Source: a virus
DNA: 64,000 nt
IMG/VR virus record: IMGVR_UViG_3300025108_000016
Reading direction: 5' to 3' (one strand)
In this document: piece after piece, positions 1-64,000 of the stretch
Numbering within the stretch: the stretch's first letter is position 1
Layout of the letters: the number at the start of each line of letters is the position of its first letter
The notes under the pieces: generated by a model
The model's database searches: none
Told to the model about the DNA's origin: nothing
Seen by the model: only the letters and a program-made list of their open reading frames with translations
Position numbers and translations under genes: made by a program

Positions 1-390
1 GTGAGAGAGTATTGCCTGATGTTATGTGATGCATTGGAGTATGACTTCAAGCGTGATAGCATTCGCCGTGCTAACTTCTTCAATCATACTGAACCTGAAT
101 ATAAAGCACAACGTCTTGCTTCGATTGAGAGTGGTGAATGTCTGTATAAGTTCTACATTGAAAGTGGTCGTAAGTATCACAAGATCATCATGGAGACTGA
201 TAGTGGTTCACGTAGTGTTCATTGCTTCATCAATATGAAAACTGGTGAGTTGCACAAGGCAGCATCATTCAAAGCACCAGTGAAAGAAGCACGTTTCGAT
301 CTGAATATCATCAAAGAACGTGAGTGGGTATTTGAGAATGCTGACTGGAGTGGCGGTTATCTCTACAAAAATGCATACTACCAGGGTTGA
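1..390 (+). CDS. Conserved phage hypothetical protein (possibly 5'-truncated)
   Basis: 129-aa ORF starting at the window edge; KYHKI...SVHCFI..KTGEL.KAAS.KAP motif resembles a widespread phage hypothetical family. Confidence 0.7.
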   Translation: MREYCLMLCDALEYDFKRDSIRRANFFNHTEPEYKAQRLASIESGECLYKFYIESGRKYHKIIMETDSGSRSVHCFINMKTGELHKAASFKAPVKEARFDLNIIKEREWVFENADWSGGYLYKNAYYQG

Positions 391-415
391 CATTCAACCC
401 AATACATAGTATACT
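387..415 (+). promoter_or_regulatory. Sigma70-type promoter TTGACA-N17-TATACT
   Basis: TTGACA at 387-392, TATACT at 410-415; the -35 box lies inside the inverted repeat GGGTTGA-CAT-TCAACCC (384-400). Confidence 0.85.
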
Positions 416-438
416 GAATTCATTCAACACACAGACCG

Positions 439-669
439 ATGACTGCTCCCCAGTTCTTTCTTGTTGCCTCTCCCCATGTATATGCCATTGGTGCTGATGG
501 TTACATGTTTGGTGCTTACATTGACAATGATGGTATTCCTGATTGGTCTACATCTTATGACTTCAATCCCCAAGATGAGGATGTAGATCATATTGTTCAT
601 ATGTGCCATCTTCTCAAACAAGCACAACAACTGACTCAAGAACACACCAGCGAGGTATTTGTCAAGTGA
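439..669 (+). CDS. Hypothetical protein
   Basis: 76-aa ORF just downstream of the promoter; GTGA overlap with the next ORF. Confidence 0.75.
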   Translation: MTAPQFFLVASPHVYAIGADGYMFGAYIDNDGIPDWSTSYDFNPQDEDVDHIVHMCHLLKQAQQLTQEHTSEVFVK

Positions 670-884
670 ATTTAATTTCTGATCACGTCAAAGAACTAGT
701 TGAACTCCAACAACTGACACCAACTACATTTAAACCAGTACCTAATCAAATTGACCCAGACAAATACTGGCGTTACTTCTCAAAATTCCCTAATGAGTTT
801 GCTAAAGGTTTGTCCCTAGCACTTGCTAAAGAACAAGTGTTCGTTCGTTATGATCATCTATCTAACGTACTTACAATCCAATGA
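666..884 (+). CDS. Hypothetical protein
   Basis: Probable GTG start at 666 overlapping the upstream stop; ATGA overlap with the next gene. Confidence 0.65.
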   Translation: MNLISDHVKELVELQQLTPTTFKPVPNQIDPDKYWRYFSKFPNEFAKGLSLALAKEQVFVRYDHLSNVLTIQ

Positions 885-1111
885 ACAATAAACTTGCTAA
901 AGAACAAGCATCTGTCTCTAATCAGATAGACACCATCATGCAGAATAGATTGAGAAGATTTAAGTTTCTTCTCAAGAAAGATCGTATGGATGATGCCATG
1001 GCACTTGCTGATGAATTCTATGAGTGGATGCTACTAGGTGAAGAAGAGAATGAACAGGAAGAGATCAGTTATTATAATTCGGATGAACTAAGTGATGTAT
1101 TCGATAAATGA
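881..1111 (+). CDS. Hypothetical protein, acidic C-terminus
   Basis: 76-aa ORF translationally coupled on both sides. Confidence 0.7.
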   Translation: MNNKLAKEQASVSNQIDTIMQNRLRRFKFLLKKDRMDDAMALADEFYEWMLLGEEENEQEEISYYNSDELSDVFDK

Positions 1112-1332
1112 GACCAAAGTTACCCAACACTTACTATGCTATAGGTTACGAACATATCCTCTATGGGCATACTGAATCAACCACTCAATATGCCTGTTAT
1201 ATGACCCTTCAATCAGCACAAGAAGCAATGATGAAGATGATTAAGAGAGGACAAGACGTAACAGGGATGGAAGAAAAGAAATTGGTATTATCTCCAGAGA
1301 TACTCACTATACACCGCAAAGGCACTCCCTAG
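1108..1332 (+). CDS. Hypothetical protein
   Basis: 74-aa ORF, ATGA-coupled to the upstream gene. Confidence 0.65.
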   Translation: MRPKLPNTYYAIGYEHILYGHTESTTQYACYMTLQSAQEAMMKMIKRGQDVTGMEEKKLVLSPEILTIHRKGTP

Positions 1333-1378
1333 TGTTTACAACGACTTTTAAAGATAAAACTTTATAATATGTTGAGTG

Positions 1379-1401
1379 CCTGTGGAAAAACCTGTGGAAA
1401 A
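1379..1401. repeat. Tandem CCTGTGGAAAA x2 (DnaA-box-like; reads TTTTCCACA on the - strand)
   Basis: Copies at 1379-1389 and 1391-1401; further copies at 2347-2357 and, inverted, 2362-2372. Confidence 0.75.
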
Positions 1402-1482
1402 CTAAATGGTTTATTTAATATAGGTAAGGTGCGGTGGAGTTGTTGTCTTAGCGCACCCTGCATCGATTGTCAATGCCCTCTA

Positions 1483-1540
1483 TGACACGTTGCAAACTGG
1501 CACAAACCCCCGCCGAGGGTCATGGGGTCGCTGCTATAAT
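1483..1540 (+). promoter_or_regulatory. Early promoter with upstream two-block motif
   Basis: TGACA-N7-AACTGGCACA (1483-1504) and TGC-TATAAT (-10 box at 1535-1540). Confidence 0.75.
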
Positions 1541-1578
1541 ATGAAGGTCTTCGAGAGGCACACAGAGGCAATCCGAAG

Positions 1579-1690
1579 AAAAGCAAAAAGATCAAAAACT
1601 CAAAAACTTAAGAAAGTCAAAAAGTTCGTTTTTTAAAAAAGTTTAATTTTTTAAAAAGTTTAATTTTTAAGATTTAATTTAATTTCACAA
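1579..1690. other. AT-rich non-coding tract with A/T runs and short repeats (candidate unwinding element)
   Basis: CAAAAA repeats followed by TTTTTAAAAA(A)GTTTAA repeats; almost no G or C over 1629-1685. Confidence 0.6.
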
Positions 1691-1951
1691 ATGACAGAAT
1701 CACAATTCTCTACTATTCTTAAAGACTTTAAATCATTAGAGTCATCTATGGTTAATCGTATAGTATTAAGAGAAGACTATATTGAAATACAATTTACTAC
1801 TAGTAGTGTAGTGTATAAGTATCAAAGAAATGTAGATACTTTCGATAATAACTTACAAAAAGTCATTGATAGTAAAGAATCAGTAGGTAAATTCTTGAAT
1901 AATAGTATTAAACAAGAGGAACTGACTCTAATTGACAAGATTGTACCATAA
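1691..1951 (+). CDS. KTSC-domain-like protein
   Basis: Pattern ESSMV..I....IEIQF...VVYKY......L....ESVGKFLN..IK is typical of KTSC domains. Confidence 0.6.
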   Translation: MTESQFSTILKDFKSLESSMVNRIVLREDYIEIQFTTSSVVYKYQRNVDTFDNNLQKVIDSKESVGKFLNNSIKQEELTLIDKIVP

Positions 1952-1993
1952 ATACTCATATTAATCACTAATTGACTGATTTTTACACTAAAG

Positions 1994-2149
1994 ATGGCAA
2001 AAACTAGCAAAAAGTATACTGAATCGTCTACAAAACAAGTTAGAGACGATTATGAGTCGTATGGTTACAATGTGTCAAATGCTAAGCGTTACAATAAGCG
2101 TAACAAGCATGAGCGCAAGTTTAAAGATAACGAATATTTTGAGGATTGA
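1994..2149 (+). CDS. Small basic hypothetical protein (51 aa; not in ORF track)
   Basis: MAKTSKKYTE...NEYFED*; preceded by ATAAATA at 1948-1954. Confidence 0.6.
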   Translation: MAKTSKKYTESSTKQVRDDYESYGYNVSNAKRYNKRNKHERKFKDNEYFED

Positions 2150-2159
2150 GTAGAATTAT

Positions 2160-2216
2160 GTGCCACTAGTTGAAGCGTCCACTATATCATCCAAAATCAT
2201 CCTGATCGTGTAGTCT
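2160..2216 (+). promoter_or_regulatory. Early promoter with two-block motif
   Basis: GTGCCA-N7-AAGCGTCCAC (2160-2182); -10-like TAGTCT at 2211-2216, at the same spacing as the other copies. Confidence 0.55.
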
Positions 2217-2346
2217 ATACATGGTTGGGATTTTTTTGTGACTGAACCATACATACCCACATTTGTGGAGTATACTTCTGGTGTCAAGTTTTGGACTAAG
2301 TGTATCAAACTCGTAGTGCGACTAAGTAAGAAGAACTAGTCAGCTG

Positions 2347-2372
2347 CCTGTGGAAAACTTTTATTCCACAGG
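2347..2372. repeat. Perfect 9-bp inverted repeat CCTGTGGAA-N8-TTCCACAGG
   Basis: Read directly; built from the same unit as the 1379-1401 repeat. Confidence 0.8.
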
Positions 2373-2426
2373 ACAATCGGTGAACAGCACACCATCGCTT
2401 GATTTCTGCCTCAGATCCTGTATTGT
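2371..2426 (+). promoter_or_regulatory. Early promoter with two-block motif
   Basis: GGACA-N7-AACAGCACAC; TTGATT at 2399-2404; TATTGT at 2421-2426; ATG 6 nt later. Confidence 0.65.
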
Positions 2427-2432
2427 AGACAC

Positions 2433-2621
2433 ATGAACGAAACACCAAGCAACAACCCCTACGTCAACAACCTGGTTGAGATGGGATACGATCGTGCCGA
2501 CTGCGAGATGGTCGCTGCTGCTGGTCGCGATGCCACGTACCCACGTGTAATCCATGGTCGCACCTTTGAGACTAAGGCAGACTACGATGAGGCACTTGCA
2601 GATTATCTTAATGGTCTGTGA
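2433..2621 (+). CDS. Early hypothetical protein (probably leaderless)
   Basis: 62-aa ORF; ATG 6 nt after the -10 box. Confidence 0.7.
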   Translation: MNETPSNNPYVNNLVEMGYDRADCEMVAAAGRDATYPRVIHGRTFETKADYDEALADYLNGL

Positions 2622-2656
2622 CCCCATCCTGCCCCATCAACCTCTATACTAGACAC

Positions 2657-2854
2657 ATGAACAAACTCAACGATCCACGCAACAACATCGCTTCAGACAT
2701 CAGGGGGTTCTGTATCTCCAATCCTGAGGCAGACTTTGAAATGGTCATGGACTTCGTAGACTCACAGATTGTCCCATTCGAGGCAGATGATCACCTCTGC
2801 GATCTTGCCATGGCAATCATGCTGGATGTGGACGAATCCAACCAGTCCGACTAG
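2657..2854 (+). CDS. Early acidic hypothetical protein (probably leaderless)
   Basis: TATACT (2645-2650)-agacac-ATG (2657); MNKLNDPRNN... Confidence 0.7.
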   Translation: MNKLNDPRNNIASDIRGFCISNPEADFEMVMDFVDSQIVPFEADDHLCDLAMAIMLDVDESNQSD

Positions 2855-2897
2855 TGTCACACAGGGGGTTGCAATTCACCCCCATCCCTGCAACAAT
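2840..2897 (+). promoter_or_regulatory. Early promoter with two-block motif
   Basis: AACCA-N7-TAGTGTCACA; TTGCAA (2869-2874)-N17-AACAAT (2892-2897). Confidence 0.65.
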
Positions 2898-2926
2898 ACA
2901 TTCAAGACAAACAACTCACGACTTTC

Positions 2927-3253
2927 ATGCGTAAGATCGAAACCCAAATGAACGCTGCTATCAAAGGCAACGCCAACTGGTCAAAGGCAAACACAACAGT
3001 TACGACTCAAGATGGTGTGTCTGAGGTTCGCTTGCATGGCAACAAAATTGCTGAGATTGGTGATGAGTTCGTTCGCATCTTCGATGGCGGTTGGCAGTCA
3101 AACACAACCAAATCACGTCTCAATGCTATCATCAACGAGTTCTGTAATGGCATGACTGATGGAGTACATCAAAGCAATTTTGCATGGTTCATTCGTGACA
3201 ACAACGTCACCCATGATTTCGTCAATGGTTACACTTTTGTCGAGTTTGCTTGA
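2927..3253 (+). CDS. Conserved cyanophage early hypothetical protein
   Basis: 108 aa; MRKIE.QM..AI...LHGN.IA...DGGWQS.TTKSRLNA motif recognised from cyanomyovirus early regions. Confidence 0.8.
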   Translation: MRKIETQMNAAIKGNANWSKANTTVTTQDGVSEVRLHGNKIAEIGDEFVRIFDGGWQSNTTKSRLNAIINEFCNGMTDGVHQSNFAWFIRDNNVTHDFVNGYTFVEFA

Positions 3254-3262
3254 TCACACTTA

Positions 3263-3279
3263 GGGGGGACAATCCCCCC
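3263..3279 (+). terminator. GC-rich hairpin GGGGGGA-CAA-TCCCCCC after a stop codon (no U tract)
   Basis: 7-bp stem, extendable by ACTTAG/CTAAGT. Confidence 0.45.
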
Positions 3280-3307
3280 ACTAAGTAACACTAACTGGTC
3301 GGCTGCC

Positions 3308-3363
3308 TCCCAATCGCCTAAGTGTCACATGGTTTTGGCACTGCCTCTCACAGCCCCTATAAT
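3308..3363 (+). promoter_or_regulatory. Early promoter with two-block motif
   Basis: TCCCA-N7-AAGTGTCACA; TTGGCA (3335-3340)-N17-TATAAT (3358-3363). Confidence 0.8.
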
Positions 3364-3369
3364 AAGGAC

Positions 3370-3558
3370 ATGAACAAAACACAACGCCATCACAACGGAC
3401 AATTCATCACCACGGGCGACCCTACCCCTTTGATGAGTCGTGTCATGGATTCGATCCTTAAGCAACAGCAGGCAGAGCATGAGTATCGCATGGCAGTGAG
3501 AGCAGGCAAGATCCAACCCGAACAGTTCACGAACTGGAACATCAGCGACAGACACTAG
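3370..3558 (+). CDS. Early hypothetical protein (probably leaderless)
   Basis: TATAAT-aaggac-ATG; MNKTQRHHNGQF... Confidence 0.7.
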   Translation: MNKTQRHHNGQFITTGDPTPLMSRVMDSILKQQQAEHEYRMAVRAGKIQPEQFTNWNISDRH

Positions 3559-3576
3559 GCGCTGACCCTGTAGACT
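3520..3576 (+). promoter_or_regulatory. Early promoter with two-block motif (inside the upstream CDS)
   Basis: GAACA-N7-AACTGGAACA; TAGACT at 3571-3576. Confidence 0.65.
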
Positions 3577-3582
3577 AACAGC

Positions 3583-3822
3583 ATGAGAAACGAAACCATG
3601 AACGACCCAAAATGCTACGCCGTCATCGGTGGTGATTATCTTGACGGACATTACGAAGGACTGGAACATCTTTTCCAGTCCTTCAATTCTCTTCGTCTCT
3701 TTGATTGCCAATCAACGGCAGACGCCTACAAAGAAGAAATCAAAGACGATTTTGAATACGTGCTGATGAAGATCATCTCCATCTCTCAGTACAGCGTCAT
3801 GATGGGTGGGACAATCGGATAA
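3583..3822 (+). CDS. Early hypothetical protein (probably leaderless)
   Basis: TAGACT-aacagc-ATG; 79 aa with YAVIGG..Y.G....SLRLFDC.STA.AY motif. Confidence 0.75.
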   Translation: MRNETMNDPKCYAVIGGDYLDGHYEGLEHLFQSFNSLRLFDCQSTADAYKEEIKDDFEYVLMKIISISQYSVMMGGTIG

Positions 3823-3866
3823 GTGACACAGGCAACCCCTAGGTTGCCACCCTGACCCTGTAGACT
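3809..3866 (+). promoter_or_regulatory. Early promoter with two-block motif and hairpin
   Basis: GGACA-N7-AAGTGACACA; hairpin GGCAACC-CCTA-GGTTGCC (3831-3848); TAGACT at 3861-3866. Confidence 0.7.
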
Positions 3867-3889
3867 AAGTTCAACAAACAAACAAACAC

Positions 3890-4117
3890 ATGTTCGCAGT
3901 TCAACCCACCTCCTTCGGCACCTTTGACGAGTGGGGTGCTGACTATACTCCCACCATTGCTGGCGCTTATCGCATCGCAGCAATCAGACAGCAGGAGCGC
4001 GAGGGTGATCAAATGATCTGGCGTCTCACCGAAGGCAACCCCATCCCTTGGGTGCGTGTCTACGAAGACGAGAACATCAGCAGCGTGACAGAGCAGGAAC
4101 TGGCACTGCTCGCCTAG
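3890..4117 (+). CDS. Early hypothetical protein
   Basis: 75-aa ORF after an AC-rich leader. Confidence 0.75.
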   Translation: MFAVQPTSFGTFDEWGADYTPTIAGAYRIAAIRQQEREGDQMIWRLTEGNPIPWVRVYEDENISSVTEQELALLA

Positions 4118-4142
4118 GCAGGCGCTGCCTACCGACTACAAT
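4085..4142 (+). promoter_or_regulatory. Early promoter with two-block motif and hairpin
   Basis: GTGACA-N7-AACTGGCACT; hairpin TAGGCAG-GCG-CTGCCTA (4115-4131); TACAAT at 4137-4142. Confidence 0.75.
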
Positions 4143-4169
4143 ACAAGAGAACACAACACAGGACACAGC

Positions 4170-4391
4170 ATGAACGGATGGGCAAACCACGCAACCTGGA
4201 ACGTCGCTCTTTGGATCGGCAACGATGAGACGATCTACCGCCACGCCAAAGCAAACAAGAATCTAGGTTATCGCAAGTGGGCGAAGCGTTGGATCGATGA
4301 GTACGGCGAGTACATCACAGGCGACGGCATCTCCTGGTTATCCGATGACGTAGACACCGACGAGATGGATGAGATGCTCGCTGAACTCTAA
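4170..4391 (+). CDS. Conserved phage early protein (NGW.N..TW..ALW family)
   Basis: N-terminal MNGWANHATWNVALWIGND motif. Confidence 0.8.
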   Translation: MNGWANHATWNVALWIGNDETIYRHAKANKNLGYRKWAKRWIDEYGEYITGDGISWLSDDVDTDEMDEMLAEL

Positions 4392-4431
4392 GGGGTCGCC
4401 CCCTTTCCTTACACTAACCCCACCACACTAT

Positions 4432-4638
4432 ATGTCAATGAACATCAGGAAATACCGCAAGGCAGTTGATTCAATCATGTTTGCCGAAGGTCTCATCTGC
4501 ATCGATGAATCGAAGCATTTGAAATACAAACACCCTGACCTAGGCATCATTCAAACATGCTCAAAGACACCAAGTGATAACTATGCCATCGCACAGATTA
4601 AGCGACAATTGAGAAGATCACTGACAGCACTAAATTAA
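4432..4638 (+). CDS. HicA-like (dsRBD-fold) toxin/RNase-like protein
   Basis: 68 aa, basic; SKHLKYKHP...TCSKTPSD..AIAQIKRQLRR resembles phage HicA-like proteins. Confidence 0.55.
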   Translation: MSMNIRKYRKAVDSIMFAEGLICIDESKHLKYKHPDLGIIQTCSKTPSDNYAIAQIKRQLRRSLTALN

Positions 4639-4643
4639 ACACA

Positions 4644-4668
4644 GGGGCAGTAATATGCCCCTTTTTTT
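4644..4668 (+). terminator. Intrinsic terminator ending the early cluster
   Basis: GGGGCA-GTAATA-TGCCCC followed by T7. Confidence 0.9.
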
Positions 4669-4735
4669 GTATACCCCCGAATGCCGAGCGGGACTCCTAC
4701 TCGTACTCTAACCTACAAAGTGTTACCCAAGCGAG

Positions 4736-4742
4736 ATAAATA
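4736..4742 (+). promoter_or_regulatory. T4-type late promoter (ATAAATA)
   Basis: Matches the gp55-type motif; located at the start of the structural region. Confidence 0.6.
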
Positions 4743-4777
4743 TTAGTGCATCTCCGAATATAAAAAATCCTCCAGGT

Positions 4778-4894
4778 ATGAACACTCGCACAACCCCTTT
4801 TGAAGAAATCAGTTATATTAGTATGTGTTTAGTGGAGGTAATACGTATTTTAGGATTAAATGCATATGAAAAAATTCGCCCAGTAAAAAAATGA
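4778..4894 (+). CDS. Small hypothetical protein (38 aa; not in ORF track)
   Basis: MNTRTTPFEEISYI...; ATGA overlap with the next gene. Confidence 0.45.
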   Translation: MNTRTTPFEEISYISMCLVEVIRILGLNAYEKIRPVKK

Positions 4895-5157
4895 CTGAAA
4901 AAGAGGAAAACCTAGAGATCAGGTATAAAACAAAGGATGGCACTATTAAGGAGCAAAGGTTTGATGATTTCAATGAATTTGCCGATGCCATCCAAGATGC
5001 TGCATTAGATTACTATGCGGGTGCTGAGGCAGCACCAGAGATGGATATTTCTGCAGCATTTGGAGCATACGGCATACAACAGAAGGAGCAATTTAAGAAT
5101 GGATCAAGAGTTAACAGCGAGATTGAATTCCTTGGAGAAGAGGTTGAAGGATTGTGA
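4891..5157 (+). CDS. Acidic hypothetical protein
   Basis: 88-aa ORF. Confidence 0.65.
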   Translation: MTEKEENLEIRYKTKDGTIKEQRFDDFNEFADAIQDAALDYYAGAEAAPEMDISAAFGAYGIQQKEQFKNGSRVNSEIEFLGEEVEGL

Positions 5158-5293
5158 GGAACCTGGGACGATGTATTATTGTCGTCCAGGATCTGTGCAA
5201 CATGAAAAGTTGGCAGATTTTCTCAATGATGTGTATATACAACTACAGGAGATAAAATGCCAGGTCCGTCAATTGCAGACCCCACCTTCATAG
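5099..5293 (+). CDS. Hypothetical protein upstream of PAAR
   Basis: Probable start at MDQELTARL... Confidence 0.55.
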   Translation: MDQELTARLNSLEKRLKDCEEPGTMYYCRPGSVQHEKLADFLNDVYIQLQEIKCQVRQLQTPPS

Positions 5294-5586
5294 ATTCTGG
5301 TGGCGCAGGAATATGTAACACCCCTCCGACTGTTTTAGGGACACCGAGTGTTGCAACTAGTGGGAAGGTATATGTGGGGGGTAAAGTTGTATTAAAGGAG
5401 GGTGATGCATTTAAACCTGTACCTGGCACTACACCAAAGGGCGATCCATGTACGAGTCCTAGGACATTGAAGGGATCGAGTACTGTGAGAGTAAACGGGG
5501 CAAGTATTGGAAGAATGGGTGATACATTGAATCCTGGCACAGGGATCACGATTGCAAAGGGTACGAACAAAGTCTTTGCAGGGTAG
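5257..5586 (+). CDS. PAAR-repeat spike tip protein (T4 gp5.4-like)
   Basis: GSSTVRVNGASIGRMGD...IAKGTNKVFAG PAAR signature. Confidence 0.9.
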   Translation: MPGPSIADPTFIDSGGAGICNTPPTVLGTPSVATSGKVYVGGKVVLKEGDAFKPVPGTTPKGDPCTSPRTLKGSSTVRVNGASIGRMGDTLNPGTGITIAKGTNKVFAG

Positions 5587-5604
5587 TGAGGTATGTGCTA
5601 TAAT
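5576..5604 (+). promoter_or_regulatory. Sigma70-type promoter with extended -10
   Basis: TTGCAG (5576-5581)-N17-TATAAT (5599-5604), with TG at 5596-5597. Confidence 0.7.
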
Positions 5605-5627
5605 ATGGAGGTAACCAAGAGAGACTC

Positions 5628-5774
5628 ATGGCAAAAGCAGGCGGATTCATGAAAGGCGGCACGTATGTGGAAGCAATTCCCAAGAAGAGTCGTCAGGGTA
5701 AGGGGAAGCACACCAAGTTAAGTGCAACCAGTCGTAATGGAGCAAAGAAGCGTTATCGTGGTCAAGGAAAGTAA
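5628..5774 (+). CDS. Small very basic protein (48 aa; not in ORF track)
   Basis: MAKAGG...PKKSRQGKGKHTK...KKRYRGQGK*; directly after the promoter. Confidence 0.75.
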   Translation: MAKAGGFMKGGTYVEAIPKKSRQGKGKHTKLSATSRNGAKKRYRGQGK

Positions 5775-6366
5775 GGTAGAAGGATCTACGATATATCAGA
5801 TCGACGATTATTATTCAGATCCAGATAGTGTTGTCGGAAGTTTTCTCGGCACACTACCTGGGTTATGGAAGGGTGATGAGAGTCGATCAATGAACGGGAT
5901 ACACTTTGAGGATCGTAGACATGATGTTTATCACTCTGATTCAATAAGAGTTTATGATGACTTAGCAGAAATTTGTGGACATCGTGCTATTGAATCAGGT
6001 CAAGTGATTACAAATTTAACTCGCTTCAAGAAATGTGAGTTTAATAACTATCATGATCATTATTGGTGGCCACATAAAGATGCAGGGTATACTGGGATCA
6101 TATATTTAAATAATAATCCAGGTGATCGTTCAGGTACGAATCTTTATATTTCCAAGGATATCGATAATAAGACGGGAGTCAATGAGCACGAATTCCCATG
6201 GCGATCTAAAGAGTATTATGAAGTGATACATACGTTAGAACCAATATACAATCGATTATATCTTTTCAACGGAAATAAATTCACGCATGGAATGAATATT
6301 GTTGATGATATGTATTTTGGTGAAGAGTATAGATTAAACCAAGTATTCTTTTTCACCGATGTCTAA
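5737..6366 (+). CDS. 2OG-Fe(II) oxygenase-like protein (DUF6445-like)
   Basis: IDDYY.DPD, PHKD, IIYLN, GTNLY, YNRL.LF...H, RLNQVFF motifs; start codon uncertain. Confidence 0.75.
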   Translation: MEQRSVIVVKESKVEGSTIYQIDDYYSDPDSVVGSFLGTLPGLWKGDESRSMNGIHFEDRRHDVYHSDSIRVYDDLAEICGHRAIESGQVITNLTRFKKCEFNNYHDHYWWPHKDAGYTGIIYLNNNPGDRSGTNLYISKDIDNKTGVNEHEFPWRSKEYYEVIHTLEPIYNRLYLFNGNKFTHGMNIVDDMYFGEEYRLNQVFFFTDV

Positions 6367-6796
6367 GATTGATGCTGTTAGTAAATGGATCGAGTATGTT
6401 TCAGTAAAACGAAAGGAACTCGGTGGGCATGCTATATGTCCCTTTGCAGCAGCAGCAAGTGTAGAAGTTATAGAGTGTAATTTAATCGACATTGCTCTGA
6501 ATTCAGACCTTAACGCTGAGATTATCATCTTTATAGTTGAGGATGACGTTTCAGAAGCAGCAATGCTACAAAGTGTATCAATGTTGAACATGGCACAAAA
6601 TGAATATATTGTATTAGATGATCATAAACATGATCCTTCATATATCAATGGAGTTCAGACGAACTTTGGTGAATACAATATAGTGCTATGTTCAAAGATT
6701 GATAAATTAGTACAGGCAAGGAAATCTTTGCACCAGACCAATTATTATAGTTATTGGTCACCAAAAATGTATACGAGAATAGTCCATGGCAAATAG
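6359..6796 (+). CDS. Hypothetical protein with CPFA motif (DUF1415-like)
   Basis: WI......LGG..ICPFA N-terminal motif. Confidence 0.6.
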   Translation: MSKIDAVSKWIEYVSVKRKELGGHAICPFAAAASVEVIECNLIDIALNSDLNAEIIIFIVEDDVSEAAMLQSVSMLNMAQNEYIVLDDHKHDPSYINGVQTNFGEYNIVLCSKIDKLVQARKSLHQTNYYSYWSPKMYTRIVHGK

Positions 6797-6962
6797 TCCC
6801 ACCGATAAGAGCAACGATTTCGTACAATCAGGAATGACCTTGATCACTCAAGTAGAAAGTGATTATTGGTTGAATAAGTCTGCTAAAGAAAATGAACTAA
6901 TGCAACAGACCAGAGAATTTTTAGCAACAGCAGAATGGGACGATGGATTTGTTGGTAAGTGA
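6786..6962 (+). CDS. Small hypothetical protein (58 aa; not in ORF track)
   Basis: MANSPTDKS...SGMTLIT...EWDDGFVGK*; fills the gap before gp25. Confidence 0.65.
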   Translation: MANSPTDKSNDFVQSGMTLITQVESDYWLNKSAKENELMQQTREFLATAEWDDGFVGK

Positions 6963-6969
6963 CTAAATA
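6963..6969 (+). promoter_or_regulatory. Late promoter (CTAAATA)
   Basis: Immediately upstream of gp25. Confidence 0.65.
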
Positions 6970-6993
6970 CTAGGAGGTAACCTCTACTAATAA

Positions 6994-7386
6994 GTGGCGA
7001 ATCAACAATCGTTTAAAGATTTGAGCATTACGTTCAAACCTCATCCTGTAACAGGCGATTTAGTCGTTAAGAAGGATGATGCTGCAATTAAGCAGGCGAT
7101 TGTAAATTTATTATTAACAAATAAGGGAGAAAGGCCCTTTGCTCCTGATCTAGGTTCTGATTTACGTTCATTAATGTTTGAACCACTTGATGTGGCAACT
7201 GCAGGTCAGGTTGCCACTAATATTAAAAAAACGTTACGTGATTATGAACCACGTGTTGCAACGACTCAACTTTCTGTTGAAGCAAACTTTGATAGTAACG
7301 GGTTTGATGTAGAAATAGAGTTTGAGATTGTTGGTAGAGAAGATTTTCCACAAACACTAGAATTCTTCCTAGAGAGAACTCGATAA
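6994..7386 (+). CDS. gp25: Baseplate wedge subunit gp25
   Basis: AIKQAIVNLLLTNKGERPF.P..GS...YEPRV motif; synteny. Confidence 0.95.
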   Translation: MANQQSFKDLSITFKPHPVTGDLVVKKDDAAIKQAIVNLLLTNKGERPFAPDLGSDLRSLMFEPLDVATAGQVATNIKKTLRDYEPRVATTQLSVEANFDSNGFDVEIEFEIVGREDFPQTLEFFLERTR

Positions 7387-9195
7387 ATGCCATACGTTCA
7401 GCTGTCAAACCTAGATTTTGCAGATATTAAGACTGCTCTCAAGGAATACTTGAGATCGCAGCAAGAATTTACTGACTTCGATTTTGAAGGTTCGACATGG
7501 GCGAACCTTTTGGATGTGTTGGCGTATAACACCTACTACACGGCATTCAACACTAACATGGTGGTGAATGAGACGTTCCTTGATTCAGCAACGCTGAGGG
7601 ACAACGTAGTAGCATTAGCGAAGCAATTAGGATACACACCCAAGTCTGCAACATCACCAAAGGCAGTATTAACGTTTAGAGCAGTTTTCCCCAACACTGC
7701 ACCCAATGAGATCATACTGAAGCGAGGTACAGGATTTACCGCATCGTATGACACAAGAGCGTATAATTACGTTGCAGTTGAGGATATTAAAACACAAGTA
7801 GTTAATGGAACCGCAACTTTTGATGAAGTTGCGATCTATGAGGGTAATTTTGTTACAGATACTTATATTGTAAATGCAACTGCGTCGAACAGGTTTACAA
7901 TTAAGAACCCATCTGCGGACATTTCTACGTTAAGAGTACGTGTTCTCCCTTCTGCACAGGCAAGTACGGGAACTATGTTTGCAAGAGCGGACAATATACT
8001 TTCTGTTACGGGAGATAGCAAGGTATTCTACGTAGAAGAGATTGAAGATGAGCAATATGAAATTTTCTTCGGTGATGGAGTCCTTGGAAAGAAATTAGAA
8101 GCAGGAAACAAGATTGACATTACATATCTCTCTACAAATGGTCCTGAGAGCAATGGTGCCAAATCATTCACCTTCAATGGCGTCCTAGAGGACCCACAGG
8201 GGTCTTCTAACTATAATTACAGCATTTCCTACACGTCAGCAGCAGATCTTGCTGAAGCGGCAAATGGAGGTGCTGAAATTGAGTCACTTAAAAAGATCAA
8301 GTACAACGCACCTAAGTTTTTTGGTACACAGAACAGAGCAGTAACTGCAGAAGACTACGCAGCAATTGTTCGTGAGATTTATCCTGCTGTTGCTGATATC
8401 ATTACGTTTGGCGGAGAAGAGGATGATCCCCCAGAATATGGTAAGGTAAAGATTGTAGTAAAACCAAAATCCGCATCAAGGTTGAGTTCGAGAACCAAGA
8501 AAGAAATTAAAACTGGTCTCAAACCATATATTGTTGCTTCTATCAGTGCTGATATTGTTGATGCATCTGTACTATATGTTGAGATGACATCTAGAATCAT
8601 GTTTGATAAGACTAAGACTAATCAAACTAATGACGATATCAAATCCAAAGTTATTGCTGGACTAGAGAAATATATCGAAACATCTGATACAGAAAAATTT
8701 AATGGCAAATTTAGGTATTCAAAATTTGTCAGTGTCATCGATGATGCAGATCGTAGTATTAACGGCAATCTCACAACAATTAAAATGAGAAAGGATTTCT
8801 ATCCTAGTATCAATAACAAATTCTTTTATGAAGTGTGTTTCCAGAATGCATTCGATGACACATGTGATGAGGATACTGTAGTTCAATCTACTGGATTTAA
8901 GGTCAGCGAATATCCTTTGTATACAGTGTATCTGGAGGATCGTGCTGGTAAAATGGTCCTATATAGAATAGACTCTATAACTAGTGAAAAAATTGTTCTC
9001 AACGATTCTGTTGGAACAGTAGATTACAAGAAAGGCGAGGTTAAATTGTTTGACTTAACGATTATCAAAGGTAGTTTCTTTGACAATCGTATTGAAATTA
9101 GATCTGTCCCTCTAAGCAATGATATTAGTGCCATCAGGGAAGTTTATCTTGACGTAGATATCCCTAAGAGTTTGTTCACGATTATCGCAGAGTAA
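7387..9195 (+). CDS. gp6: Baseplate wedge subunit gp6
   Basis: LDF.DIK..L..YL....FTDFDFEGS, LAKQLGY.P and QNRAVT.EDY motifs. Confidence 0.95.
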   Translation: MPYVQLSNLDFADIKTALKEYLRSQQEFTDFDFEGSTWANLLDVLAYNTYYTAFNTNMVVNETFLDSATLRDNVVALAKQLGYTPKSATSPKAVLTFRAVFPNTAPNEIILKRGTGFTASYDTRAYNYVAVEDIKTQVVNGTATFDEVAIYEGNFVTDTYIVNATASNRFTIKNPSADISTLRVRVLPSAQASTGTMFARADNILSVTGDSKVFYVEEIEDEQYEIFFGDGVLGKKLEAGNKIDITYLSTNGPESNGAKSFTFNGVLEDPQGSSNYNYSISYTSAADLAEAANGGAEIESLKKIKYNAPKFFGTQNRAVTAEDYAAIVREIYPAVADIITFGGEEDDPPEYGKVKIVVKPKSASRLSSRTKKEIKTGLKPYIVASISADIVDASVLYVEMTSRIMFDKTKTNQTNDDIKSKVIAGLEKYIETSDTEKFNGKFRYSKFVSVIDDADRSINGNLTTIKMRKDFYPSINNKFFYEVCFQNAFDDTCDEDTVVQSTGFKVSEYPLYTVYLEDRAGKMVLYRIDSITSEKIVLNDSVGTVDYKKGEVKLFDLTIIKGSFFDNRIEIRSVPLSNDISAIREVYLDVDIPKSLFTIIAE

Positions 9196-9201
9196 GTTTA
9201 A

Positions 9202-12200
9202 ATGGTAGAGACCAGAAGAATATCTACTCTTATTGAATCTCAACTCCCTGAGTTCATTATCAATGAATATGAGAATTTCTCTAAAGTCATTGAGAAATAT
9301 TATGAGCAGTTGGAGTTAAGAGGCAATCCTCTTGACGTGATTAGTAATATCACGAAATATCGTGATATTGATTTTTATGAAAAAAATCTACTTAAAGAGT
9401 CTACTAAAGTAGTATCTTACGTTGATGCAGTTGATACCACTATTCGGGTTGAAGATGCAACTTCCTTCCCTGAAACTGATGGTTACATCTCTATCGGTAG
9501 TGAGATCATCTTTTATAAGTCCAGAACAGATACTGAATTTAGAGAAGTATCCCGTGGTGTCAGTGGCAATCAAAGACTAGGAGATTTGTACAGCTCCAGT
9601 CAGTTTGTTACCACTCTGGCAGAAAATCATGACATCAATGCCAATGTACAGAACATTAGTAATCTGTTCTTGTATGCATTTGTCAAAAACTTTGAAAATG
9701 ATTACCTAGCATCATTCCCAGAAAAGTATTTAAAGGATGATGTTGATAAGCGTACCCTAATCAAGAATATTACTGATTTCTATCAGGCAAAGGGTACTGA
9801 TAGGTCTATTCAGTTTATTTTCAACACACTAGTTTCTAATGATAAACCCAAGGTTCTAAGACCTAAAGATAATACTCTAAAATCATCTTTTTCTGATTGG
9901 ATTACATCATATGCTCTTAAGGTAATTGTTTTAGAAGGAAATGCTGATGATTTAATCGGTGAGACAATTATTCAGAATTTAGATCCACTCAACGAATCTG
10001 TTGAGTATGCATCTGCTATTGTAGACAATGTATTCAGTGCTGGGTCAGTTGATGGATTGTCTTTGTATGAAATTACGATTGATACTGCTACACTTAATAA
10101 TCAATTCGGTACTGCATCCAAAACACGCTTAACTGATAGTCTACCAACTAATAGTGATGTTGGTGATAGGATTAATGTATTCTCTACAGAAGGATTTTTA
10201 CAGAAGGGCAGAATCTATATTAATGGAGAAGAGGTTCAATATTCCTCTAAAAATGTAGATCAGTTCGTAATTAGTCGCAGGGAAAGATCTGATGGGTATG
10301 CTGCAGATACTAACGTCTATAGTTACTCTACAATCACCTCTGGAGACGTTAGATTACTTTGTCTAGGAGTTCTATACAATTTGGAGCAAGAGACCTCTGC
10401 TCCGTATTCAGAACCAGGTGATAGGATTCAAATCTCCGAACCAGGATTCACTAGTATCGATCCAATTCTTATTGATACTAATGGTAATCTAAGATGGTTT
10501 GAAAATGCTGGTTATGGATCATCTGGCGATATTAATGTCGGTAATGTTATTAGTAAGTTAAAGAATAACATTTCTGCTGTATATCGTGATGAAAACTATT
10601 ATTATCTTGCTACAGGAGGATTGCCAAATAGACCTATCTTGTATAGTGGTATTGGACAAACTCTAAGTGATCAAAAAATTCTTAGATTGATTCGTAAGAA
10701 ACCACTTACGATCACCGAGTCTTATGAGACTTCACAACGTGATGTTGGTATTTTTGTTGATGGCACCATTGCGTTCAGTCACAAAGACTTTGATCAAATT
10801 AAATATGGTAAAATTACTAAATTCAATATTGAAAACAAAGGTAATGGATATAATGATCCCCCTAACGTTCTTATTAATGGAGCTCCAGGATTAGCAAGAA
10901 CATTTTTGTCTGGAGAGACAATTGGTAGTATTGAACTAGAAACTGATAATATTTTTACTAGTGTTCCTGAAGTTACGATTACTTCTGGTAGAGGAGCAGA
11001 GGCAACAGCTGTTGTAACTTTCGGTGCTATCACAAGTATTAATGTTGTTAATTCTGGAGAATACTATTCAACTCCTCCTAGGGTTGTAATTACAGATAAA
11101 CTAGGTAAGGGTCGTTTTGCAGAATATAAAGCAATTCTAGTAGATGGTAAAATTGTTTCCTTTGAAAGTGTAGATCAGGGTAAATTCTACAGCAAAGGAA
11201 ATGTAATTGTTGAAATTTTCCCAGTTGGTAGAGATGGTCTGGTAACATGTGATGTGTTCACTTGGACTAAAAACAGATATAATAAATTACAACCAGATCT
11301 AGACAATAATAATTCTTACGTATTTCCTCACTATAATCCAACTAGAGGATTTGGATATGGCGTTTGTGCATCCCCAACTCAATTAAGAACTGAGTTATCT
11401 GATGATGGAACTGGACATTCACCTATTTTAGGTTTTGCTTATGATGGTAATCCCATCTATGGTCCTTTTGGATTTGAAAATCCACTAGATTCTACTAGTA
11501 CAATAGGAAGGATCAGATCTGCATATAGAATTAAAGCAACTAGAATTGATGGACCATCGGTAGATGAATTTCCTATCGGAACATTTATCCAAGATTATGA
11601 ATGGGTAGCAAGTACATCTATCGGTAAGACTGAACTAGATGAGAACAATGGTAGATTCTGTGTAACTCCAGAATATCCTACTGGCACCTATGCATATTTT
11701 ATTAGTGTTGATTCTGATGATAACCCAACTTTCCCATACATTCTAGGTAACAATTTTTATTCTTTACCTGTTGATTCCAACTACAATGCAGATTTAACTC
11801 AGGACGATCTACCGACAAAAGCAGAAAGATACAGAATTCCTGGTATGGACGGAAATGGTTCCCAATCCATGCTAACTATTGCTGAGACTTTATCAGGAAA
11901 CGTTGAAACTTTAAGTATTTTAAATTCTACGGATCAATTTAAAGTTGGCGGTAAATTCCAAGTTAGTGATGTAAGAACAGATGGATCTGGTGCGTCTGCA
12001 TTTGTTTCTTCTGTTGTAGGTAAAGATATTCTTTCTATGGATTGTAAGTCCTTAGAAACAACTAATACTAAGTCAGTTGCGCTAGTACGATTAATTTCTC
12101 CAACATACCTGTTTGAAAATGATATTGTTACACAAGAAGATTCTGCATTTACTGGTAAGGTAATTTCAGACATATCTAATAGGAGTGAATTTGTCCTTGA

Positions 12201-15200
12201 AGAAGTATCAGGAACTTTTGTTGAAGGTAAGGATCTTAATTCTTCTAGTACAATTATTAGTATCTTAATTGATAGAAATGTATTTTTTACTGCAGAATCA
12301 ACTCTTCTGTTAACTGATGGTGCAGATTCAACCCTTGCTACTGGTAGAGTTTTAGAATCAGTATCTAATCAAAATTCTGTTAAAGTAGAAGTTTTATCAG
12401 GTGAGTTTGTTGTTCCTGATAGTGTAACCACAGCACACTTTTTGCAGAGCACAACTCTAGGTGATAGTGTTGGTGGTGAAGTTGTAGTTTATTCAAATCT
12501 AAGTAAAGAAATTAAAGCTTTTGCAGTTAGAGATGATCTAGTTCTAGTCGAAACTGATGGAACTCATAATGTAGGAGTTAATAGTTATATCGATGTTGAA
12601 GTAGATCCAGATGTAAGTCAGACTACAACTGAATATTATGTAAGAAAACGTTTCTATCAGGAAATTAAACTCAAGACTCCTAGTTTTGGTAGTTTGATGA
12701 CTGATACTGGTGTAGGTAGAGGAGATCTATTAAATGGTGGTCTTGCCTATACTTCTGGAAATTATGTAGATGTAGAATTGATTTTCCTTGACCAAAGCAG
12801 AGTTAGGAATGGAATTGGTTCTCCTGGTGATAGTAAGAATGCTATCGCAACTATTAATGTTAGTGACTTTAATGGCACTGGGTATGGTAGTGTATCTGAT
12901 TTTACTATTACTAATAAAGGAAGTGATTATATCAAAGGTGATATTCTAACAGTTGCAGATGCTGATCTTGGTAGACTTTCTAATGCTATTTCTTCTCAAA
13001 GACTAGCAATCAATGTAGATCATATTGGTCTTGCACAACTTAATACTAAATTGAGTTTAGTTCAAGTCAATAAGTTGTCTGAGAATGACCTTCTTAAAAT
13101 TGATAGCGAAATTGTCAAAGTTGTTAGTATTGACTCTAGTAATAGAGAAGTAACAATTGAAAGGGGTATTGAAGGTAGTAATATTGTAGATCACTTTGAT
13201 GGAACGCTTGTATCTCTATACAAAGGTGTCTATAGATTTGATGCGAATTCAAGACCTCTAGGAATTGGTCCTAACGATCCAACTATTATTTCATATGACT
13301 CTACAACACAGAACATTGTGTTGGCATATGATTATAGTTCTACTTCTCCTAGAGAAGTTACTCTAAGTAGCGTATTCCAAGATAATAGTTCTCCTAAGAA
13401 GTCTATTGCTCTAAGTTCTGTTGTTCCTGGAGAAAATAGACTAGAATTTTCTAAAGATGTTAATTTTGCTACGTTTGGTGTTAATACTGATATTAGAATT
13501 CAAAAATACTACAATTATGTGTTTGACACTAGTCATGTTTCTATGCAAGGTGTCTTCCTAGATTTTTCTGCTAGCAGAACAGGAACTATCTTCACAGAAG
13601 AAAAAATAGTAAGTGGCATTCAACCTGGCAATGCTGGTTCGTTTGTTTCAATTACTCTCGGATTTGGTCCAAATATTGTAGGTCAGACTCAACAGAGATT
13701 CCCAGTAAACTTTGACACGTATTATTACTTTATTAAATCAAATAGTGATGTTAATACTGATGGTGCAGCTCTACGAGTTATTGATGATCCAATTGCAGGT
13801 TCTAAGCAAATCTTGTTCTCTAGTCAAACTAAATTTGCATATGCTTATACAGAGACTCCTGATTACAATGGCAAAGGATCTTTAAGGTATAACACCGATT
13901 CCCCATTTGCTATTGGTAAAATTAAATCTGCAACTATTGACAATAAAGGTATAGATTACAAAAGATTGCCAGTAATTACTGGATGTAATGTTGATTCTGA
14001 CAATCAACCAAACCTTAAAGTTCAATGGGATTCTATTACAAAAACTATTCTTGGAGTTGAAATTTTACAAGGTGGCAAGAATTTTGTATCACCTAAAGCA
14101 TATGTTAGTAGAGGTGATGGTACAGGAGCAGTATTTAATGTATTCCAAGATGCTGGCAGAATTGTTAGAATAGATGTTGTTAATGAAGGTAGTGGATATA
14201 ATTACATTCCTGAAATTACTATCTACGAAGGCGGAGTAGAAGCATACTTTGGATCTAATAATATTGGATTACCTAAGAATGTGAGTATTGTTAAAAATGG
14301 TGGTGGATACCATAATGATACTACTATTCTACCTAAATTTACATCACACTATGCTCTTATTATTAGAGGACAATCTAAGTTTTTCAAAGGAGAAAGAGTT
14401 GAGCAGAGAGATGGTAATCGTTTAGTATTCAGTGCAATTATTTCTGATAAGGGATGGAGACTTGGTACTAACATTATAAGATTAGAAAAAATTACAGGTA
14501 ATGTAGATTTCAATTTACCGCTAGTTTCGGTAATGCAAACATCAAGATCTGTTGAAGTAGTAGATGTTTTGTCAACTCAATTTAAACCTACCATTAAATC
14601 TTTCTCAGATAACATGGGTAGGTTTACATCCGATAAGGGAAAAATTGGTGATAGAAATCAAAGACTTACCGATTCTTTCTTCTACCAAGATTATTCTTAT
14701 GTAATTCAATCCAAGACTCCTATTAATACGTGGAGAGACTTGATCAAGCAAACTACGCATCCAGCTGGTTTCTTGATGTTTGGTGAAGTTGTCATTGAAA
14801 GTGAACAAGAAAGTTCAATGCCAATTGAACAACCAAAGTCGGATAAAATTTCTTTTATCGAACTAGCACCTAAAAATGTTACAGTAGAAAGAAAATCTAC
14901 TAGAGTTACTCAAAGTTCAATTAGAGTTAGAGATACCAATCTTCGTAGAGGTGTTGGTAGTGTTTCCATTAATGAGTATGATACTGAAGGTATTCTATCT
15001 AAAGAATTAATTTTAGCACAAGATTTCTCTGGTCGCTATGCAACTCAGGAAGATTATATTGGACCTATCAAATCAATTACAAAAGTAGGTGATGGCACTT
15101 CTGAGATTGCTGTTGGTTTTGGTGGTGGAACTAACTTTACCACTATTGCTGGTGAATATAATCACTGGGTCAAGTTTAAAATGCTTGGCAACACCAATAA

Positions 15201-18200
15201 TCAACCTGCCATCACTCCTTATGTTGATGCTACTTCTCCTGCACAATCATGGAGCGGATCATTACACAACTACTCTATTCTCCCAAATGATGAGTATGTA
15301 ACCAGTGGAGGTGGTAATTTTGATCTGTCAAAGATCAATCTTATGACTATTGGTTTCATGCCTGAGTTTGGTGAGTTCTCAAGTAATCAAGGTACTTCAA
15401 ATACTGAATTTGGTGCGGTTATCCAATCAAACGAATCTGACTTTTCTGAGATTGCATCAGGATTTGAAGTTGGTGATACTATTACTTTTTATGAAAATGC
15501 TTCAACGTTTGTTAAAGTTGAAGTTGTAACTGTAGATTCTCCAGCATACCACCCAACGCTAGGTGTTATTGGTGATGGTAATGTTCTTGGAAGAAGAACC
15601 TTCCAACTTTTAGACAAAGCAAATAATTTAGCATACTCACCATATAATGAGCAAGAAACATTCATTACTTTAAATGGTGTTGCACAAGAACCAAAAAAAG
15701 CATACGAGATAAGTGGAAGTCAAATTACATTTGCATCTGCTCCTTTAGGACCTCAGTATCCTATTACTGGGGAAAATTTTGATGATACTTACACTACAGA
15801 TCCAACAAAGTTTGTATGTAAATCATTTAAATTTAAAAATGATACATTTAATGATAAGTATCTTAAAAAAATTAAAGATATTTCTGGAAGTTTTGATGGT
15901 ATTTCTACAGAGTTTGCATTAAGTTGGGATGACGATACTATTGTTAAAACTGACACCAAAGAAAATCTTCTAATTTTTGTTAATGGTGTTTTACAGGCAG
16001 TAAATACCGCATATACTATTAGAAGGAGTGCTAATGATTCCCAAACAGATATTATTGTATTCATTGAACCACCAAGAAATTTCTATGATGTTATTGACTA
16101 CACTCCAGAACAATTAGATCAAAAAGAATATTTCTATGGATATGGTGTTGGTAGTTACGATAGACTTAGAATTGATGAGAGATTGATTCCTTATCGTGGT
16201 GAGGGTCCATATCTTGTATTTGATGAAGAAACTGATACAGTCAAAAATATTAATGAAGCAGACTTTGCATTAGTGTTTGTTGATGGTGTTCTACAAGCAC
16301 CTGATACTTATAAGTTGAATGGACCAAATATTTCGTTTACAGAAAAACTTATTAAGTATATTCCTAGTACTGGAGAATCTTTAGCAAGCAAAGTAGAAAT
16401 TATTTCTTTGTTTGGTAGACAAGTTCCTAAAACTTTATCTGCATATGATTATGATAGAATTATTTTTAGAAATGAAGTTAGTATAGTTCTAACTAAAGTA
16501 TTAGATGATCCTAATGGAAAAGATGAATATATTGAGTGGCAGGAAAACTTTACTGCTTTTGATCCTTCTGTTACCAAGAATGTATTCACATTTGATGATA
16601 ATGGTAACAGAGTATTCATTGGTAAACTTAATAGTGTAAGATTTGATCTTCTAGAAGACGGAACAGCAACTGGCAATGCAAAACCAGGAGTTGTTGCAGA
16701 ACAACTAACTATCAAGATTCTCAATGCAGAAAACCTTAAGTTTACCGCAAATGATTATGATCCAAGAGTTAGCGATGATGATGAACTAAGAATTAAAGGA
16801 ATCTTCATTACAGACCAAACTGACTTTACTGATTTCGTAAGTTTCAACTCAGCATATCCTATCTTTAAAATTGATTGGGAATATTCTAAAAATGCTGATG
16901 GTGAAAGGGTTCTTGTTCAAGATATTCCTGATTGGTTGAAAGGATCTAAACTAGGTGATGATGCATACTTCAATCTTTATAATAATCTAGTTGACATTGC
17001 TCCTGGCGATGAAATTATGATTGATGGTGAGAAAGATTACAGAAAAATTTTGTATATCCCACCAGAAGTAAAAGGAAGAAACTTCAACAACGGACAGACT
17101 GCCAAATTTGAGCACTATAGTCCTATTGAAGTTACTAACTATAATGATATAGTAAGAGGAGAAGGTCTTAGTGTTACTTGCACTATTGGTGATGGTGGTG
17201 CCGTCACTGGTGTTGGTTTTAGTGACCTTGAGTGGAATAGAAGAGATCTAAAACTCTTTTTTGATACAGGTATTCTACTACAACCAACAGCATATCAGTA
17301 TTTTGTTCCACCTCAAGTTAAATTTATTCCTGTCGATGGAAGAGGTGGTGGTGCAAGAGCAGAAGTTCTCACTATTGCAGGACAAGTTTTAGATGTTATT
17401 CTCCTTGAGGGTGGTAGTGGATACACTCAACCACCTAGGGCAGTTGTAACACGAGGATATAACGTTCTACGTAAACCAAATAGAACTATTCAATCTAACT
17501 ATAGACTTGAGATTGGAACACAAATTGGTTTACAACAGCAAACTACCATTGCTACAGAGATTATTATTTCTGGTCAGGGACAATCTACTGGTCTCTTCTC
17601 TCTCATCTCATTTGGTATTGTTGGTTCAGTTACACCAATTGATAACGATGAAATTGTTAACATCATTACACCTGAGGCAGAAGAAGTTGGTGATCAACTA
17701 GGGTTGCCTGAAGGTAACTCTATTATCTTTACTAATAGGGATCCATTCACTGCAATTGATCAAGTTGCATCTGAACTTCTTATTAATGAGACTCTCATCA
17801 CAGTTACACTTGATAACCCAATTGCAAGTATCACTAACATCAGTCCTGCTGGTGGTGTTGACGTTATTATTAATAATTTACAGAAGATTATTAATACACC
17901 AATTGCATACTTCCGTGAAGAATCTGCATCTGCAACTGGTGCATTGTTGGATTCCCCACTATCTCCAATAGGTACTACTCTATATGTTAATAATACGTCT
18001 CTGTTTGCAGACGTTGGTAAACTACAAGTTGGTAGAGAGATTGTTGGATATGAAAGAAAACTACAAGATAGATTCCTTAATGTTACTAGAGGTCTTGATA
18101 GAACTGTAGCAGTTGCTCATCCTGCAGGTCAATACATCAGAACTATCCCAGATTCTGTAAGGGTTATTGATGCTGGTCCTAGAAGCATTATTGCTACTAT

Positions 18201-18963
18201 CGTCAGTGTTGCACAGAGTGATGTATCCAACATTGAAGTTAAGAATCAAATTCACTCCATCAGTGATATTGTAGACGTTCAGGTAGATACTAACCTTAAG
18301 ATGACTCTACAGAAGGAGATTCAGCCTTCTGTAACTGAAGTATCTGTTGCAATTCAAAATTATGTAATCTCACTAACTGAATCTTCTGTATTGATGAGCA
18401 GTGAGAGTGTATCTGTTGCTGCATCTACAATTCAATCTATTAATAGTGCTGAACTTCCTCAGCAGGTTCTTACTGACGTTATTGAATATGAGATTGCTCC
18501 ATACCTAACATACAATGATCAAGTTATAACTCTACAGCTCACTTCTACAGCAACTCCAACTGAGTCTTCTGTCTTGATGAGTGATGAAAGTGTATCTGTC
18601 GTTGCATCTACAATTCAAACTATTAATAATGCTTCTATTGTAACAGAAAAGGCACTAGATCTACATACTTCACAAGTTGAAACATCAGTCTCTCAATCTC
18701 TACAAATATTTGCAGCAATTCCTCCAAGCACTGATCCAGGTGGACTCAATTCACCAATTCCAGTTGCTTCTATTCTAAGTACTGAAACTGCTCTATATGC
18801 AGTTATTCACGGAACTGAAACTGAAGTTGCTATTCTTGGCAACCATCTACCAGTTATTGATGGTAAAGATAAACCTGCAGATATTACGTTAAATAGAGAG
18901 ATGGGAGTCTTAGACTTCTTTGAAGAACTAGTTGTACTAGAAACCAGTGTCCTTCTCCGTTAA
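9202..18963 (+). CDS. gp7: Giant baseplate wedge initiator gp7 with YHYH-type domain
   Basis: N-terminal IESQLPEFI...LIKNI.DFY..KGT; DSFFYQDYSYVIQS...HPAGF core; HSPILGFAYDGNPIYGP...LDENNGRFCVTPEYP; lies between gp6 and gp8. Confidence 0.85.
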   Translation: MVETRRISTLIESQLPEFIINEYENFSKVIEKYYEQLELRGNPLDVISNITKYRDIDFYEKNLLKESTKVVSYVDAVDTTIRVEDATSFPETDGYISIGSEIIFYKSRTDTEFREVSRGVSGNQRLGDLYSSSQFVTTLAENHDINANVQNISNLFLYAFVKNFENDYLASFPEKYLKDDVDKRTLIKNITDFYQAKGTDRSIQFIFNTLVSNDKPKVLRPKDNTLKSSFSDWITSYALKVIVLEGNADDLIGETIIQNLDPLNESVEYASAIVDNVFSAGSVDGLSLYEITIDTATLNNQFGTASKTRLTDSLPTNSDVGDRINVFSTEGFLQKGRIYINGEEVQYSSKNVDQFVISRRERSDGYAADTNVYSYSTITSGDVRLLCLGVLYNLEQETSAPYSEPGDRIQISEPGFTSIDPILIDTNGNLRWFENAGYGSSGDINVGNVISKLKNNISAVYRDENYYYLATGGLPNRPILYSGIGQTLSDQKILRLIRKKPLTITESYETSQRDVGIFVDGTIAFSHKDFDQIKYGKITKFNIENKGNGYNDPPNVLINGAPGLARTFLSGETIGSIELETDNIFTSVPEVTITSGRGAEATAVVTFGAITSINVVNSGEYYSTPPRVVITDKLGKGRFAEYKAILVDGKIVSFESVDQGKFYSKGNVIVEIFPVGRDGLVTCDVFTWTKNRYNKLQPDLDNNNSYVFPHYNPTRGFGYGVCASPTQLRTELSDDGTGHSPILGFAYDGNPIYGPFGFENPLDSTSTIGRIRSAYRIKATRIDGPSVDEFPIGTFIQDYEWVASTSIGKTELDENNGRFCVTPEYPTGTYAYFISVDSDDNPTFPYILGNNFYSLPVDSNYNADLTQDDLPTKAERYRIPGMDGNGSQSMLTIAETLSGNVETLSILNSTDQFKVGGKFQVSDVRTDGSGASAFVSSVVGKDILSMDCKSLETTNTKSVALVRLISPTYLFENDIVTQEDSAFTGKVISDISNRSEFVLEEVSGTFVEGKDLNSSSTIISILIDRNVFFTAESTLLLTDGADSTLATGRVLESVSNQNSVKVEVLSGEFVVPDSVTTAHFLQSTTLGDSVGGEVVVYSNLSKEIKAFAVRDDLVLVETDGTHNVGVNSYIDVEVDPDVSQTTTEYYVRKRFYQEIKLKTPSFGSLMTDTGVGRGDLLNGGLAYTSGNYVDVELIFLDQSRVRNGIGSPGDSKNAIATINVSDFNGTGYGSVSDFTITNKGSDYIKGDILTVADADLGRLSNAISSQRLAINVDHIGLAQLNTKLSLVQVNKLSENDLLKIDSEIVKVVSIDSSNREVTIERGIEGSNIVDHFDGTLVSLYKGVYRFDANSRPLGIGPNDPTIISYDSTTQNIVLAYDYSSTSPREVTLSSVFQDNSSPKKSIALSSVVPGENRLEFSKDVNFATFGVNTDIRIQKYYNYVFDTSHVSMQGVFLDFSASRTGTIFTEEKIVSGIQPGNAGSFVSITLGFGPNIVGQTQQRFPVNFDTYYYFIKSNSDVNTDGAALRVIDDPIAGSKQILFSSQTKFAYAYTETPDYNGKGSLRYNTDSPFAIGKIKSATIDNKGIDYKRLPVITGCNVDSDNQPNLKVQWDSITKTILGVEILQGGKNFVSPKAYVSRGDGTGAVFNVFQDAGRIVRIDVVNEGSGYNYIPEITIYEGGVEAYFGSNNIGLPKNVSIVKNGGGYHNDTTILPKFTSHYALIIRGQSKFFKGERVEQRDGNRLVFSAIISDKGWRLGTNIIRLEKITGNVDFNLPLVSVMQTSRSVEVVDVLSTQFKPTIKSFSDNMGRFTSDKGKIGDRNQRLTDSFFYQDYSYVIQSKTPINTWRDLIKQTTHPAGFLMFGEVVIESEQESSMPIEQPKSDKISFIELAPKNVTVERKSTRVTQSSIRVRDTNLRRGVGSVSINEYDTEGILSKELILAQDFSGRYATQEDYIGPIKSITKVGDGTSEIAVGFGGGTNFTTIAGEYNHWVKFKMLGNTNNQPAITPYVDATSPAQSWSGSLHNYSILPNDEYVTSGGGNFDLSKINLMTIGFMPEFGEFSSNQGTSNTEFGAVIQSNESDFSEIASGFEVGDTITFYENASTFVKVEVVTVDSPAYHPTLGVIGDGNVLGRRTFQLLDKANNLAYSPYNEQETFITLNGVAQEPKKAYEISGSQITFASAPLGPQYPITGENFDDTYTTDPTKFVCKSFKFKNDTFNDKYLKKIKDISGSFDGISTEFALSWDDDTIVKTDTKENLLIFVNGVLQAVNTAYTIRRSANDSQTDIIVFIEPPRNFYDVIDYTPEQLDQKEYFYGYGVGSYDRLRIDERLIPYRGEGPYLVFDEETDTVKNINEADFALVFVDGVLQAPDTYKLNGPNISFTEKLIKYIPSTGESLASKVEIISLFGRQVPKTLSAYDYDRIIFRNEVSIVLTKVLDDPNGKDEYIEWQENFTAFDPSVTKNVFTFDDNGNRVFIGKLNSVRFDLLEDGTATGNAKPGVVAEQLTIKILNAENLKFTANDYDPRVSDDDELRIKGIFITDQTDFTDFVSFNSAYPIFKIDWEYSKNADGERVLVQDIPDWLKGSKLGDDAYFNLYNNLVDIAPGDEIMIDGEKDYRKILYIPPEVKGRNFNNGQTAKFEHYSPIEVTNYNDIVRGEGLSVTCTIGDGGAVTGVGFSDLEWNRRDLKLFFDTGILLQPTAYQYFVPPQVKFIPVDGRGGGARAEVLTIAGQVLDVILLEGGSGYTQPPRAVVTRGYNVLRKPNRTIQSNYRLEIGTQIGLQQQTTIATEIIISGQGQSTGLFSLISFGIVGSVTPIDNDEIVNIITPEAEEVGDQLGLPEGNSIIFTNRDPFTAIDQVASELLINETLITVTLDNPIASITNISPAGGVDVIINNLQKIINTPIAYFREESASATGALLDSPLSPIGTTLYVNNTSLFADVGKLQVGREIVGYERKLQDRFLNVTRGLDRTVAVAHPAGQYIRTIPDSVRVIDAGPRSIIATIVSVAQSDVSNIEVKNQIHSISDIVDVQVDTNLKMTLQKEIQPSVTEVSVAIQNYVISLTESSVLMSSESVSVAASTIQSINSAELPQQVLTDVIEYEIAPYLTYNDQVITLQLTSTATPTESSVLMSDESVSVVASTIQTINNASIVTEKALDLHTSQVETSVSQSLQIFAAIPPSTDPGGLNSPIPVASILSTETALYAVIHGTETEVAILGNHLPVIDGKDKPADITLNREMGVLDFFEELVVLETSVLLR
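18376..18633 (+). repeat. 75-bp imperfect direct repeat within the gp7 C-terminus
   Basis: 18376-18450 (TESSVLMSSESVSVAASTIQSINSA) versus 18559-18633 (TESSVLMSDESVSVVASTIQTINNA). Confidence 0.85.
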
Positions 18964-18968
18964 AATCA

Positions 18969-19514
18969 ATGCCACAAACGCAGTTACAATTAGCAAGTCC
19001 TTATAATGAGGTACTTAAAAGAAATACTTTAGTTATTAAAGTAGAAAATTTTAAGCAAAGAAAACCAGAGGGATTTGATTCGTTTGATTCTGGTAATGCT
19101 TTCCATACTCTTGCGGCTTTTGAAAAGCACATTTTCAGTGGTGATAATGTTATTGATGATTTAACAAGAGAATTTCCTACTCTTCAAATTAGAGATTTTG
19201 AATTAAGACCAGATTCTTCATTCACATTGACAGGTAATAAATTCAATTTTGCTGGTTCTACTCAAGCATTACCTTTTGGTTCTAGCATCAATAGTCTACA
19301 AGTACTGACTACTGATGAGTCAAATCAAACAATTCTTGAAGCAGAAACTAACATTACAAGATTTGGAAGTGCTGGTCATCTTTTTATTGGTGGTAGTGCG
19401 CGTACTCTTTTTGAGTATACATCTAAGACTGCCACAGGATTTATTGGTTATGTTAAGTCTGGAAATGTGAATATTCCGCCTTCTACGGAGTTCATCCAGT
19501 ATTCTGTTGATTGA
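18969..19514 (+). CDS. Putative baseplate-associated structural protein
   Basis: 181 aa, 5 nt after the gp7 stop; C-terminal F...G.L.IG.....Y..K motif like the repeats within gp7. Confidence 0.7.
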   Translation: MPQTQLQLASPYNEVLKRNTLVIKVENFKQRKPEGFDSFDSGNAFHTLAAFEKHIFSGDNVIDDLTREFPTLQIRDFELRPDSSFTLTGNKFNFAGSTQALPFGSSINSLQVLTTDESNQTILEAETNITRFGSAGHLFIGGSARTLFEYTSKTATGFIGYVKSGNVNIPPSTEFIQYSVD

Positions 19515-19527
19515 TCAAACTATATTG

Positions 19528-19535
19528 TATAAATA
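19528..19535 (+). promoter_or_regulatory. Late promoter TATAAATA
   Basis: Exact T4 late consensus upstream of gp8. Confidence 0.85.
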
Positions 19536-19568
19536 AATCAAGACAACAACGTTCTAGAGAAAAAATAA

Positions 19569-21437
19569 ATGGCTGCAATTATTTCAGACAAATTTAGAAT
19601 TTTCAATGCTAAACAATTTCTAGAGTCTCTGTCCGAAGGCAGTAGTGATACTGGATCCGACAGAACTAGAATGTACTTCTTTGTGGGTCGTCCACAAGCA
19701 TGGAATTCATACTTGGAGATTTACTCCGCAAACGCAACAGCATTTACTGCTGGTCAGTTTGTTTATGTTTCTAGCGATACGAATGGATCGTATACTTGGG
19801 CAAATGCACCTTTCAAGGCAAGCATTGTAGCAGTATACGAAAATTCTCTTATCCTTAGTTCAGTTTCTCCAAGTACATCTTCAACTCCTCTCCCCAACTC
19901 TGTAGTTGAAGGTTGGAACGGAGCATCCGATACAGGAGCAGAAGCAAGAGCAGGTGTATATCGCTTTGCTACAGAAGACACCCCTCCTACTCCACTGGAT
20001 CACCAGTCGGAAAAATTTGATGTTTATGATGAAATTATTGCTGCTAAGCGTATCACCGATTCGTTTGCCCGTGGTGTAATTACTCGTTACGATTGGAACA
20101 CGCTTGCTGCGGAACCTCGTTTCGACATGTACAAGCCTGACTACACCGCAACCACGACTGGTCAGATCGGCAAACTAGCACTTACTAATGCTGCATCTCT
20201 AGCAACTGCTAAGTACTATGTAATCAACTCTAACTACGAGGTATTCAAGTGCCTCTATAATGGTGAGTTCCCTGGCAGAACTTCCCCTAACCCTCAGTAC
20301 GAACCCAAGACCTCTCCTTCTGCTGGTCAAGGTACTTATAATGGTAATGTGTTTACCGAAGGTGCTGACCTAGAAGTTTCTGAAACTGCAGGTTATGCTT
20401 GGAAGTATATGTACACCATCCCAACAGATGATGTTCTTCGCTTCCTTTCTACCAACTTCCTACCCATCAACCTACCATCGGAAAGCACTAGAGCTGCTGT
20501 CCAATCTGCTGCGGTTGAAGGTGCAGTAAACGTTGTTCTAGTAGAAGAAGTTGGCGGCGGTCTTCCTAACGGAACCCACTATGCACCTATTAATGGTGAT
20601 GGTCAACTTGCTGGCGGTACTGAAGCAGTTGTAGAAATCGTAGTTGCTTCTAATGTTATCCAGTCTGCTAAAATTGTAACAGAAGGTGCTGGTTATACTT
20701 ATGGTTCAGTCAACCTTGCTGACGGCGTAACAGTCGGTGGTATCAAGACTGGTCTATTCACTACTTCTGCACTTACAACTGGACGCACTGGCGTTTCTGG
20801 CACAGGTGCTTTGGAAGTTATTATTGCCCCCGAAGGCGGTCATGGTTCAGACATGGAGTCTGAGTTCGGCGCTAAGCGTGTTATGACGAACATTCGTTTG
20901 ACCTACGCTGAAGGTTCTGGCGACTTCCCCGTTGATAACGACTTCCGTCGTATCGGCATTATCAAGGACCCATACAACTACGGCACTACCGATTTCGCAA
21001 CTAACGACACCCGTAATGGTTTGTTTGCAGTTAAGATCGAAAATGCAACTGCTGACTACAATGCTGATGAAGAAATTACTCAAGCATTGTCTTCTGGTGG
21101 TACTGCAAAAGGCACCGTAGTTTCTTGGACTCTTGATTCTGGTTCTACCACTGATGGTGTTCTTAAGTACATCCAAGTCCCTGGTTTGCATGCAGAAAAC
21201 GGAGTTGTAAGAGAATTTGATTCTAGTGCTGCTGTTGTTGGTACTTCATCTCTTGCTTCTGGCACAGTTGATACAACAACCACTGCTGTCACACTTCTAG
21301 GTGTTAGTTTCACCAATGGTCAAGGTAATCCTGAGATCGAAGCGAACTCTGGAGATGTCATTTATGTTGAGAACAGAAGACTCATCACACGTGCTCCTGA
21401 CCAAATTGAAGACATCAAGTTAGTAATTGAGTTCTGA
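19569..21437 (+). CDS. gp8: Baseplate wedge subunit gp8
   Basis: MAAIISDKFRI.NA, Y.VFKCLYN, GY.WKYMYTI, and C-terminal IYVENR..ITRA.DQ.EDIKLVIEF. Confidence 0.92.
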   Translation: MAAIISDKFRIFNAKQFLESLSEGSSDTGSDRTRMYFFVGRPQAWNSYLEIYSANATAFTAGQFVYVSSDTNGSYTWANAPFKASIVAVYENSLILSSVSPSTSSTPLPNSVVEGWNGASDTGAEARAGVYRFATEDTPPTPLDHQSEKFDVYDEIIAAKRITDSFARGVITRYDWNTLAAEPRFDMYKPDYTATTTGQIGKLALTNAASLATAKYYVINSNYEVFKCLYNGEFPGRTSPNPQYEPKTSPSAGQGTYNGNVFTEGADLEVSETAGYAWKYMYTIPTDDVLRFLSTNFLPINLPSESTRAAVQSAAVEGAVNVVLVEEVGGGLPNGTHYAPINGDGQLAGGTEAVVEIVVASNVIQSAKIVTEGAGYTYGSVNLADGVTVGGIKTGLFTTSALTTGRTGVSGTGALEVIIAPEGGHGSDMESEFGAKRVMTNIRLTYAEGSGDFPVDNDFRRIGIIKDPYNYGTTDFATNDTRNGLFAVKIENATADYNADEEITQALSSGGTAKGTVVSWTLDSGSTTDGVLKYIQVPGLHAENGVVREFDSSAAVVGTSSLASGTVDTTTTAVTLLGVSFTNGQGNPEIEANSGDVIYVENRRLITRAPDQIEDIKLVIEF

Positions 21438-21482
21438 CCTCCTAAATAACGTTAGGAAAACCAGGACGTTAGTGCATATACA

Positions 21483-24400
21483 ATGCCTCAAAATACTAAC
21501 TTAAACGCATCGCCTTACTTTGAAGACTTTGATTCTCAGAATAATTTCTATAAGGTCTTGTTTAGACCAGGGTTTGCGGTACAGACTAGAGAACTAACAA
21601 CTCTCCAGTCTGTATTACAAACTCAATTAGAATCATTCGGGAGGAACGTCTTCAAGCAAGGCGATCTTGTTGTGCCTGGAGAAGTCGGGTTCAATACGAA
21701 ACTAAATTACGTTAAACTATCTTCTGTTTCTGAGGTTGCAATCAGTGACGAAGCAGGAAACGTTGTATATCAAAAATATGACATTAGTCAACTGGTCGGT
21801 CTGAAAATTCAGGGTGTATCATCTAGTGTTATTGCAAGTGTTATTGCTACAGAATTTGGTTCTGATACAGAATCAGATACAATTTATGTCAATTACTTAG
21901 ACTCTGGTGCATCTGGTGACGAAGAGAGATTCCGTCAAGGTGAGACTTTAGAAGTAATTGGTGGTGTTAATTCTCCTCTATTGGTTGTCGGAACTGATGG
22001 AGTATCTCTTCCTACCAGTATCAGTGTTACTGATCCTGACACAGGTATTGAACAATTTATTGATAGTCCCGCATTGGGATTTGCTTCTGCTATAAAAGTA
22101 GAAGAAGGTATTTACTTTGTTAATGGATATTTTGTAAGAAATGCTGAGCAACTTTTAGTTGTTAGCAAATACTACGATGCACCTTCCAGCAAAATTGGTT
22201 TTAAAATTGTAGAGTCTCTGGTTACACCTGAGGAAGATAGTTCTTTGTATGATAATGCAAGGGGTTATTCTAATTTCTCTGCTCCTGGTGCTCATAGACT
22301 TAAAATTAGTCTAGAACTTGTTAAGTATGGTTACTATGATCTAACTGATAAGAATTTTATTCAACTACTACTTATTAAAAGTGGTACTATTCAGAAACAA
22401 ATTAAAGCAAATGACTATTCTCTTGTAGAAGCAGCAATTGCTAAGAAAACTTTTGACGAATCTGGTGATTATGTTGTAGAACCATTCCCTCTACAAGTTA
22501 GAGAGTATTATCAAAATGATAATAACTTAGGATTCTATACTGCCGATGCTGATGGACTTGTTAATGGTCTATCAGTAAATCAAGCATCCGCAAAACTCCT
22601 AGGAACTATTGGTTCTGGTAAAGCATATATTAAAGGATATGAAGTTAAAAATAAAGAGAGTAAGTATCTCGAAATTGATAAAGCAAGAGATACAATTAAA
22701 AGAGAAAATCAGACACTAAAAACAACAGGTCTGACTTCCTTCTATATTAGTAACGTATATGGTACAACCCCACTTAATGCAGAGGGTGCTGAACTAACAT
22801 CGTATCCTACACTATTTTTAAATTCTACTTACAATGATGGTTCTGTCGGTCTTAATGACACAGAAGCAAATGATGGTGTCAAGCAGACTACCAATCGCCG
22901 TGGACAAGGATATGGCGTAGAAGAAGGAGTCAAGACAATCTATTGTCAGATTGAAGCTGGATCTGGTTTTGGCATCGCAGATATGACTGATGCTAACTTT
23001 AAATCTACGTTTAAAAAATTATATTTTATCAAAACTAGATCTTCTAGTCAGGTTACCAGTTTTGGAGAGGTAGATGTTTTAGCATTCTCAATTGTATCCC
23101 GTCCAGAAATTTCTGCCGCTGGTGCAAATCAATTTGTTGAAATTACAGTAAAAGGAAATAGATCTGAACTAGATATTTTTGTAATTGATTATGATGCATC
23201 AGCATCAAATAAACTGAGGAAGTTATTTAAATCACAAGCAGATGTTGAAGATAATAGTAGCGAACTATTTGATCTGCGTGATTATAATGAAACTATTACA
23301 CCTATCGTAGGTATTGCTAAACCAAAAAATATTGCTCTAAAAGAAATTAGTTCTGGTTTTAATAAAGATCTTGATAAAATTGTATCTAAAGGTAGACTTG
23401 CTGGTGGTCTAGAACAATACAATTCTATTTTTGACCTTTCATATTTTGCTCCTCAATTCTTCACAAGAATTCTTTTAGAAACACAAATTACTGGAGATTC
23501 TTTTAATCCTGGTAAGTACATTTATGGTTCCATAAGTGGTGCTATTGCTGTTATTGAGGGAGGTACATTGGCTACCTACTCGTCAGTCGCCAAGTTGTTT
23601 GTTACTATGGTGTTTGGCGAGTTTAAAGGTGGTGAAACAATTACATCAGAAACTGGCGAAACAATTAAGATTGCGACAGATAATACAATTTCTCACTTTA
23701 TTATTCCTACTAGGGGAGATAGTTACGCTGCAGGAACAAGAATTATTCTTGATGGTGTTACTTTTGACGAGTCTTCAATTGCTATTGTTAGATCTGGTGC
23801 AGGTGCTTTAGATAGTATCTATGTTAGCGATAGAAATTCTACAGACACTCTATACTCACGTCCTCCGATTGTTGAGTTTACTGGTACTGTCCCAACTAAT
23901 GCTGCTATTGTTACTCCTGTTCTATTCAGAAATACAGTATATACATATTCTCCAAAGAATATTAAATCTGTATTCTCTCAGTTTGGTTCTGGTAATGCCA
24001 ATAAATTCTCTGCTGATATTGAACTCGAAAAGACTGGATATGTCAATACACTTTCAGTAACTGACTTTACCTTCTCAGGCACTGCAGGGTACAAGTTTAT
24101 CGAGTGTAATGGATTTGGTGGTGATGCATCGAAGAACCTTGTTCAAGGCGACGTGGTGCAGTTCTCGGACGTTACTGGTGCCGTATATAAGTACATCGTT
24201 CAATATGCTACTAGACCTGACGGAACAAAGAGATCGAGAATCTATCTAGATAGAGTTCTGCAGGCAAATGCAGAGAATGCTTCTGTTGTTCTGCAAAGAC
24301 CAATAATTGAAAATCCAAGCGGTACTCTAGTTTTCCCAACTGGCGACAAGCAGATTAAGACTCTTATTGATTCTTCAGAAGACTCTAAAATCAAATATTA

Positions 24401-27400
24401 TTTTAGAAGAGATTTTATTACGAGTGCTGCATCTGCTAGTGGAAACTTAACTTTTGCTGCTCAACTTCCATTTGGTACTCAACGCTTTGCTCCTTTCTCA
24501 GATAAGAACTTCTTGATTACTGTTCTAGAGACAGGTGTTGCTGAGCATGCTATTGATTCGAGTGGAGCTCTTCAATTGTTTGGTGGTCCTCTTAAGAAAG
24601 GTGATGTAGTTTACGTTGATCCTGAATATGTAACTATTGCTCAATCAGATAGTAATCTAACTGCAGGAAGTGTCACAATTAATTTCCCTGAAAATCATTT
24701 TGGTGATATCACTGCTCTGCGTACTGCTCTAGAAGCAAGAGCTGCAAATCCTCAATCAGGTGATCCCGATTGGACTCTTCCTGAAAACAACTTCCCTAAG
24801 ATGAAGTTGACTGCTACTTTAGAAGTATCTAAAGCAAAACCAAGACTCAAAACTTCTATTCTGAACAAGCAAATTATTGTTCAATCTGGAGGAACTTCTG
24901 TAGTACCACTAAGAGGACAAGAACTTGGTGGCGAAACTATTCAAATTACTTCTTACTCAGATGTCTTCAAATTAAGATATGTTTATGAAGGATCTGTTTC
25001 TTCTCCTCCTACTGTAGATGCTGGAGGTAATCTTATTAGCGGAGTAGATGTTTCTAATAAGTATACATTTGACAATGGACAAAGAGATACATTTTATGAT
25101 GTTGCAAGATTGGTTTTAAAACCAGGTCTTACTGCACCTACAGGTCAACTTGTAATTGCATTTGATTACTTCGAGCACTCACAAGGTGACTTCTGTACTA
25201 TCGATTCGTATTTGCATGAAGCAGGTGTAACTGAGAAAGACATTCCATCTTTTAACTCATCTGTTAGTGGTTTAGTATCACTTAAAGATGTTATTGATTT
25301 CAGACCTAAAGTAGATAACTCTAACATACTTCCTGGATATCAAGATAAAACTTTCCTTTCAGAATCTGACTTCTTGTCATTCTCTGGTGTATCTGGTATT
25401 CCCGCTAATTGTCCATCGGATGATTCTAATCTAGAATTTACTATCAAGTATAATAAAGAGCAATACCTTGATAGAATTGATGGTGTGTTCTTGAATACTG
25501 ATGGAAATTTTGTTGTTAAGAAAGGAAATTCTTCACTTAACCCATCACGTCCAGAGACAATCAGCGATTCTACTCCACTCTACTATCTCTACATTCCTGC
25601 ATTTACAGATTCTTACAGAGATGTCCGTATTATTCCTGTAGAGAATAAGCGTTACACGATGAAGGATATTGGAAAATTAAATCAACGTGTCGAACGTCTA
25701 GAGTATTATACTTCTCTTAGTGTTTTAGAACAGCAAACACTGAACATGCAAGTTACCGATGATATTGGTCTTGACAGATTTAAGTGTGGTTTTTATGTAG
25801 ATAACTTTGAAACACATAAAGGAGATATCAAATCAATAGATCATGTATGTTCTATTGATACTCAGCAGTCTGTTCTTAGACCACAAGTTAGTGAAGATAG
25901 TTTCCTCGTCAAGGAAATTAATACTAGAAATGATCAAAGAGAAGTTTCTGGTTATGTTAACAATAAAGGTGTTCTAACACTACCATATACTAATCGTAGA
26001 TTACTTGGTAATAATTTTGCTACGAAGACAATTAATCCAAATCCATTTGTTGTTCTTCAATATGTTGGTGATCTATCCGTAGACCCCAATGTTGATTCTT
26101 GGTACGATAGATCTATTGCTCCTCTAGTTACAGATAACAATACGGATCTATTTGTACCCTTCCTTGCTAAAGAAGATCTAGAAGTGGCATTCGCAAGTCT
26201 GTACAATTCCTTTATTGTAACCTGGTCTGGCACCGAAAGATCTTTCTATAATATCAATCCTCTATCAAAAACCAATACAGAAATATCTGGTGAAGAAGTT
26301 ATCAAAGCAAATGTTGCGAGTTCTTCTAATATCAGTCCGATGAATAATGAGATCGGTAAAGGTATTTCTTCTAGAACTAGTCGCGGTAAGTCTGTTGCAG
26401 CTGCACTGCAATATTTTGCTCGCAGCATTCCAGTTAAATTTACCATCCGTAGACTTAAACCAAAAACTGAAGTATACGTATACTTAGAAGGTAAGAAGAT
26501 TAACAGATGGGTTGTTCCTGATATTAGATTTACTGGTATTCCTGGCAACTCATTATCTACTTTCAATGCACCTATCATCACTGACGAAAGTGGCAATGCT
26601 AGTGGTATTGTTTTGATCCCTGCTGGTAAAGCACCTAGAGAATCTGCTGCATGGACAGGAGAAGCAGAAACAGTATCGTATGATGATTCATCTGAAGAAG
26701 TTAGAATTACTACTGGAGAAAAAACTTTACGCTTTACTTCCAGTGCAACGAACCGCAACAAAGCAGATGTAGAAACATTTGCAGAAACTAAGTTCTATGC
26801 ATCAGGTCTTCTTCCCGATAATCCTGCTAGCATCGTATCCACGAAACCAGCATACTTCAAGGCAAATGAAGGAACTCAATTGGTTACAAATAATACCGAA
26901 GTTGAGCAAAAACCAAATCCTTTAGCACAAACATTTAAAGTTGAAGAGTATGATGAAGGTGTGTTTGCTACTGGTGTAGATCTATACATTTCTAAGAAGA
27001 GTGATTCTATTCCTATTAGAGTATACCTTACCGATGTAGATTCAGAAAAACCAGGTAAAAATATTATTCCTGGCACAGAAATTGTCAAGGAACCATATAC
27101 TTATGTTAAAGCATATGTATCAGCTTCTGTAACTGTTATTAAGGAAGAAAATATTATTGGTGTAACAACCAATGCTTCTGGTCCTATCCTTAAAATCTTA
27201 GACAAGAACAATAACCAACTTCCTGTATCAGAAGATAATGAAATTCAATTAAATAACGAACAAGTATATACTTTTGTTCTATCTAATAACAATGGTACTG
27301 CTTTCATAGCAAACGAGGAATTAAAACTTAACTCTATTACAGTATTCAATAACGCAAACAATACAGAGATCTCTGCACGTATCGCAAAAGACTCTGGTGT

Positions 27401-29705
27401 TGTTTCTGTAATGAAAGTAACTAATACAGGATCTAATTATGATTCTGCAACTATCACCATTGAGTCTCCAAGTCTTCCTGGTGGCAGTAACGCTACTGGT
27501 AGTGTTAAAGTATCTGATGGTCTCATCTATGACACTACAATTACACTTTCTGGTAGAGGTTATACAGAACCACCTTCTGTTGTTATTAGAGGATCTGGTA
27601 TCGGTAACACTGGTGCTACTATTGAAACTGAAATTGAAATCACAGAACCTGCTGTCAGAATGGGTGTTGCTGAAGATGTGGATGGCGGTATCCCATCAGT
27701 AACTCCAACTAACTTTATGTTTGACTACCCTGTATTCTTGCAAAACAATACAGAATATTCTCTAGTTGTAGAAACTGATTCTAAAGACTATAACATTTGG
27801 GTATCTAAGTTAGGTGAAACTGAAATTGCTACAAATACAACAGTTACCACAAATCCATCACTAGGATCTGTTTACAAATCACAGAATACTGGTTCCTGGG
27901 TAGAGGATCTATTTGAAGATATTAAATTTACTCTATACAGAGCAGAGTTTGATATCTCTAATACTGCATCCATTGATCTCACAACTATTAGTCAAGGTTA
28001 TGAGAACATGATCGAGAATCCTCTAGAAACATATGCATTTGCTAATGCCAATGCAACATCATCTCTCTTTAAAAATAACAATAACATTATTAAAGTAAAT
28101 CATAAAAATCATGGTTTTGATTTAAACAATTCGTATGTATTCTTTAAAAATTTAGATACGACTGCTGGATTCACTCAAGGTTCTTTGAATACAACTCTAT
28201 TTAAAGTTTCCAATGCTGGTCTTGACACATTTAATATCAGTGGTATTGGTAGAGCAGCAGACACAATTACTGGTGGCGGCGCAAATGGATTGATTGCTTC
28301 TAATAAAAAATATGAAAGACTATTAGCACAGATTGCTTACTTGCAGTCTCCTTCTACAAACATCGAAACTTTTGTTAAATCAACAGATGTTATTGCTGTT
28401 GACTCTTCAACTGAAAACTATAACTCATATGGTCCAGTAGATTTTGAGAAGACTTTCCTAAATGAAGAGCAATTCTTTATTAATCAAAAAGTAATTGCTT
28501 CTGATATTAATGTTTTGATGAATGATTTAGAAAGAAGTCTTACTTACAGATTAAATCTATCATCCAACAAATCTTATCTTTCTCCAATTATTGATTTAAA
28601 TACCTCTTCTATTAAAATTTCTTCTAATAGAGTTGAGAATGCCAAAGGAAAGGAAGGAAGATATGGCAAGAGATTGCAAGTTGTAGAATTCTTCCCAGTA
28701 TATTCATTTGTTGTCGCTGGTAATAGTGTTGACGTAAGTCTTGGACAAACAGTAGAAGGTGTTGGTTACGAGGCAAGCGGTATTGAGGCATCTGGTGCTC
28801 GCGGAGAAATTGTATTCTGGAATCAATCAAACTCCACGATACTTGTCAAGGTTAAAAATCAAAGCAACTTTATATCTGGAGAGCAATTATTCTTCTCCAT
28901 TCAATCGCAAGCAGGTGAAAGTTTTGAAAATGACACCATTAGAATTTCTGGGGCGGCACCACAACTCATTAGACCTAACTTCAATTTTGATCAATTAGTG
29001 ACAGCAATTAATCCTTCTGCCACTACGACAAATTATGATAATTTAATTGCAGGAACAGTTACTTCTTGGGATGTTCCTAATCAAATATTGATTTTGGAAA
29101 ATGATAAAGAACCTGTCAATTCTGACTATAATTCAGATAACAAATCTGGTTCATTTGTTAGAGCACAGCAAGTTGCAGATCAAGCATCTGATATTCTTAG
29201 AGTTGGTGATCTTGTTTCCTGGTCTGGGTTGATAGCAGGTTATGAAAAGTTATACGAAATTAAATCTATGAGATTTACTGATGGAGTTGACTTTGTTCCT
29301 GAAAATAGTGCTAAAGAAACATCTGCTGTTGCTAAGTACACCACAAAAGAAATTGCTCTTAAGACTCAAGCATCAGGAATTGATGTTATCATTACTGCAA
29401 ACGTATCAAATTCTGAAAATATTAAACTATCCTACAAAACAAAAACAACTTCTGTTCAGAAGAAATTTGAGGATATTGAATGGATTCTATTTAATGATAC
29501 TGGTATGCCTATCAATCCAGAGAATGCAACTCCACAAAATACTATCTCCGCTCAGAAAGAAGAACAATCTGCTTATCAAGAGTTCAGATATAGTGTTGAC
29601 AACTTAGATGACTTTATTTCGTTTGGTGTCAAAGTTACCATGTCATCTGATGATCCTGCATATGTACCCAAAATTCAGGATATTAGAGTAGTTGCTTCGG
29701 TATGA
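21483..29705 (+). CDS. Large virion structural protein, VrlC/DUF4815-like
   Basis: MPQNTNLN.SPYF.DF....FYKVLFRPG..VQ.RELT; KRYTMKDIG.L..RV..LEYYTSL; NPLAQTF; late promoter CTAAATA at 21442-21448. Confidence 0.85.
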   Translation: MPQNTNLNASPYFEDFDSQNNFYKVLFRPGFAVQTRELTTLQSVLQTQLESFGRNVFKQGDLVVPGEVGFNTKLNYVKLSSVSEVAISDEAGNVVYQKYDISQLVGLKIQGVSSSVIASVIATEFGSDTESDTIYVNYLDSGASGDEERFRQGETLEVIGGVNSPLLVVGTDGVSLPTSISVTDPDTGIEQFIDSPALGFASAIKVEEGIYFVNGYFVRNAEQLLVVSKYYDAPSSKIGFKIVESLVTPEEDSSLYDNARGYSNFSAPGAHRLKISLELVKYGYYDLTDKNFIQLLLIKSGTIQKQIKANDYSLVEAAIAKKTFDESGDYVVEPFPLQVREYYQNDNNLGFYTADADGLVNGLSVNQASAKLLGTIGSGKAYIKGYEVKNKESKYLEIDKARDTIKRENQTLKTTGLTSFYISNVYGTTPLNAEGAELTSYPTLFLNSTYNDGSVGLNDTEANDGVKQTTNRRGQGYGVEEGVKTIYCQIEAGSGFGIADMTDANFKSTFKKLYFIKTRSSSQVTSFGEVDVLAFSIVSRPEISAAGANQFVEITVKGNRSELDIFVIDYDASASNKLRKLFKSQADVEDNSSELFDLRDYNETITPIVGIAKPKNIALKEISSGFNKDLDKIVSKGRLAGGLEQYNSIFDLSYFAPQFFTRILLETQITGDSFNPGKYIYGSISGAIAVIEGGTLATYSSVAKLFVTMVFGEFKGGETITSETGETIKIATDNTISHFIIPTRGDSYAAGTRIILDGVTFDESSIAIVRSGAGALDSIYVSDRNSTDTLYSRPPIVEFTGTVPTNAAIVTPVLFRNTVYTYSPKNIKSVFSQFGSGNANKFSADIELEKTGYVNTLSVTDFTFSGTAGYKFIECNGFGGDASKNLVQGDVVQFSDVTGAVYKYIVQYATRPDGTKRSRIYLDRVLQANAENASVVLQRPIIENPSGTLVFPTGDKQIKTLIDSSEDSKIKYYFRRDFITSAASASGNLTFAAQLPFGTQRFAPFSDKNFLITVLETGVAEHAIDSSGALQLFGGPLKKGDVVYVDPEYVTIAQSDSNLTAGSVTINFPENHFGDITALRTALEARAANPQSGDPDWTLPENNFPKMKLTATLEVSKAKPRLKTSILNKQIIVQSGGTSVVPLRGQELGGETIQITSYSDVFKLRYVYEGSVSSPPTVDAGGNLISGVDVSNKYTFDNGQRDTFYDVARLVLKPGLTAPTGQLVIAFDYFEHSQGDFCTIDSYLHEAGVTEKDIPSFNSSVSGLVSLKDVIDFRPKVDNSNILPGYQDKTFLSESDFLSFSGVSGIPANCPSDDSNLEFTIKYNKEQYLDRIDGVFLNTDGNFVVKKGNSSLNPSRPETISDSTPLYYLYIPAFTDSYRDVRIIPVENKRYTMKDIGKLNQRVERLEYYTSLSVLEQQTLNMQVTDDIGLDRFKCGFYVDNFETHKGDIKSIDHVCSIDTQQSVLRPQVSEDSFLVKEINTRNDQREVSGYVNNKGVLTLPYTNRRLLGNNFATKTINPNPFVVLQYVGDLSVDPNVDSWYDRSIAPLVTDNNTDLFVPFLAKEDLEVAFASLYNSFIVTWSGTERSFYNINPLSKTNTEISGEEVIKANVASSSNISPMNNEIGKGISSRTSRGKSVAAALQYFARSIPVKFTIRRLKPKTEVYVYLEGKKINRWVVPDIRFTGIPGNSLSTFNAPIITDESGNASGIVLIPAGKAPRESAAWTGEAETVSYDDSSEEVRITTGEKTLRFTSSATNRNKADVETFAETKFYASGLLPDNPASIVSTKPAYFKANEGTQLVTNNTEVEQKPNPLAQTFKVEEYDEGVFATGVDLYISKKSDSIPIRVYLTDVDSEKPGKNIIPGTEIVKEPYTYVKAYVSASVTVIKEENIIGVTTNASGPILKILDKNNNQLPVSEDNEIQLNNEQVYTFVLSNNNGTAFIANEELKLNSITVFNNANNTEISARIAKDSGVVSVMKVTNTGSNYDSATITIESPSLPGGSNATGSVKVSDGLIYDTTITLSGRGYTEPPSVVIRGSGIGNTGATIETEIEITEPAVRMGVAEDVDGGIPSVTPTNFMFDYPVFLQNNTEYSLVVETDSKDYNIWVSKLGETEIATNTTVTTNPSLGSVYKSQNTGSWVEDLFEDIKFTLYRAEFDISNTASIDLTTISQGYENMIENPLETYAFANANATSSLFKNNNNIIKVNHKNHGFDLNNSYVFFKNLDTTAGFTQGSLNTTLFKVSNAGLDTFNISGIGRAADTITGGGANGLIASNKKYERLLAQIAYLQSPSTNIETFVKSTDVIAVDSSTENYNSYGPVDFEKTFLNEEQFFINQKVIASDINVLMNDLERSLTYRLNLSSNKSYLSPIIDLNTSSIKISSNRVENAKGKEGRYGKRLQVVEFFPVYSFVVAGNSVDVSLGQTVEGVGYEASGIEASGARGEIVFWNQSNSTILVKVKNQSNFISGEQLFFSIQSQAGESFENDTIRISGAAPQLIRPNFNFDQLVTAINPSATTTNYDNLIAGTVTSWDVPNQILILENDKEPVNSDYNSDNKSGSFVRAQQVADQASDILRVGDLVSWSGLIAGYEKLYEIKSMRFTDGVDFVPENSAKETSAVAKYTTKEIALKTQASGIDVIITANVSNSENIKLSYKTKTTSVQKKFEDIEWILFNDTGMPINPENATPQNTISAQKEEQSAYQEFRYSVDNLDDFISFGVKVTMSSDDPAYVPKIQDIRVVASV

Positions 29706-29896
29706 TAAAGGTTGAAGGTCATGATGGTCTTTATCGAGACCCAGATTCGGGGGCGATTGTAACTACACGATCGTCTCCTAATAAGACCGCATCCCATACA
29801 ATCAAAGGAATGCGGACTGACATAAATACATTGAAGGAAGAACTATCTGATATTAAACATCTTCTTAGAGAGATATTAAGAAATGCCAGCAATTAA
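29702..29896 (+). CDS. Small conserved coiled-coil protein following the VrlC-like gene
   Basis: IKVEGH.GLYRD..SGAI...EL..IK.LL motif; coupled to both neighbours. Confidence 0.8.
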   Translation: MIKVEGHDGLYRDPDSGAIVTTRSSPNKTASHTIKGMRTDINTLKEELSDIKHLLREILRNASN

Positions 29897-32800
29897 CGTC
29901 GCAAAAACAGATACCTTTGAGATTCAAAGGCAGAAGATCAATAATATTGGAACGCAAATTTTCAATATTTCGGCTGGTGGTAGTGACCTGGCTACTGGAG
30001 AATTAAAACTAGGAGACGGAACTAAAACAGCTCCTTCTCTGGCATTCACTAGTGAAGGAACTTTAGGTTTATACAAACCAGCATCACAAGAGATTGGTTT
30101 TGTTGCTGCTGGTAAAGATATTATCAACTATAGACCAGATGGTATTTACTCTTTCCAAGATCTTTATATTAGAAAAAGAATTCTATTGAATTCTGGTCTT
30201 ACTATTCAGGATGAAGGTCAGAATTATGATCCAGGTGTATATACTGGTCTTGACCTAACAGGTGGTTCTGGTTCTAATGGTTTAATTGACATAGTTGTTG
30301 AAGCGTTTAATGGATCTGTAACTAATAATGGTAATAACTATCTTTCAGGAGATTATAGTGATATTCCTTTAGTTACTGATGGTAGTGGTTCTGGAGTTCA
30401 GGTCTCGTTTTCTACTGCCGCACCAGTAATTGCAATTGGAAACGCTGGTAGTGGTTATGATGATAATGAATATGGTTCTGTTGAACCAGTATCATCTGGA
30501 AATGGAACTGGTTTAGTTGTAACACTAATTGTTGCTGGTGGTGTATTGACATCTGTTTCTGTAGACGAAACAGGAAGTGGTCACGATTCATCCGATACAT
30601 TTACAATTGATAACACGACGCTAACTTATATTGATGAAGCTACAGGACTAGAGTCACAGAGTGGTGGTTCTGGCATTCAATTAACTATTAGTAATAACGT
30701 TAATGAAGTTGATGTAGCAACTTTAACTTTTCAAGAAAAAGGATCTGGTCACGCAGTTGGAAACAATCTAACAACTCCTGGTTCTATAACTAAAACAGCA
30801 GATTTGCCTGGTGCGGTAACTGGTCTTTCGACTACAGTTAGTACTGCTAGTGCAAACATTACAGTATCCTCAACTACTGGTATTGTTAATGGAATGATTG
30901 CTACCCAGACTGGTGGGGATGGCGCTATTGAAGGAAGTTCAGTTGTACAAAGTGTTATTAATGGAACCACTATTCAACTATCTGAGTTGCCAACAGTAGC
31001 TGGTACTGCAACTATTGATTTTACTAGTGATCCTGTTGACACTATAACTGTTAGTGACGCAAGTGATGTAATTAATGGTGGTATTGTTACTGGTGGTGGA
31101 TATACTGGCGTTGTTGGTGGCATTGATTACGATCTGAATGTTATTACTTTAGATCCAGCACCAGTAGGTGGTGCTCAAGCAGGAGTTACATTTACTATCG
31201 CTCCACCATACGGATCTGGTAGTGGATTTAACTTTGAAATTGATGCTGTTGGTGTTGTTACTACAGGAACTTTATCATCTTCGGGTGAAGGTAATGGTTA
31301 TGCTGTTGGTGATGTACTAACAATTAACCCACTCAGTGTTACTCAACCACTTGAATACGAGACTATAGTATTTCCTGGTCAGTTACTTACTGTTGCTTCT
31401 CCAATTAATGTTAGCGTTGGTAGTGTAATTAACGGATACACTCCACCTGATACCGAAGCAGGAACACCTGCAGAATATGGCGAAGACATGGAAGTCATTG
31501 CTATCACTGCAGGAAGTCCTGGTGCGGCAACTGGATTTATCGCAGGGTCTGCTACTCAATTAGATGCAGGTGCTGAATTCGGTATTAATAGTTCTGGAGT
31601 ATTCACAGTTGTTACTTACGATCCTGCAGGAAGATTTTATATTGATGATGGAAACGGATCAAATCTCCAACCAAATTACACACTATACTCAGGTAACACA
31701 TACTACTTCAATCAATCTGATGGAAGTTTTTCAGTTCACCCAATGAGTTTCTCGCAGCATCCTGATGGAACTAGGAATGTTGTTGAAAATATTACTACTA
31801 CGCTATCAGTAGGTTCAAATACTTTTACTGCTAGTAGTACTACTGGTATTCTAGAAGGAATGATTGTTGCTGTTACAGATGATGGTCCTGGTGGTGTTTC
31901 AATCGGAACAACCGTTACCAGTGTTGTTGGTACTACAATTACCATGTCCGAACCTGCTGTAGCAGATGGAGCAGCAACTCTAAGTTTCTCTGGTGCGGCA
32001 TATACTGATGGCGTAGTACAGGGTGCAGCAGGAAACCAAATTACAATTACCGCTGCAACACCAAATCCACTTTATTATTATTGCCCGAACCATAATGGAA
32101 TGGGTGGCGAACATACAATTGATTTAAACAACCCTAAAGTATTTGGTTCTAATTTAGAAATTCTAGTTTCATCTGTTGATGTTGATGATATTATTAGTGC
32201 GGATATTAACTTAGGTATTTTTGATGCTGTTAAGTTAACTTCAGAAACTTCAACCATTGGCGAAGGAACCTTCACGACAAGTGCTACTGCGCCTCTTGGT
32301 ACTATCGATACATTAAATTCAACTAATATTATTGCTGTTACTGGAGGAAATTTAAATCTCACTTCTGCAGCAGATCTTATATTGCAAGCTGTTGAAGTTA
32401 AATTTGGTACAGGTATTAAATTAAATTCTGCTCTCAATTTAATTGAGACTACTGGAGAAATTAAAACAACTACCAAACTTAATGTTAATGATAGACTCAG
32501 TATTGTTAATAACAATATTTCAACAACTTCTCTTGATGATATTGTACTAACTCCTGGTCTTGGTAAAGTTGCAAAAGTTGATACCACAACTGCATTTACA
32601 ATTCCTGTTGGTACTACAAATGATCGTCCTGGTGTGCTCTCTGTAGAGAGTGGTCAGATTAGATTTAATACAGATACTAATCAGTATGAGGGTTATAGTT
32701 CTACTGCTGGTGCATGGAATTCTCTTGGTGGTGTACGTGACCTAGACGGAAATACCTTTATTCTTGCCGAAGAATTTATCGGTGCTAACGATAATACACT

Positions 32801-34151
32801 TTATTTCGTTAATGATGCTGTCACAACAATGAAGTTGGACAGAAACTTCCTTGATTTCTTTACAACTAAAGATATTAAATCTACTAGAATTGGGGCACCA
32901 GACAATAGAAATTGGAACACAAATACTCCTGTTACTCAAGGAGAATATCTAAAGTTTGGTTTGAATCTATTTGAGGTAGTAACTGCTGGTGTTACTGGAA
33001 CATCAGGTAATGAACCTAGAAATACTACTGGAAATAATTTCAATAATGGTAGTTCTGTTCTTAAATTTGATTCTCTAGCAGTTGCTCCAATTGACTTTAA
33101 TGAAGTTGAGATTGTTAGGATTGGTTCAAGCAATCCAATTCCTCTAGAGATTAATGGCGATTTGAAATTGTTTAACAATACAATTTCTACTAATGTTAGC
33201 GACCTTGAGTTTGTTCCAAATCCAGGACAAAAAGTTAAAATTGATTCCAACACATCTCTTGTAGTTCCAGTTGGAGACTCCAACTCTAGAGGAAATGCCG
33301 AGACAGGTTCTATTCGCTATAACACAAGTGACCTAACATATGAAGGTTATGATGGATCTCAGTGGGGATCTCTCGGTGGTGTTAAAGACGTTGATCAGAA
33401 CACTTACATTATTCCTGAAACTGCTCCTGGCGCAAATGAAAATATTCTATACTTCTATAATAATGGTCTGAACACCCTGCAACTTACTGAAAATGCATTA
33501 GAGTTTCGTGACATTGATACCATCACTTCTTTGGGAGCAGGTGGTATCAAAGATTTGCTTAATATTAATGCAAATAAAGTTACATTTGATAATCTCGCAA
33601 CTACGCTTGATAATACGAGTGCTGACTCTACCTTCTTATTTTGCACAAAACAAAATTTTGATTTAGGTTTATCTGCTGGTTTGACTACAGATACATTGGT
33701 CAGACTTACAGCTGACGGAGATGTATTCTTCAACTTAGGTTTTGGAACAGGAAATTACAATGATCTCAAGATTCTTGATAGCGAACTGAGTGCATTTGAA
33801 CTACAAAAATTTGCAGTTCGCACTGAGCAAAGTAATCTAGTTAAAGATACTATTGATCAAGGTGCCACAGTTCTTTATAATCCTGCAGTAGAAGCATCGG
33901 CAAAGGTAACACTAACAGCACATAATAAAACTTCTGGAAACAAAGAATTTTTAGAGTTTGCTGTTATTGATAACGGCACTGATATTTCATATACTGAATA
34001 TAATAATCTTAAGACTGGACAAGAAATTGTTTCAGTCGAATTCGACTTTGATGCTAATAGTGATGTTCGCATTACATATACATTGGATACGAATTTAAAT
34101 ACAGGTAATGTAGTAGACGTTACAGTCGTCAATCAAGTAACTAAGAGGTAA
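29883..34151 (+). CDS. Large fibre/baseplate-associated structural protein (1422 aa)
   Basis: N-terminal TDTFE.QRQKIN; Gly/Thr-rich beta repeats; two P.G....R...G.IR(F/Y)NT....EGY....W.SLGGV modules; cupredoxin-like motif. Confidence 0.8.
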   Translation: MPAINVAKTDTFEIQRQKINNIGTQIFNISAGGSDLATGELKLGDGTKTAPSLAFTSEGTLGLYKPASQEIGFVAAGKDIINYRPDGIYSFQDLYIRKRILLNSGLTIQDEGQNYDPGVYTGLDLTGGSGSNGLIDIVVEAFNGSVTNNGNNYLSGDYSDIPLVTDGSGSGVQVSFSTAAPVIAIGNAGSGYDDNEYGSVEPVSSGNGTGLVVTLIVAGGVLTSVSVDETGSGHDSSDTFTIDNTTLTYIDEATGLESQSGGSGIQLTISNNVNEVDVATLTFQEKGSGHAVGNNLTTPGSITKTADLPGAVTGLSTTVSTASANITVSSTTGIVNGMIATQTGGDGAIEGSSVVQSVINGTTIQLSELPTVAGTATIDFTSDPVDTITVSDASDVINGGIVTGGGYTGVVGGIDYDLNVITLDPAPVGGAQAGVTFTIAPPYGSGSGFNFEIDAVGVVTTGTLSSSGEGNGYAVGDVLTINPLSVTQPLEYETIVFPGQLLTVASPINVSVGSVINGYTPPDTEAGTPAEYGEDMEVIAITAGSPGAATGFIAGSATQLDAGAEFGINSSGVFTVVTYDPAGRFYIDDGNGSNLQPNYTLYSGNTYYFNQSDGSFSVHPMSFSQHPDGTRNVVENITTTLSVGSNTFTASSTTGILEGMIVAVTDDGPGGVSIGTTVTSVVGTTITMSEPAVADGAATLSFSGAAYTDGVVQGAAGNQITITAATPNPLYYYCPNHNGMGGEHTIDLNNPKVFGSNLEILVSSVDVDDIISADINLGIFDAVKLTSETSTIGEGTFTTSATAPLGTIDTLNSTNIIAVTGGNLNLTSAADLILQAVEVKFGTGIKLNSALNLIETTGEIKTTTKLNVNDRLSIVNNNISTTSLDDIVLTPGLGKVAKVDTTTAFTIPVGTTNDRPGVLSVESGQIRFNTDTNQYEGYSSTAGAWNSLGGVRDLDGNTFILAEEFIGANDNTLYFVNDAVTTMKLDRNFLDFFTTKDIKSTRIGAPDNRNWNTNTPVTQGEYLKFGLNLFEVVTAGVTGTSGNEPRNTTGNNFNNGSSVLKFDSLAVAPIDFNEVEIVRIGSSNPIPLEINGDLKLFNNTISTNVSDLEFVPNPGQKVKIDSNTSLVVPVGDSNSRGNAETGSIRYNTSDLTYEGYDGSQWGSLGGVKDVDQNTYIIPETAPGANENILYFYNNGLNTLQLTENALEFRDIDTITSLGAGGIKDLLNINANKVTFDNLATTLDNTSADSTFLFCTKQNFDLGLSAGLTTDTLVRLTADGDVFFNLGFGTGNYNDLKILDSELSAFELQKFAVRTEQSNLVKDTIDQGATVLYNPAVEASAKVTLTAHNKTSGNKEFLEFAVIDNGTDISYTEYNNLKTGQEIVSVEFDFDANSDVRITYTLDTNLNTGNVVDVTVVNQVTKR

Positions 34152-34153
34152 AA

Positions 34154-34663
34154 ATGGCATCTAATTTACAAAATTTAGATTCGCTAGGAGGTTTTTCTGT
34201 TGACAATACCACTATTGTTAACGAAACTTTTGATATCAAAAATGTTAATAGTCTGCAGGTAAAAAATTCTTTTTTTGCAGATAGTTATACAGAGCATTAT
34301 ATTATGAGAGGACTTAACACGTCTATTCTTGAAATTAATGATACTGGTGGTCAAATTTTTCTACCAGACAATACTATTAATTTTATTGAATCTACTATTG
34401 TTGGAGTGAATGATTCTGGTGGAGGAAATTTACTACAGAAAATGGAAAGTGCTATTTCTGTAAATTCTGCTGGTAGTTTAGCAGAAATGTCAACAATGAC
34501 CACTATCATAAAAGATACTGTTCCGCAAGGTCAAACTTGGACTATTAATCCTTTTGTTGGTGGTTCTTCAAATTCATTTAGTTATACAACTTCTAGAGCA
34601 GGTACAACCATTTCTATCAAGTGGATTGCATACGCTAGAGTTGTTAGCATTCAATGGACTTGA
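34154..34663 (+). CDS. Virion structural protein
   Basis: 169 aa between the two fibre genes; beta-rich. Confidence 0.7.
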   Translation: MASNLQNLDSLGGFSVDNTTIVNETFDIKNVNSLQVKNSFFADSYTEHYIMRGLNTSILEINDTGGQIFLPDNTINFIESTIVGVNDSGGGNLLQKMESAISVNSAGSLAEMSTMTTIIKDTVPQGQTWTINPFVGGSSNSFSYTTSRAGTTISIKWIAYARVVSIQWT

Positions 34664-34711
34664 TGCTAAATAGATAAGAGAATAAAACCTACGGCAAAGG
34701 CTGAGTAAGAA

Positions 34712-37700
34712 ATGAGTTTTCAGTTAAATTCCGACAGAGAAACTATTAGAGCCATTGCTCCTACTCTAATTGGATCTCAAGAATTATCCATTAGGGCAGG
34801 TTCTGGTTCTGACGAAAAGGAAGTACTCAGAACTCTACTTGATCCAGGGACAGACTTGCCGCGAGTCGGTATCAATAGGACTGGAAATAGAATTGACAGA
34901 GTTGTAGTAAATTTAGGTGGTACTGGATACACTATTCAACCAACTGTTAATATTGCTCCACCACCAGCTGGTGGTACTCAAGCAGTAGGTTCTGCAATTA
35001 TTGATGAAGGTTTTGTTACTGCCGTTCTTATTGACAATCCTGGTAAAGGATACATCACTGCTCCTGCCGTAACAATTACTGGTGGTAATGGTACAGGTGC
35101 TCAAGTCGAGGCATTCCTTGATACTGTTGATTTTGAACTTGACATTAATGGTGCTATTAGAACATCTACGTCGATCATTTCAGACACGGCGAGAATTCTA
35201 AACCTAGATATTGATAACTTTATCACTCCAGATGCTAAGTTTAGAGCACCTGATCTGAAAACTTATATGAACAACACGGGCATCCCATGGACTGCCCAAA
35301 CTATTGTTCAGAAAGATGCTTATAGGTATAGGGGTCCAAACGTTTATCAAGCACTGAATGCTGGTGAAACGGGAACTGTACCACCTCTACATAAAGATGG
35401 TATTGAAACCAACAATGAAGTTCAATTCAAGCATATTGGTTTTAGAGTAACTGATCCTTCAGCGTTCCAGTATAATGAGACTGGAGAATCTGGAGAGTTC
35501 CCTCGTTCTATCACACCTCTACTTGGTGATAGATCTACTAAAATTGCAACCACAGAATACGTCCTCAACCTAGCAACGAATGACGTTGGTGGTCGTATTT
35601 ACGTTTCAGCACAGATTGGTTCTGACCTAAACGATGGTCGTTCTGCTGTTGCTCCTGTTAGAACAATCAAGAAGGCAGCACAACTTGCATGGGCAACTCC
35701 TGGTGTCAAGGAGACTCTTATTGTTTCTGGTGGTGATTACGTAGAAGATAATCCAATTTCACTACCACCTGATGCATCAGTTGTTGGTGATAACCTACGT
35801 TTGGTTATCATTCGTCCTGCTAACCCAAGGAAGCACATCTTCAAGTTCGGTGACAAGAACTATGTCATTGGTGTTACGTATCGCGACCAAGTTGACTCTA
35901 CTGGAGATGCAGTAGCAACTTGGGACTTTGCGATGGTCTTTGACGACAAGCAAAGAATCAATTATGACTATACAGCAAATGGAGATTTCGGAACCTCTTT
36001 CCCAATTGGTACACAAATCTTTGGACCAGAAAAATTCCGTGCAGACTTCCAAACAAACACAGGTCTTGCAAATCTTACATCAAATTTAGCAGTCAAAGGT
36101 ATCAACACTGGTGCTGAAGGTATTATTAATGAAGTAAACTTCGGATCTATCGTTGGACCACAAGCTTACATTTCTGGTAAACTTGATTTTTCTGTTACCA
36201 GTGGCGCATTTACAGCGGGTGAAACTTTCTTGTTTGGTGGTACAGGGTCTATCAAATGGACTCCAAATACATCATATACAATTGGACAACTAGTTTGGGC
36301 AACTGATAATGTTTATCAAGTAGCTGTTGCTGGTACTTCTGCTGCATCATCTCCTATTCATACTACGGGAACAGTTGCTACTGGTCCCGATACACTAGAA
36401 CTTACGTTCCTTAGAGATGCATACGAATTTGTATCTACTGATATTAGATCAATTAGAGCAGAAGGCGAAGTTGTTTTTGAAGATACCAACATTACTGATG
36501 CTCTACCTCTCGTAAGAATTGATTTCTCCAAGCAAGGCACTGCAGAAGTTTCAACTGGTGGTTTTCAAGACCCTAATGTTGTAGAAGATAATGGTGGTAT
36601 TATATTCTACACCAATGCTTTGGTTGGTAGGCAGAACACTCATGATTTTAAGGAAGGAGATGAAATCGTTATTGAGGGAATGCCTACCAGTTCTCCTGAT
36701 CTATCTTTCCTGAATGGAAAGCAAAGAATTTACAAAGTTCTGGAAGATGCTGATGGTCGTTCAAGACGTTTTGTAATCCCCAAGAAAACTACGATTACTA
36801 CAACTGATAATTTTGATCCAGGTCAATTTTCATCTGTAAAACGTTATGGTAAGTCAATTACCATCTCCTTGCTGAACTCTCCTAATAGATTCCCAATGGC
36901 AACACCTGTTGCCAGAAGATTTCAAGATGCTTGTTTGCAAATTAGAAACAACGTAGAATTTATTGCAGATGAAGTTGTTGGAAAAGTTAATGATCAATTT
37001 AAGAAAGAATATTATTCTGTCTACGAAATTGGTGGCACTCCAGATTCTACACTTACTCCAACTGATGTAGACTATGATCCTGCTACTGGCATCGCTACAT
37101 TTACAGTAACTAGTCATGGACTTAGTATTGGAGATGGCGTTAGAATTACGGATGATTCTATCACACAAACCTGTGCGATGGATGGAAATAGAACAGAACA
37201 TACTTCACCTAATTCTCATCATTATTCTAGCGGAAAGACTCTACCAATTCGTTCTTCAGGATTTACAACTGATCAGTTTGAACTTTTTGTTGGCATCTCT
37301 GGTCCTGACCAGCAATTTACACCTACTGATGTAACTTACGATCCTGCAACTGGAAATGTAAATCTAACAATTGGTGCTCATACATTATCTGTTGGAGAAG
37401 GTATTGTTATTGATGACAATTCATTGTCCTTTACGTGTGACATGGATGGCGATCAGTCAGTTAAGAGTTATCCACGTCCTGGTATCGATCCTTTTGCTAG
37501 TAGATCTATTCCTATTACGGAAGTTTCTGAAACTAGTATTACTATCAATGCAGGAATTTCTGGTCCCAATAAGTATTTCCAACCATCTGCTGTAAACTAT
37601 AACGCTGCGACTGGTGACATGACTGTCACAGTTGGTCAGCATGGACTCGGAGTTGGACGCAATGTTGTTCTTGAAGATAACTCATTCACATTTACTTGTG

Positions 37701-40700
37701 ATCAAAATGGATATGCAACCGAGCATACTTATCCACGTCCTGGATCAGATCCTTATGCAGGTCAGTCAATTGCTATTACTGATGTAGGAACCAATTCCCT
37801 AACAGTATCTGGAGCAACTTACACCGCTTCAAATGGTCAAGTTGATATTACTACTTCCGCACCACACGGAATGCAAGAAGGTGATTATATCTTGTTTGAA
37901 GATAACTCACTAACCTTTACGTGTAACCTGGATGGAAATGTAGTCAGTAAAAATTATCCACGTCCTGGTTATGACTATCCTAGTGGAAGATGGTTGCCAA
38001 TTAGCAACATTTCAGCAAGTGGTTTTAGAGTTAATATTGGATCTTCTAGTTATGTTGGAGTACATTCTTTTGTTTCCGCAACAAATAATGGTCTAAAGCA
38101 TCAAGATGGAACATTCACAATTAATGTTGGTAATGCAGGTACTGCGTCAGGATCAAATCATCAGTTTGTAAGTGCAACTGCTCAAGCAATTAAGCATGAA
38201 CCGCAATCTGTTCATACGTTTACTGGTTCAACATCGAATTCAGTAAAACATCTACCTCAATCTGCACATACGTTTGTAAGATCTGCGCCAAACTCTCTAT
38301 CTATTGGTGGTTCTACTCTCAAAATTTATCTCGGAACATCTACTTTCGTACACACGTATGTAAGTGGTGGTGTTGTAACTTACAATTCTCAAAATTATAA
38401 TATTACTAATTTTGTTTACGATAATATTTCTACTGGTGAAGCAACTATTACCCTAGCAAGTCCAGTTGCTGCTTTGTCTGAAGATGCTACCGTTAGAATT
38501 TCAGATTTAGTTGTAGAGTGTGTAGTAGATGGTGTTACTACCCAAAAAACTTATCCAAGTTTCAGCATCCCTGTAAACGATAACAAGTGTCGTAGAGATG
38601 TTGGACATTTCATTAGTGCAATTACTAGAGACCTTGAGTTTGGTAGCAACTATAATGTTATTGATGCAGCGAAAAAATATATTGATGGTACTAACACCCA
38701 GATTGATTTTGTCAATAACGAAATTATTCAGACAGTACGTGCTCTAGAATATGCAAGAGAACTGATCACTTTTGCTATGAGAAAGTGGCGTACTGGAACT
38801 GGAGCTCCTGGTCAAGCAATTTATGTTCCTCAGTATTCTCAACTTGATAGATATTTTGACCCAACAATTATTGATGATATTTCAACTCCTGCTTGTGCTA
38901 ACGTAGCATCTGCTATTGATACACTATCATATCTGTTTATTGATGTTCTTGCTAATAATACCAATGGAACTTATCTAGATGGTGCTTATTTAATTGCTAG
39001 AAATAGAGATTTGATTGCTGATGAAGCATACAAACTAGCAATGATCCAATACCCTTCTCTTGGATTAGGTAACATTGATGAGCGTAAGTGTCGTAGAGAC
39101 ATCAACCATATCATTAGTGCAATTATTAGAGATCTATCACTGGGAGGAAATTTTGGTATTGTCAATGCAGCAGAATTCTATTTCACAGGAAATGCTCTAA
39201 CTGGAATACCTGCATCTGAACTTGCTCCTACAAGGTTTGCATTCGAGAAAGCAAGAGATTTGTGTATCGCAGCAATGCGTAATTGGACAGATGCAGCTGG
39301 TGCTGCAATTGCCACACCTAATTCAGATATTCCTCAATTCACTGATAGTTCAATTCTTGTAGATCCTACTGGTGTACCTTTATGTGCAAACGTTGAAGCA
39401 TCTATCACAACTGCATTCCAACTACTAGATGACATCTTGAGTGGCACTACTTCTCCTGGTGCTACAGTAAGAGATACAGGAACTTTATTTGATACTTCAA
39501 CTATTGCTACTTTCCCTGATAGCATCATTTACGATAGTAAAGGTACAAAACTAACTCCACGTTCTGATTTTGCTGATAATCCTATCATTGAAGCATCTCC
39601 ATACACCCAGAACGCATCTGTTATCTCCTTCCTAGGTGGTGGCGGTGCTGAGGTTGATGGAGACAAGGTTAAGCAACCTAACTGCCCCTTCCCTGGTCTT
39701 GAGTTAGACGGATCAGCATCCTTCCCCAATCAGGGTAAGTCGATGGTTGCATCAGCCTTTACTATCGTTTCTTTCGGTGGTACAGGTTACAAAATTACTA
39801 ATGATGGTTATGTTCAGTTAGTTTCTGTATTCGTTATCTTCTGTGCCGATGGCGTCCTTGCTGAGTCTGGTGGTTATTGTTCAATTACAAACTCTGCTAC
39901 TAACTTTGGTATCTTTGCTCTCCGTGGCATTGGATTTAGAAAAGATGCATATGAATTTGATGTTGGTACAATTAGTAATGTATCTTCCACTCCTACAGGC
40001 AGAACAATCTTCACAGTTTCTGGTTTAGGAAGAGAACCACTTGAGCACTATATTGTTAAAGTTGATGGATTCTCGAACGTAGATCCAGATATTGAATACT
40101 TTATTGATACCGTAGAAGGAGTAACAGTTGGTCCTCCTTTCACTGCTCAACTAACACTTGAGTCTGGTTCTGGTGGTGGCGCGGCTTTGAAAAATGACGC
40201 TACTGATAATGCAGTTTCTGTTGGTACTTTGGTTGGTGAAACAGTAAGACTTCACAGACCATCTATTGTTAACTCGTCTTCACATACGTGGGAATTTGCA
40301 GGATCAGGAACCAACTATAATGCACTGCCAGAGAACGGCGGTACTAAAATTGAAGCATACGAACAAGTTTCTGAAAATTATGGTCGTGTTTATGTTTCTG
40401 GTACTGACGAACTAGGAGACTTTAAAGTTGGTACATTTGCGAGAATTGAAAACAGAACTGGTAATATTACCTTCACGGGTACTGTTACAATTTCGGAAGT
40501 TGAATTCTTGAAACTAAAAGGTGGCGACGTTGTTGTTACTGGTTTCGACGCATCCAATACACTTGGTGGTGCAAATACTACTAACTCTAAACTGCCAACA
40601 CAGAAAGCAGTTAAAGATTACATCACCAATAACCTCGGTCCATATCTAAACAAACCATATTCAACTAACCCTGTTCCTAGAGCACTGGTTGAACTTACTG

Positions 40701-43700
40701 ATTCTGGTAAGATCTCAGAAGATCAGATCCCACCTCTTCGTCCTTTCCAAGTATTTACAGTTGCAAACCAATCAGAAAGAGTTGCTATTGAAGGAGCACT
40801 TGCTGGTGACATCGCAATCCAACAGGATACTAACTCTTCATTCATTCTAAACAATGATAATGATAGTTTGTTTGTATCGTTCCCAATTGATTCCAGTCTT
40901 CAGTTCACCATTGGTGACATCTTTACTGGTAGTAATTCAGGCGGTAAAATTCAATCAACTGAATATAGAGAAGGTGTTGTTTATCAAATCAGTATTACTG
41001 ATAATGGTTCTGGTTACGTTACTCCTCCTGTTGTAACTATCTCTGGTGGTAATCCTCAAGCAGGTGCTGTTTCAGCATTTGCTACTTGTTCGATTGCAAA
41101 TGGTCAAGTTGTCCTAGTTGAGATTCAACTATTCAATAACTTTATTGGTGGTAAAGGATACACTACTCCTCCTACAGTTACGTTCTCTCCTCCAGCAGGT
41201 TCTGGAACGCAAGCAGCTGGTTCTGCTATAATTGAGTCCAGACTCTATGGTGATATCGTCAACAATATCAAGATAGAAGATACAGATGATATTGAATCTA
41301 GTGATGTTCCTTCCGAGACTATTGCTATTACCCGTGTTATTAATACTTCTGCGAGTGATAGTAATAACTGGGTATCTCTATCTTCCAATCAAATTGCTGC
41401 TAATGACATTACATCTGGTGTTATTTCTACAGCAAGACTAGCATTTACTTCAGATGCTGCAAACTCCTTCACATTCCTTAGAGGAGATCAGTCATATAAT
41501 CCTGTTATTCAATCACTTAAAGGTGCTGAGACTAGATATTTTGCTAAGATTACTTCACAAGCAAACAGCAGTTCTTCGCAATTAGTTTTTGCTACTAATG
41601 CTGATGTACTTCTTGGTCATGAAGTTGTAGCAAACATTAATGGTATTCAACCTAATACTAATATCTCTGGTATTCTTACTGCTGCTGGAACAACTACAGT
41701 TTCAATTGATAATCCACTAACAGCTACAATTCCAGTCAACACAGTTATTGAATTTGAGCGTGGTTCATCTCCACTAACATTTGAATCATCACTTACTCAA
41801 GGAGACTTTATCGAATCCGTTGTTATTGCAGCGGGTGGATCTGGATTTACTGATGGTCAATACTTTGATATAGAACTAGATGGTGGATCTGGTACAGGAC
41901 TCAAAGCAAATATTATTGTAAGTGGTGGTACAGTTTCAGATCTAACACTTACTTCTACTGGTGTTGGATTCCTAAATGACTTCACAGTCAGTTCTGCTCC
42001 AGGAGCTATTGGTTCTGGTACTGGTTTAGTTCTACTTGCAAAACTCAGTACAGTTAATAAGCAATTTGCAAACGTTGCTGTTGATATCTCTAGAGTTTCT
42101 GATCTAACTATTTCTGCTGACGAATACGGAACAATTGGTGTTGCTAGATTCTATAAAGATCAATTTAAAATTGGTCTTGCTGGTAATGGTTCTATTCAAC
42201 TTAAGACTGGAGCAGACTCTGGTCTTGATGCTGACCTTCTCGATGGTGTTCAAGGATCTTTCTACCTTAATGCAGGTAATCTAAACGCAGGTGTTCTGCC
42301 CGTTGATAGATTATCTGGTACTTATAATATTAATATTGCTAACCAGTCTGGTAGTACATTAAGACTCAAGTCTTCTACAAGTAACCCAGCATCGAATCCA
42401 AATCCTGATTCGTTTAACGTTGGTATTATTGCAGATACTAGAAATAATGCTGCTGATGGTCTAGCAGATGGTGGCACACGCCACGTTACATTGACTATCA
42501 GAAATGGTGGATCTGGTTTTGATGCAACATTTGGTGGTGTAAGACAACTTGCATTCACTGATAACGATAATATGTATCTTAGAGGTTCTGGTTCTACACT
42601 AGCAACCTTTAGTACATGGGCAAAGATCTGGTCTTCTCAGAATGATGGCGTCAACTCTGGACTTGATGCTGATAAACTTGATGGTCGTCAAGGAACTTTC
42701 TATCAGAATGCTATCAATACAAATGAAGGTATATTCAGTGATCTTAGAATGCCTTCTCACCAAACACAGAAGGACTTCCAAGATAGAGTTAGAATTCTTG
42801 ATTGGACAGGTCAACCAAGATATAAAATTCTTGTTAGAGATGAACTACTAACTGCATCCCCATTCTTAGTTGGTTTGCCAGTTAACTTGTATGATGCTCA
42901 AGGTCTTGCTCCTGGTCGTATTTCAATTACTGATATTGCCATCAACCAAGATGCCAATGATCCTTCTAATAATTTCACTCTAATTACAGGTACACTAACA
43001 ACAGGTAACTTTATTGGAGCGATTGCAATTGGTGATACCGCAATCAACTATCCTTTCCAAGATTTTAGTATTGCGGACCTAGACGCTAATGCAGATGGAC
43101 TACCCGATGGTACATTTGAAGTTGGAGGACTTGAAAGTACTGGTGGTAATGCCAGATTGAAACTTGGTAGAAACGATGGTATCTCTGCTTCAGATCCTTC
43201 CGTCTACTTCAGATCTTCTCTCCAACCATCAACTAACTACAGCTCCGCAATCATTGCTACTGGTGGTAATTCTACTGATGGTTCTGGTTCTCTGGAATTC
43301 AAAGTAGCAAATGTAAATCAGTTAACTATACTAGGTAACATTCTTTGGAATGAAGGTAACGTAGTATTCAACTCCTCTAATGTATTATCAACAACATCAC
43401 TGAAGTCTGCAGTATCAAGAGACACCAGTGGAAACTTTAGTGCTGGAACAATCACTGCTTCTCTAACTGGTGCTGCTTCGCTTAACGTTCTTAAGGCAGG
43501 CGATACAATGTCAGGTCTGCTCACCATCGGTGGAGTAGCGGCAGGAAGTCAAGCATTGAGCGTATCTGGCAGAGGAGATTTCTTAAGCAATATTACAGTT
43601 GCTGCTGACCTAACAGTCAACACTAACACATTGCACGTTGATGCTACAGATGATACAGTAAGCATTGGTACAACTACTTCTGATTCTGCAGTAAAACTTC

Positions 43701-44734
43701 TGATTGTAGAAGATGGAGATCAAGATGTTGTCCTGAGAATGTACTCATCCTACAACGTTGGTGGTGGTCCAAATCAACGCGATTCAATAATTCAATTGCT
43801 GGGTCAGGATGGCACTACTGATGAAGGTCTTGAACTGAAGTATGACAACTCTGTTGGTGATGTATACTTTAAACAACTATACAATTCGCTGACAACACAA
43901 GTTGCAATGCATTTCAGCACTGGTGCATTTACTGACGCTCTAACGATTACTGGTAACGGCAATCTGGGTGTACAGATGACTGCCAACGATGCCTATGAGT
44001 TGGATGTAAATGGATCAGCAAGAGTTAAGACAGCAGTTCAAGTTGGTCGTGCAGATAGTAATGCTGGTGCTCCTGTAATTTACGCAGGTGCAACTGGTGC
44101 ATCTTCTGGAACTCCTGGTAACTATCTAAGTAACTTCCGTGTTGGTAATCAACTACTACAATCAGATACTTTTGAAATCACACCTAGTGATGGTGCCGTT
44201 GCAGGAGGTTTAACTTGGAAGAGTACACCAGCACTTGCAATCCAAGGTTCTGAGAACAGAGTTGCAATCAACACTCTCCTATTTGGTGGTACTGATACTA
44301 CAGTAGATCCACAGGTCCAGAGAGAATATCAACTGAACATCCAAGGCGATATCAACATCAATGGTCTGGTCTTCCAGAACAACGCTGAGTTCGTTACTTC
44401 CAGATGGACAGAATCTGCAAATGAACTGGATATCTACAGAGAGTCTAAGGTATGGATTAACCCAGATTCCTCTGTTAATGGATTTACTGGTGACCCAGAT
44501 TATGATCTACAAATTGGTGGTGGTGGTAATGATGGACACCTTGGACTAAATGGTGTCATGTATATTAGAGACACCCCCCAATGGATTGACACCACAGGCA
44601 TCATCAAAAACTCTGCTAACACATTGGCAGAAGATGTAACTATTCCTGCAAATGCTAACGCAATGTCCATTGGTCCGATTACAATTCAACCAGGCGTTGT
44701 AGTTGATGTCGTAGGTAACTGGGTAATTATGTGA
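34712..44734 (+). CDS. Long tail fibre / receptor-binding protein (3340 aa)
   Basis: Late promoter CTAAATA at 34666-34672; STKIATTEYV, beta-helix entry YVS...GSD.NDG....P.RTIKKA, two SGLDAD.LDG motifs, internal repeats, C-terminal NAMSIGPITI motif. Confidence 0.85.
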   Translation: MSFQLNSDRETIRAIAPTLIGSQELSIRAGSGSDEKEVLRTLLDPGTDLPRVGINRTGNRIDRVVVNLGGTGYTIQPTVNIAPPPAGGTQAVGSAIIDEGFVTAVLIDNPGKGYITAPAVTITGGNGTGAQVEAFLDTVDFELDINGAIRTSTSIISDTARILNLDIDNFITPDAKFRAPDLKTYMNNTGIPWTAQTIVQKDAYRYRGPNVYQALNAGETGTVPPLHKDGIETNNEVQFKHIGFRVTDPSAFQYNETGESGEFPRSITPLLGDRSTKIATTEYVLNLATNDVGGRIYVSAQIGSDLNDGRSAVAPVRTIKKAAQLAWATPGVKETLIVSGGDYVEDNPISLPPDASVVGDNLRLVIIRPANPRKHIFKFGDKNYVIGVTYRDQVDSTGDAVATWDFAMVFDDKQRINYDYTANGDFGTSFPIGTQIFGPEKFRADFQTNTGLANLTSNLAVKGINTGAEGIINEVNFGSIVGPQAYISGKLDFSVTSGAFTAGETFLFGGTGSIKWTPNTSYTIGQLVWATDNVYQVAVAGTSAASSPIHTTGTVATGPDTLELTFLRDAYEFVSTDIRSIRAEGEVVFEDTNITDALPLVRIDFSKQGTAEVSTGGFQDPNVVEDNGGIIFYTNALVGRQNTHDFKEGDEIVIEGMPTSSPDLSFLNGKQRIYKVLEDADGRSRRFVIPKKTTITTTDNFDPGQFSSVKRYGKSITISLLNSPNRFPMATPVARRFQDACLQIRNNVEFIADEVVGKVNDQFKKEYYSVYEIGGTPDSTLTPTDVDYDPATGIATFTVTSHGLSIGDGVRITDDSITQTCAMDGNRTEHTSPNSHHYSSGKTLPIRSSGFTTDQFELFVGISGPDQQFTPTDVTYDPATGNVNLTIGAHTLSVGEGIVIDDNSLSFTCDMDGDQSVKSYPRPGIDPFASRSIPITEVSETSITINAGISGPNKYFQPSAVNYNAATGDMTVTVGQHGLGVGRNVVLEDNSFTFTCDQNGYATEHTYPRPGSDPYAGQSIAITDVGTNSLTVSGATYTASNGQVDITTSAPHGMQEGDYILFEDNSLTFTCNLDGNVVSKNYPRPGYDYPSGRWLPISNISASGFRVNIGSSSYVGVHSFVSATNNGLKHQDGTFTINVGNAGTASGSNHQFVSATAQAIKHEPQSVHTFTGSTSNSVKHLPQSAHTFVRSAPNSLSIGGSTLKIYLGTSTFVHTYVSGGVVTYNSQNYNITNFVYDNISTGEATITLASPVAALSEDATVRISDLVVECVVDGVTTQKTYPSFSIPVNDNKCRRDVGHFISAITRDLEFGSNYNVIDAAKKYIDGTNTQIDFVNNEIIQTVRALEYARELITFAMRKWRTGTGAPGQAIYVPQYSQLDRYFDPTIIDDISTPACANVASAIDTLSYLFIDVLANNTNGTYLDGAYLIARNRDLIADEAYKLAMIQYPSLGLGNIDERKCRRDINHIISAIIRDLSLGGNFGIVNAAEFYFTGNALTGIPASELAPTRFAFEKARDLCIAAMRNWTDAAGAAIATPNSDIPQFTDSSILVDPTGVPLCANVEASITTAFQLLDDILSGTTSPGATVRDTGTLFDTSTIATFPDSIIYDSKGTKLTPRSDFADNPIIEASPYTQNASVISFLGGGGAEVDGDKVKQPNCPFPGLELDGSASFPNQGKSMVASAFTIVSFGGTGYKITNDGYVQLVSVFVIFCADGVLAESGGYCSITNSATNFGIFALRGIGFRKDAYEFDVGTISNVSSTPTGRTIFTVSGLGREPLEHYIVKVDGFSNVDPDIEYFIDTVEGVTVGPPFTAQLTLESGSGGGAALKNDATDNAVSVGTLVGETVRLHRPSIVNSSSHTWEFAGSGTNYNALPENGGTKIEAYEQVSENYGRVYVSGTDELGDFKVGTFARIENRTGNITFTGTVTISEVEFLKLKGGDVVVTGFDASNTLGGANTTNSKLPTQKAVKDYITNNLGPYLNKPYSTNPVPRALVELTDSGKISEDQIPPLRPFQVFTVANQSERVAIEGALAGDIAIQQDTNSSFILNNDNDSLFVSFPIDSSLQFTIGDIFTGSNSGGKIQSTEYREGVVYQISITDNGSGYVTPPVVTISGGNPQAGAVSAFATCSIANGQVVLVEIQLFNNFIGGKGYTTPPTVTFSPPAGSGTQAAGSAIIESRLYGDIVNNIKIEDTDDIESSDVPSETIAITRVINTSASDSNNWVSLSSNQIAANDITSGVISTARLAFTSDAANSFTFLRGDQSYNPVIQSLKGAETRYFAKITSQANSSSSQLVFATNADVLLGHEVVANINGIQPNTNISGILTAAGTTTVSIDNPLTATIPVNTVIEFERGSSPLTFESSLTQGDFIESVVIAAGGSGFTDGQYFDIELDGGSGTGLKANIIVSGGTVSDLTLTSTGVGFLNDFTVSSAPGAIGSGTGLVLLAKLSTVNKQFANVAVDISRVSDLTISADEYGTIGVARFYKDQFKIGLAGNGSIQLKTGADSGLDADLLDGVQGSFYLNAGNLNAGVLPVDRLSGTYNINIANQSGSTLRLKSSTSNPASNPNPDSFNVGIIADTRNNAADGLADGGTRHVTLTIRNGGSGFDATFGGVRQLAFTDNDNMYLRGSGSTLATFSTWAKIWSSQNDGVNSGLDADKLDGRQGTFYQNAINTNEGIFSDLRMPSHQTQKDFQDRVRILDWTGQPRYKILVRDELLTASPFLVGLPVNLYDAQGLAPGRISITDIAINQDANDPSNNFTLITGTLTTGNFIGAIAIGDTAINYPFQDFSIADLDANADGLPDGTFEVGGLESTGGNARLKLGRNDGISASDPSVYFRSSLQPSTNYSSAIIATGGNSTDGSGSLEFKVANVNQLTILGNILWNEGNVVFNSSNVLSTTSLKSAVSRDTSGNFSAGTITASLTGAASLNVLKAGDTMSGLLTIGGVAAGSQALSVSGRGDFLSNITVAADLTVNTNTLHVDATDDTVSIGTTTSDSAVKLLIVEDGDQDVVLRMYSSYNVGGGPNQRDSIIQLLGQDGTTDEGLELKYDNSVGDVYFKQLYNSLTTQVAMHFSTGAFTDALTITGNGNLGVQMTANDAYELDVNGSARVKTAVQVGRADSNAGAPVIYAGATGASSGTPGNYLSNFRVGNQLLQSDTFEITPSDGAVAGGLTWKSTPALAIQGSENRVAINTLLFGGTDTTVDPQVQREYQLNIQGDININGLVFQNNAEFVTSRWTESANELDIYRESKVWINPDSSVNGFTGDPDYDLQIGGGGNDGHLGLNGVMYIRDTPQWIDTTGIIKNSANTLAEDVTIPANANAMSIGPITIQPGVVVDVVGNWVIM

Positions 44735-44740
44735 TAAATA
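44734..44740 (+). promoter_or_regulatory. Late promoter ATAAATA heading the Gly-rich/enzyme cassette
   Basis: Overlaps the fibre stop codon (TGATAAATA). Confidence 0.75.
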
Positions 44741-44773
44741 GATAAAGCAAAGAACTTATAAGCAGATTGAAAT

Positions 44774-45832
44774 ATGTCTAGTCTAAACGTAGGAACTGTA
44801 ACTCTGTCTAACGGACTGACACTTCCTTCATATACATCAAGTCCAGATAACCGACCATCACATAGTGCTGGCAGGACTATCTATGATTCGACTTCGGATA
44901 CTATTCAAATATCCGATGGATCACAATGGATTAGTGCGGGTTCTGCAGGTAGTGGTTTGATTACTGCTACTGGTGGTGAGATTACATTCTCTGGTGGATA
45001 TAAAGTTCACACATGGTACAATGTTGGAGAGTATAATTTTAATGTAACGGGAGCTGCTGGTGGTGCTACTGCCGAAGTTCTTGTGGCAGCAGGTGGTGGT
45101 TGTGGCGGAACTATTGGTGGAGGAGGCGGCGGCGGTGGCGTTTGCTACCACGGATCTTATCCAATCACAGTTGGTTCTTATGATGTAAAAGTGGGAGCAG
45201 GTGGACAGACACCTCTAGCTGGACATCCTGCCAACAAAGGAACTAGTGGATCTCCTTCTAAGTTTGGAACGCATACTGCATTTGGTGGTGGTTCTGCTGG
45301 ATCATGGGGTCCTAATGCTAGAGAAACTGGAGAACCAGGTGGTTCTGGTGGCGGCGCATCTGGTCCTGGTCCTAGACAACCACAAAGAGGAGAAGCAACT
45401 CAAGGTACTGCTCCTGGTGGTGGTGTTACTCACGGAAATCCTGGTTATAGAAACGGCAATAATGTTTCTGGAACACACTCTGGTACTCATACTGGCGGTG
45501 GCGGCGGTGGTGCTAACCCCAACAACACAGTTAATGGAAGAGTTGGAGGTGATGGAATCACTTATATGGGACTAACTGTTGGTGGTGGAGGTGGCGGAGG
45601 AAGTCACGAAAACTATGGTAATGCTCCAATCACAACTCCTGCTGCTCCTGGTGGCGGTGGTCGTGGTGGATCTAGATCATCGCAATATGCAGGTGGCGGT
45701 GGACAAGGTTGGGGTGAACCAGGACAAGTTAACACTGGTGGTGGCGGCGGAGGCGGCTGGTATAATGGTGGTGGTAATGGTCAAGGAGCTGCTGGTGGTC
45801 CTGGCATCGTTCGTGTTCGTCATACAATCTAA
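44774..45832 (+). CDS. Glycine-rich (polyglycine-II-type) putative fibre tip adhesin
   Basis: ATGG......YKVHTW, VLVAAGGG.GG...GGGGGGG, NTGGGGGGG and GGPGIVRVR glycine-rich domain pattern. Confidence 0.8.
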   Translation: MSSLNVGTVTLSNGLTLPSYTSSPDNRPSHSAGRTIYDSTSDTIQISDGSQWISAGSAGSGLITATGGEITFSGGYKVHTWYNVGEYNFNVTGAAGGATAEVLVAAGGGCGGTIGGGGGGGGVCYHGSYPITVGSYDVKVGAGGQTPLAGHPANKGTSGSPSKFGTHTAFGGGSAGSWGPNARETGEPGGSGGGASGPGPRQPQRGEATQGTAPGGGVTHGNPGYRNGNNVSGTHSGTHTGGGGGGANPNNTVNGRVGGDGITYMGLTVGGGGGGGSHENYGNAPITTPAAPGGGGRGGSRSSQYAGGGGQGWGEPGQVNTGGGGGGGWYNGGGNGQGAAGGPGIVRVRHTI

Positions 45833-45835
45833 TAT

Positions 45836-46333
45836 ATGTTTTACAATGTAGAGGAAAATTTCCTCAATAGTGAAGAGTTTGAACAACTAACTAAACAAAC
45901 AATAAACAATCCTTATTTCCCGTTGTATTTGAAGCACCGAGTAGCGTCGGCGTCTTCAGACGACGGGATTTATTTTACTCACAATTTTTTCTTTGCTGGT
46001 GAGGTGTGCAGTGATTACTACGAGCATCTTTCTCCTATTATAGAAAAAATTAAAACTGAAAAATTGTTAAGAGTTCAATTAAATTTATTTCCCAAAACTA
46101 CTGAGATCGTGCGCCACGACTGGCATACAGATATGCTCTGGGATCATAGAGGTTGTATAGTCTACCTAAATACTAATGATGGGTCAACGTTATTAAAAGA
46201 AGATGATGAGAATGCTGTAGGCATTCGTTCTATATCAAACAGAGCATTATTTTTCAATCCAGCAAAACCTCATTGTAGTACGACATGCACTGATTCTGAA
46301 TTCAGAAGCAACATTATTTTTAACTATGAGTGA
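45836..46333 (+). CDS. 2OG-Fe(II) oxygenase
   Basis: WHTD, IVYLNTNDGST, NRALFF...HCSTTCTD..R facial-triad pattern. Confidence 0.85.
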   Translation: MFYNVEENFLNSEEFEQLTKQTINNPYFPLYLKHRVASASSDDGIYFTHNFFFAGEVCSDYYEHLSPIIEKIKTEKLLRVQLNLFPKTTEIVRHDWHTDMLWDHRGCIVYLNTNDGSTLLKEDDENAVGIRSISNRALFFNPAKPHCSTTCTDSEFRSNIIFNYE

Positions 46334-46997
46334 ATTATATAATGTGTTTTCTATACCAGTATGGAAAACAAAAATAACTAAAAATGATTATGATAAAGAT
46401 CTCATTCTTAATGAGATGTTGTACAATTTTAATGTAGATCCCAAAAGAAATACTTGGGATAAGGTGATGCCAACTACTATGAAGAGTAACTGGCATCACT
46501 CCAATAATGATGAGGCAGACAAAAAATTTAAATCTATCAGTTACGAAGACTCTGGATTGACTTCTGTTATAGACTCGAAGGTTAGAGAATTTGTTTCTCA
46601 CCTTGGATTAAATTCCAGCATCAATTATTTTTTTCAAATAACTAATTACACAGTATCTACAGAAGGTTACTTCCTCACCAGTCATGGTCATGGTTGCGAC
46701 TCTTTTAGTTCTGTGTTATTTGTACAATTTGATAAATTTAATCACCCTTCTACGTGCTTTAACAATCCATTTAGTTCATCAGATCAAACTAGGTGGTTAC
46801 AGAAAGATCTATATAATTCGTTTGATAATAAGAATCCATTTTTTAGTTACATGCAAGATACATGGTCAATTGATACCGAAGAAGATGATTATATGATTTT
46901 TCCAGGACACGTCAAACACGAAGTTCCTACCGTAGGAAAATCAAACAAAGAACGAGTAACTATTTCATGCAATATTAAGGTGTACAAAAATGTCTAA
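46326..46997 (+). CDS. Putative 2OG-Fe(II) oxygenase (HxH, TIGR02466-like)
   Basis: FSIPVWK, HGH...FSSVLF, IFPGHVKHEV, RVTISCN. Confidence 0.8.
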   Translation: MSELYNVFSIPVWKTKITKNDYDKDLILNEMLYNFNVDPKRNTWDKVMPTTMKSNWHHSNNDEADKKFKSISYEDSGLTSVIDSKVREFVSHLGLNSSINYFFQITNYTVSTEGYFLTSHGHGCDSFSSVLFVQFDKFNHPSTCFNNPFSSSDQTRWLQKDLYNSFDNKNPFFSYMQDTWSIDTEEDDYMIFPGHVKHEVPTVGKSNKERVTISCNIKVYKNV

Positions 46998-48546
46998 TGA
47001 AATTAATTCAATTACTATAGTTGGTGGCGGTAGTGCTGGATGGATGTCTGCCGCTACAATGATTAGGTTTTTCCCTAACAGAAAAATTACTATCATAGAA
47101 AGTCCAGACTACCCAATCGTAGGAGTTGGTGAAAGTACACTAGGACATATCAATCAGTGGTTAGCTCTGCTAGGAATTCGTGAAGATGATTTTATGAAGG
47201 AGTGTGATGCTTCTTATAAACTAAGTATTAAATTTACAGATTTTTATGCGAAGGGAGATGGTGGTTATCATTACCCATTTGGACCGCCAATGCTAGATGG
47301 AACTGACCTTGGGTTTAATGATTGGCAAGTATTAAAACATTTTTCTCCTGGTATTCCTGTACAAGATTTTGCTAGATGTTATAATCCTATAACCCTTTTA
47401 GCAGAGCAAAATAAAATTGATAAAAATGAGAGTGGTCACTTAGATAATTTTAATTTTGCAAAAGATGCTGCTTATCATTTTGATGCTGTTAAATTTGGGC
47501 AATGGTTGAAAAATAACTATTGCCTTCCTAGAGGTGTAGAACTTATTTCATCTTCTGTAAAGAATGCTATCGTAGGTGCAGATGGAGTAGAATCATTAAT
47601 TCTTGAAGATGGTACAGAGCATTCTGCTGACATGTATCTTGATTGCACAGGATTTAAAAGTATGCTCTTAGCAGGTGCTTTAAATGAGGAGTTTGTTTCT
47701 TATAGAGATGTTGTTCCCAACAACAGAGCATGGGCAACTAGATTACCTTATACAGATAAAGAAAAACAATTAGAACCATTTACTAATGGAACTGCTTTAT
47801 CATCTGGTTGGGTGTGGAATATTCCTTTGTGGAGTAGAATTGGTACAGGTTATGTGTATAGTGATGATCACATCACACCAGAAGATGCGTTAAAAGAATT
47901 TCAAGAACACATAGGAAGAGATGATCTTGAGTTTAGAGATATCAAAATGCGTATTGGAATCCATAAAAATGTATGGAGTAAAAATGTAGTTGGTATTGGT
48001 TTAGCAGGAGGTTTTATTGAACCTTTAGAAAGCAATGGATTATTTACTGTACATGAGTTTCTACTCAAACTAACAAAATCTATTTCTAAACCTTTTGTAA
48101 ACCAATTAGACAGAGACATTTTTAACATGTCTGTGCGTGATATATTTGATACATTTGCTACTTTTGTGGGTCTTCACTATAAACTTAGTTCTAGAAACGA
48201 TAGTCCTTATTGGAGAGATATTACAGAGAGATCTAATCTACGTGAAGAAATTTTAAGAATTCCTCAGATGCAAACAGATTTTAGACATCTAGCAGTAGCA
48301 AAAATGATTGATGATAAATTTTGTAATGGAGGGCAACCTTATATTGCTACAGGTATGCATTACCCAATTGCAGATGAATCAACAATTTGTGCATGGACAT
48401 ATCAAAATGATGTGGACTATAAAAAAGTAGCACAAGAAGCTGCGTTACGATTCTCCAGAAGAAAACAATGGTGGCAACATATTACAGATATTGCTCCGAC
48501 ATTGTATGAACACCTAGCAGATAAATATGGATATGAGGTTAATTAA
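46990..48546 (+). CDS. Flavin-dependent halogenase (tryptophan halogenase family)
   Basis: GGGSAG FAD motif, GVGEST, catalytic-Lys region ASYKLSIKF, DCTGF, WVWNIP, FIEPLESNG. Confidence 0.93.
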   Translation: MSNEINSITIVGGGSAGWMSAATMIRFFPNRKITIIESPDYPIVGVGESTLGHINQWLALLGIREDDFMKECDASYKLSIKFTDFYAKGDGGYHYPFGPPMLDGTDLGFNDWQVLKHFSPGIPVQDFARCYNPITLLAEQNKIDKNESGHLDNFNFAKDAAYHFDAVKFGQWLKNNYCLPRGVELISSSVKNAIVGADGVESLILEDGTEHSADMYLDCTGFKSMLLAGALNEEFVSYRDVVPNNRAWATRLPYTDKEKQLEPFTNGTALSSGWVWNIPLWSRIGTGYVYSDDHITPEDALKEFQEHIGRDDLEFRDIKMRIGIHKNVWSKNVVGIGLAGGFIEPLESNGLFTVHEFLLKLTKSISKPFVNQLDRDIFNMSVRDIFDTFATFVGLHYKLSSRNDSPYWRDITERSNLREEILRIPQMQTDFRHLAVAKMIDDKFCNGGQPYIATGMHYPIADESTICAWTYQNDVDYKKVAQEAALRFSRRKQWWQHITDIAPTLYEHLADKYGYEVN

Positions 48547-48548
48547 TT

Positions 48549-49145
48549 ATGGCATATGAAGCGATGTGGTATCAATCACATTTACCAGATGAGTTAATTG
48601 ATCCACTAGTATTAACTTTAGAAAGATCTGATAATTTTATTGACTCAGAAACTAAAGGTGGATTAGCATTAGCAGTTAGAGATAGTTCAAATCAATGGAT
48701 TCCTGATACCCATTGGATTGGTGGATTGTTGTGGCATTATGTTACTCTAGCAAACGATAGCAATTTTGGTTACGACATTAAAGAATTTGATCATAATTCA
48801 ATACAATATACTAGATACAAAACTGGTCAATATTATGGATGGCATAAAGACGATGGAGTAGGAAGTATAGTTTCTCCTGATCCTAAGCATCCAGTTGATT
48901 CTTTTATTGATAGAAATACTAAACAGATTAGAAAATTGTCTGTGGTTGTCCAGTTATCTTCACATGAAGATTATACTGGTGGAGAATTTCAAATGATGGA
49001 AGATCAAAACAGAACTTTTTTTGCACCAAAAACAAAAGGAACTATTATTATTTTTGATAGTAGACTTCCCCATAGAGCTAAAAAAGTATTGTCTGGCGAA
49101 AGACGATCTTTAGTTGCTTGGGTAACTGGACCTCAGTGGAGATGA
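48549..49145 (+). CDS. 2OG-Fe(II) oxygenase (PKHD/prolyl-hydroxylase-like)
   Basis: QYT.Y..GQYY.WHKD, RKLS...QLS...Y.GGEF, FDS...H, R.SLVAW..GP.WR; ATAAATA at 48521-48527 upstream. Confidence 0.9.
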   Translation: MAYEAMWYQSHLPDELIDPLVLTLERSDNFIDSETKGGLALAVRDSSNQWIPDTHWIGGLLWHYVTLANDSNFGYDIKEFDHNSIQYTRYKTGQYYGWHKDDGVGSIVSPDPKHPVDSFIDRNTKQIRKLSVVVQLSSHEDYTGGEFQMMEDQNRTFFAPKTKGTIIIFDSRLPHRAKKVLSGERRSLVAWVTGPQWR

Positions 49146-49726
49146 GTATGAATTGGAATGATTGGTCTGTTATTGTAGTAAAAAATATTATAAATCCTGT
49201 ATTTTTATTTGAACCTATTCCTTGGGAACGAGGACAATATACTTACGAGTCCAGAGGAAATGTTATCCATATCCCTGACGAAGGGCAAGTTAGTGGTAGT
49301 TTGTCTAGATATAATCACCCAAAATTTAGACAATTGCATTTTGATGTAAAATCTAAAATAGAAAATGTAATTAATGATCCTCTGTATCCAACATATTTTT
49401 ACGACAGATTTTATTTTAAAAAACAATTACTAGAAAAACATGTAGATAGACCTGCATGCGAGGTGAGCATCTCTATTAATTGCTCGCATAATTTAGATTA
49501 TGATTGGCCAATATGGTTTACAACTCCAGATGGAGATGATATCCCATTGATTACAAATCCTGGTGATGGGGTAATTTACAAAGGATGCGAACGACCTCAT
49601 TGGAGAGAACCAATGGAAGGAAATTCAAAATCATACTATCATCAAATGTTCATGCACTACGTGCGTAGAGATGGTCCTCATCTAGAACATGCACATGATA
49701 GATGTAATACTATAAATAGAGTATAG
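49142..49726 (+). CDS. 2OG-Fe(II) oxygenase-like protein
   Basis: PTYFYDRFY, KHVDRPACEVS, PGDGVIYKGC..PHWRE, FMHYV; ATGA-coupled start. Confidence 0.85.
   Translation: MSMNWNDWSVIVVKNIINPVFLFEPIPWERGQYTYESRGNVIHIPDEGQVSGSLSRYNHPKFRQLHFDVKSKIENVINDPLYPTYFYDRFYFKKQLLEKHVDRPACEVSISINCSHNLDYDWPIWFTTPDGDDIPLITNPGDGVIYKGCERPHWREPMEGNSKSYYHQMFMHYVRRDGPHLEHAHDRCNTINRV
49711..49718 (+). promoter_or_regulatory. Late promoter TATAAATA
   Basis: Exact consensus upstream of the second Gly-rich gene. Confidence 0.8.
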
Positions 49727-49745
49727 CAAAAAGTCTTGACAGAAC

Positions 49746-50960
49746 ATGTCCGAAATTAATGTTGGTGATTTAAACGTATCTACGGAATTTAACTTACCCC
49801 TTTATAATAGTTCTAACAGACCCGTGAATCCTGCCACAGGATTCATGATATTTAATAGTACCGAAAATAAATTACAGGTATGGACTGGATCTCAATGGAA
49901 GAGTTTTGGTCAACAGAATTATGATATTAGTGCAACTGGTAGCGTAGTTACTTCTGATTTAACTGGTGACTATAGTGGTTACAGAGTTTATAGATTCACT
50001 GGAGATGGAACTCTAACAGTCAACCAAAGTAATCAAGATGGTGGTGTAGAATTCCTACTAATCGCTGGAGGAGGCGGTGGTGGTGGCGTCATCGGTGGTG
50101 GTGGTGGTGCTGGTGGTGTAATTTACAGAAGAGAACTTTATCTAGCACCAGGTACTTATAATATTTCTATCGGTGGTGGTGGAGCAGGAGGAACTGGGTG
50201 GAATAGTTCACAGCAAGAAGGTCGCGCAGGAACTCCATCTACATTTACTGATAATGCTGGATTTAGTTATGAAGCAGTAGGTGGTGGTGGAGGTTGTGCT
50301 CATGGCGGAAGTTCTCCAAATAGAATTGCTGGTCAAGGTGGTTCTGGAGGTGGATCTGCTAGCGTCTCTAGAAGAGGTGGAAACGCAATTGGTAAAAACT
50401 TTGGACCTCAAGCAACAGATAAAGCACATAATATTAGGGATGTATACCTTAGTAATAACGAGGCCATGGCTGATGGTGACGCACTTGCTAGAGGTGCTCA
50501 AAGTTGGGAGGCAATTGAAACATCAACTAATGAATGCCAAGGAGTTCAAGGAAACGCTGGCGGCAATCGTGGTGATGGAGACACAGGAGCAGGTGGTGGT
50601 GGATTTGGTACTAATGGCGGCACTGGTGGAGCTCCCAGAGATACTGGGGGTGAAGGTGGTCACGGAGGATACTTTGATATCACTGGATCAATGGTTGGTT
50701 ATGCTGGCGGTGGTGGTGGCGGTGTCCGAGGCACAGGTCGCCGTCGTGGCACAAAAGCAGGTGACTATGGTGGGGGAGATGGTGGACGAGCAACAGGTGC
50801 TCCAGTCAATTTCGGTAGTCCCACACCTAATAGTGCTGAAGCTGGCGCAACTAATCGCGGTGGCGGTGGCGGTGGTGGCGGTTATAACGCCCCACGTAGC
50901 GGTGCTGTAGGTGCTCCAGGTGGATCTGGAGTTTGTATTATTCGATATAGGAAATCATAA
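49746..50960 (+). CDS. Glycine-rich putative fibre tip adhesin (paralogue of 44774-45832)
   Basis: Same N-terminal module and glycine-rich domain pattern, ending GGSGVCIIRY. Confidence 0.8.
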   Translation: MSEINVGDLNVSTEFNLPLYNSSNRPVNPATGFMIFNSTENKLQVWTGSQWKSFGQQNYDISATGSVVTSDLTGDYSGYRVYRFTGDGTLTVNQSNQDGGVEFLLIAGGGGGGGVIGGGGGAGGVIYRRELYLAPGTYNISIGGGGAGGTGWNSSQQEGRAGTPSTFTDNAGFSYEAVGGGGGCAHGGSSPNRIAGQGGSGGGSASVSRRGGNAIGKNFGPQATDKAHNIRDVYLSNNEAMADGDALARGAQSWEAIETSTNECQGVQGNAGGNRGDGDTGAGGGGFGTNGGTGGAPRDTGGEGGHGGYFDITGSMVGYAGGGGGGVRGTGRRRGTKAGDYGGGDGGRATGAPVNFGSPTPNSAEAGATNRGGGGGGGGYNAPRSGAVGAPGGSGVCIIRYRKS

Positions 50961-50961
50961 A

Positions 50962-51285
50962 ATGGCATTAGATTTAACGTACATGGCTTCATTATCTGAA
51001 GCACAAAGAGAAGTTTTTGTAACACTCATCAATGATATTGAAAGTGAGGAACCTTTTGGTCCTGGTGTAACTTCTGATTGGGTTGACGAGATGAGAGAAA
51101 ATCTCAGACTATCTGCACCACGTCAAGAAGATATTGACAAATGCGAAACTTTAAAAAAAATTGCTGCAAGCGATTTAACTTACTCTATCAATAGACTTGC
51201 TGATAGTCAGGGATTGCCTGTTATTAGTATTACAGGTAATTCTTTGGAATTGGATAAAATTTTCTGTTCTGAAAAAGAAAACTAA
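50962..51285 (+). CDS. Hypothetical acidic protein
   Basis: Probable start MALDLTY... 1 nt after the upstream stop. Confidence 0.65.
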   Translation: MALDLTYMASLSEAQREVFVTLINDIESEEPFGPGVTSDWVDEMRENLRLSAPRQEDIDKCETLKKIAASDLTYSINRLADSQGLPVISITGNSLELDKIFCSEKEN

Positions 51286-51316
51286 ATAATAAAGTACATC
51301 ATTTTATATTACTACA

Positions 51317-51502
51317 ATGGACACTGAACAACTGAGAAAGAATTTTGATGAGCAAATTGCTAGTACAGATAAGCAAATTTCTGAACTAGAAGCAAACCTT
51401 GCCAAAGCAAAAGAATACAAATTGAAACTAATTGGTGGTATTGAAACTCTAGATTTGCTCAACCCCAAAGAGGAAACTCCTTCCGAAGAAGAATCTGAGT
51501 AA
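51317..51502 (+). CDS. Small coiled-coil protein upstream of gp13
   Basis: L..NF.EQI......I..LE..L..AKEYKLKL.GG.ETL; CTAAATA at 51282-51288. Confidence 0.8.
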   Translation: MDTEQLRKNFDEQIASTDKQISELEANLAKAKEYKLKLIGGIETLDLLNPKEETPSEEESE

Positions 51503-51505
51503 CAC

Positions 51506-51541
51506 AAATCCCTGCTTCCTAAATAGAAGTAGGGATTTTTT
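51506..51541 (+). terminator. Intrinsic terminator whose loop is a late promoter
   Basis: AAATCCCTGCTTC-CTAAATA-GAAGTAGGGATTT followed by further Ts. Confidence 0.75.
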
Positions 51542-51553
51542 GTATCTAGGTGC

Positions 51554-52384
51554 ATGGCTACACCAACAACTAAAGCAGAACTAATTGCATATTGTGAACG
51601 CCAATTAGGTGCGCCTGTCCTGCAAATCAATATGGATGCCACCCAAAAGGATGACATCATAGATCAGGCGTTGCAATATTATCACGAATACCATTTTGAT
51701 GGTGTCGAAAGGATGTATCTAAAGCATCAGTTTACTGCTGCGGAGGTAACTCGTTTCACTGAGACTGATGCTGCGTCCTCATCACCTGATGGAACTGGAT
51801 GGGAGAACAGGAGTAACTACATTGAGGTTCCTGAACTTGTTATAGGTATTCAAAAAGTTTTTGGAGTCTCTTCAAATTTCTTGAGGAATAACCTTTTTGG
51901 TATGAGCAATCAATACTATTTGATGGACCTGTTCTCATTCTCTTCAGGTTCGGCATTTAGTTTTGGTAATTTTGATCTGACAAATTACTATATGATCAAG
52001 CAACACTTTGAGACCATTGATATGGTTATCAATACAGGTGCGTTTGTTGAATATAGATTTAATAAAAGACAAGATAGGTTGTACGTAGATATTGATAAAT
52101 CTAGAATTATAGAAGATCAATATTTACTTATTGATTGCTATAGATACCTGGATCCAGATGTACATACTCAAGTTTATAATGATAGTTTTGTAAAGAGATA
52201 TGCTACTGCTCTCATGAAGAGGCAGTGGGGTCAAAACTTGATTAAATATAACAACGTTTCACTTCCTGGTGGCATTAATCTTAATGGTCGCCAACTATGG
52301 GAAGACGGAAACAGAGAAGTTCGTGAGTTGGAATCTAGAATGATGACAGATTATTCACTACCACCAATGGATATGATCGGATAA
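51554..52384 (+). CDS. gp13: Neck protein gp13
   Basis: LI.YC.R.LGAPVL.IN, YHFDG, K.QWGQNLIKY....LPGG..LNG. Confidence 0.95.
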   Translation: MATPTTKAELIAYCERQLGAPVLQINMDATQKDDIIDQALQYYHEYHFDGVERMYLKHQFTAAEVTRFTETDAASSSPDGTGWENRSNYIEVPELVIGIQKVFGVSSNFLRNNLFGMSNQYYLMDLFSFSSGSAFSFGNFDLTNYYMIKQHFETIDMVINTGAFVEYRFNKRQDRLYVDIDKSRIIEDQYLLIDCYRYLDPDVHTQVYNDSFVKRYATALMKRQWGQNLIKYNNVSLPGGINLNGRQLWEDGNREVRELESRMMTDYSLPPMDMIG

Positions 52385-52385
52385 A

Positions 52386-53270
52386 ATGCCTACCAGTTCC
52401 TATTTTCCAAGTTACTACGGCGGTACTAGTGGCGAGCAAGGTCTCGTCCAGGATCTTGTGGACGAACAAATTAAATTGTTCGGCACGGATATCTATTACA
52501 TGCCTAGAACTATTCTTAGAGATAACACTCTAGATGATATTATCTACAACAAATATACAGAGCAGTTTCAAATTGAAATGATGCTGCAAAACGTAGAAGG
52601 TTTTGGATCTCCATCAGAATTTATTAGTAAATTTGGACTTCGTATTACAGACGAAGTTAGATTTTCTGTGTCACAAAGAAGATGGGATGAAGAAGTAACT
52701 GAACATAATCCAACACTAACTGTTGATGGAAGACCTAATGAAGGAGATCTCCTTTACTTCCCATTGACTAAAGATCTCTACGAAATTAAATTTGTAGAAA
52801 GAGAAGATCCTTTTTACCAGTTAGGTAAGGTTTACTACTATACAATGACTGCTGAAATTTATGAGTATGGTAGTGATGACATCTCCACTGGAGTTGCTGA
52901 GATTGACGTAATTGAAACACTACTAAGTAATGCAATTGCCCTTACTATGGCAGTAGGCGGTTCTGGTGATTTCACTATCGGTGAAACAATCACAGGATCA
53001 ACTACAAGTACAGAAGGAGAAGTGAAATCGTGGGATGACGCCACAAGGATTTTACAAGTCATCAACAGAACGGGGACATTTGCTACAGGCGAAGCTATGG
53101 TTGGAAATGATAGTGGTGCTGTTCATGTAGTAGGAACGTTTGATACTCTAAATAATACCAACAGCGAATATGATCAGAATAGAGTCATTGAGACCGCTGC
53201 TGATGACATAATTGATTGGACTGAGGGTAACCCTTTCGGTGAATCAGGTAACTTTACAGGTAGTATCTAA
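52386..53270 (+). CDS. gp14: Neck protein gp14
   Basis: EQ.LVQDLVDEQIK.FG.D.YY.PR, SKFGL...DE, RP.EGDL.YFP. Confidence 0.95.
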   Translation: MPTSSYFPSYYGGTSGEQGLVQDLVDEQIKLFGTDIYYMPRTILRDNTLDDIIYNKYTEQFQIEMMLQNVEGFGSPSEFISKFGLRITDEVRFSVSQRRWDEEVTEHNPTLTVDGRPNEGDLLYFPLTKDLYEIKFVEREDPFYQLGKVYYYTMTAEIYEYGSDDISTGVAEIDVIETLLSNAIALTMAVGGSGDFTIGETITGSTTSTEGEVKSWDDATRILQVINRTGTFATGEAMVGNDSGAVHVVGTFDTLNNTNSEYDQNRVIETAADDIIDWTEGNPFGESGNFTGSI

Positions 53271-54073
53271 TGTTTGGGTCACATTTTTACAACGAAATTA
53301 TTCGTAGAAATATTGTTGGGTTTGGAACACTATTCAACAACATCACATTAAAAAAAGTTGATCCTTCCGATGGTACTACTGTGCTTGAGGAAGAAAAAGT
53401 TCCACTTGCTTATGGACCTAAGCAGAAATTTTTGACACGTCTAGAACAGAATCCAGATGTTGATAGAAAAATTGCTATCACGCTACCACGTCTTTATTTT
53501 GAAATGACTGGTATTGATTATGATTCTCCTCGTAAAACATCTCCTATTCAAAAATATAGAACCATCATTCAAAGTGATGGCACAGAAGTAAAAGAACAAT
53601 ATGTTCCTGTTCCTTATAACATTGATTTTGAACTTGGTATCATTGCTAAGTCTCAGGATGATGGACTACAAATTCTTGAGCAAATTCTTCCCTACTTCCA
53701 ACCATCGTTTAATATCACTCTCAACATGATTCCAGACATGGATGAGAAAAGAGATGTTGCTATTACATTAAACAATGTCAGTTATGATGATGAATGGGAT
53801 GACAATTTTCTTGAGCGTAGATATATCACATGGTCTTTATCGTTTACTGCTAAGTCTTATATCTACGGACCATTCGATCAAGCAAGTGTTATTAAGAAAG
53901 CAATTGTATATGAAGGACTTGGAACTTCTGTACCAAATAGAACTACCAAAGTTACTTACACACCTAGAGCACTAGAAGATAAGAACAGCGATGGAAACAT
54001 TGATGCTCTGGATGATGCACTACTAACATCTTCAGATGACTTTGGATTTAATGAAGGCATTGAACTACTATGA
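53270..54073 (+). CDS. gp15: Tail sheath stabiliser/terminator gp15
   Basis: MFG.HFY.EIIR....FGTLFN, VPLAYGPKQKFL, QILEQILPYFQP. Confidence 0.95.
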   Translation: MFGSHFYNEIIRRNIVGFGTLFNNITLKKVDPSDGTTVLEEEKVPLAYGPKQKFLTRLEQNPDVDRKIAITLPRLYFEMTGIDYDSPRKTSPIQKYRTIIQSDGTEVKEQYVPVPYNIDFELGIIAKSQDDGLQILEQILPYFQPSFNITLNMIPDMDEKRDVAITLNNVSYDDEWDDNFLERRYITWSLSFTAKSYIYGPFDQASVIKKAIVYEGLGTSVPNRTTKVTYTPRALEDKNSDGNIDALDDALLTSSDDFGFNEGIELL

Positions 54074-54489
54074 GCAAACTTGAGGATAATATGGAAGATC
54101 TATTTGACATTGAAATTGAATCTACTGCTATCGAACCATCTAAACCAGTACCACCGACATCAGATAAAGACGACCAGACAAAAGATTATGAATATACCAG
54201 AGGGTCTTTATACTCACTCATAGACAAGGGTAGAGAGGCGCTAGACGGGGCGTTAGAGGTTGCTCAGGAGTCAGGGCACCCTAGAGCGTATGAAGTCGCT
54301 GTGAACGCCATGAAGCAGGTAGCAGACGCCACTGATAAACTCCTAGATCTACAGAAGAAGATGAAGGATCTCGAAGCACCTACAAAAAATTCTGTAAATA
54401 GTAAGACCACAAACAATTTATTTGTTGGTAGTACAGCAGACCTTCAAAAAATGCTTAAGCAAATAAATAAACAAGACGAGTCGGAATAA
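54070..54489 (+). CDS. gp16: Terminase small subunit gp16
   Basis: DYEYTRG.L, HPRAYEV, NNLFVGSTADLQK. Confidence 0.95.
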   Translation: MSKLEDNMEDLFDIEIESTAIEPSKPVPPTSDKDDQTKDYEYTRGSLYSLIDKGREALDGALEVAQESGHPRAYEVAVNAMKQVADATDKLLDLQKKMKDLEAPTKNSVNSKTTNNLFVGSTADLQKMLKQINKQDESE

Positions 54490-54491
54490 AT

Positions 54492-54770
54492 ATGAAGTCT
54501 TTTAAACAACTACGTATTGACATCACCGAAGCAGCAGCCTGGACCAAAAAGTCAGGAAAGAAAAAGTCTGGAGGACTCAACGAAAAAGGACGAAAGTCTT
54601 ATGAAAAAGAAAATCCAGGATCTGACCTCAAAGCACCAAGCAAAAAAGTTGGAAACCCCCGTAGGGCATCATTCTGTGCTCGAATGAAAGGCATGAGGAA
54701 GAGGCAGAAAAAATCTAATAACACAGGTGATGATCGCCTGTCAAAATCATTGAGAGCTTGGAATTGTTAA
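54492..54770 (+). CDS. Basic conserved protein (DUF6321-like)
   Basis: GGLNEKGRKSY..ENPGSDLKAP...RRASFCARMKGM...SLRAWNC. Confidence 0.8.
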   Translation: MKSFKQLRIDITEAAAWTKKSGKKKSGGLNEKGRKSYEKENPGSDLKAPSKKVGNPRRASFCARMKGMRKRQKKSNNTGDDRLSKSLRAWNC

Positions 54771-54772
54771 TC

Positions 54773-54886
54773 ATGACTGAGAAGAAACCTATCAAAAAAG
54801 ATTACGATGGACCATTGTATGCTCCGTGGTCTAAAGTAGTTGCTGGAAAGAAAGCATTTCAAGATAAGGACACAAATCGTAACTAA
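54773..54886 (+). CDS. Small hypothetical protein (37 aa; not in ORF track)
   Basis: MTEKKPIKKDYDGPLYAPWSKV...; starts 2 nt after the upstream stop. Confidence 0.55.
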   Translation: MTEKKPIKKDYDGPLYAPWSKVVAGKKAFQDKDTNRN

Positions 54887-54940
54887 CTGATACAATATTT
54901 TTCACTACATACACTATAATGTTTGTAGTGGAATATTATC

Positions 54941-55165
54941 ATGCTTGGCATATATGTAATTATCACTCTCATTGTCCTCATGGTAGCGTATGCTGGCATG
55001 GAAGAAACTATGCGCTTATTCGCTTATGTTGATCTTGTGATCAGATATCAGTGGATTAAATTCAGAATGTTTTTGATGAGACGTAAATTAGAACAACAAC
55101 TTATAAAGGATCTACCTGATTACAACAAACTCATAAAGGAATTAAAGAAAGATGACCAACGATAA
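54941..55165 (+). CDS. Small membrane-anchored protein
   Basis: N-terminal hydrophobic helix (LGIYVIITLIVLMVAYAG) and basic tail. Confidence 0.75.
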   Translation: MLGIYVIITLIVLMVAYAGMEETMRLFAYVDLVIRYQWIKFRMFLMRRKLEQQLIKDLPDYNKLIKELKKDDQR

Positions 55166-55409
55166 GGAACTGTCGGATCTCAAAATCGAGAGAAAAGAAT
55201 GTCCTAAATGTGGTGCTACTTGGATCAACGGTCAGCATCGTTGGAGTACAGGTGCTGTAGGTAATGAAGCAGATCTAGCAGGTCTTGTTTGTAACAAACT
55301 AGGAGATAATACTTGTATCAATCCTGTAAAAGGAATGGAAGGTGGTGATACTTGGGAAGATAGACTTTCTTTCCTAGACAAAATGGATAAAGAGAAGGAA
55401 GATAAATAG
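55152..55409 (+). CDS. Cys-containing hypothetical protein
   Basis: CPKC...W.NG...W.TG...DLAGLVCN...CINP. Confidence 0.8.
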   Translation: MTNDKELSDLKIERKECPKCGATWINGQHRWSTGAVGNEADLAGLVCNKLGDNTCINPVKGMEGGDTWEDRLSFLDKMDKEKEDK

Positions 55410-55429
55410 TAGTGGTGAACTAGTTTCTT

Positions 55430-57079
55430 ATGGCATCCGATCAGATTTATCTTGGCAATCCGCTACTAAAAAAAGCAAACGTCAAGATTGACTTCACACC
55501 TGAACAGGTTAAAGAATTTATTAAGTGTAAGAACGATCCGATATATTTCACCAAGACTTATGTCCAGATCGTTTCACTTGATGAAGGTCTGGTGCCATTT
55601 AAAATGTGGGACTTCCAAGAAGAGTTGATTAGGAAGTTTCATAAAAGCAGATTCAACATTGCAAAACTACCAAGACAAACAGGTAAGTCTACTACTGTTG
55701 TGTCTTATCTTTTGCACTACCTAATTTTTAATGATAGTGTTAACGTAGGCATTCTAGCAAACAAAGCATCTACTGCGAGAGATCTTTTAGCAAGATTAGC
55801 TACAGCATATGAGAACCTACCTAAGTGGATTCAACAGGGTGTGGTAGTATGGAACAAAGGTAACATCGAGTTAGAAAATGGCAGTAAAATATTGGCAGCT
55901 TCTACATCTGCATCTGCTGTCCGAGGCATGTCGTTTAACATCATCTTTCTCGACGAGTTCGCTTTCGTCCCGAATCACATTGCTGACTCGTTCTTTGCCT
56001 CTGTTTATCCTACTATCACTTCTGGTAAATCAACGAAAGTAATTATCATCTCTACCCCACAGGGTATGAACCACTTCTATAAGATGTGGCAGGATGCTGT
56101 TAATGGTAGAAACGATTACACATATCATGAAGTCCACTGGTCGCAGGTTCCTGGAAGGGACGCCAAGTGGAAAGAAGAAACTATTAAGAACACATCTCAA
56201 CGTCAGTTCACACAAGAATTCGAGTGCGAGTTTCTGGGATCTGTTGATACGTTAATTTCTGCTTCTAAGTTGAAAGCATTAGCATTTGACGATCCTATTT
56301 CACAAAGTAAAGGACTTGACATATATGAGAAACCAAAGGACAAGTCTGAATACCTTCTTACTGTTGATGTTAGTAGGGGTATTGGTGGAGATTATAGTGC
56401 TTTTATTGTTTTTGACATTACAACAGTTCCCTACAGGGTAGTAGGAAAGTATAGAAATAATGAAATCAAACCCATGTTGTTCCCTAACGTTATTAATGAC
56501 GTTGCCAGAGCATATAATAATGCATGGGTTCTATGTGAAGTGAATGACGTTGGAGATTCGGTAGCATCTGTTCTTAACTATGATCTAGAATATCCAAACG
56601 TCCTTATGTGTGCTATGAGAGGACGTGCTGGTCAGATTGTTGGACAGGGATTCTCTGGTAACAAGACACAACTAGGTGTTAAGATGAGTGTTACTGTAAA
56701 GAAAGTTGGATGTGCTAACCTCAAACAGATTATTGAAGATGACAAACTCACTTTCAATGACTATGAAATTATTAATGAACTTACCACGTTCATTCAGAAG
56801 AAACAATCCTTTGAAGCTGATGAAGGATTCCATGATGACTTGGTAATGTGTATGGTTATCTTTGCGTGGTTAGTACAGCAAGATTATTTTAAAGAACTAA
56901 CAGACAATGATGTTCGTCAACGCATTTATCAAGAACAGAAAAATCAAATTGAACAGGACATGGCACCATTCGGATTTATTACAACAGGATTAGAAGGAGA
57001 TGAAGGATTCGTTACTGATGGTGCCGTGTGGTATGGTGATACACAAGAAGATGTTGGTTACATGTGGGATTACAGATAA
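55430..57079 (+). CDS. gp17: Terminase large subunit gp17
   Basis: YLGNP.LK, Walker A RQTGKST, Walker B IFLDEFAF, STPQG.NHFY, HDDLVM; ATAAATA at 55402-55408. Confidence 0.98.
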   Translation: MASDQIYLGNPLLKKANVKIDFTPEQVKEFIKCKNDPIYFTKTYVQIVSLDEGLVPFKMWDFQEELIRKFHKSRFNIAKLPRQTGKSTTVVSYLLHYLIFNDSVNVGILANKASTARDLLARLATAYENLPKWIQQGVVVWNKGNIELENGSKILAASTSASAVRGMSFNIIFLDEFAFVPNHIADSFFASVYPTITSGKSTKVIIISTPQGMNHFYKMWQDAVNGRNDYTYHEVHWSQVPGRDAKWKEETIKNTSQRQFTQEFECEFLGSVDTLISASKLKALAFDDPISQSKGLDIYEKPKDKSEYLLTVDVSRGIGGDYSAFIVFDITTVPYRVVGKYRNNEIKPMLFPNVINDVARAYNNAWVLCEVNDVGDSVASVLNYDLEYPNVLMCAMRGRAGQIVGQGFSGNKTQLGVKMSVTVKKVGCANLKQIIEDDKLTFNDYEIINELTTFIQKKQSFEADEGFHDDLVMCMVIFAWLVQQDYFKELTDNDVRQRIYQEQKNQIEQDMAPFGFITTGLEGDEGFVTDGAVWYGDTQEDVGYMWDYR

Positions 57080-57306
57080 TGAATTTAGATGATCAATTTA
57101 AACTTGAACATCTACTCCTGAAAGAAAGGAAATGTAGGACATGCAATAAAACTAAAAGTTTGTTAGATGATTACTATTTGATAAGGAGAGTAAGGGGAGA
57201 TCTTCCTTCATCATACTCATATGAATGTAAAAATTGCACGATAGATCGTGTACTGAAGACAAGACAAAAAGGTAGACCTGTAACAGATCTATATCCAGAC
57301 TGGTAG
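57079..57306 (+). CDS. Small zinc-finger protein
   Basis: CRTC...YSYECKNC, ends YPDW. Confidence 0.75.
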   Translation: MNLDDQFKLEHLLLKERKCRTCNKTKSLLDDYYLIRRVRGDLPSSYSYECKNCTIDRVLKTRQKGRPVTDLYPDW

Positions 57307-57391
57307 TGTGTTCATGCATTGTTTCCCCACTCAAGACATTCAAAAATCTAAATAGTTTTAGATTAAATTTGGACATACCAAGGAGAAAAAT

Positions 57392-59326
57392 ATGGCAAGT
57401 CAAGTCTCGCCTGGAGTAATGATCAAAGAGCGTGACCTTACCAATGCTGTTGTGACGGGTGTTCTGCAGATTCGTGCTGCTCACGCCTCATCTTTTACTA
57501 AGGGACCGATCGGTGATATCGTAAATATCAATTCACAAAAAGAACTAATTTCTGTATTCGGAACGCCAAACGAAGACAATTCAGAAGATTGGTTGGTTGC
57601 TAACGAGTTTCTGAACTATGGCGGTAGACTCGCTGTTGTTCGTGCTGCTAGCACTGGACTTCTAAACGCAACTACTGGCAGTGGTGTACTGATCGCCAAT
57701 GACTTGCAATGGCAAGCTGGTGCTGGCACCTCAGAAACTTTTGCTGCACGTACAGCAGGAGTACACGGAAACTCTTTGATGGGAGTTTTGGTTGACGCAG
57801 GTCCCGATTACATTTTGGATCTCGCAACTGCACCTGCTAATGTAACAATCGCTGTTGGTGATTCCCTAGCATTCAGTAACGGAACAACTGCTACAGTTGT
57901 AGCAGGAACACAAAATGCACTAGTTGTCAAGGCAAGCGCAGCATTGACATCCGCAGCAACACTAACTGATGGTGGAGCAACAGTTGCTCTGACATCTGTA
58001 AAAGACTGGTATCTAAACACCGAAGTTGGTTCTACTGGAGTCAGACTTAGTGACATCGGTCCTCGTCCTGTATCCACACAACATGCTTTGGATAATGGCA
58101 TTTCTGGTGATGCTCTACACTTTGCAGTTATTGATACCACTGGTGCAGTTACTGGTACTGCAAATACTATCGTAGAGAAGTTCACCTTCCTCAGTAAACT
58201 GACTGATGCTACTAGCGAAGAGAACGCTAACATCTATTATAAGTCAGTTATCAACAGCATCTCAACTCAGTTGTTCCATGGAACATCGGTTTCCACAAAT
58301 GCTAACATGACTGGCGAAGCGTGGGATCAAGCAACTGCTTCAGTATCTGGAGCAATGGCAAGAGTAGGTGCTGAATCTGGTCAACTACAAAATGGTGCTG
58401 ATGGCAGTGGTTATACCTCTGGTCAGTTTGCAGCTGCAATGGATCTCTTCGTTGACACAGAAGAAACTGATATCGACTTCGTTCTCATGGGTGGATCCAT
58501 GTCAACTAAGAGCGATACTCAAGCAAAAGCAACAAAAGTAATTGCAATTGCTGCAGGAAGAAAAGATTGCATCGCATTTGTTTCTCCTTTCAAAGGAGAC
58601 CAAATTGCAAGCACTGGTGGTAATTCACTAACATCAATTCAGCAGAAAGAAAATACTCTGGACTTCTTCAGTGGTTTGACTTCTACTTCTTATGCTGTAT
58701 TTGATAGCGGTTACAAGTATGTCTATGATCGTTTCAGCGACAAGTATCGTTACATCCCTTGCAATGGAGACACTGCAGGTCTATGTGTAGCTACTTCTAA
58801 CGTACAAGAAGACTGGTACTCACCTGCTGGTTTGAATCGTGGTGGCATTCTTAACGCTGTTAAACTTGCTTACAACCCTAACAAGGCAGACAGAGACGAG
58901 TTGTATCAGAATCGCATCAACCCAATCACATCACTCAAAGGACAAGGTATTACTTTGTTCGGTGACAAGACTGCACTCTCAGCACCTTCTGCATTCGATC
59001 GTATCAACGTTCGCCGTCTCTTCCTCAATCTTGAGAAGAGAGCTCGCAGACTTGCTGAAGGAGTATTGTTCGAGCAGAACGATGCCACCACAAGAGCAGG
59101 TTTCGCTAGTGCATTAAACTCCTACCTAGCAGAAGTTCAGGCACGTAGAGGTGTTACCGATTTCCTAGTTGTTTGTGATGAGTCAAACAATACTGCTGAC
59201 GTTATCGATCGTAACGAATTTGTTGCTGAAATTTATGTAAAACCAACTCGTTCTATCAACTTCATCACAGTCACATTTACTGCAACGAAGACTGGAGTTT
59301 CCTTCAGTGAAGTTGTAGGTCGCTGA
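57392..59326 (+). CDS. gp18: Tail sheath protein gp18
   Basis: SPGV..KE.DLT, WYSPAG.NRG, LFGDKT, FDRINVRRLF; CTAAATA at 57348-57354. Confidence 0.98.
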   Translation: MASQVSPGVMIKERDLTNAVVTGVLQIRAAHASSFTKGPIGDIVNINSQKELISVFGTPNEDNSEDWLVANEFLNYGGRLAVVRAASTGLLNATTGSGVLIANDLQWQAGAGTSETFAARTAGVHGNSLMGVLVDAGPDYILDLATAPANVTIAVGDSLAFSNGTTATVVAGTQNALVVKASAALTSAATLTDGGATVALTSVKDWYLNTEVGSTGVRLSDIGPRPVSTQHALDNGISGDALHFAVIDTTGAVTGTANTIVEKFTFLSKLTDATSEENANIYYKSVINSISTQLFHGTSVSTNANMTGEAWDQATASVSGAMARVGAESGQLQNGADGSGYTSGQFAAAMDLFVDTEETDIDFVLMGGSMSTKSDTQAKATKVIAIAAGRKDCIAFVSPFKGDQIASTGGNSLTSIQQKENTLDFFSGLTSTSYAVFDSGYKYVYDRFSDKYRYIPCNGDTAGLCVATSNVQEDWYSPAGLNRGGILNAVKLAYNPNKADRDELYQNRINPITSLKGQGITLFGDKTALSAPSAFDRINVRRLFLNLEKRARRLAEGVLFEQNDATTRAGFASALNSYLAEVQARRGVTDFLVVCDESNNTADVIDRNEFVAEIYVKPTRSINFITVTFTATKTGVSFSEVVGR

Positions 59327-59373
59327 TATAAAGTTCCATATACATAACAATCAATAGAGGTTAAAAGAAACAA

Positions 59374-59991
59374 ATGGCAACTAAGTTAAGCAATTTTATC
59401 ACTGACATTGGACAAGGCGTTAAGCCTAATATGTTCATTGTTGATATCGCATTCCCTGGAGAAGTCTCTGGGGCAGATGGCGATGCTGACATGATTAACT
59501 TGCTCTGCAAATCAGCAGCACTTCCTGCATCCAACTTGGGTGTAATCGAAGTTCCTTTCCGTGGCAGAACAGTTAAGATCGCAGGTGACCGCACCTTCGA
59601 CACATGGACCGCAACCTTTGTCAATGACAAAGAAATGAAGATTCGTTCATACTTCGAGCAATGGTTGGCAACAATCAACTCACACGAATCTAACAACGCT
59701 CCACTCTTCACACCTGGTATGACCGATGGTGGTTATTCCAGAATGCTTAAAGTTAAGCAACTTGAAAAGAATGCATCCGAGTCTGGCGAAATCCTTCGTC
59801 AGTATGATCTCCACTATGCATTCCCAACCAATGTTTCCCAGATTGATCTTGCTTATGACAGCAATGATCAGATCGAAGAGTTCACAGTTGAGTTCCAGTA
59901 TTCTTACTGGAAAGCAGTTGCTGGCGAAACTCAGAACGGAGCATCTGGTAACAAGGATGGAGTTGGCGATCAGCGCCTAGTTCAAGGTTGA
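59374..59991 (+). CDS. gp19: Tail tube protein gp19
   Basis: LCK.A.LP...LG.IEVPFRGR.VKIAGDRTF..W, IEEFTVEFQY. Confidence 0.97.
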   Translation: MATKLSNFITDIGQGVKPNMFIVDIAFPGEVSGADGDADMINLLCKSAALPASNLGVIEVPFRGRTVKIAGDRTFDTWTATFVNDKEMKIRSYFEQWLATINSHESNNAPLFTPGMTDGGYSRMLKVKQLEKNASESGEILRQYDLHYAFPTNVSQIDLAYDSNDQIEEFTVEFQYSYWKAVAGETQNGASGNKDGVGDQRLVQG

Positions 59992-60025
59992 TAAATAGAT
60001 ATAGCAATAGATCTGTTTTCATCTG

Positions 60026-61705
60026 ATGAGTCAACTATTTGGTTTTATTATTAATAAGAAGGAGGGTCAGCAAGGTCAGTCCCCTGTCCCTCCTAACAAT
60101 GAAGCAAACGTCAGCACTGTTGCTGGTGGATATTTTGGTACGTATGTTGATCAGTCTGGTGGTCAAAATTCAAGAAACGAATTTGAACTCATTCGCAGAT
60201 ATCGCGACATGTCCCTTCACCCAGAAGTGGATACTGCCGTCGATGAAATTGTGAATGAGTTTGTCGTTAATGATAGTGATGATAAACCCGTAGAGGTTGA
60301 TCTACAAAATTTACAAGTTGGTGCTGGAGTAAAGAAAAAAATTCGTGACGAGTTTAATCATATTTTGCGTATGATGGACTTCAACACAAACGCACACGAA
60401 ATTATTCGTAATTGGTATGTTGATGGTAAGTGTCATTACCACAAAGTTATTGACCTAGACAAACCTAGAAAGGGGATCTTGGAGTTACGCTACATGGACT
60501 CCTTGAAAGTAAGAAAGGTCAGACAGAAATTAAAAGGAACCGATCAGAACAGAACAGAACAAGAGAAAGGTTCTGCTTTGCAGTATGACTACGGCGACTA
60601 CATTGAATTTTATTTGTACAACCCCAAAGGGTTTGCTGGTTCAGCTCCTTCTGTTACTGGAGCAATGGATTGGACCAACCAAGAAGGTATTAAAATTGCT
60701 GCTGATGCTATCGCGCAATCTACCTCTGGGTTAATGGATCTCAATAAAAAAATGTCATTGAGTTTCCTACACAAAGCGATCAAGTCTCTCAATCAACTAC
60801 GAATGATTGAAGACTCTCTTGTTATCTACAGACTATCACGCGCACCAGAACGTAGAATCTTTTACATTGACGTTGGCAATCTTCCCAAGGTAAAAGCAGA
60901 GCAGTATCTACGTGATGTCATGGCACGTTATCGTAACAAACTTGTGTACGATGGACAGACTGGTGAGATCCGTGATGATAAAAAGCATATGAGTATGCTA
61001 GAAGATTTTTGGTTGCCTCGTAGAGAGGGTGGACGTGGAACTGAGATCACTACTCTTCCTGGCGGACAAAATCTTGGCGAACTCAAAGATGTTGAGTATT
61101 TTAAAAAGAAACTCTACAACTCTCTCAATCTCCCTCCTTCTCGTCTTACTGACGACAATAAAGCTTTTAATCTTGGTAAGTCTACTGAGATTTTGCGTGA
61201 TGAACTAAAATTTACTAAGTTTATTGGTCGTCTCCGCAAGCGTTTTGCTCAGTTGTTTCATGATATTCTTAAGACTCAACTAATCCTTAAGGGTATTATT
61301 ACCCCTGAGGATTGGGATGATATGGAAGAGCATATTCAATATGACTTCCTGTTTGATAACCATTTCAATGAACTGAAAGAACAAGAGATGATGATGCAAC
61401 GCATCACTCTTGCCACTCAGATGGATCCTTTTGTTGGAAAATATTTCTCCACGGAATACATCCGTCGTAAAATTCTTATGCAAACTGAGAATGAATATAA
61501 GGAAATTGATAAGCAAATGAAGGTTGATATTGACACAGGACTCGCTATCGATCCTGTTCAAGTCAACATGCTTTCAGACTTGGAGCAACAGAACAAAGCG
61601 TTTGAACCAGAGTTGCAATCTGCGGAAGCTGATGCTGCAACAGAAAGAGAAATGAAGAAGTTAGCAGCTGCTCCAAAACCTTCCGCATCTAAAAGTGATA
61701 AATAA
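60026..61705 (+). CDS. gp20: Portal protein gp20
   Basis: IYRLSRAPERRIFYIDVGNLP, EDFWLPRREGGRGTEI; ATAAATA at 59991-59997. Confidence 0.98.
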   Translation: MSQLFGFIINKKEGQQGQSPVPPNNEANVSTVAGGYFGTYVDQSGGQNSRNEFELIRRYRDMSLHPEVDTAVDEIVNEFVVNDSDDKPVEVDLQNLQVGAGVKKKIRDEFNHILRMMDFNTNAHEIIRNWYVDGKCHYHKVIDLDKPRKGILELRYMDSLKVRKVRQKLKGTDQNRTEQEKGSALQYDYGDYIEFYLYNPKGFAGSAPSVTGAMDWTNQEGIKIAADAIAQSTSGLMDLNKKMSLSFLHKAIKSLNQLRMIEDSLVIYRLSRAPERRIFYIDVGNLPKVKAEQYLRDVMARYRNKLVYDGQTGEIRDDKKHMSMLEDFWLPRREGGRGTEITTLPGGQNLGELKDVEYFKKKLYNSLNLPPSRLTDDNKAFNLGKSTEILRDELKFTKFIGRLRKRFAQLFHDILKTQLILKGIITPEDWDDMEEHIQYDFLFDNHFNELKEQEMMMQRITLATQMDPFVGKYFSTEYIRRKILMQTENEYKEIDKQMKVDIDTGLAIDPVQVNMLSDLEQQNKAFEPELQSAEADAATEREMKKLAAAPKPSASKSDK

Positions 61706-61725
61706 TTAGACTTCAACACATTAAT

Positions 61726-61911
61726 ATGAGTGATCAACCACTAGAGTCTGAAGTATTGGACATCGTAAATTTAATTGGAGATAAGAAAAGAGCAAATGCT
61801 CTAGACAAAATCTCCGATATTTTGTACGCGAAAGCGTCACAAAACATGGACGACTATAAAAAAGTTGTCGCAAACACTTTCTTTGACGAACCATCACCAG
61901 AAGAAGAATGA
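61726..61911 (+). CDS. Small prohead-core-region protein
   Basis: 61 aa between portal and protease; ATAAATA at 61698-61704. Confidence 0.7.
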   Translation: MSDQPLESEVLDIVNLIGDKKRANALDKISDILYAKASQNMDDYKKVVANTFFDEPSPEEE

Positions 61912-62552
61912 GACTAATAACAGAAAACATCGAAGATATCCAGATTCTCACTGAGGAGCAGGATGGTAAGCAACACCTATATATCGAAGGTGTTTTCTTG
62001 CAGTCTGAAATCAAGAATCGCAACGGACGCATTTATCCTTTCTCTGTACTAGAGAAAGAAGTAGGTCGTTACAATGAAGAGTACGTAACAAAGGGACGTG
62101 CGCTTGGCGAACTTGGTCACCCTGATGGTCCTACTGTAAACCTTGATCGTGTTTCTCATAGAATCACATCATTGAAAGCAGAGGGTAAAAACTTCATGGG
62201 CAAGGCAAGAATCCTTGAGACACCCATGGGTAACATCGCCAAATCCTTGCTTGGTGAAGGAGTCAAGTTGGGTGTGTCATCTAGAGGCATGGGAAGTATT
62301 GACCGACAGGAAAGTGCTTCTTATGTTATGGATGATTTTATGCTTGCTACAGCGGCAGATATCGTTGCTGATCCTTCCGCGCCTGATGCATTTGTCAATG
62401 GCATCATGGAAGGTAAGGAGTGGGTATGGGATAATGGACTTCTTAAAGAGAAACATATTGCTGAAATGAAAGCAGAAATTGATAACTCTTCTCGTTTCGA
62501 GTTGGAAGAAAAAACCCTCCAAGCATTTAAGCGTTTAATTTCCGCGCTCTAA
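61908..62552 (+). CDS. gp21: Prohead core protease gp21
   Basis: NRNGRIY, ALGELGHP, GVSSRGMGS, DIVADPSAPDA. Confidence 0.97.
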   Translation: MRLITENIEDIQILTEEQDGKQHLYIEGVFLQSEIKNRNGRIYPFSVLEKEVGRYNEEYVTKGRALGELGHPDGPTVNLDRVSHRITSLKAEGKNFMGKARILETPMGNIAKSLLGEGVKLGVSSRGMGSIDRQESASYVMDDFMLATAADIVADPSAPDAFVNGIMEGKEWVWDNGLLKEKHIAEMKAEIDNSSRFELEEKTLQAFKRLISAL

Positions 62553-62611
62553 TTTCAGAAATTCCTAAATAAACTATAGATTAAATCAACAACGAACACG
62601 GGGAAACTCAA

Positions 62612-63796
62612 ATGTCAGATATGCTTAAAGAAAAATTTGAGGAGTTTGCCAGTGAGCACGCCGCTGTCCTCGCTGAGGCGGGTCAAGACCCAATGCCTAC
62701 AGTGACTGCCGCTGTGCTCCCTGGTGATTCTGCTGCTACTGGACAATCCCAAACTGCTGTAAATGCTAAAGCAGCATCAGGCGAAAGTGCAACTGGACAT
62801 GCTGCACCAATCCAACCTGGCGTTGCCATTGGACAAGCAGCACCACAAGAAGTTAATAGTGTAACCACAACTCCTCATGAGCATGATGAGGATGGCGATG
62901 AGAATCCTGGTGCTAAGGCAGCAGCTCCTATCGGTGGTGGTATTTCTGGCGAACCCAATCGTGGCGCTAGCAACACCGATCTTCCTAATGGAACTGCTCC
63001 TTCATTCGGTGCAGAAATTGCTTACGGAACCAAGATGGGTGGCAGTGTAACCTATCCAATCAAACCTAAGTTTGAATCTGTAGACATGAGTGCAGACGTT
63101 GCTGCTCTAACTGAGGGCACCGAACTCACCGAAGATTTTGCTGCTAAAGCAAAAACAATCTTTGAAGCTGCTGTAACTTCTCGTCTTAACGAAGAGTGGG
63201 CGAAACTAGAAGAAGGTTTTGCAGCACAAGTTAACGAAGCAATTGAAGTTTCTAAAAAGGAACTCGCTGAAGAAGTTAACGGCACTATGAACTATGCGGT
63301 CACCAAGTGGCTTGAAGAAAATCAAGTCTCTGTTGATCGTGGCATCAGAAATGAGATTACTGAAGACTTCATCGTTGGTCTGAAGAATCTCTTTGAAGAG
63401 CATTATATCGCAGTACCTGACGAGAAAGTAGATGTTCTCGAAGGTCTGTCTGAAGATCTTTGTAAAATGGAAGCGCGTCTTGACGAACAGGTTAAGCGCA
63501 ATATTGAACTTCAAAATCGTCTTAATGAGTCTGCTAAGACCGTAATTGTTAGCGCAATTGCTGAAGGTCTTGCCGACACTCAGAAAGAAAAATTGGCATC
63601 TCTTGCTGATGGTGTAGAGTTTACAACCGAGGAGGAATTCTCCAAGAAACTCACCACTATCAAGGAGTCCTATTTCACTAAGGATTCTGTCATTAAGGCA
63701 GAAGTTGCTGATGAAACCCCAGTAGAAGGTAGCGCAGATGATGTTTCGCCTGCAATGGCGCAATACATTAACGCTATGAACCGCTGGAATCAGTGA
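62612..63796 (+). CDS. gp22: Prohead core scaffold gp22
   Basis: LTEDF..KA.TIFEAAV, W.EEN......GI..EI.E.F..GLK.LF.EHYI; CTAAATA at 62565-62571. Confidence 0.95.
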   Translation: MSDMLKEKFEEFASEHAAVLAEAGQDPMPTVTAAVLPGDSAATGQSQTAVNAKAASGESATGHAAPIQPGVAIGQAAPQEVNSVTTTPHEHDEDGDENPGAKAAAPIGGGISGEPNRGASNTDLPNGTAPSFGAEIAYGTKMGGSVTYPIKPKFESVDMSADVAALTEGTELTEDFAAKAKTIFEAAVTSRLNEEWAKLEEGFAAQVNEAIEVSKKELAEEVNGTMNYAVTKWLEENQVSVDRGIRNEITEDFIVGLKNLFEEHYIAVPDEKVDVLEGLSEDLCKMEARLDEQVKRNIELQNRLNESAKTVIVSAIAEGLADTQKEKLASLADGVEFTTEEEFSKKLTTIKESYFTKDSVIKAEVADETPVEGSADDVSPAMAQYINAMNRWNQ

Positions 63797-63846
63797 TTCA
63801 CTAAATAATTCTATCCACAATTCTCAATAAAAATTTCGGAGACACA

Positions 63847-64000
63847 ATGTTTAACGCAGAACATCTCCAGGAGAAGTGGTCACCTGTTCTCAACAACGAA
63901 GCAGCAAGTCCTATTGCTGATCGTTACAAGAAAGCAGTGACCTCGGTCCTTCTGGAAAATCAAGAACGCTTCCTACGCGAAGAGCGTGGAATGCTTAACG
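63847..64000 (+). CDS. gp23: Major capsid protein gp23 (N-terminus only; truncated by the window)
   Basis: MFNAEHLQEKWSPVL...KKAVTSVLLENQE; CTAAATA at 63801-63807. Confidence 0.95.
   Translation, partial: MFNAEHLQEKWSPVLNNEAASPIADRYKKAVTSVLLENQERFLREERGMLN

Follow-up and report, generated by a model that had tools for sequence, protein, structure and literature searches.

The closest described relatives of the domains reported here are the beta subunits of the phycobiliproteins (PBPs), i.e. CpeB, CpcB and the cryptophyte beta chains (PF00502). Common to both are the globin-like core, which runs from helix A to H, the K-C-x-R-D site at the Cys82/84 position and a long G-H loop, and in the clade studied here a cysteine that may be the equivalent of Cys155 immediately precedes the last helix. 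The phage domains differ from the beta subunits by the absence of the X/Y helices, which implies that there is no canonical alpha/beta pairing, by being built into virion proteins of 2000-7000 amino acids, 2-35 copies in each, and by large insertions in the B-E and G-H loops. The identity is only 15-20%, and the copies studied here fall below the Pfam threshold. A PBP-type domain within a large multidomain protein, interrupted by a loop insertion, is also found in the core-membrane linker ApcE (LCM), which binds phycocyanobilin without a separate lyase. ApcE, however, is part of the cellular phycobilisome, and its single PBP domain has the attachment cysteine displaced, whereas the phage domains have theirs at the canonical Cys84 position and belong to a virion protein. 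The bilin biosynthesis-associated globins (BBAGs) of heterotrophic bacteria are PBP relatives that act outside phycobilisomes (Rockwell et al. 2023, PMC10151467); likened by description, they differ from the phage domains in being small soluble cellular proteins. In that paper phages are brought up only for PcyX and PcyA, and no virion protein is reported.

Two questions about cyanophages are touched by such a domain: the purpose of the widespread cpeT gene, whose role in phages was left unresolved by Sullivan 2010, and the nature of the light sensor in light-dependent adsorption. A PBP-type domain with the residues of the bilin site, present in tail proteins, restricted to cyanophages and sharing genomes with cpeT, could bear on both. 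If it holds pigment, this would to our knowledge be the first phage particle that bears pigment and possibly senses light, and the PBP fold would have gained a new use; if it is pigment-free, a host light-harvesting fold has clearly been reused as a virion building block. PBP-type domains in phage tail proteins were not found described in a full-text literature search.

The giant protein and its two domains

The window, by which we mean the whole stretch of 64,000 nucleotides of viral DNA that was analysed, contains an open reading frame at 34712-44734 that matches phrog_5342, 'tail fiber protein', at E 0, and is 80% identical at the nucleotide level to SfCH11_90, a 'structural protein' of Synechococcus phage Sf-CH11. 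Its source is a marine T4-like cyanophage. The genes next to this fibre gene include 2OG-Fe(II) oxygenase genes, a tryptophan halogenase and a ferrochelatase-annotated protein. The features are as follows, with the basis for each in brackets.

34712-44734, plus strand: giant virion structural protein (tail-fibre or baseplate type) of 3340 aa, host of two PBP-like domains (ORF list and translation, phrog_5342, SfCH11_90)
36920-37036, plus strand: N-terminal helices of copy 1 (PBP helices A/B), aa 738-776, with the motif D-A-x-L-x-I-x-N-N-x-x-F-I (domain HMM, comparison with L015)
37037-38500, plus strand: insert in the B-E loop of copy 1, 488 aa, about five repeats (cysteine list, length variation in orthologues)
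38501-38965, plus strand: remainder of copy 1 (helices E to H), aa 1265-1419, with K-C-R-R-D and C-A-N-V (domain HMM, 39% identity to copy 2)
38972-39466, plus strand: copy 2, a complete PBP-like domain, aa 1421-1585, with K-C-R-R-D and C-A-N-V (HMM, phmmer, AF2, VIA-align)

The original prediction, made from the letters of the DNA, was of two helical repeats, the first split and the second contiguous, each with both cysteine motifs, and all of this was found in the reading frame. A domain HMM built from 121 homologues and run on the window in six frames matched three pieces, namely aa 738-776 (HMM positions 1-34, E 2e-8), aa 1265-1419 (positions 22-159, E 2e-48) and aa 1422-1582 (positions 1-159, E 3e-60), the last of these being the complete copy 2; no further match was obtained in the six frames. 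The N-terminal part of copy 1 includes QDACLQIRNNVEFIADEV at aa 738-755 (nt 36923-36976). The K-C-R-R-D cysteines are Cys1293 in copy 1 (nt 38588) and Cys1460 in copy 2 (nt 39089), and those of C-A-N-V are Cys1395 (nt 38894) and Cys1558 (nt 39383). Each domain is helical and about 160 aa in size, and the C-terminal part of copy 1 is 39% identical to copy 2 (E 2e-28).

By comparison with the orthologues, the split of copy 1 is real. The insert contains repeats, about five in number and 75-90 aa long, with a motif of the T-C-x-x-D-G type in each (Cys821, 909, 996, 1071 and 1270), and has no sequence match in Pfam or the PDB. It is about 490 aa long in the orthologues L001-L012 and L020, 35-80 aa in L013, L014, L018, L019 and L021-L026, and missing from L015-L017. 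In L015 the copy is contiguous, and where it begins it has 65% identity (E 8e-17) to the N-terminal helix of the window. BLASTP of the 42-aa helix against copy 2 gave no match, but the HMM match and the orthologue comparison settle that this helix is the start of copy 1.

Likeness to phycobiliproteins

A profile of 44 domain copies, searched against 177,635 PDB sequences, matched only phycobiliproteins, with a best E of 1.4e-6, and in the alignment the domain cysteine falls on Cys82/84 in K-C-x-R-D. Even a single sequence from the window, compared with the PDB by phmmer, ranked phycoerythrin alpha first (E 0.007-0.009), and the HMMER alignments placed K-C-R-R-D on the K-C-A/L-R-D of that subunit. 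Some relatives score above the PF00502 gathering threshold: P0035 with 81.6 bits, P0012 with 25.6 and the giant protein of L030 with 29.7. Judged on these sequence searches, the likeness of helices A/B and of helix E to the PBPs is far beyond chance. The third block, around Cys155, had been predicted to match as well. At the sequence level it gained no support, no PBP being matched at E<=10 when the PDB was searched with a profile of the C-terminal half; the first two blocks stand.

The fold was modelled with AF2 from copy 2, with a pLDDT of 90.2 and a pTM of 0.88. VIA-align superimposed the model on phycoerythrin beta (2vjh_B) with a Z of 17.1 and an rmsd of 1.9 A over 133 residues, pairing model residues 1-157 with residues 37-177 of the PBP chain, and its best 50 entries were all PBP beta chains or close relatives of these. 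The top matches of the model in Foldseek, the comparison that had been proposed as a check of globin likeness, were likewise all PBPs. AF2, VIA-align and Foldseek agree on a globin-like, all-helical fold with the core helices A, B, E, F', F/G and H. X/Y helices were not found, as had been anticipated; the model aligns with PBP chains only from residue 35-38 on, and by the domain HMM copy 2 directly abuts copy 1, which leaves no X/Y helices between them.

Thus, the two repeats are genuine PBP-type globin cores, beta-subunit-like and without the X/Y pairing helices, within a giant tail or baseplate protein, and their homology to phycobiliproteins, from which they would derive, is borne out by the PDB profile, the relatives that pass PF00502 and the fold. 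It could be argued that a helical repeat resembles PBPs by chance or convergence, since the window's own domains match no Pfam family even at E<=10. This is refuted by the profile that finds PBPs only, by the relatives above the Pfam cut-off and by the VIA-align superposition, and we regard such a coincidence as vanishingly improbable.

The putative bilin site

The attachment cysteine (Cys82/84), Arg86 and Asp87 of the PBP family are all present in the domain, as seen in the HMMER alignments and in the conservation across the family. The C-x-R-D triad is 93-99% conserved across about 1500 diverse copies. Among close homologues (a sample of 596 copies) the cysteine is found in 432/443, the arginine in 411/441 and the aspartate in 439/440, and in a diverse sample, in which 147 representatives from clustering at 50% identity contribute 1618 copies, the values are 95.6%, 93.2% and 98.7%. 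Some first copies have C-x-D-D instead of C-x-R-D. The domain family also has invariant residues of its own without a known role in bilin binding, Asp54, Asn60 and Tyr70.

Both cysteines had been proposed as possible bilin-attachment sites. The first is conserved as a Cys84-type residue together with its arginine and aspartate, as such a site would be. The proposal is weakened for the second, present in 161 of 450 diverse copies (about 36%) and lost independently of the first. The first cysteine is retained without the second in 22 copies in one count and in 275 of the diverse sample; it cannot therefore be one partner of an intradomain disulfide, and such a bond is ruled out. In the AF2 model the second cysteine, Cys138 of the domain, is located one residue before the last helix (139-157), and by its position in the fold it would correspond to Cys155 of the beta subunits.

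Distribution of the domain and its possible link to cpeT

The domain was matched by 342 of 50,697 phage records, all of them cyanophages, so by this search it is restricted to cyanophages. In 1.84 billion proteins, 1433 representative clusters match. The number of copies per protein varies from 2 to 35, and in P0005, P0009 and P0065 it is 26-31; a search for related loci with P0005 gave no match. Large insertions are seen in the B-E and G-H loops of family members, with nested and insert-bearing copies. The domain was not found in S-CREM2, S-B68 and S-CRM01 of cluster C, cyanophages which carry an S-type lyase, nor in the long tail fibre gp85 of S-CREM2.

The domain occurs in the same genomes as the cyanophage CpeT, a T-type lyase homologue (PF06206, phrog_488). 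Both are present in 13 genomes or records and both are absent in 7, with no discordant case (including Sullivan 2010 Table 3). On a portal tree this pattern requires only about two coincident changes, so it could be due to shared ancestry or to both having been captured together, once, from a phycoerythrin operon of a host. The cpeT gene is found in the tail module, immediately upstream of the giant gene with PBP domains in L027, L029, L030 and L031, and near it in L033, Syn1, Sf-CH11, S-PM2 and S-CAM1. Synteny near gp5 is shared through descent. A tblastn search with one CpeT found only 129 records, a number not comparable with the 342 records of the domain because the CpeT family is divergent. 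The gene is separate from that of the giant protein and is not in the 64-kb window, but near relatives (G001 and Sf-CH11) suggest that this phage has it.

The original prediction had tied the domain to bilin genes in general. The part concerning cpeT gains support from the co-distribution and gene order, which would suit a coupling to the CpeT-type lyase. The part concerning ho1 and pebS/pcyA gains none: PF05996 and PF01126 are absent in the nearest record G001 and in Sf-CH11, G003 and G004, and P-SSM2 and S-SSM7, which carry pebS and ho1 (Sullivan 2010 Table 3), were found to have no domain. A link to these genes is thereby ruled out.

Do the domains bind bilin?

Since the triad of the Cys84 site is kept almost without exception, the domains most likely still bind bilin. 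The bilin, drawn from pigment that the host makes, would become thioether-linked to the domain within the infected cell, the CpeT-like protein of the phage itself being a candidate for the lyase or for a bilin chaperone, and the assembled virion would then have chromophores on its tail apparatus. Taken as a whole, retained binding, CpeT and a chromophore-carrying virion, this may well be so, but we hold it tentatively. The pigment might stabilise the fold or gate adsorption by light. Against this reading speak the numbers of up to 35 copies per protein, which suit a structural building block, the C-x-D-D variants among first copies, the missing X/Y helices, the failure of the window's domains to reach a Pfam threshold, the few changes behind the cpeT pattern and the synteny near gp5 that is due to descent. 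The Cys155-like block is not significant by sequence either, and the second cysteine is missing from about two thirds of the wider family. It is Cys155-type sites that T-type lyases are known to serve, and not Cys84-type sites.

It is also quite possible that the domain is a structural module without pigment. In that case a PBP core would have been taken once from a host and put to a second use as a rigid helical unit in giant tail proteins. Its cysteine, arginine and aspartate would be kept for folding, for salt bridges between domains or for disulfides between chains in the extracellular virion, and the link to cpeT would be historical (co-capture or shared descent), with phage CpeT acting on host proteins. 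The 2 to 35 nested and insert-bearing copies per protein are like those of a structural repeat, and the absent X/Y helices, the invariant Asp54, Asn60 and Tyr70, the mere two or so events behind the cpeT pattern and the confident folding by AF2 without a ligand all agree with this. What it leaves unexplained is that the invariant residues are exactly the bilin-site triad of the PBPs, in a domain where an intradomain disulfide is excluded, and that cpeT has stayed within the tail module through deep divergence and is missing where the domains are missing. Furthermore, phage CpeT is said to bind phycoerythrobilin tightly without transferring it to the host beta subunit. Very unlikely, in our opinion, is a pocket that holds something other than host bilin, for instance a tetrapyrrole of another kind or a component of the host surface, or a cysteine that is otherwise modified. 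The C-x-D-D variants and the oxygenase, halogenase and ferrochelatase-annotated genes that adjoin the fibre gene would suit it, but the triad fits the bilin site residue for residue and the associated phage gene is a homologue of a bilin lyase.

Light-dependent adsorption

If bilin is bound, a further step can be imagined, in which many T4-like cyanophages have a biliprotein for a tail apparatus, the targets matured by phage CpeT are virion proteins of the phage itself and not the host antennae, and the bound bilin is a virion photoreceptor that gates adsorption by light. We consider this unlikely, but it would account for the failure of P-HM1, P-HM2 and S-PM2 to adsorb in the dark, where P-SSM2 succeeds. 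P-HM1 and P-HM2 show no adsorption in the dark, adsorption of S-PM2 depends on light independently of host photosynthesis, and P-SSM2 adsorbs in the dark (PMC6628666). The domain was found in P-HM1, P-HM2 and S-PM2 and is missing from P-SSM2; the published light-dependent adsorbers have both cpeT and the domain, and P-SSM2 has neither. The tie to light-dependent adsorption that had been suggested thus fits these few published phenotypes.

Phycobiliprotein-like domains in a giant tail protein

A giant ORF of the structural module carries two domains of about 160 aa that, by homology and fold, are securely relatives of the phycobiliproteins. The neighbouring genes form the structural module of a T4-like cyanomyovirus, and those for terminase, sheath, tube and portal lie downstream. 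The gene itself has 80% DNA identity to SfCH11_90, a "structural protein" of Synechococcus phage Sf-CH11. Our domain HMM was made by iterated search among 121 homologues, and it found no such domain in the three other giant ORFs of the module.

34712-44734, + strand, giant virion protein, 3340 aa, matching phrog_5342 "tail fiber protein"
9202-18963, giant ORF, 3253 aa
21483-29705, giant ORF, 2740 aa
29883-34151, giant ORF, 1422 aa

A six-frame scan of the window with this HMM gave exactly three pieces, all within ORF 34712-44734. The motifs of the original prediction are all there, with the K-C-R-R-D cysteine codons at 38588 and 39089 and those of C-A-N-V at 38894 and 39383.

aa 738-776, copy 1, first piece (HMM positions 1-34)
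aa 1265-1419, copy 1, remainder (HMM positions 22-159)
aa 1422-1582, copy 2, complete (HMM positions 1-159)

The seven best PDB matches of a single domain sequence from the window were phycoerythrin or phycocyanin alpha chains (E from 0.007), and profile A1, built from 44 copies drawn from the window and viral contigs, reached E 1.4e-6, all 60 of the 60 matches listed being phycobiliproteins. The window's own copies had no Pfam match; more distant relatives exceeded the Pfam cut-off of PF00502 (81.6, 29.7 and 25.6 bits). The AlphaFold2 model of aa 1421-1585 (pLDDT 90.2, pTM 0.88) was submitted to Foldseek, as had been proposed, and only phycobiliproteins took the top ranks. VIA-align paired model residues 1-157 with residues 37-177 of Gloeobacter phycoerythrin beta (Z 17.1, rmsd 1.9 Å over 133 residues), and its best 50 entries were all phycobiliprotein beta chains or close relatives. 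The domain is therefore a beta-like core that lacks the X/Y helices of the N-terminus, and profile, model and both structure searches thus bear out the captured core that had been predicted.

By tblastn, copy 2 matched 342 of 50,697 phage records, all of them cyanophages. Among 1.84 billion representative proteins there were 1433 matches at E<=0.001, mostly giant proteins in which the domain recurs up to 35 times. BFVD has the fold in numerous tail and structural proteins of cyanophages, not one of them named a phycobiliprotein, and a full-text literature search, with most subscription journals outside its coverage, found no description of such domains in cyanophage virion proteins.

The putative pigment site

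The residues Cys, Arg and Asp of the Cys82/84 site hold the bilin in phycobiliproteins. HMMER aligned K-C-R-R-D of the domain to K-C-A/L-R-D of phycoerythrin alpha, which places the first cysteine on this attachment cysteine together with the neighbouring Arg and Asp. In 596 unique copies from close homologues the residues are kept in 432 of 443 (Cys), 411 of 441 (Arg) and 439 of 440 (Asp); in 1618 copies of a diverse set, 147 representatives clustered at 50% identity, the figures are 95.6%, 93.2% and 98.7%.

The second cysteine, that of C-A-N-V, is separated from the last helix of the model by a single step in sequence, being the residue just ahead of it, and in phycobiliprotein beta subunits Cys155 has its topological position just before that helix. 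We infer that the two would be equivalent, and do so only from the fold, because the profile of the C-terminal half found no phycobiliprotein. Among copies spanning both positions, both cysteines occur in 290 of the close set, the first alone in 22, the second alone in one, with none counted that lacks both; the corresponding numbers in the diverse set are 159, 275, 2 and 14. The claim that both attachment cysteines are present thus holds for the first, with its Arg and Asp, but the Cys155 block has no sequence match and its cysteine is not universal. As the first cysteine is so often kept alone, an obligate disulfide between the two was rejected, and the first must have its own role.

In a sub-family of first copies, within giant proteins adjacent to cpeT, C-x-D-D replaces C-x-R-D, so that Arg is changed to Asp while Cys and the following Asp are kept. 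These are found in four loci with a giant gene that carries the domain:

L030, 7634-8122
L032, 1800-2321
L033, 7754-8278
L037, 1840-2313

Association with cpeT

The gene for the T-type bilin lyase homologue, cpeT (PF06206), turned up in each of the five records that were tested first, and two of these were small, distant fragments picked solely for their fibre gene. It is directly upstream of a giant gene with the domain, on the same strand, in loci L027, L029, L030 and L031, and 1.9 kb upstream in L033. The order in L030 is baseplate hub, small ORFs, cpeT, giant gene, short tail fibre and tail collar; Syn1, Sf-CH11, S-PM2 and S-CAM1 share this order, and cpeT also adjoins gp5 or tail-fibre genes in P-HM2 and Syn9.

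The original prediction called for a co-occurrence check. Both cpeT and the domain are present in 13 genomes (Sf-CH11, G001, which is the record nearest to the window, the related records G003 and G004, Syn1, P-SSM4, P-HM1, P-HM2, S-PM2, Syn9, MED4-213, S-ShM2 and ACG-2014f) and absent from seven (P-SSM2, S-SM2, S-SSM7, P-TIM68, S-CREM2, S-B68 and S-CRM01), with no discordant genome among these 20. ACG-2014f is no exception, as a compact 139-aa CpeT-like ORF was found; its domains keep C-K-R-D and C-A-R-D. For S-ShM2, cpeT is taken from Table 3 of Sullivan et al. 2010, a table that lists Syn1 without the gene, which is contradicted by Syn1_028 (RefSeq; L055, the Syn1 locus, 2939-3478; PF06206, 119.6 bits). 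In the portal-protein tree the seven genomes fall into two clades and two coincident changes suffice, so the pattern, although consistent with functional coupling, is statistically weak, and it could come from shared descent or a single co-capture. The suggested link to ho1 and pebS/pcyA failed, these genes do not track the domain.

Possible function

It is nearly an even prospect that these domains bind bilin. What stays invariant in this many-copy family, for all its great divergence, is precisely the ancestral bilin-site triad, the first cysteine can be retained without the second, the family is limited to phages of bilin-rich hosts, and it co-occurs with, and often adjoins, cpeT, a lyase homologue for which the literature consulted gives no settled role. 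Against this, the site for which T-type lyases are known is Cys155, and most copies are without it, the X/Y pairing helices are gone, and the comparative signal amounts to few events. A pigment-free structural module, which the number of repeats suits, has a somewhat less than even probability. That the domain holds another ligand or modification is improbable, and chance resemblance to phycobiliproteins is hardly credible.

A light-gating function would go a step beyond bilin binding, and we consider it unlikely. Adsorption in the dark is absent in P-HM1 and P-HM2, present in P-SSM2 at less than its level in light, and present too in the podoviruses P-SSP7 and P-GSP1 (Liu et al. 2019, PMC6628666); S-PM2 adsorption, in the part of that paper citing Jia et al. 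2010, is light dependent without need of host photosynthesis. We found five domain matches in each of P-HM1 and P-HM2, ten in S-PM2 and none in P-SSM2. At three phages against one, and confounded by ancestry, this is a lead rather than a test.

Insertions and neighbouring genes

Given the HMM positions of its two pieces, copy 1 is one domain with a 488-residue interruption, which follows the second helix and precedes the long central one. The split is borne out by the orthologues: some have an insert of about 490 aa, others one of 35-80 aa, and L015-L017 have none. The isolated N-terminal helix has 65% identity to the beginning of the continuous copy in L015. The insert (37037-38500) is built of about five repeats, 75-90 aa long, that each hold a conserved cysteine (Cys821, 909, 996, 1071 and 1270) within a motif of the T-C-x-x-D-G type; it had no Pfam match and no PDB sequence match. 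In several orthologues copy 2 is broken at HMM positions of about 128-140, close to the G-H loop. The insert that precedes the final helix measures about 40 aa in L021-L026 and reaches about 350 aa in L018-L020; this region is a second site that tolerates insertion.

Close relatives of the phage encode one more protein of this kind, outside the window, with at least five copies, some nested one within another:

Syn1_032, L055, 4184-16237, nested domains, just downstream of cpeT
SfCH11_27, L054 (Sf-CH11 locus), 5109-18059, nested domains, just downstream of cpeT

The order is two N-terminal helix pairs, a complete domain and two remainders, as if the domains had inserted into one another's B-E loop.

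The N-terminal part of the fibre has a weak match to the carbohydrate-binding module CBM_5_12 (36257-36346, aa 516-545), below cut-off at E 0.017. Directly 3' of the fibre gene, at 44774-50960, are two glycine-rich proteins (PF21722), two 2OG-Fe(II) oxygenases, a flavin-dependent tryptophan halogenase (PF04820, E 1.5e-101) and a 202-aa ORF whose Sf-CH11 counterpart is annotated ferrochelatase; these genes may encode modifying enzymes for virion proteins.
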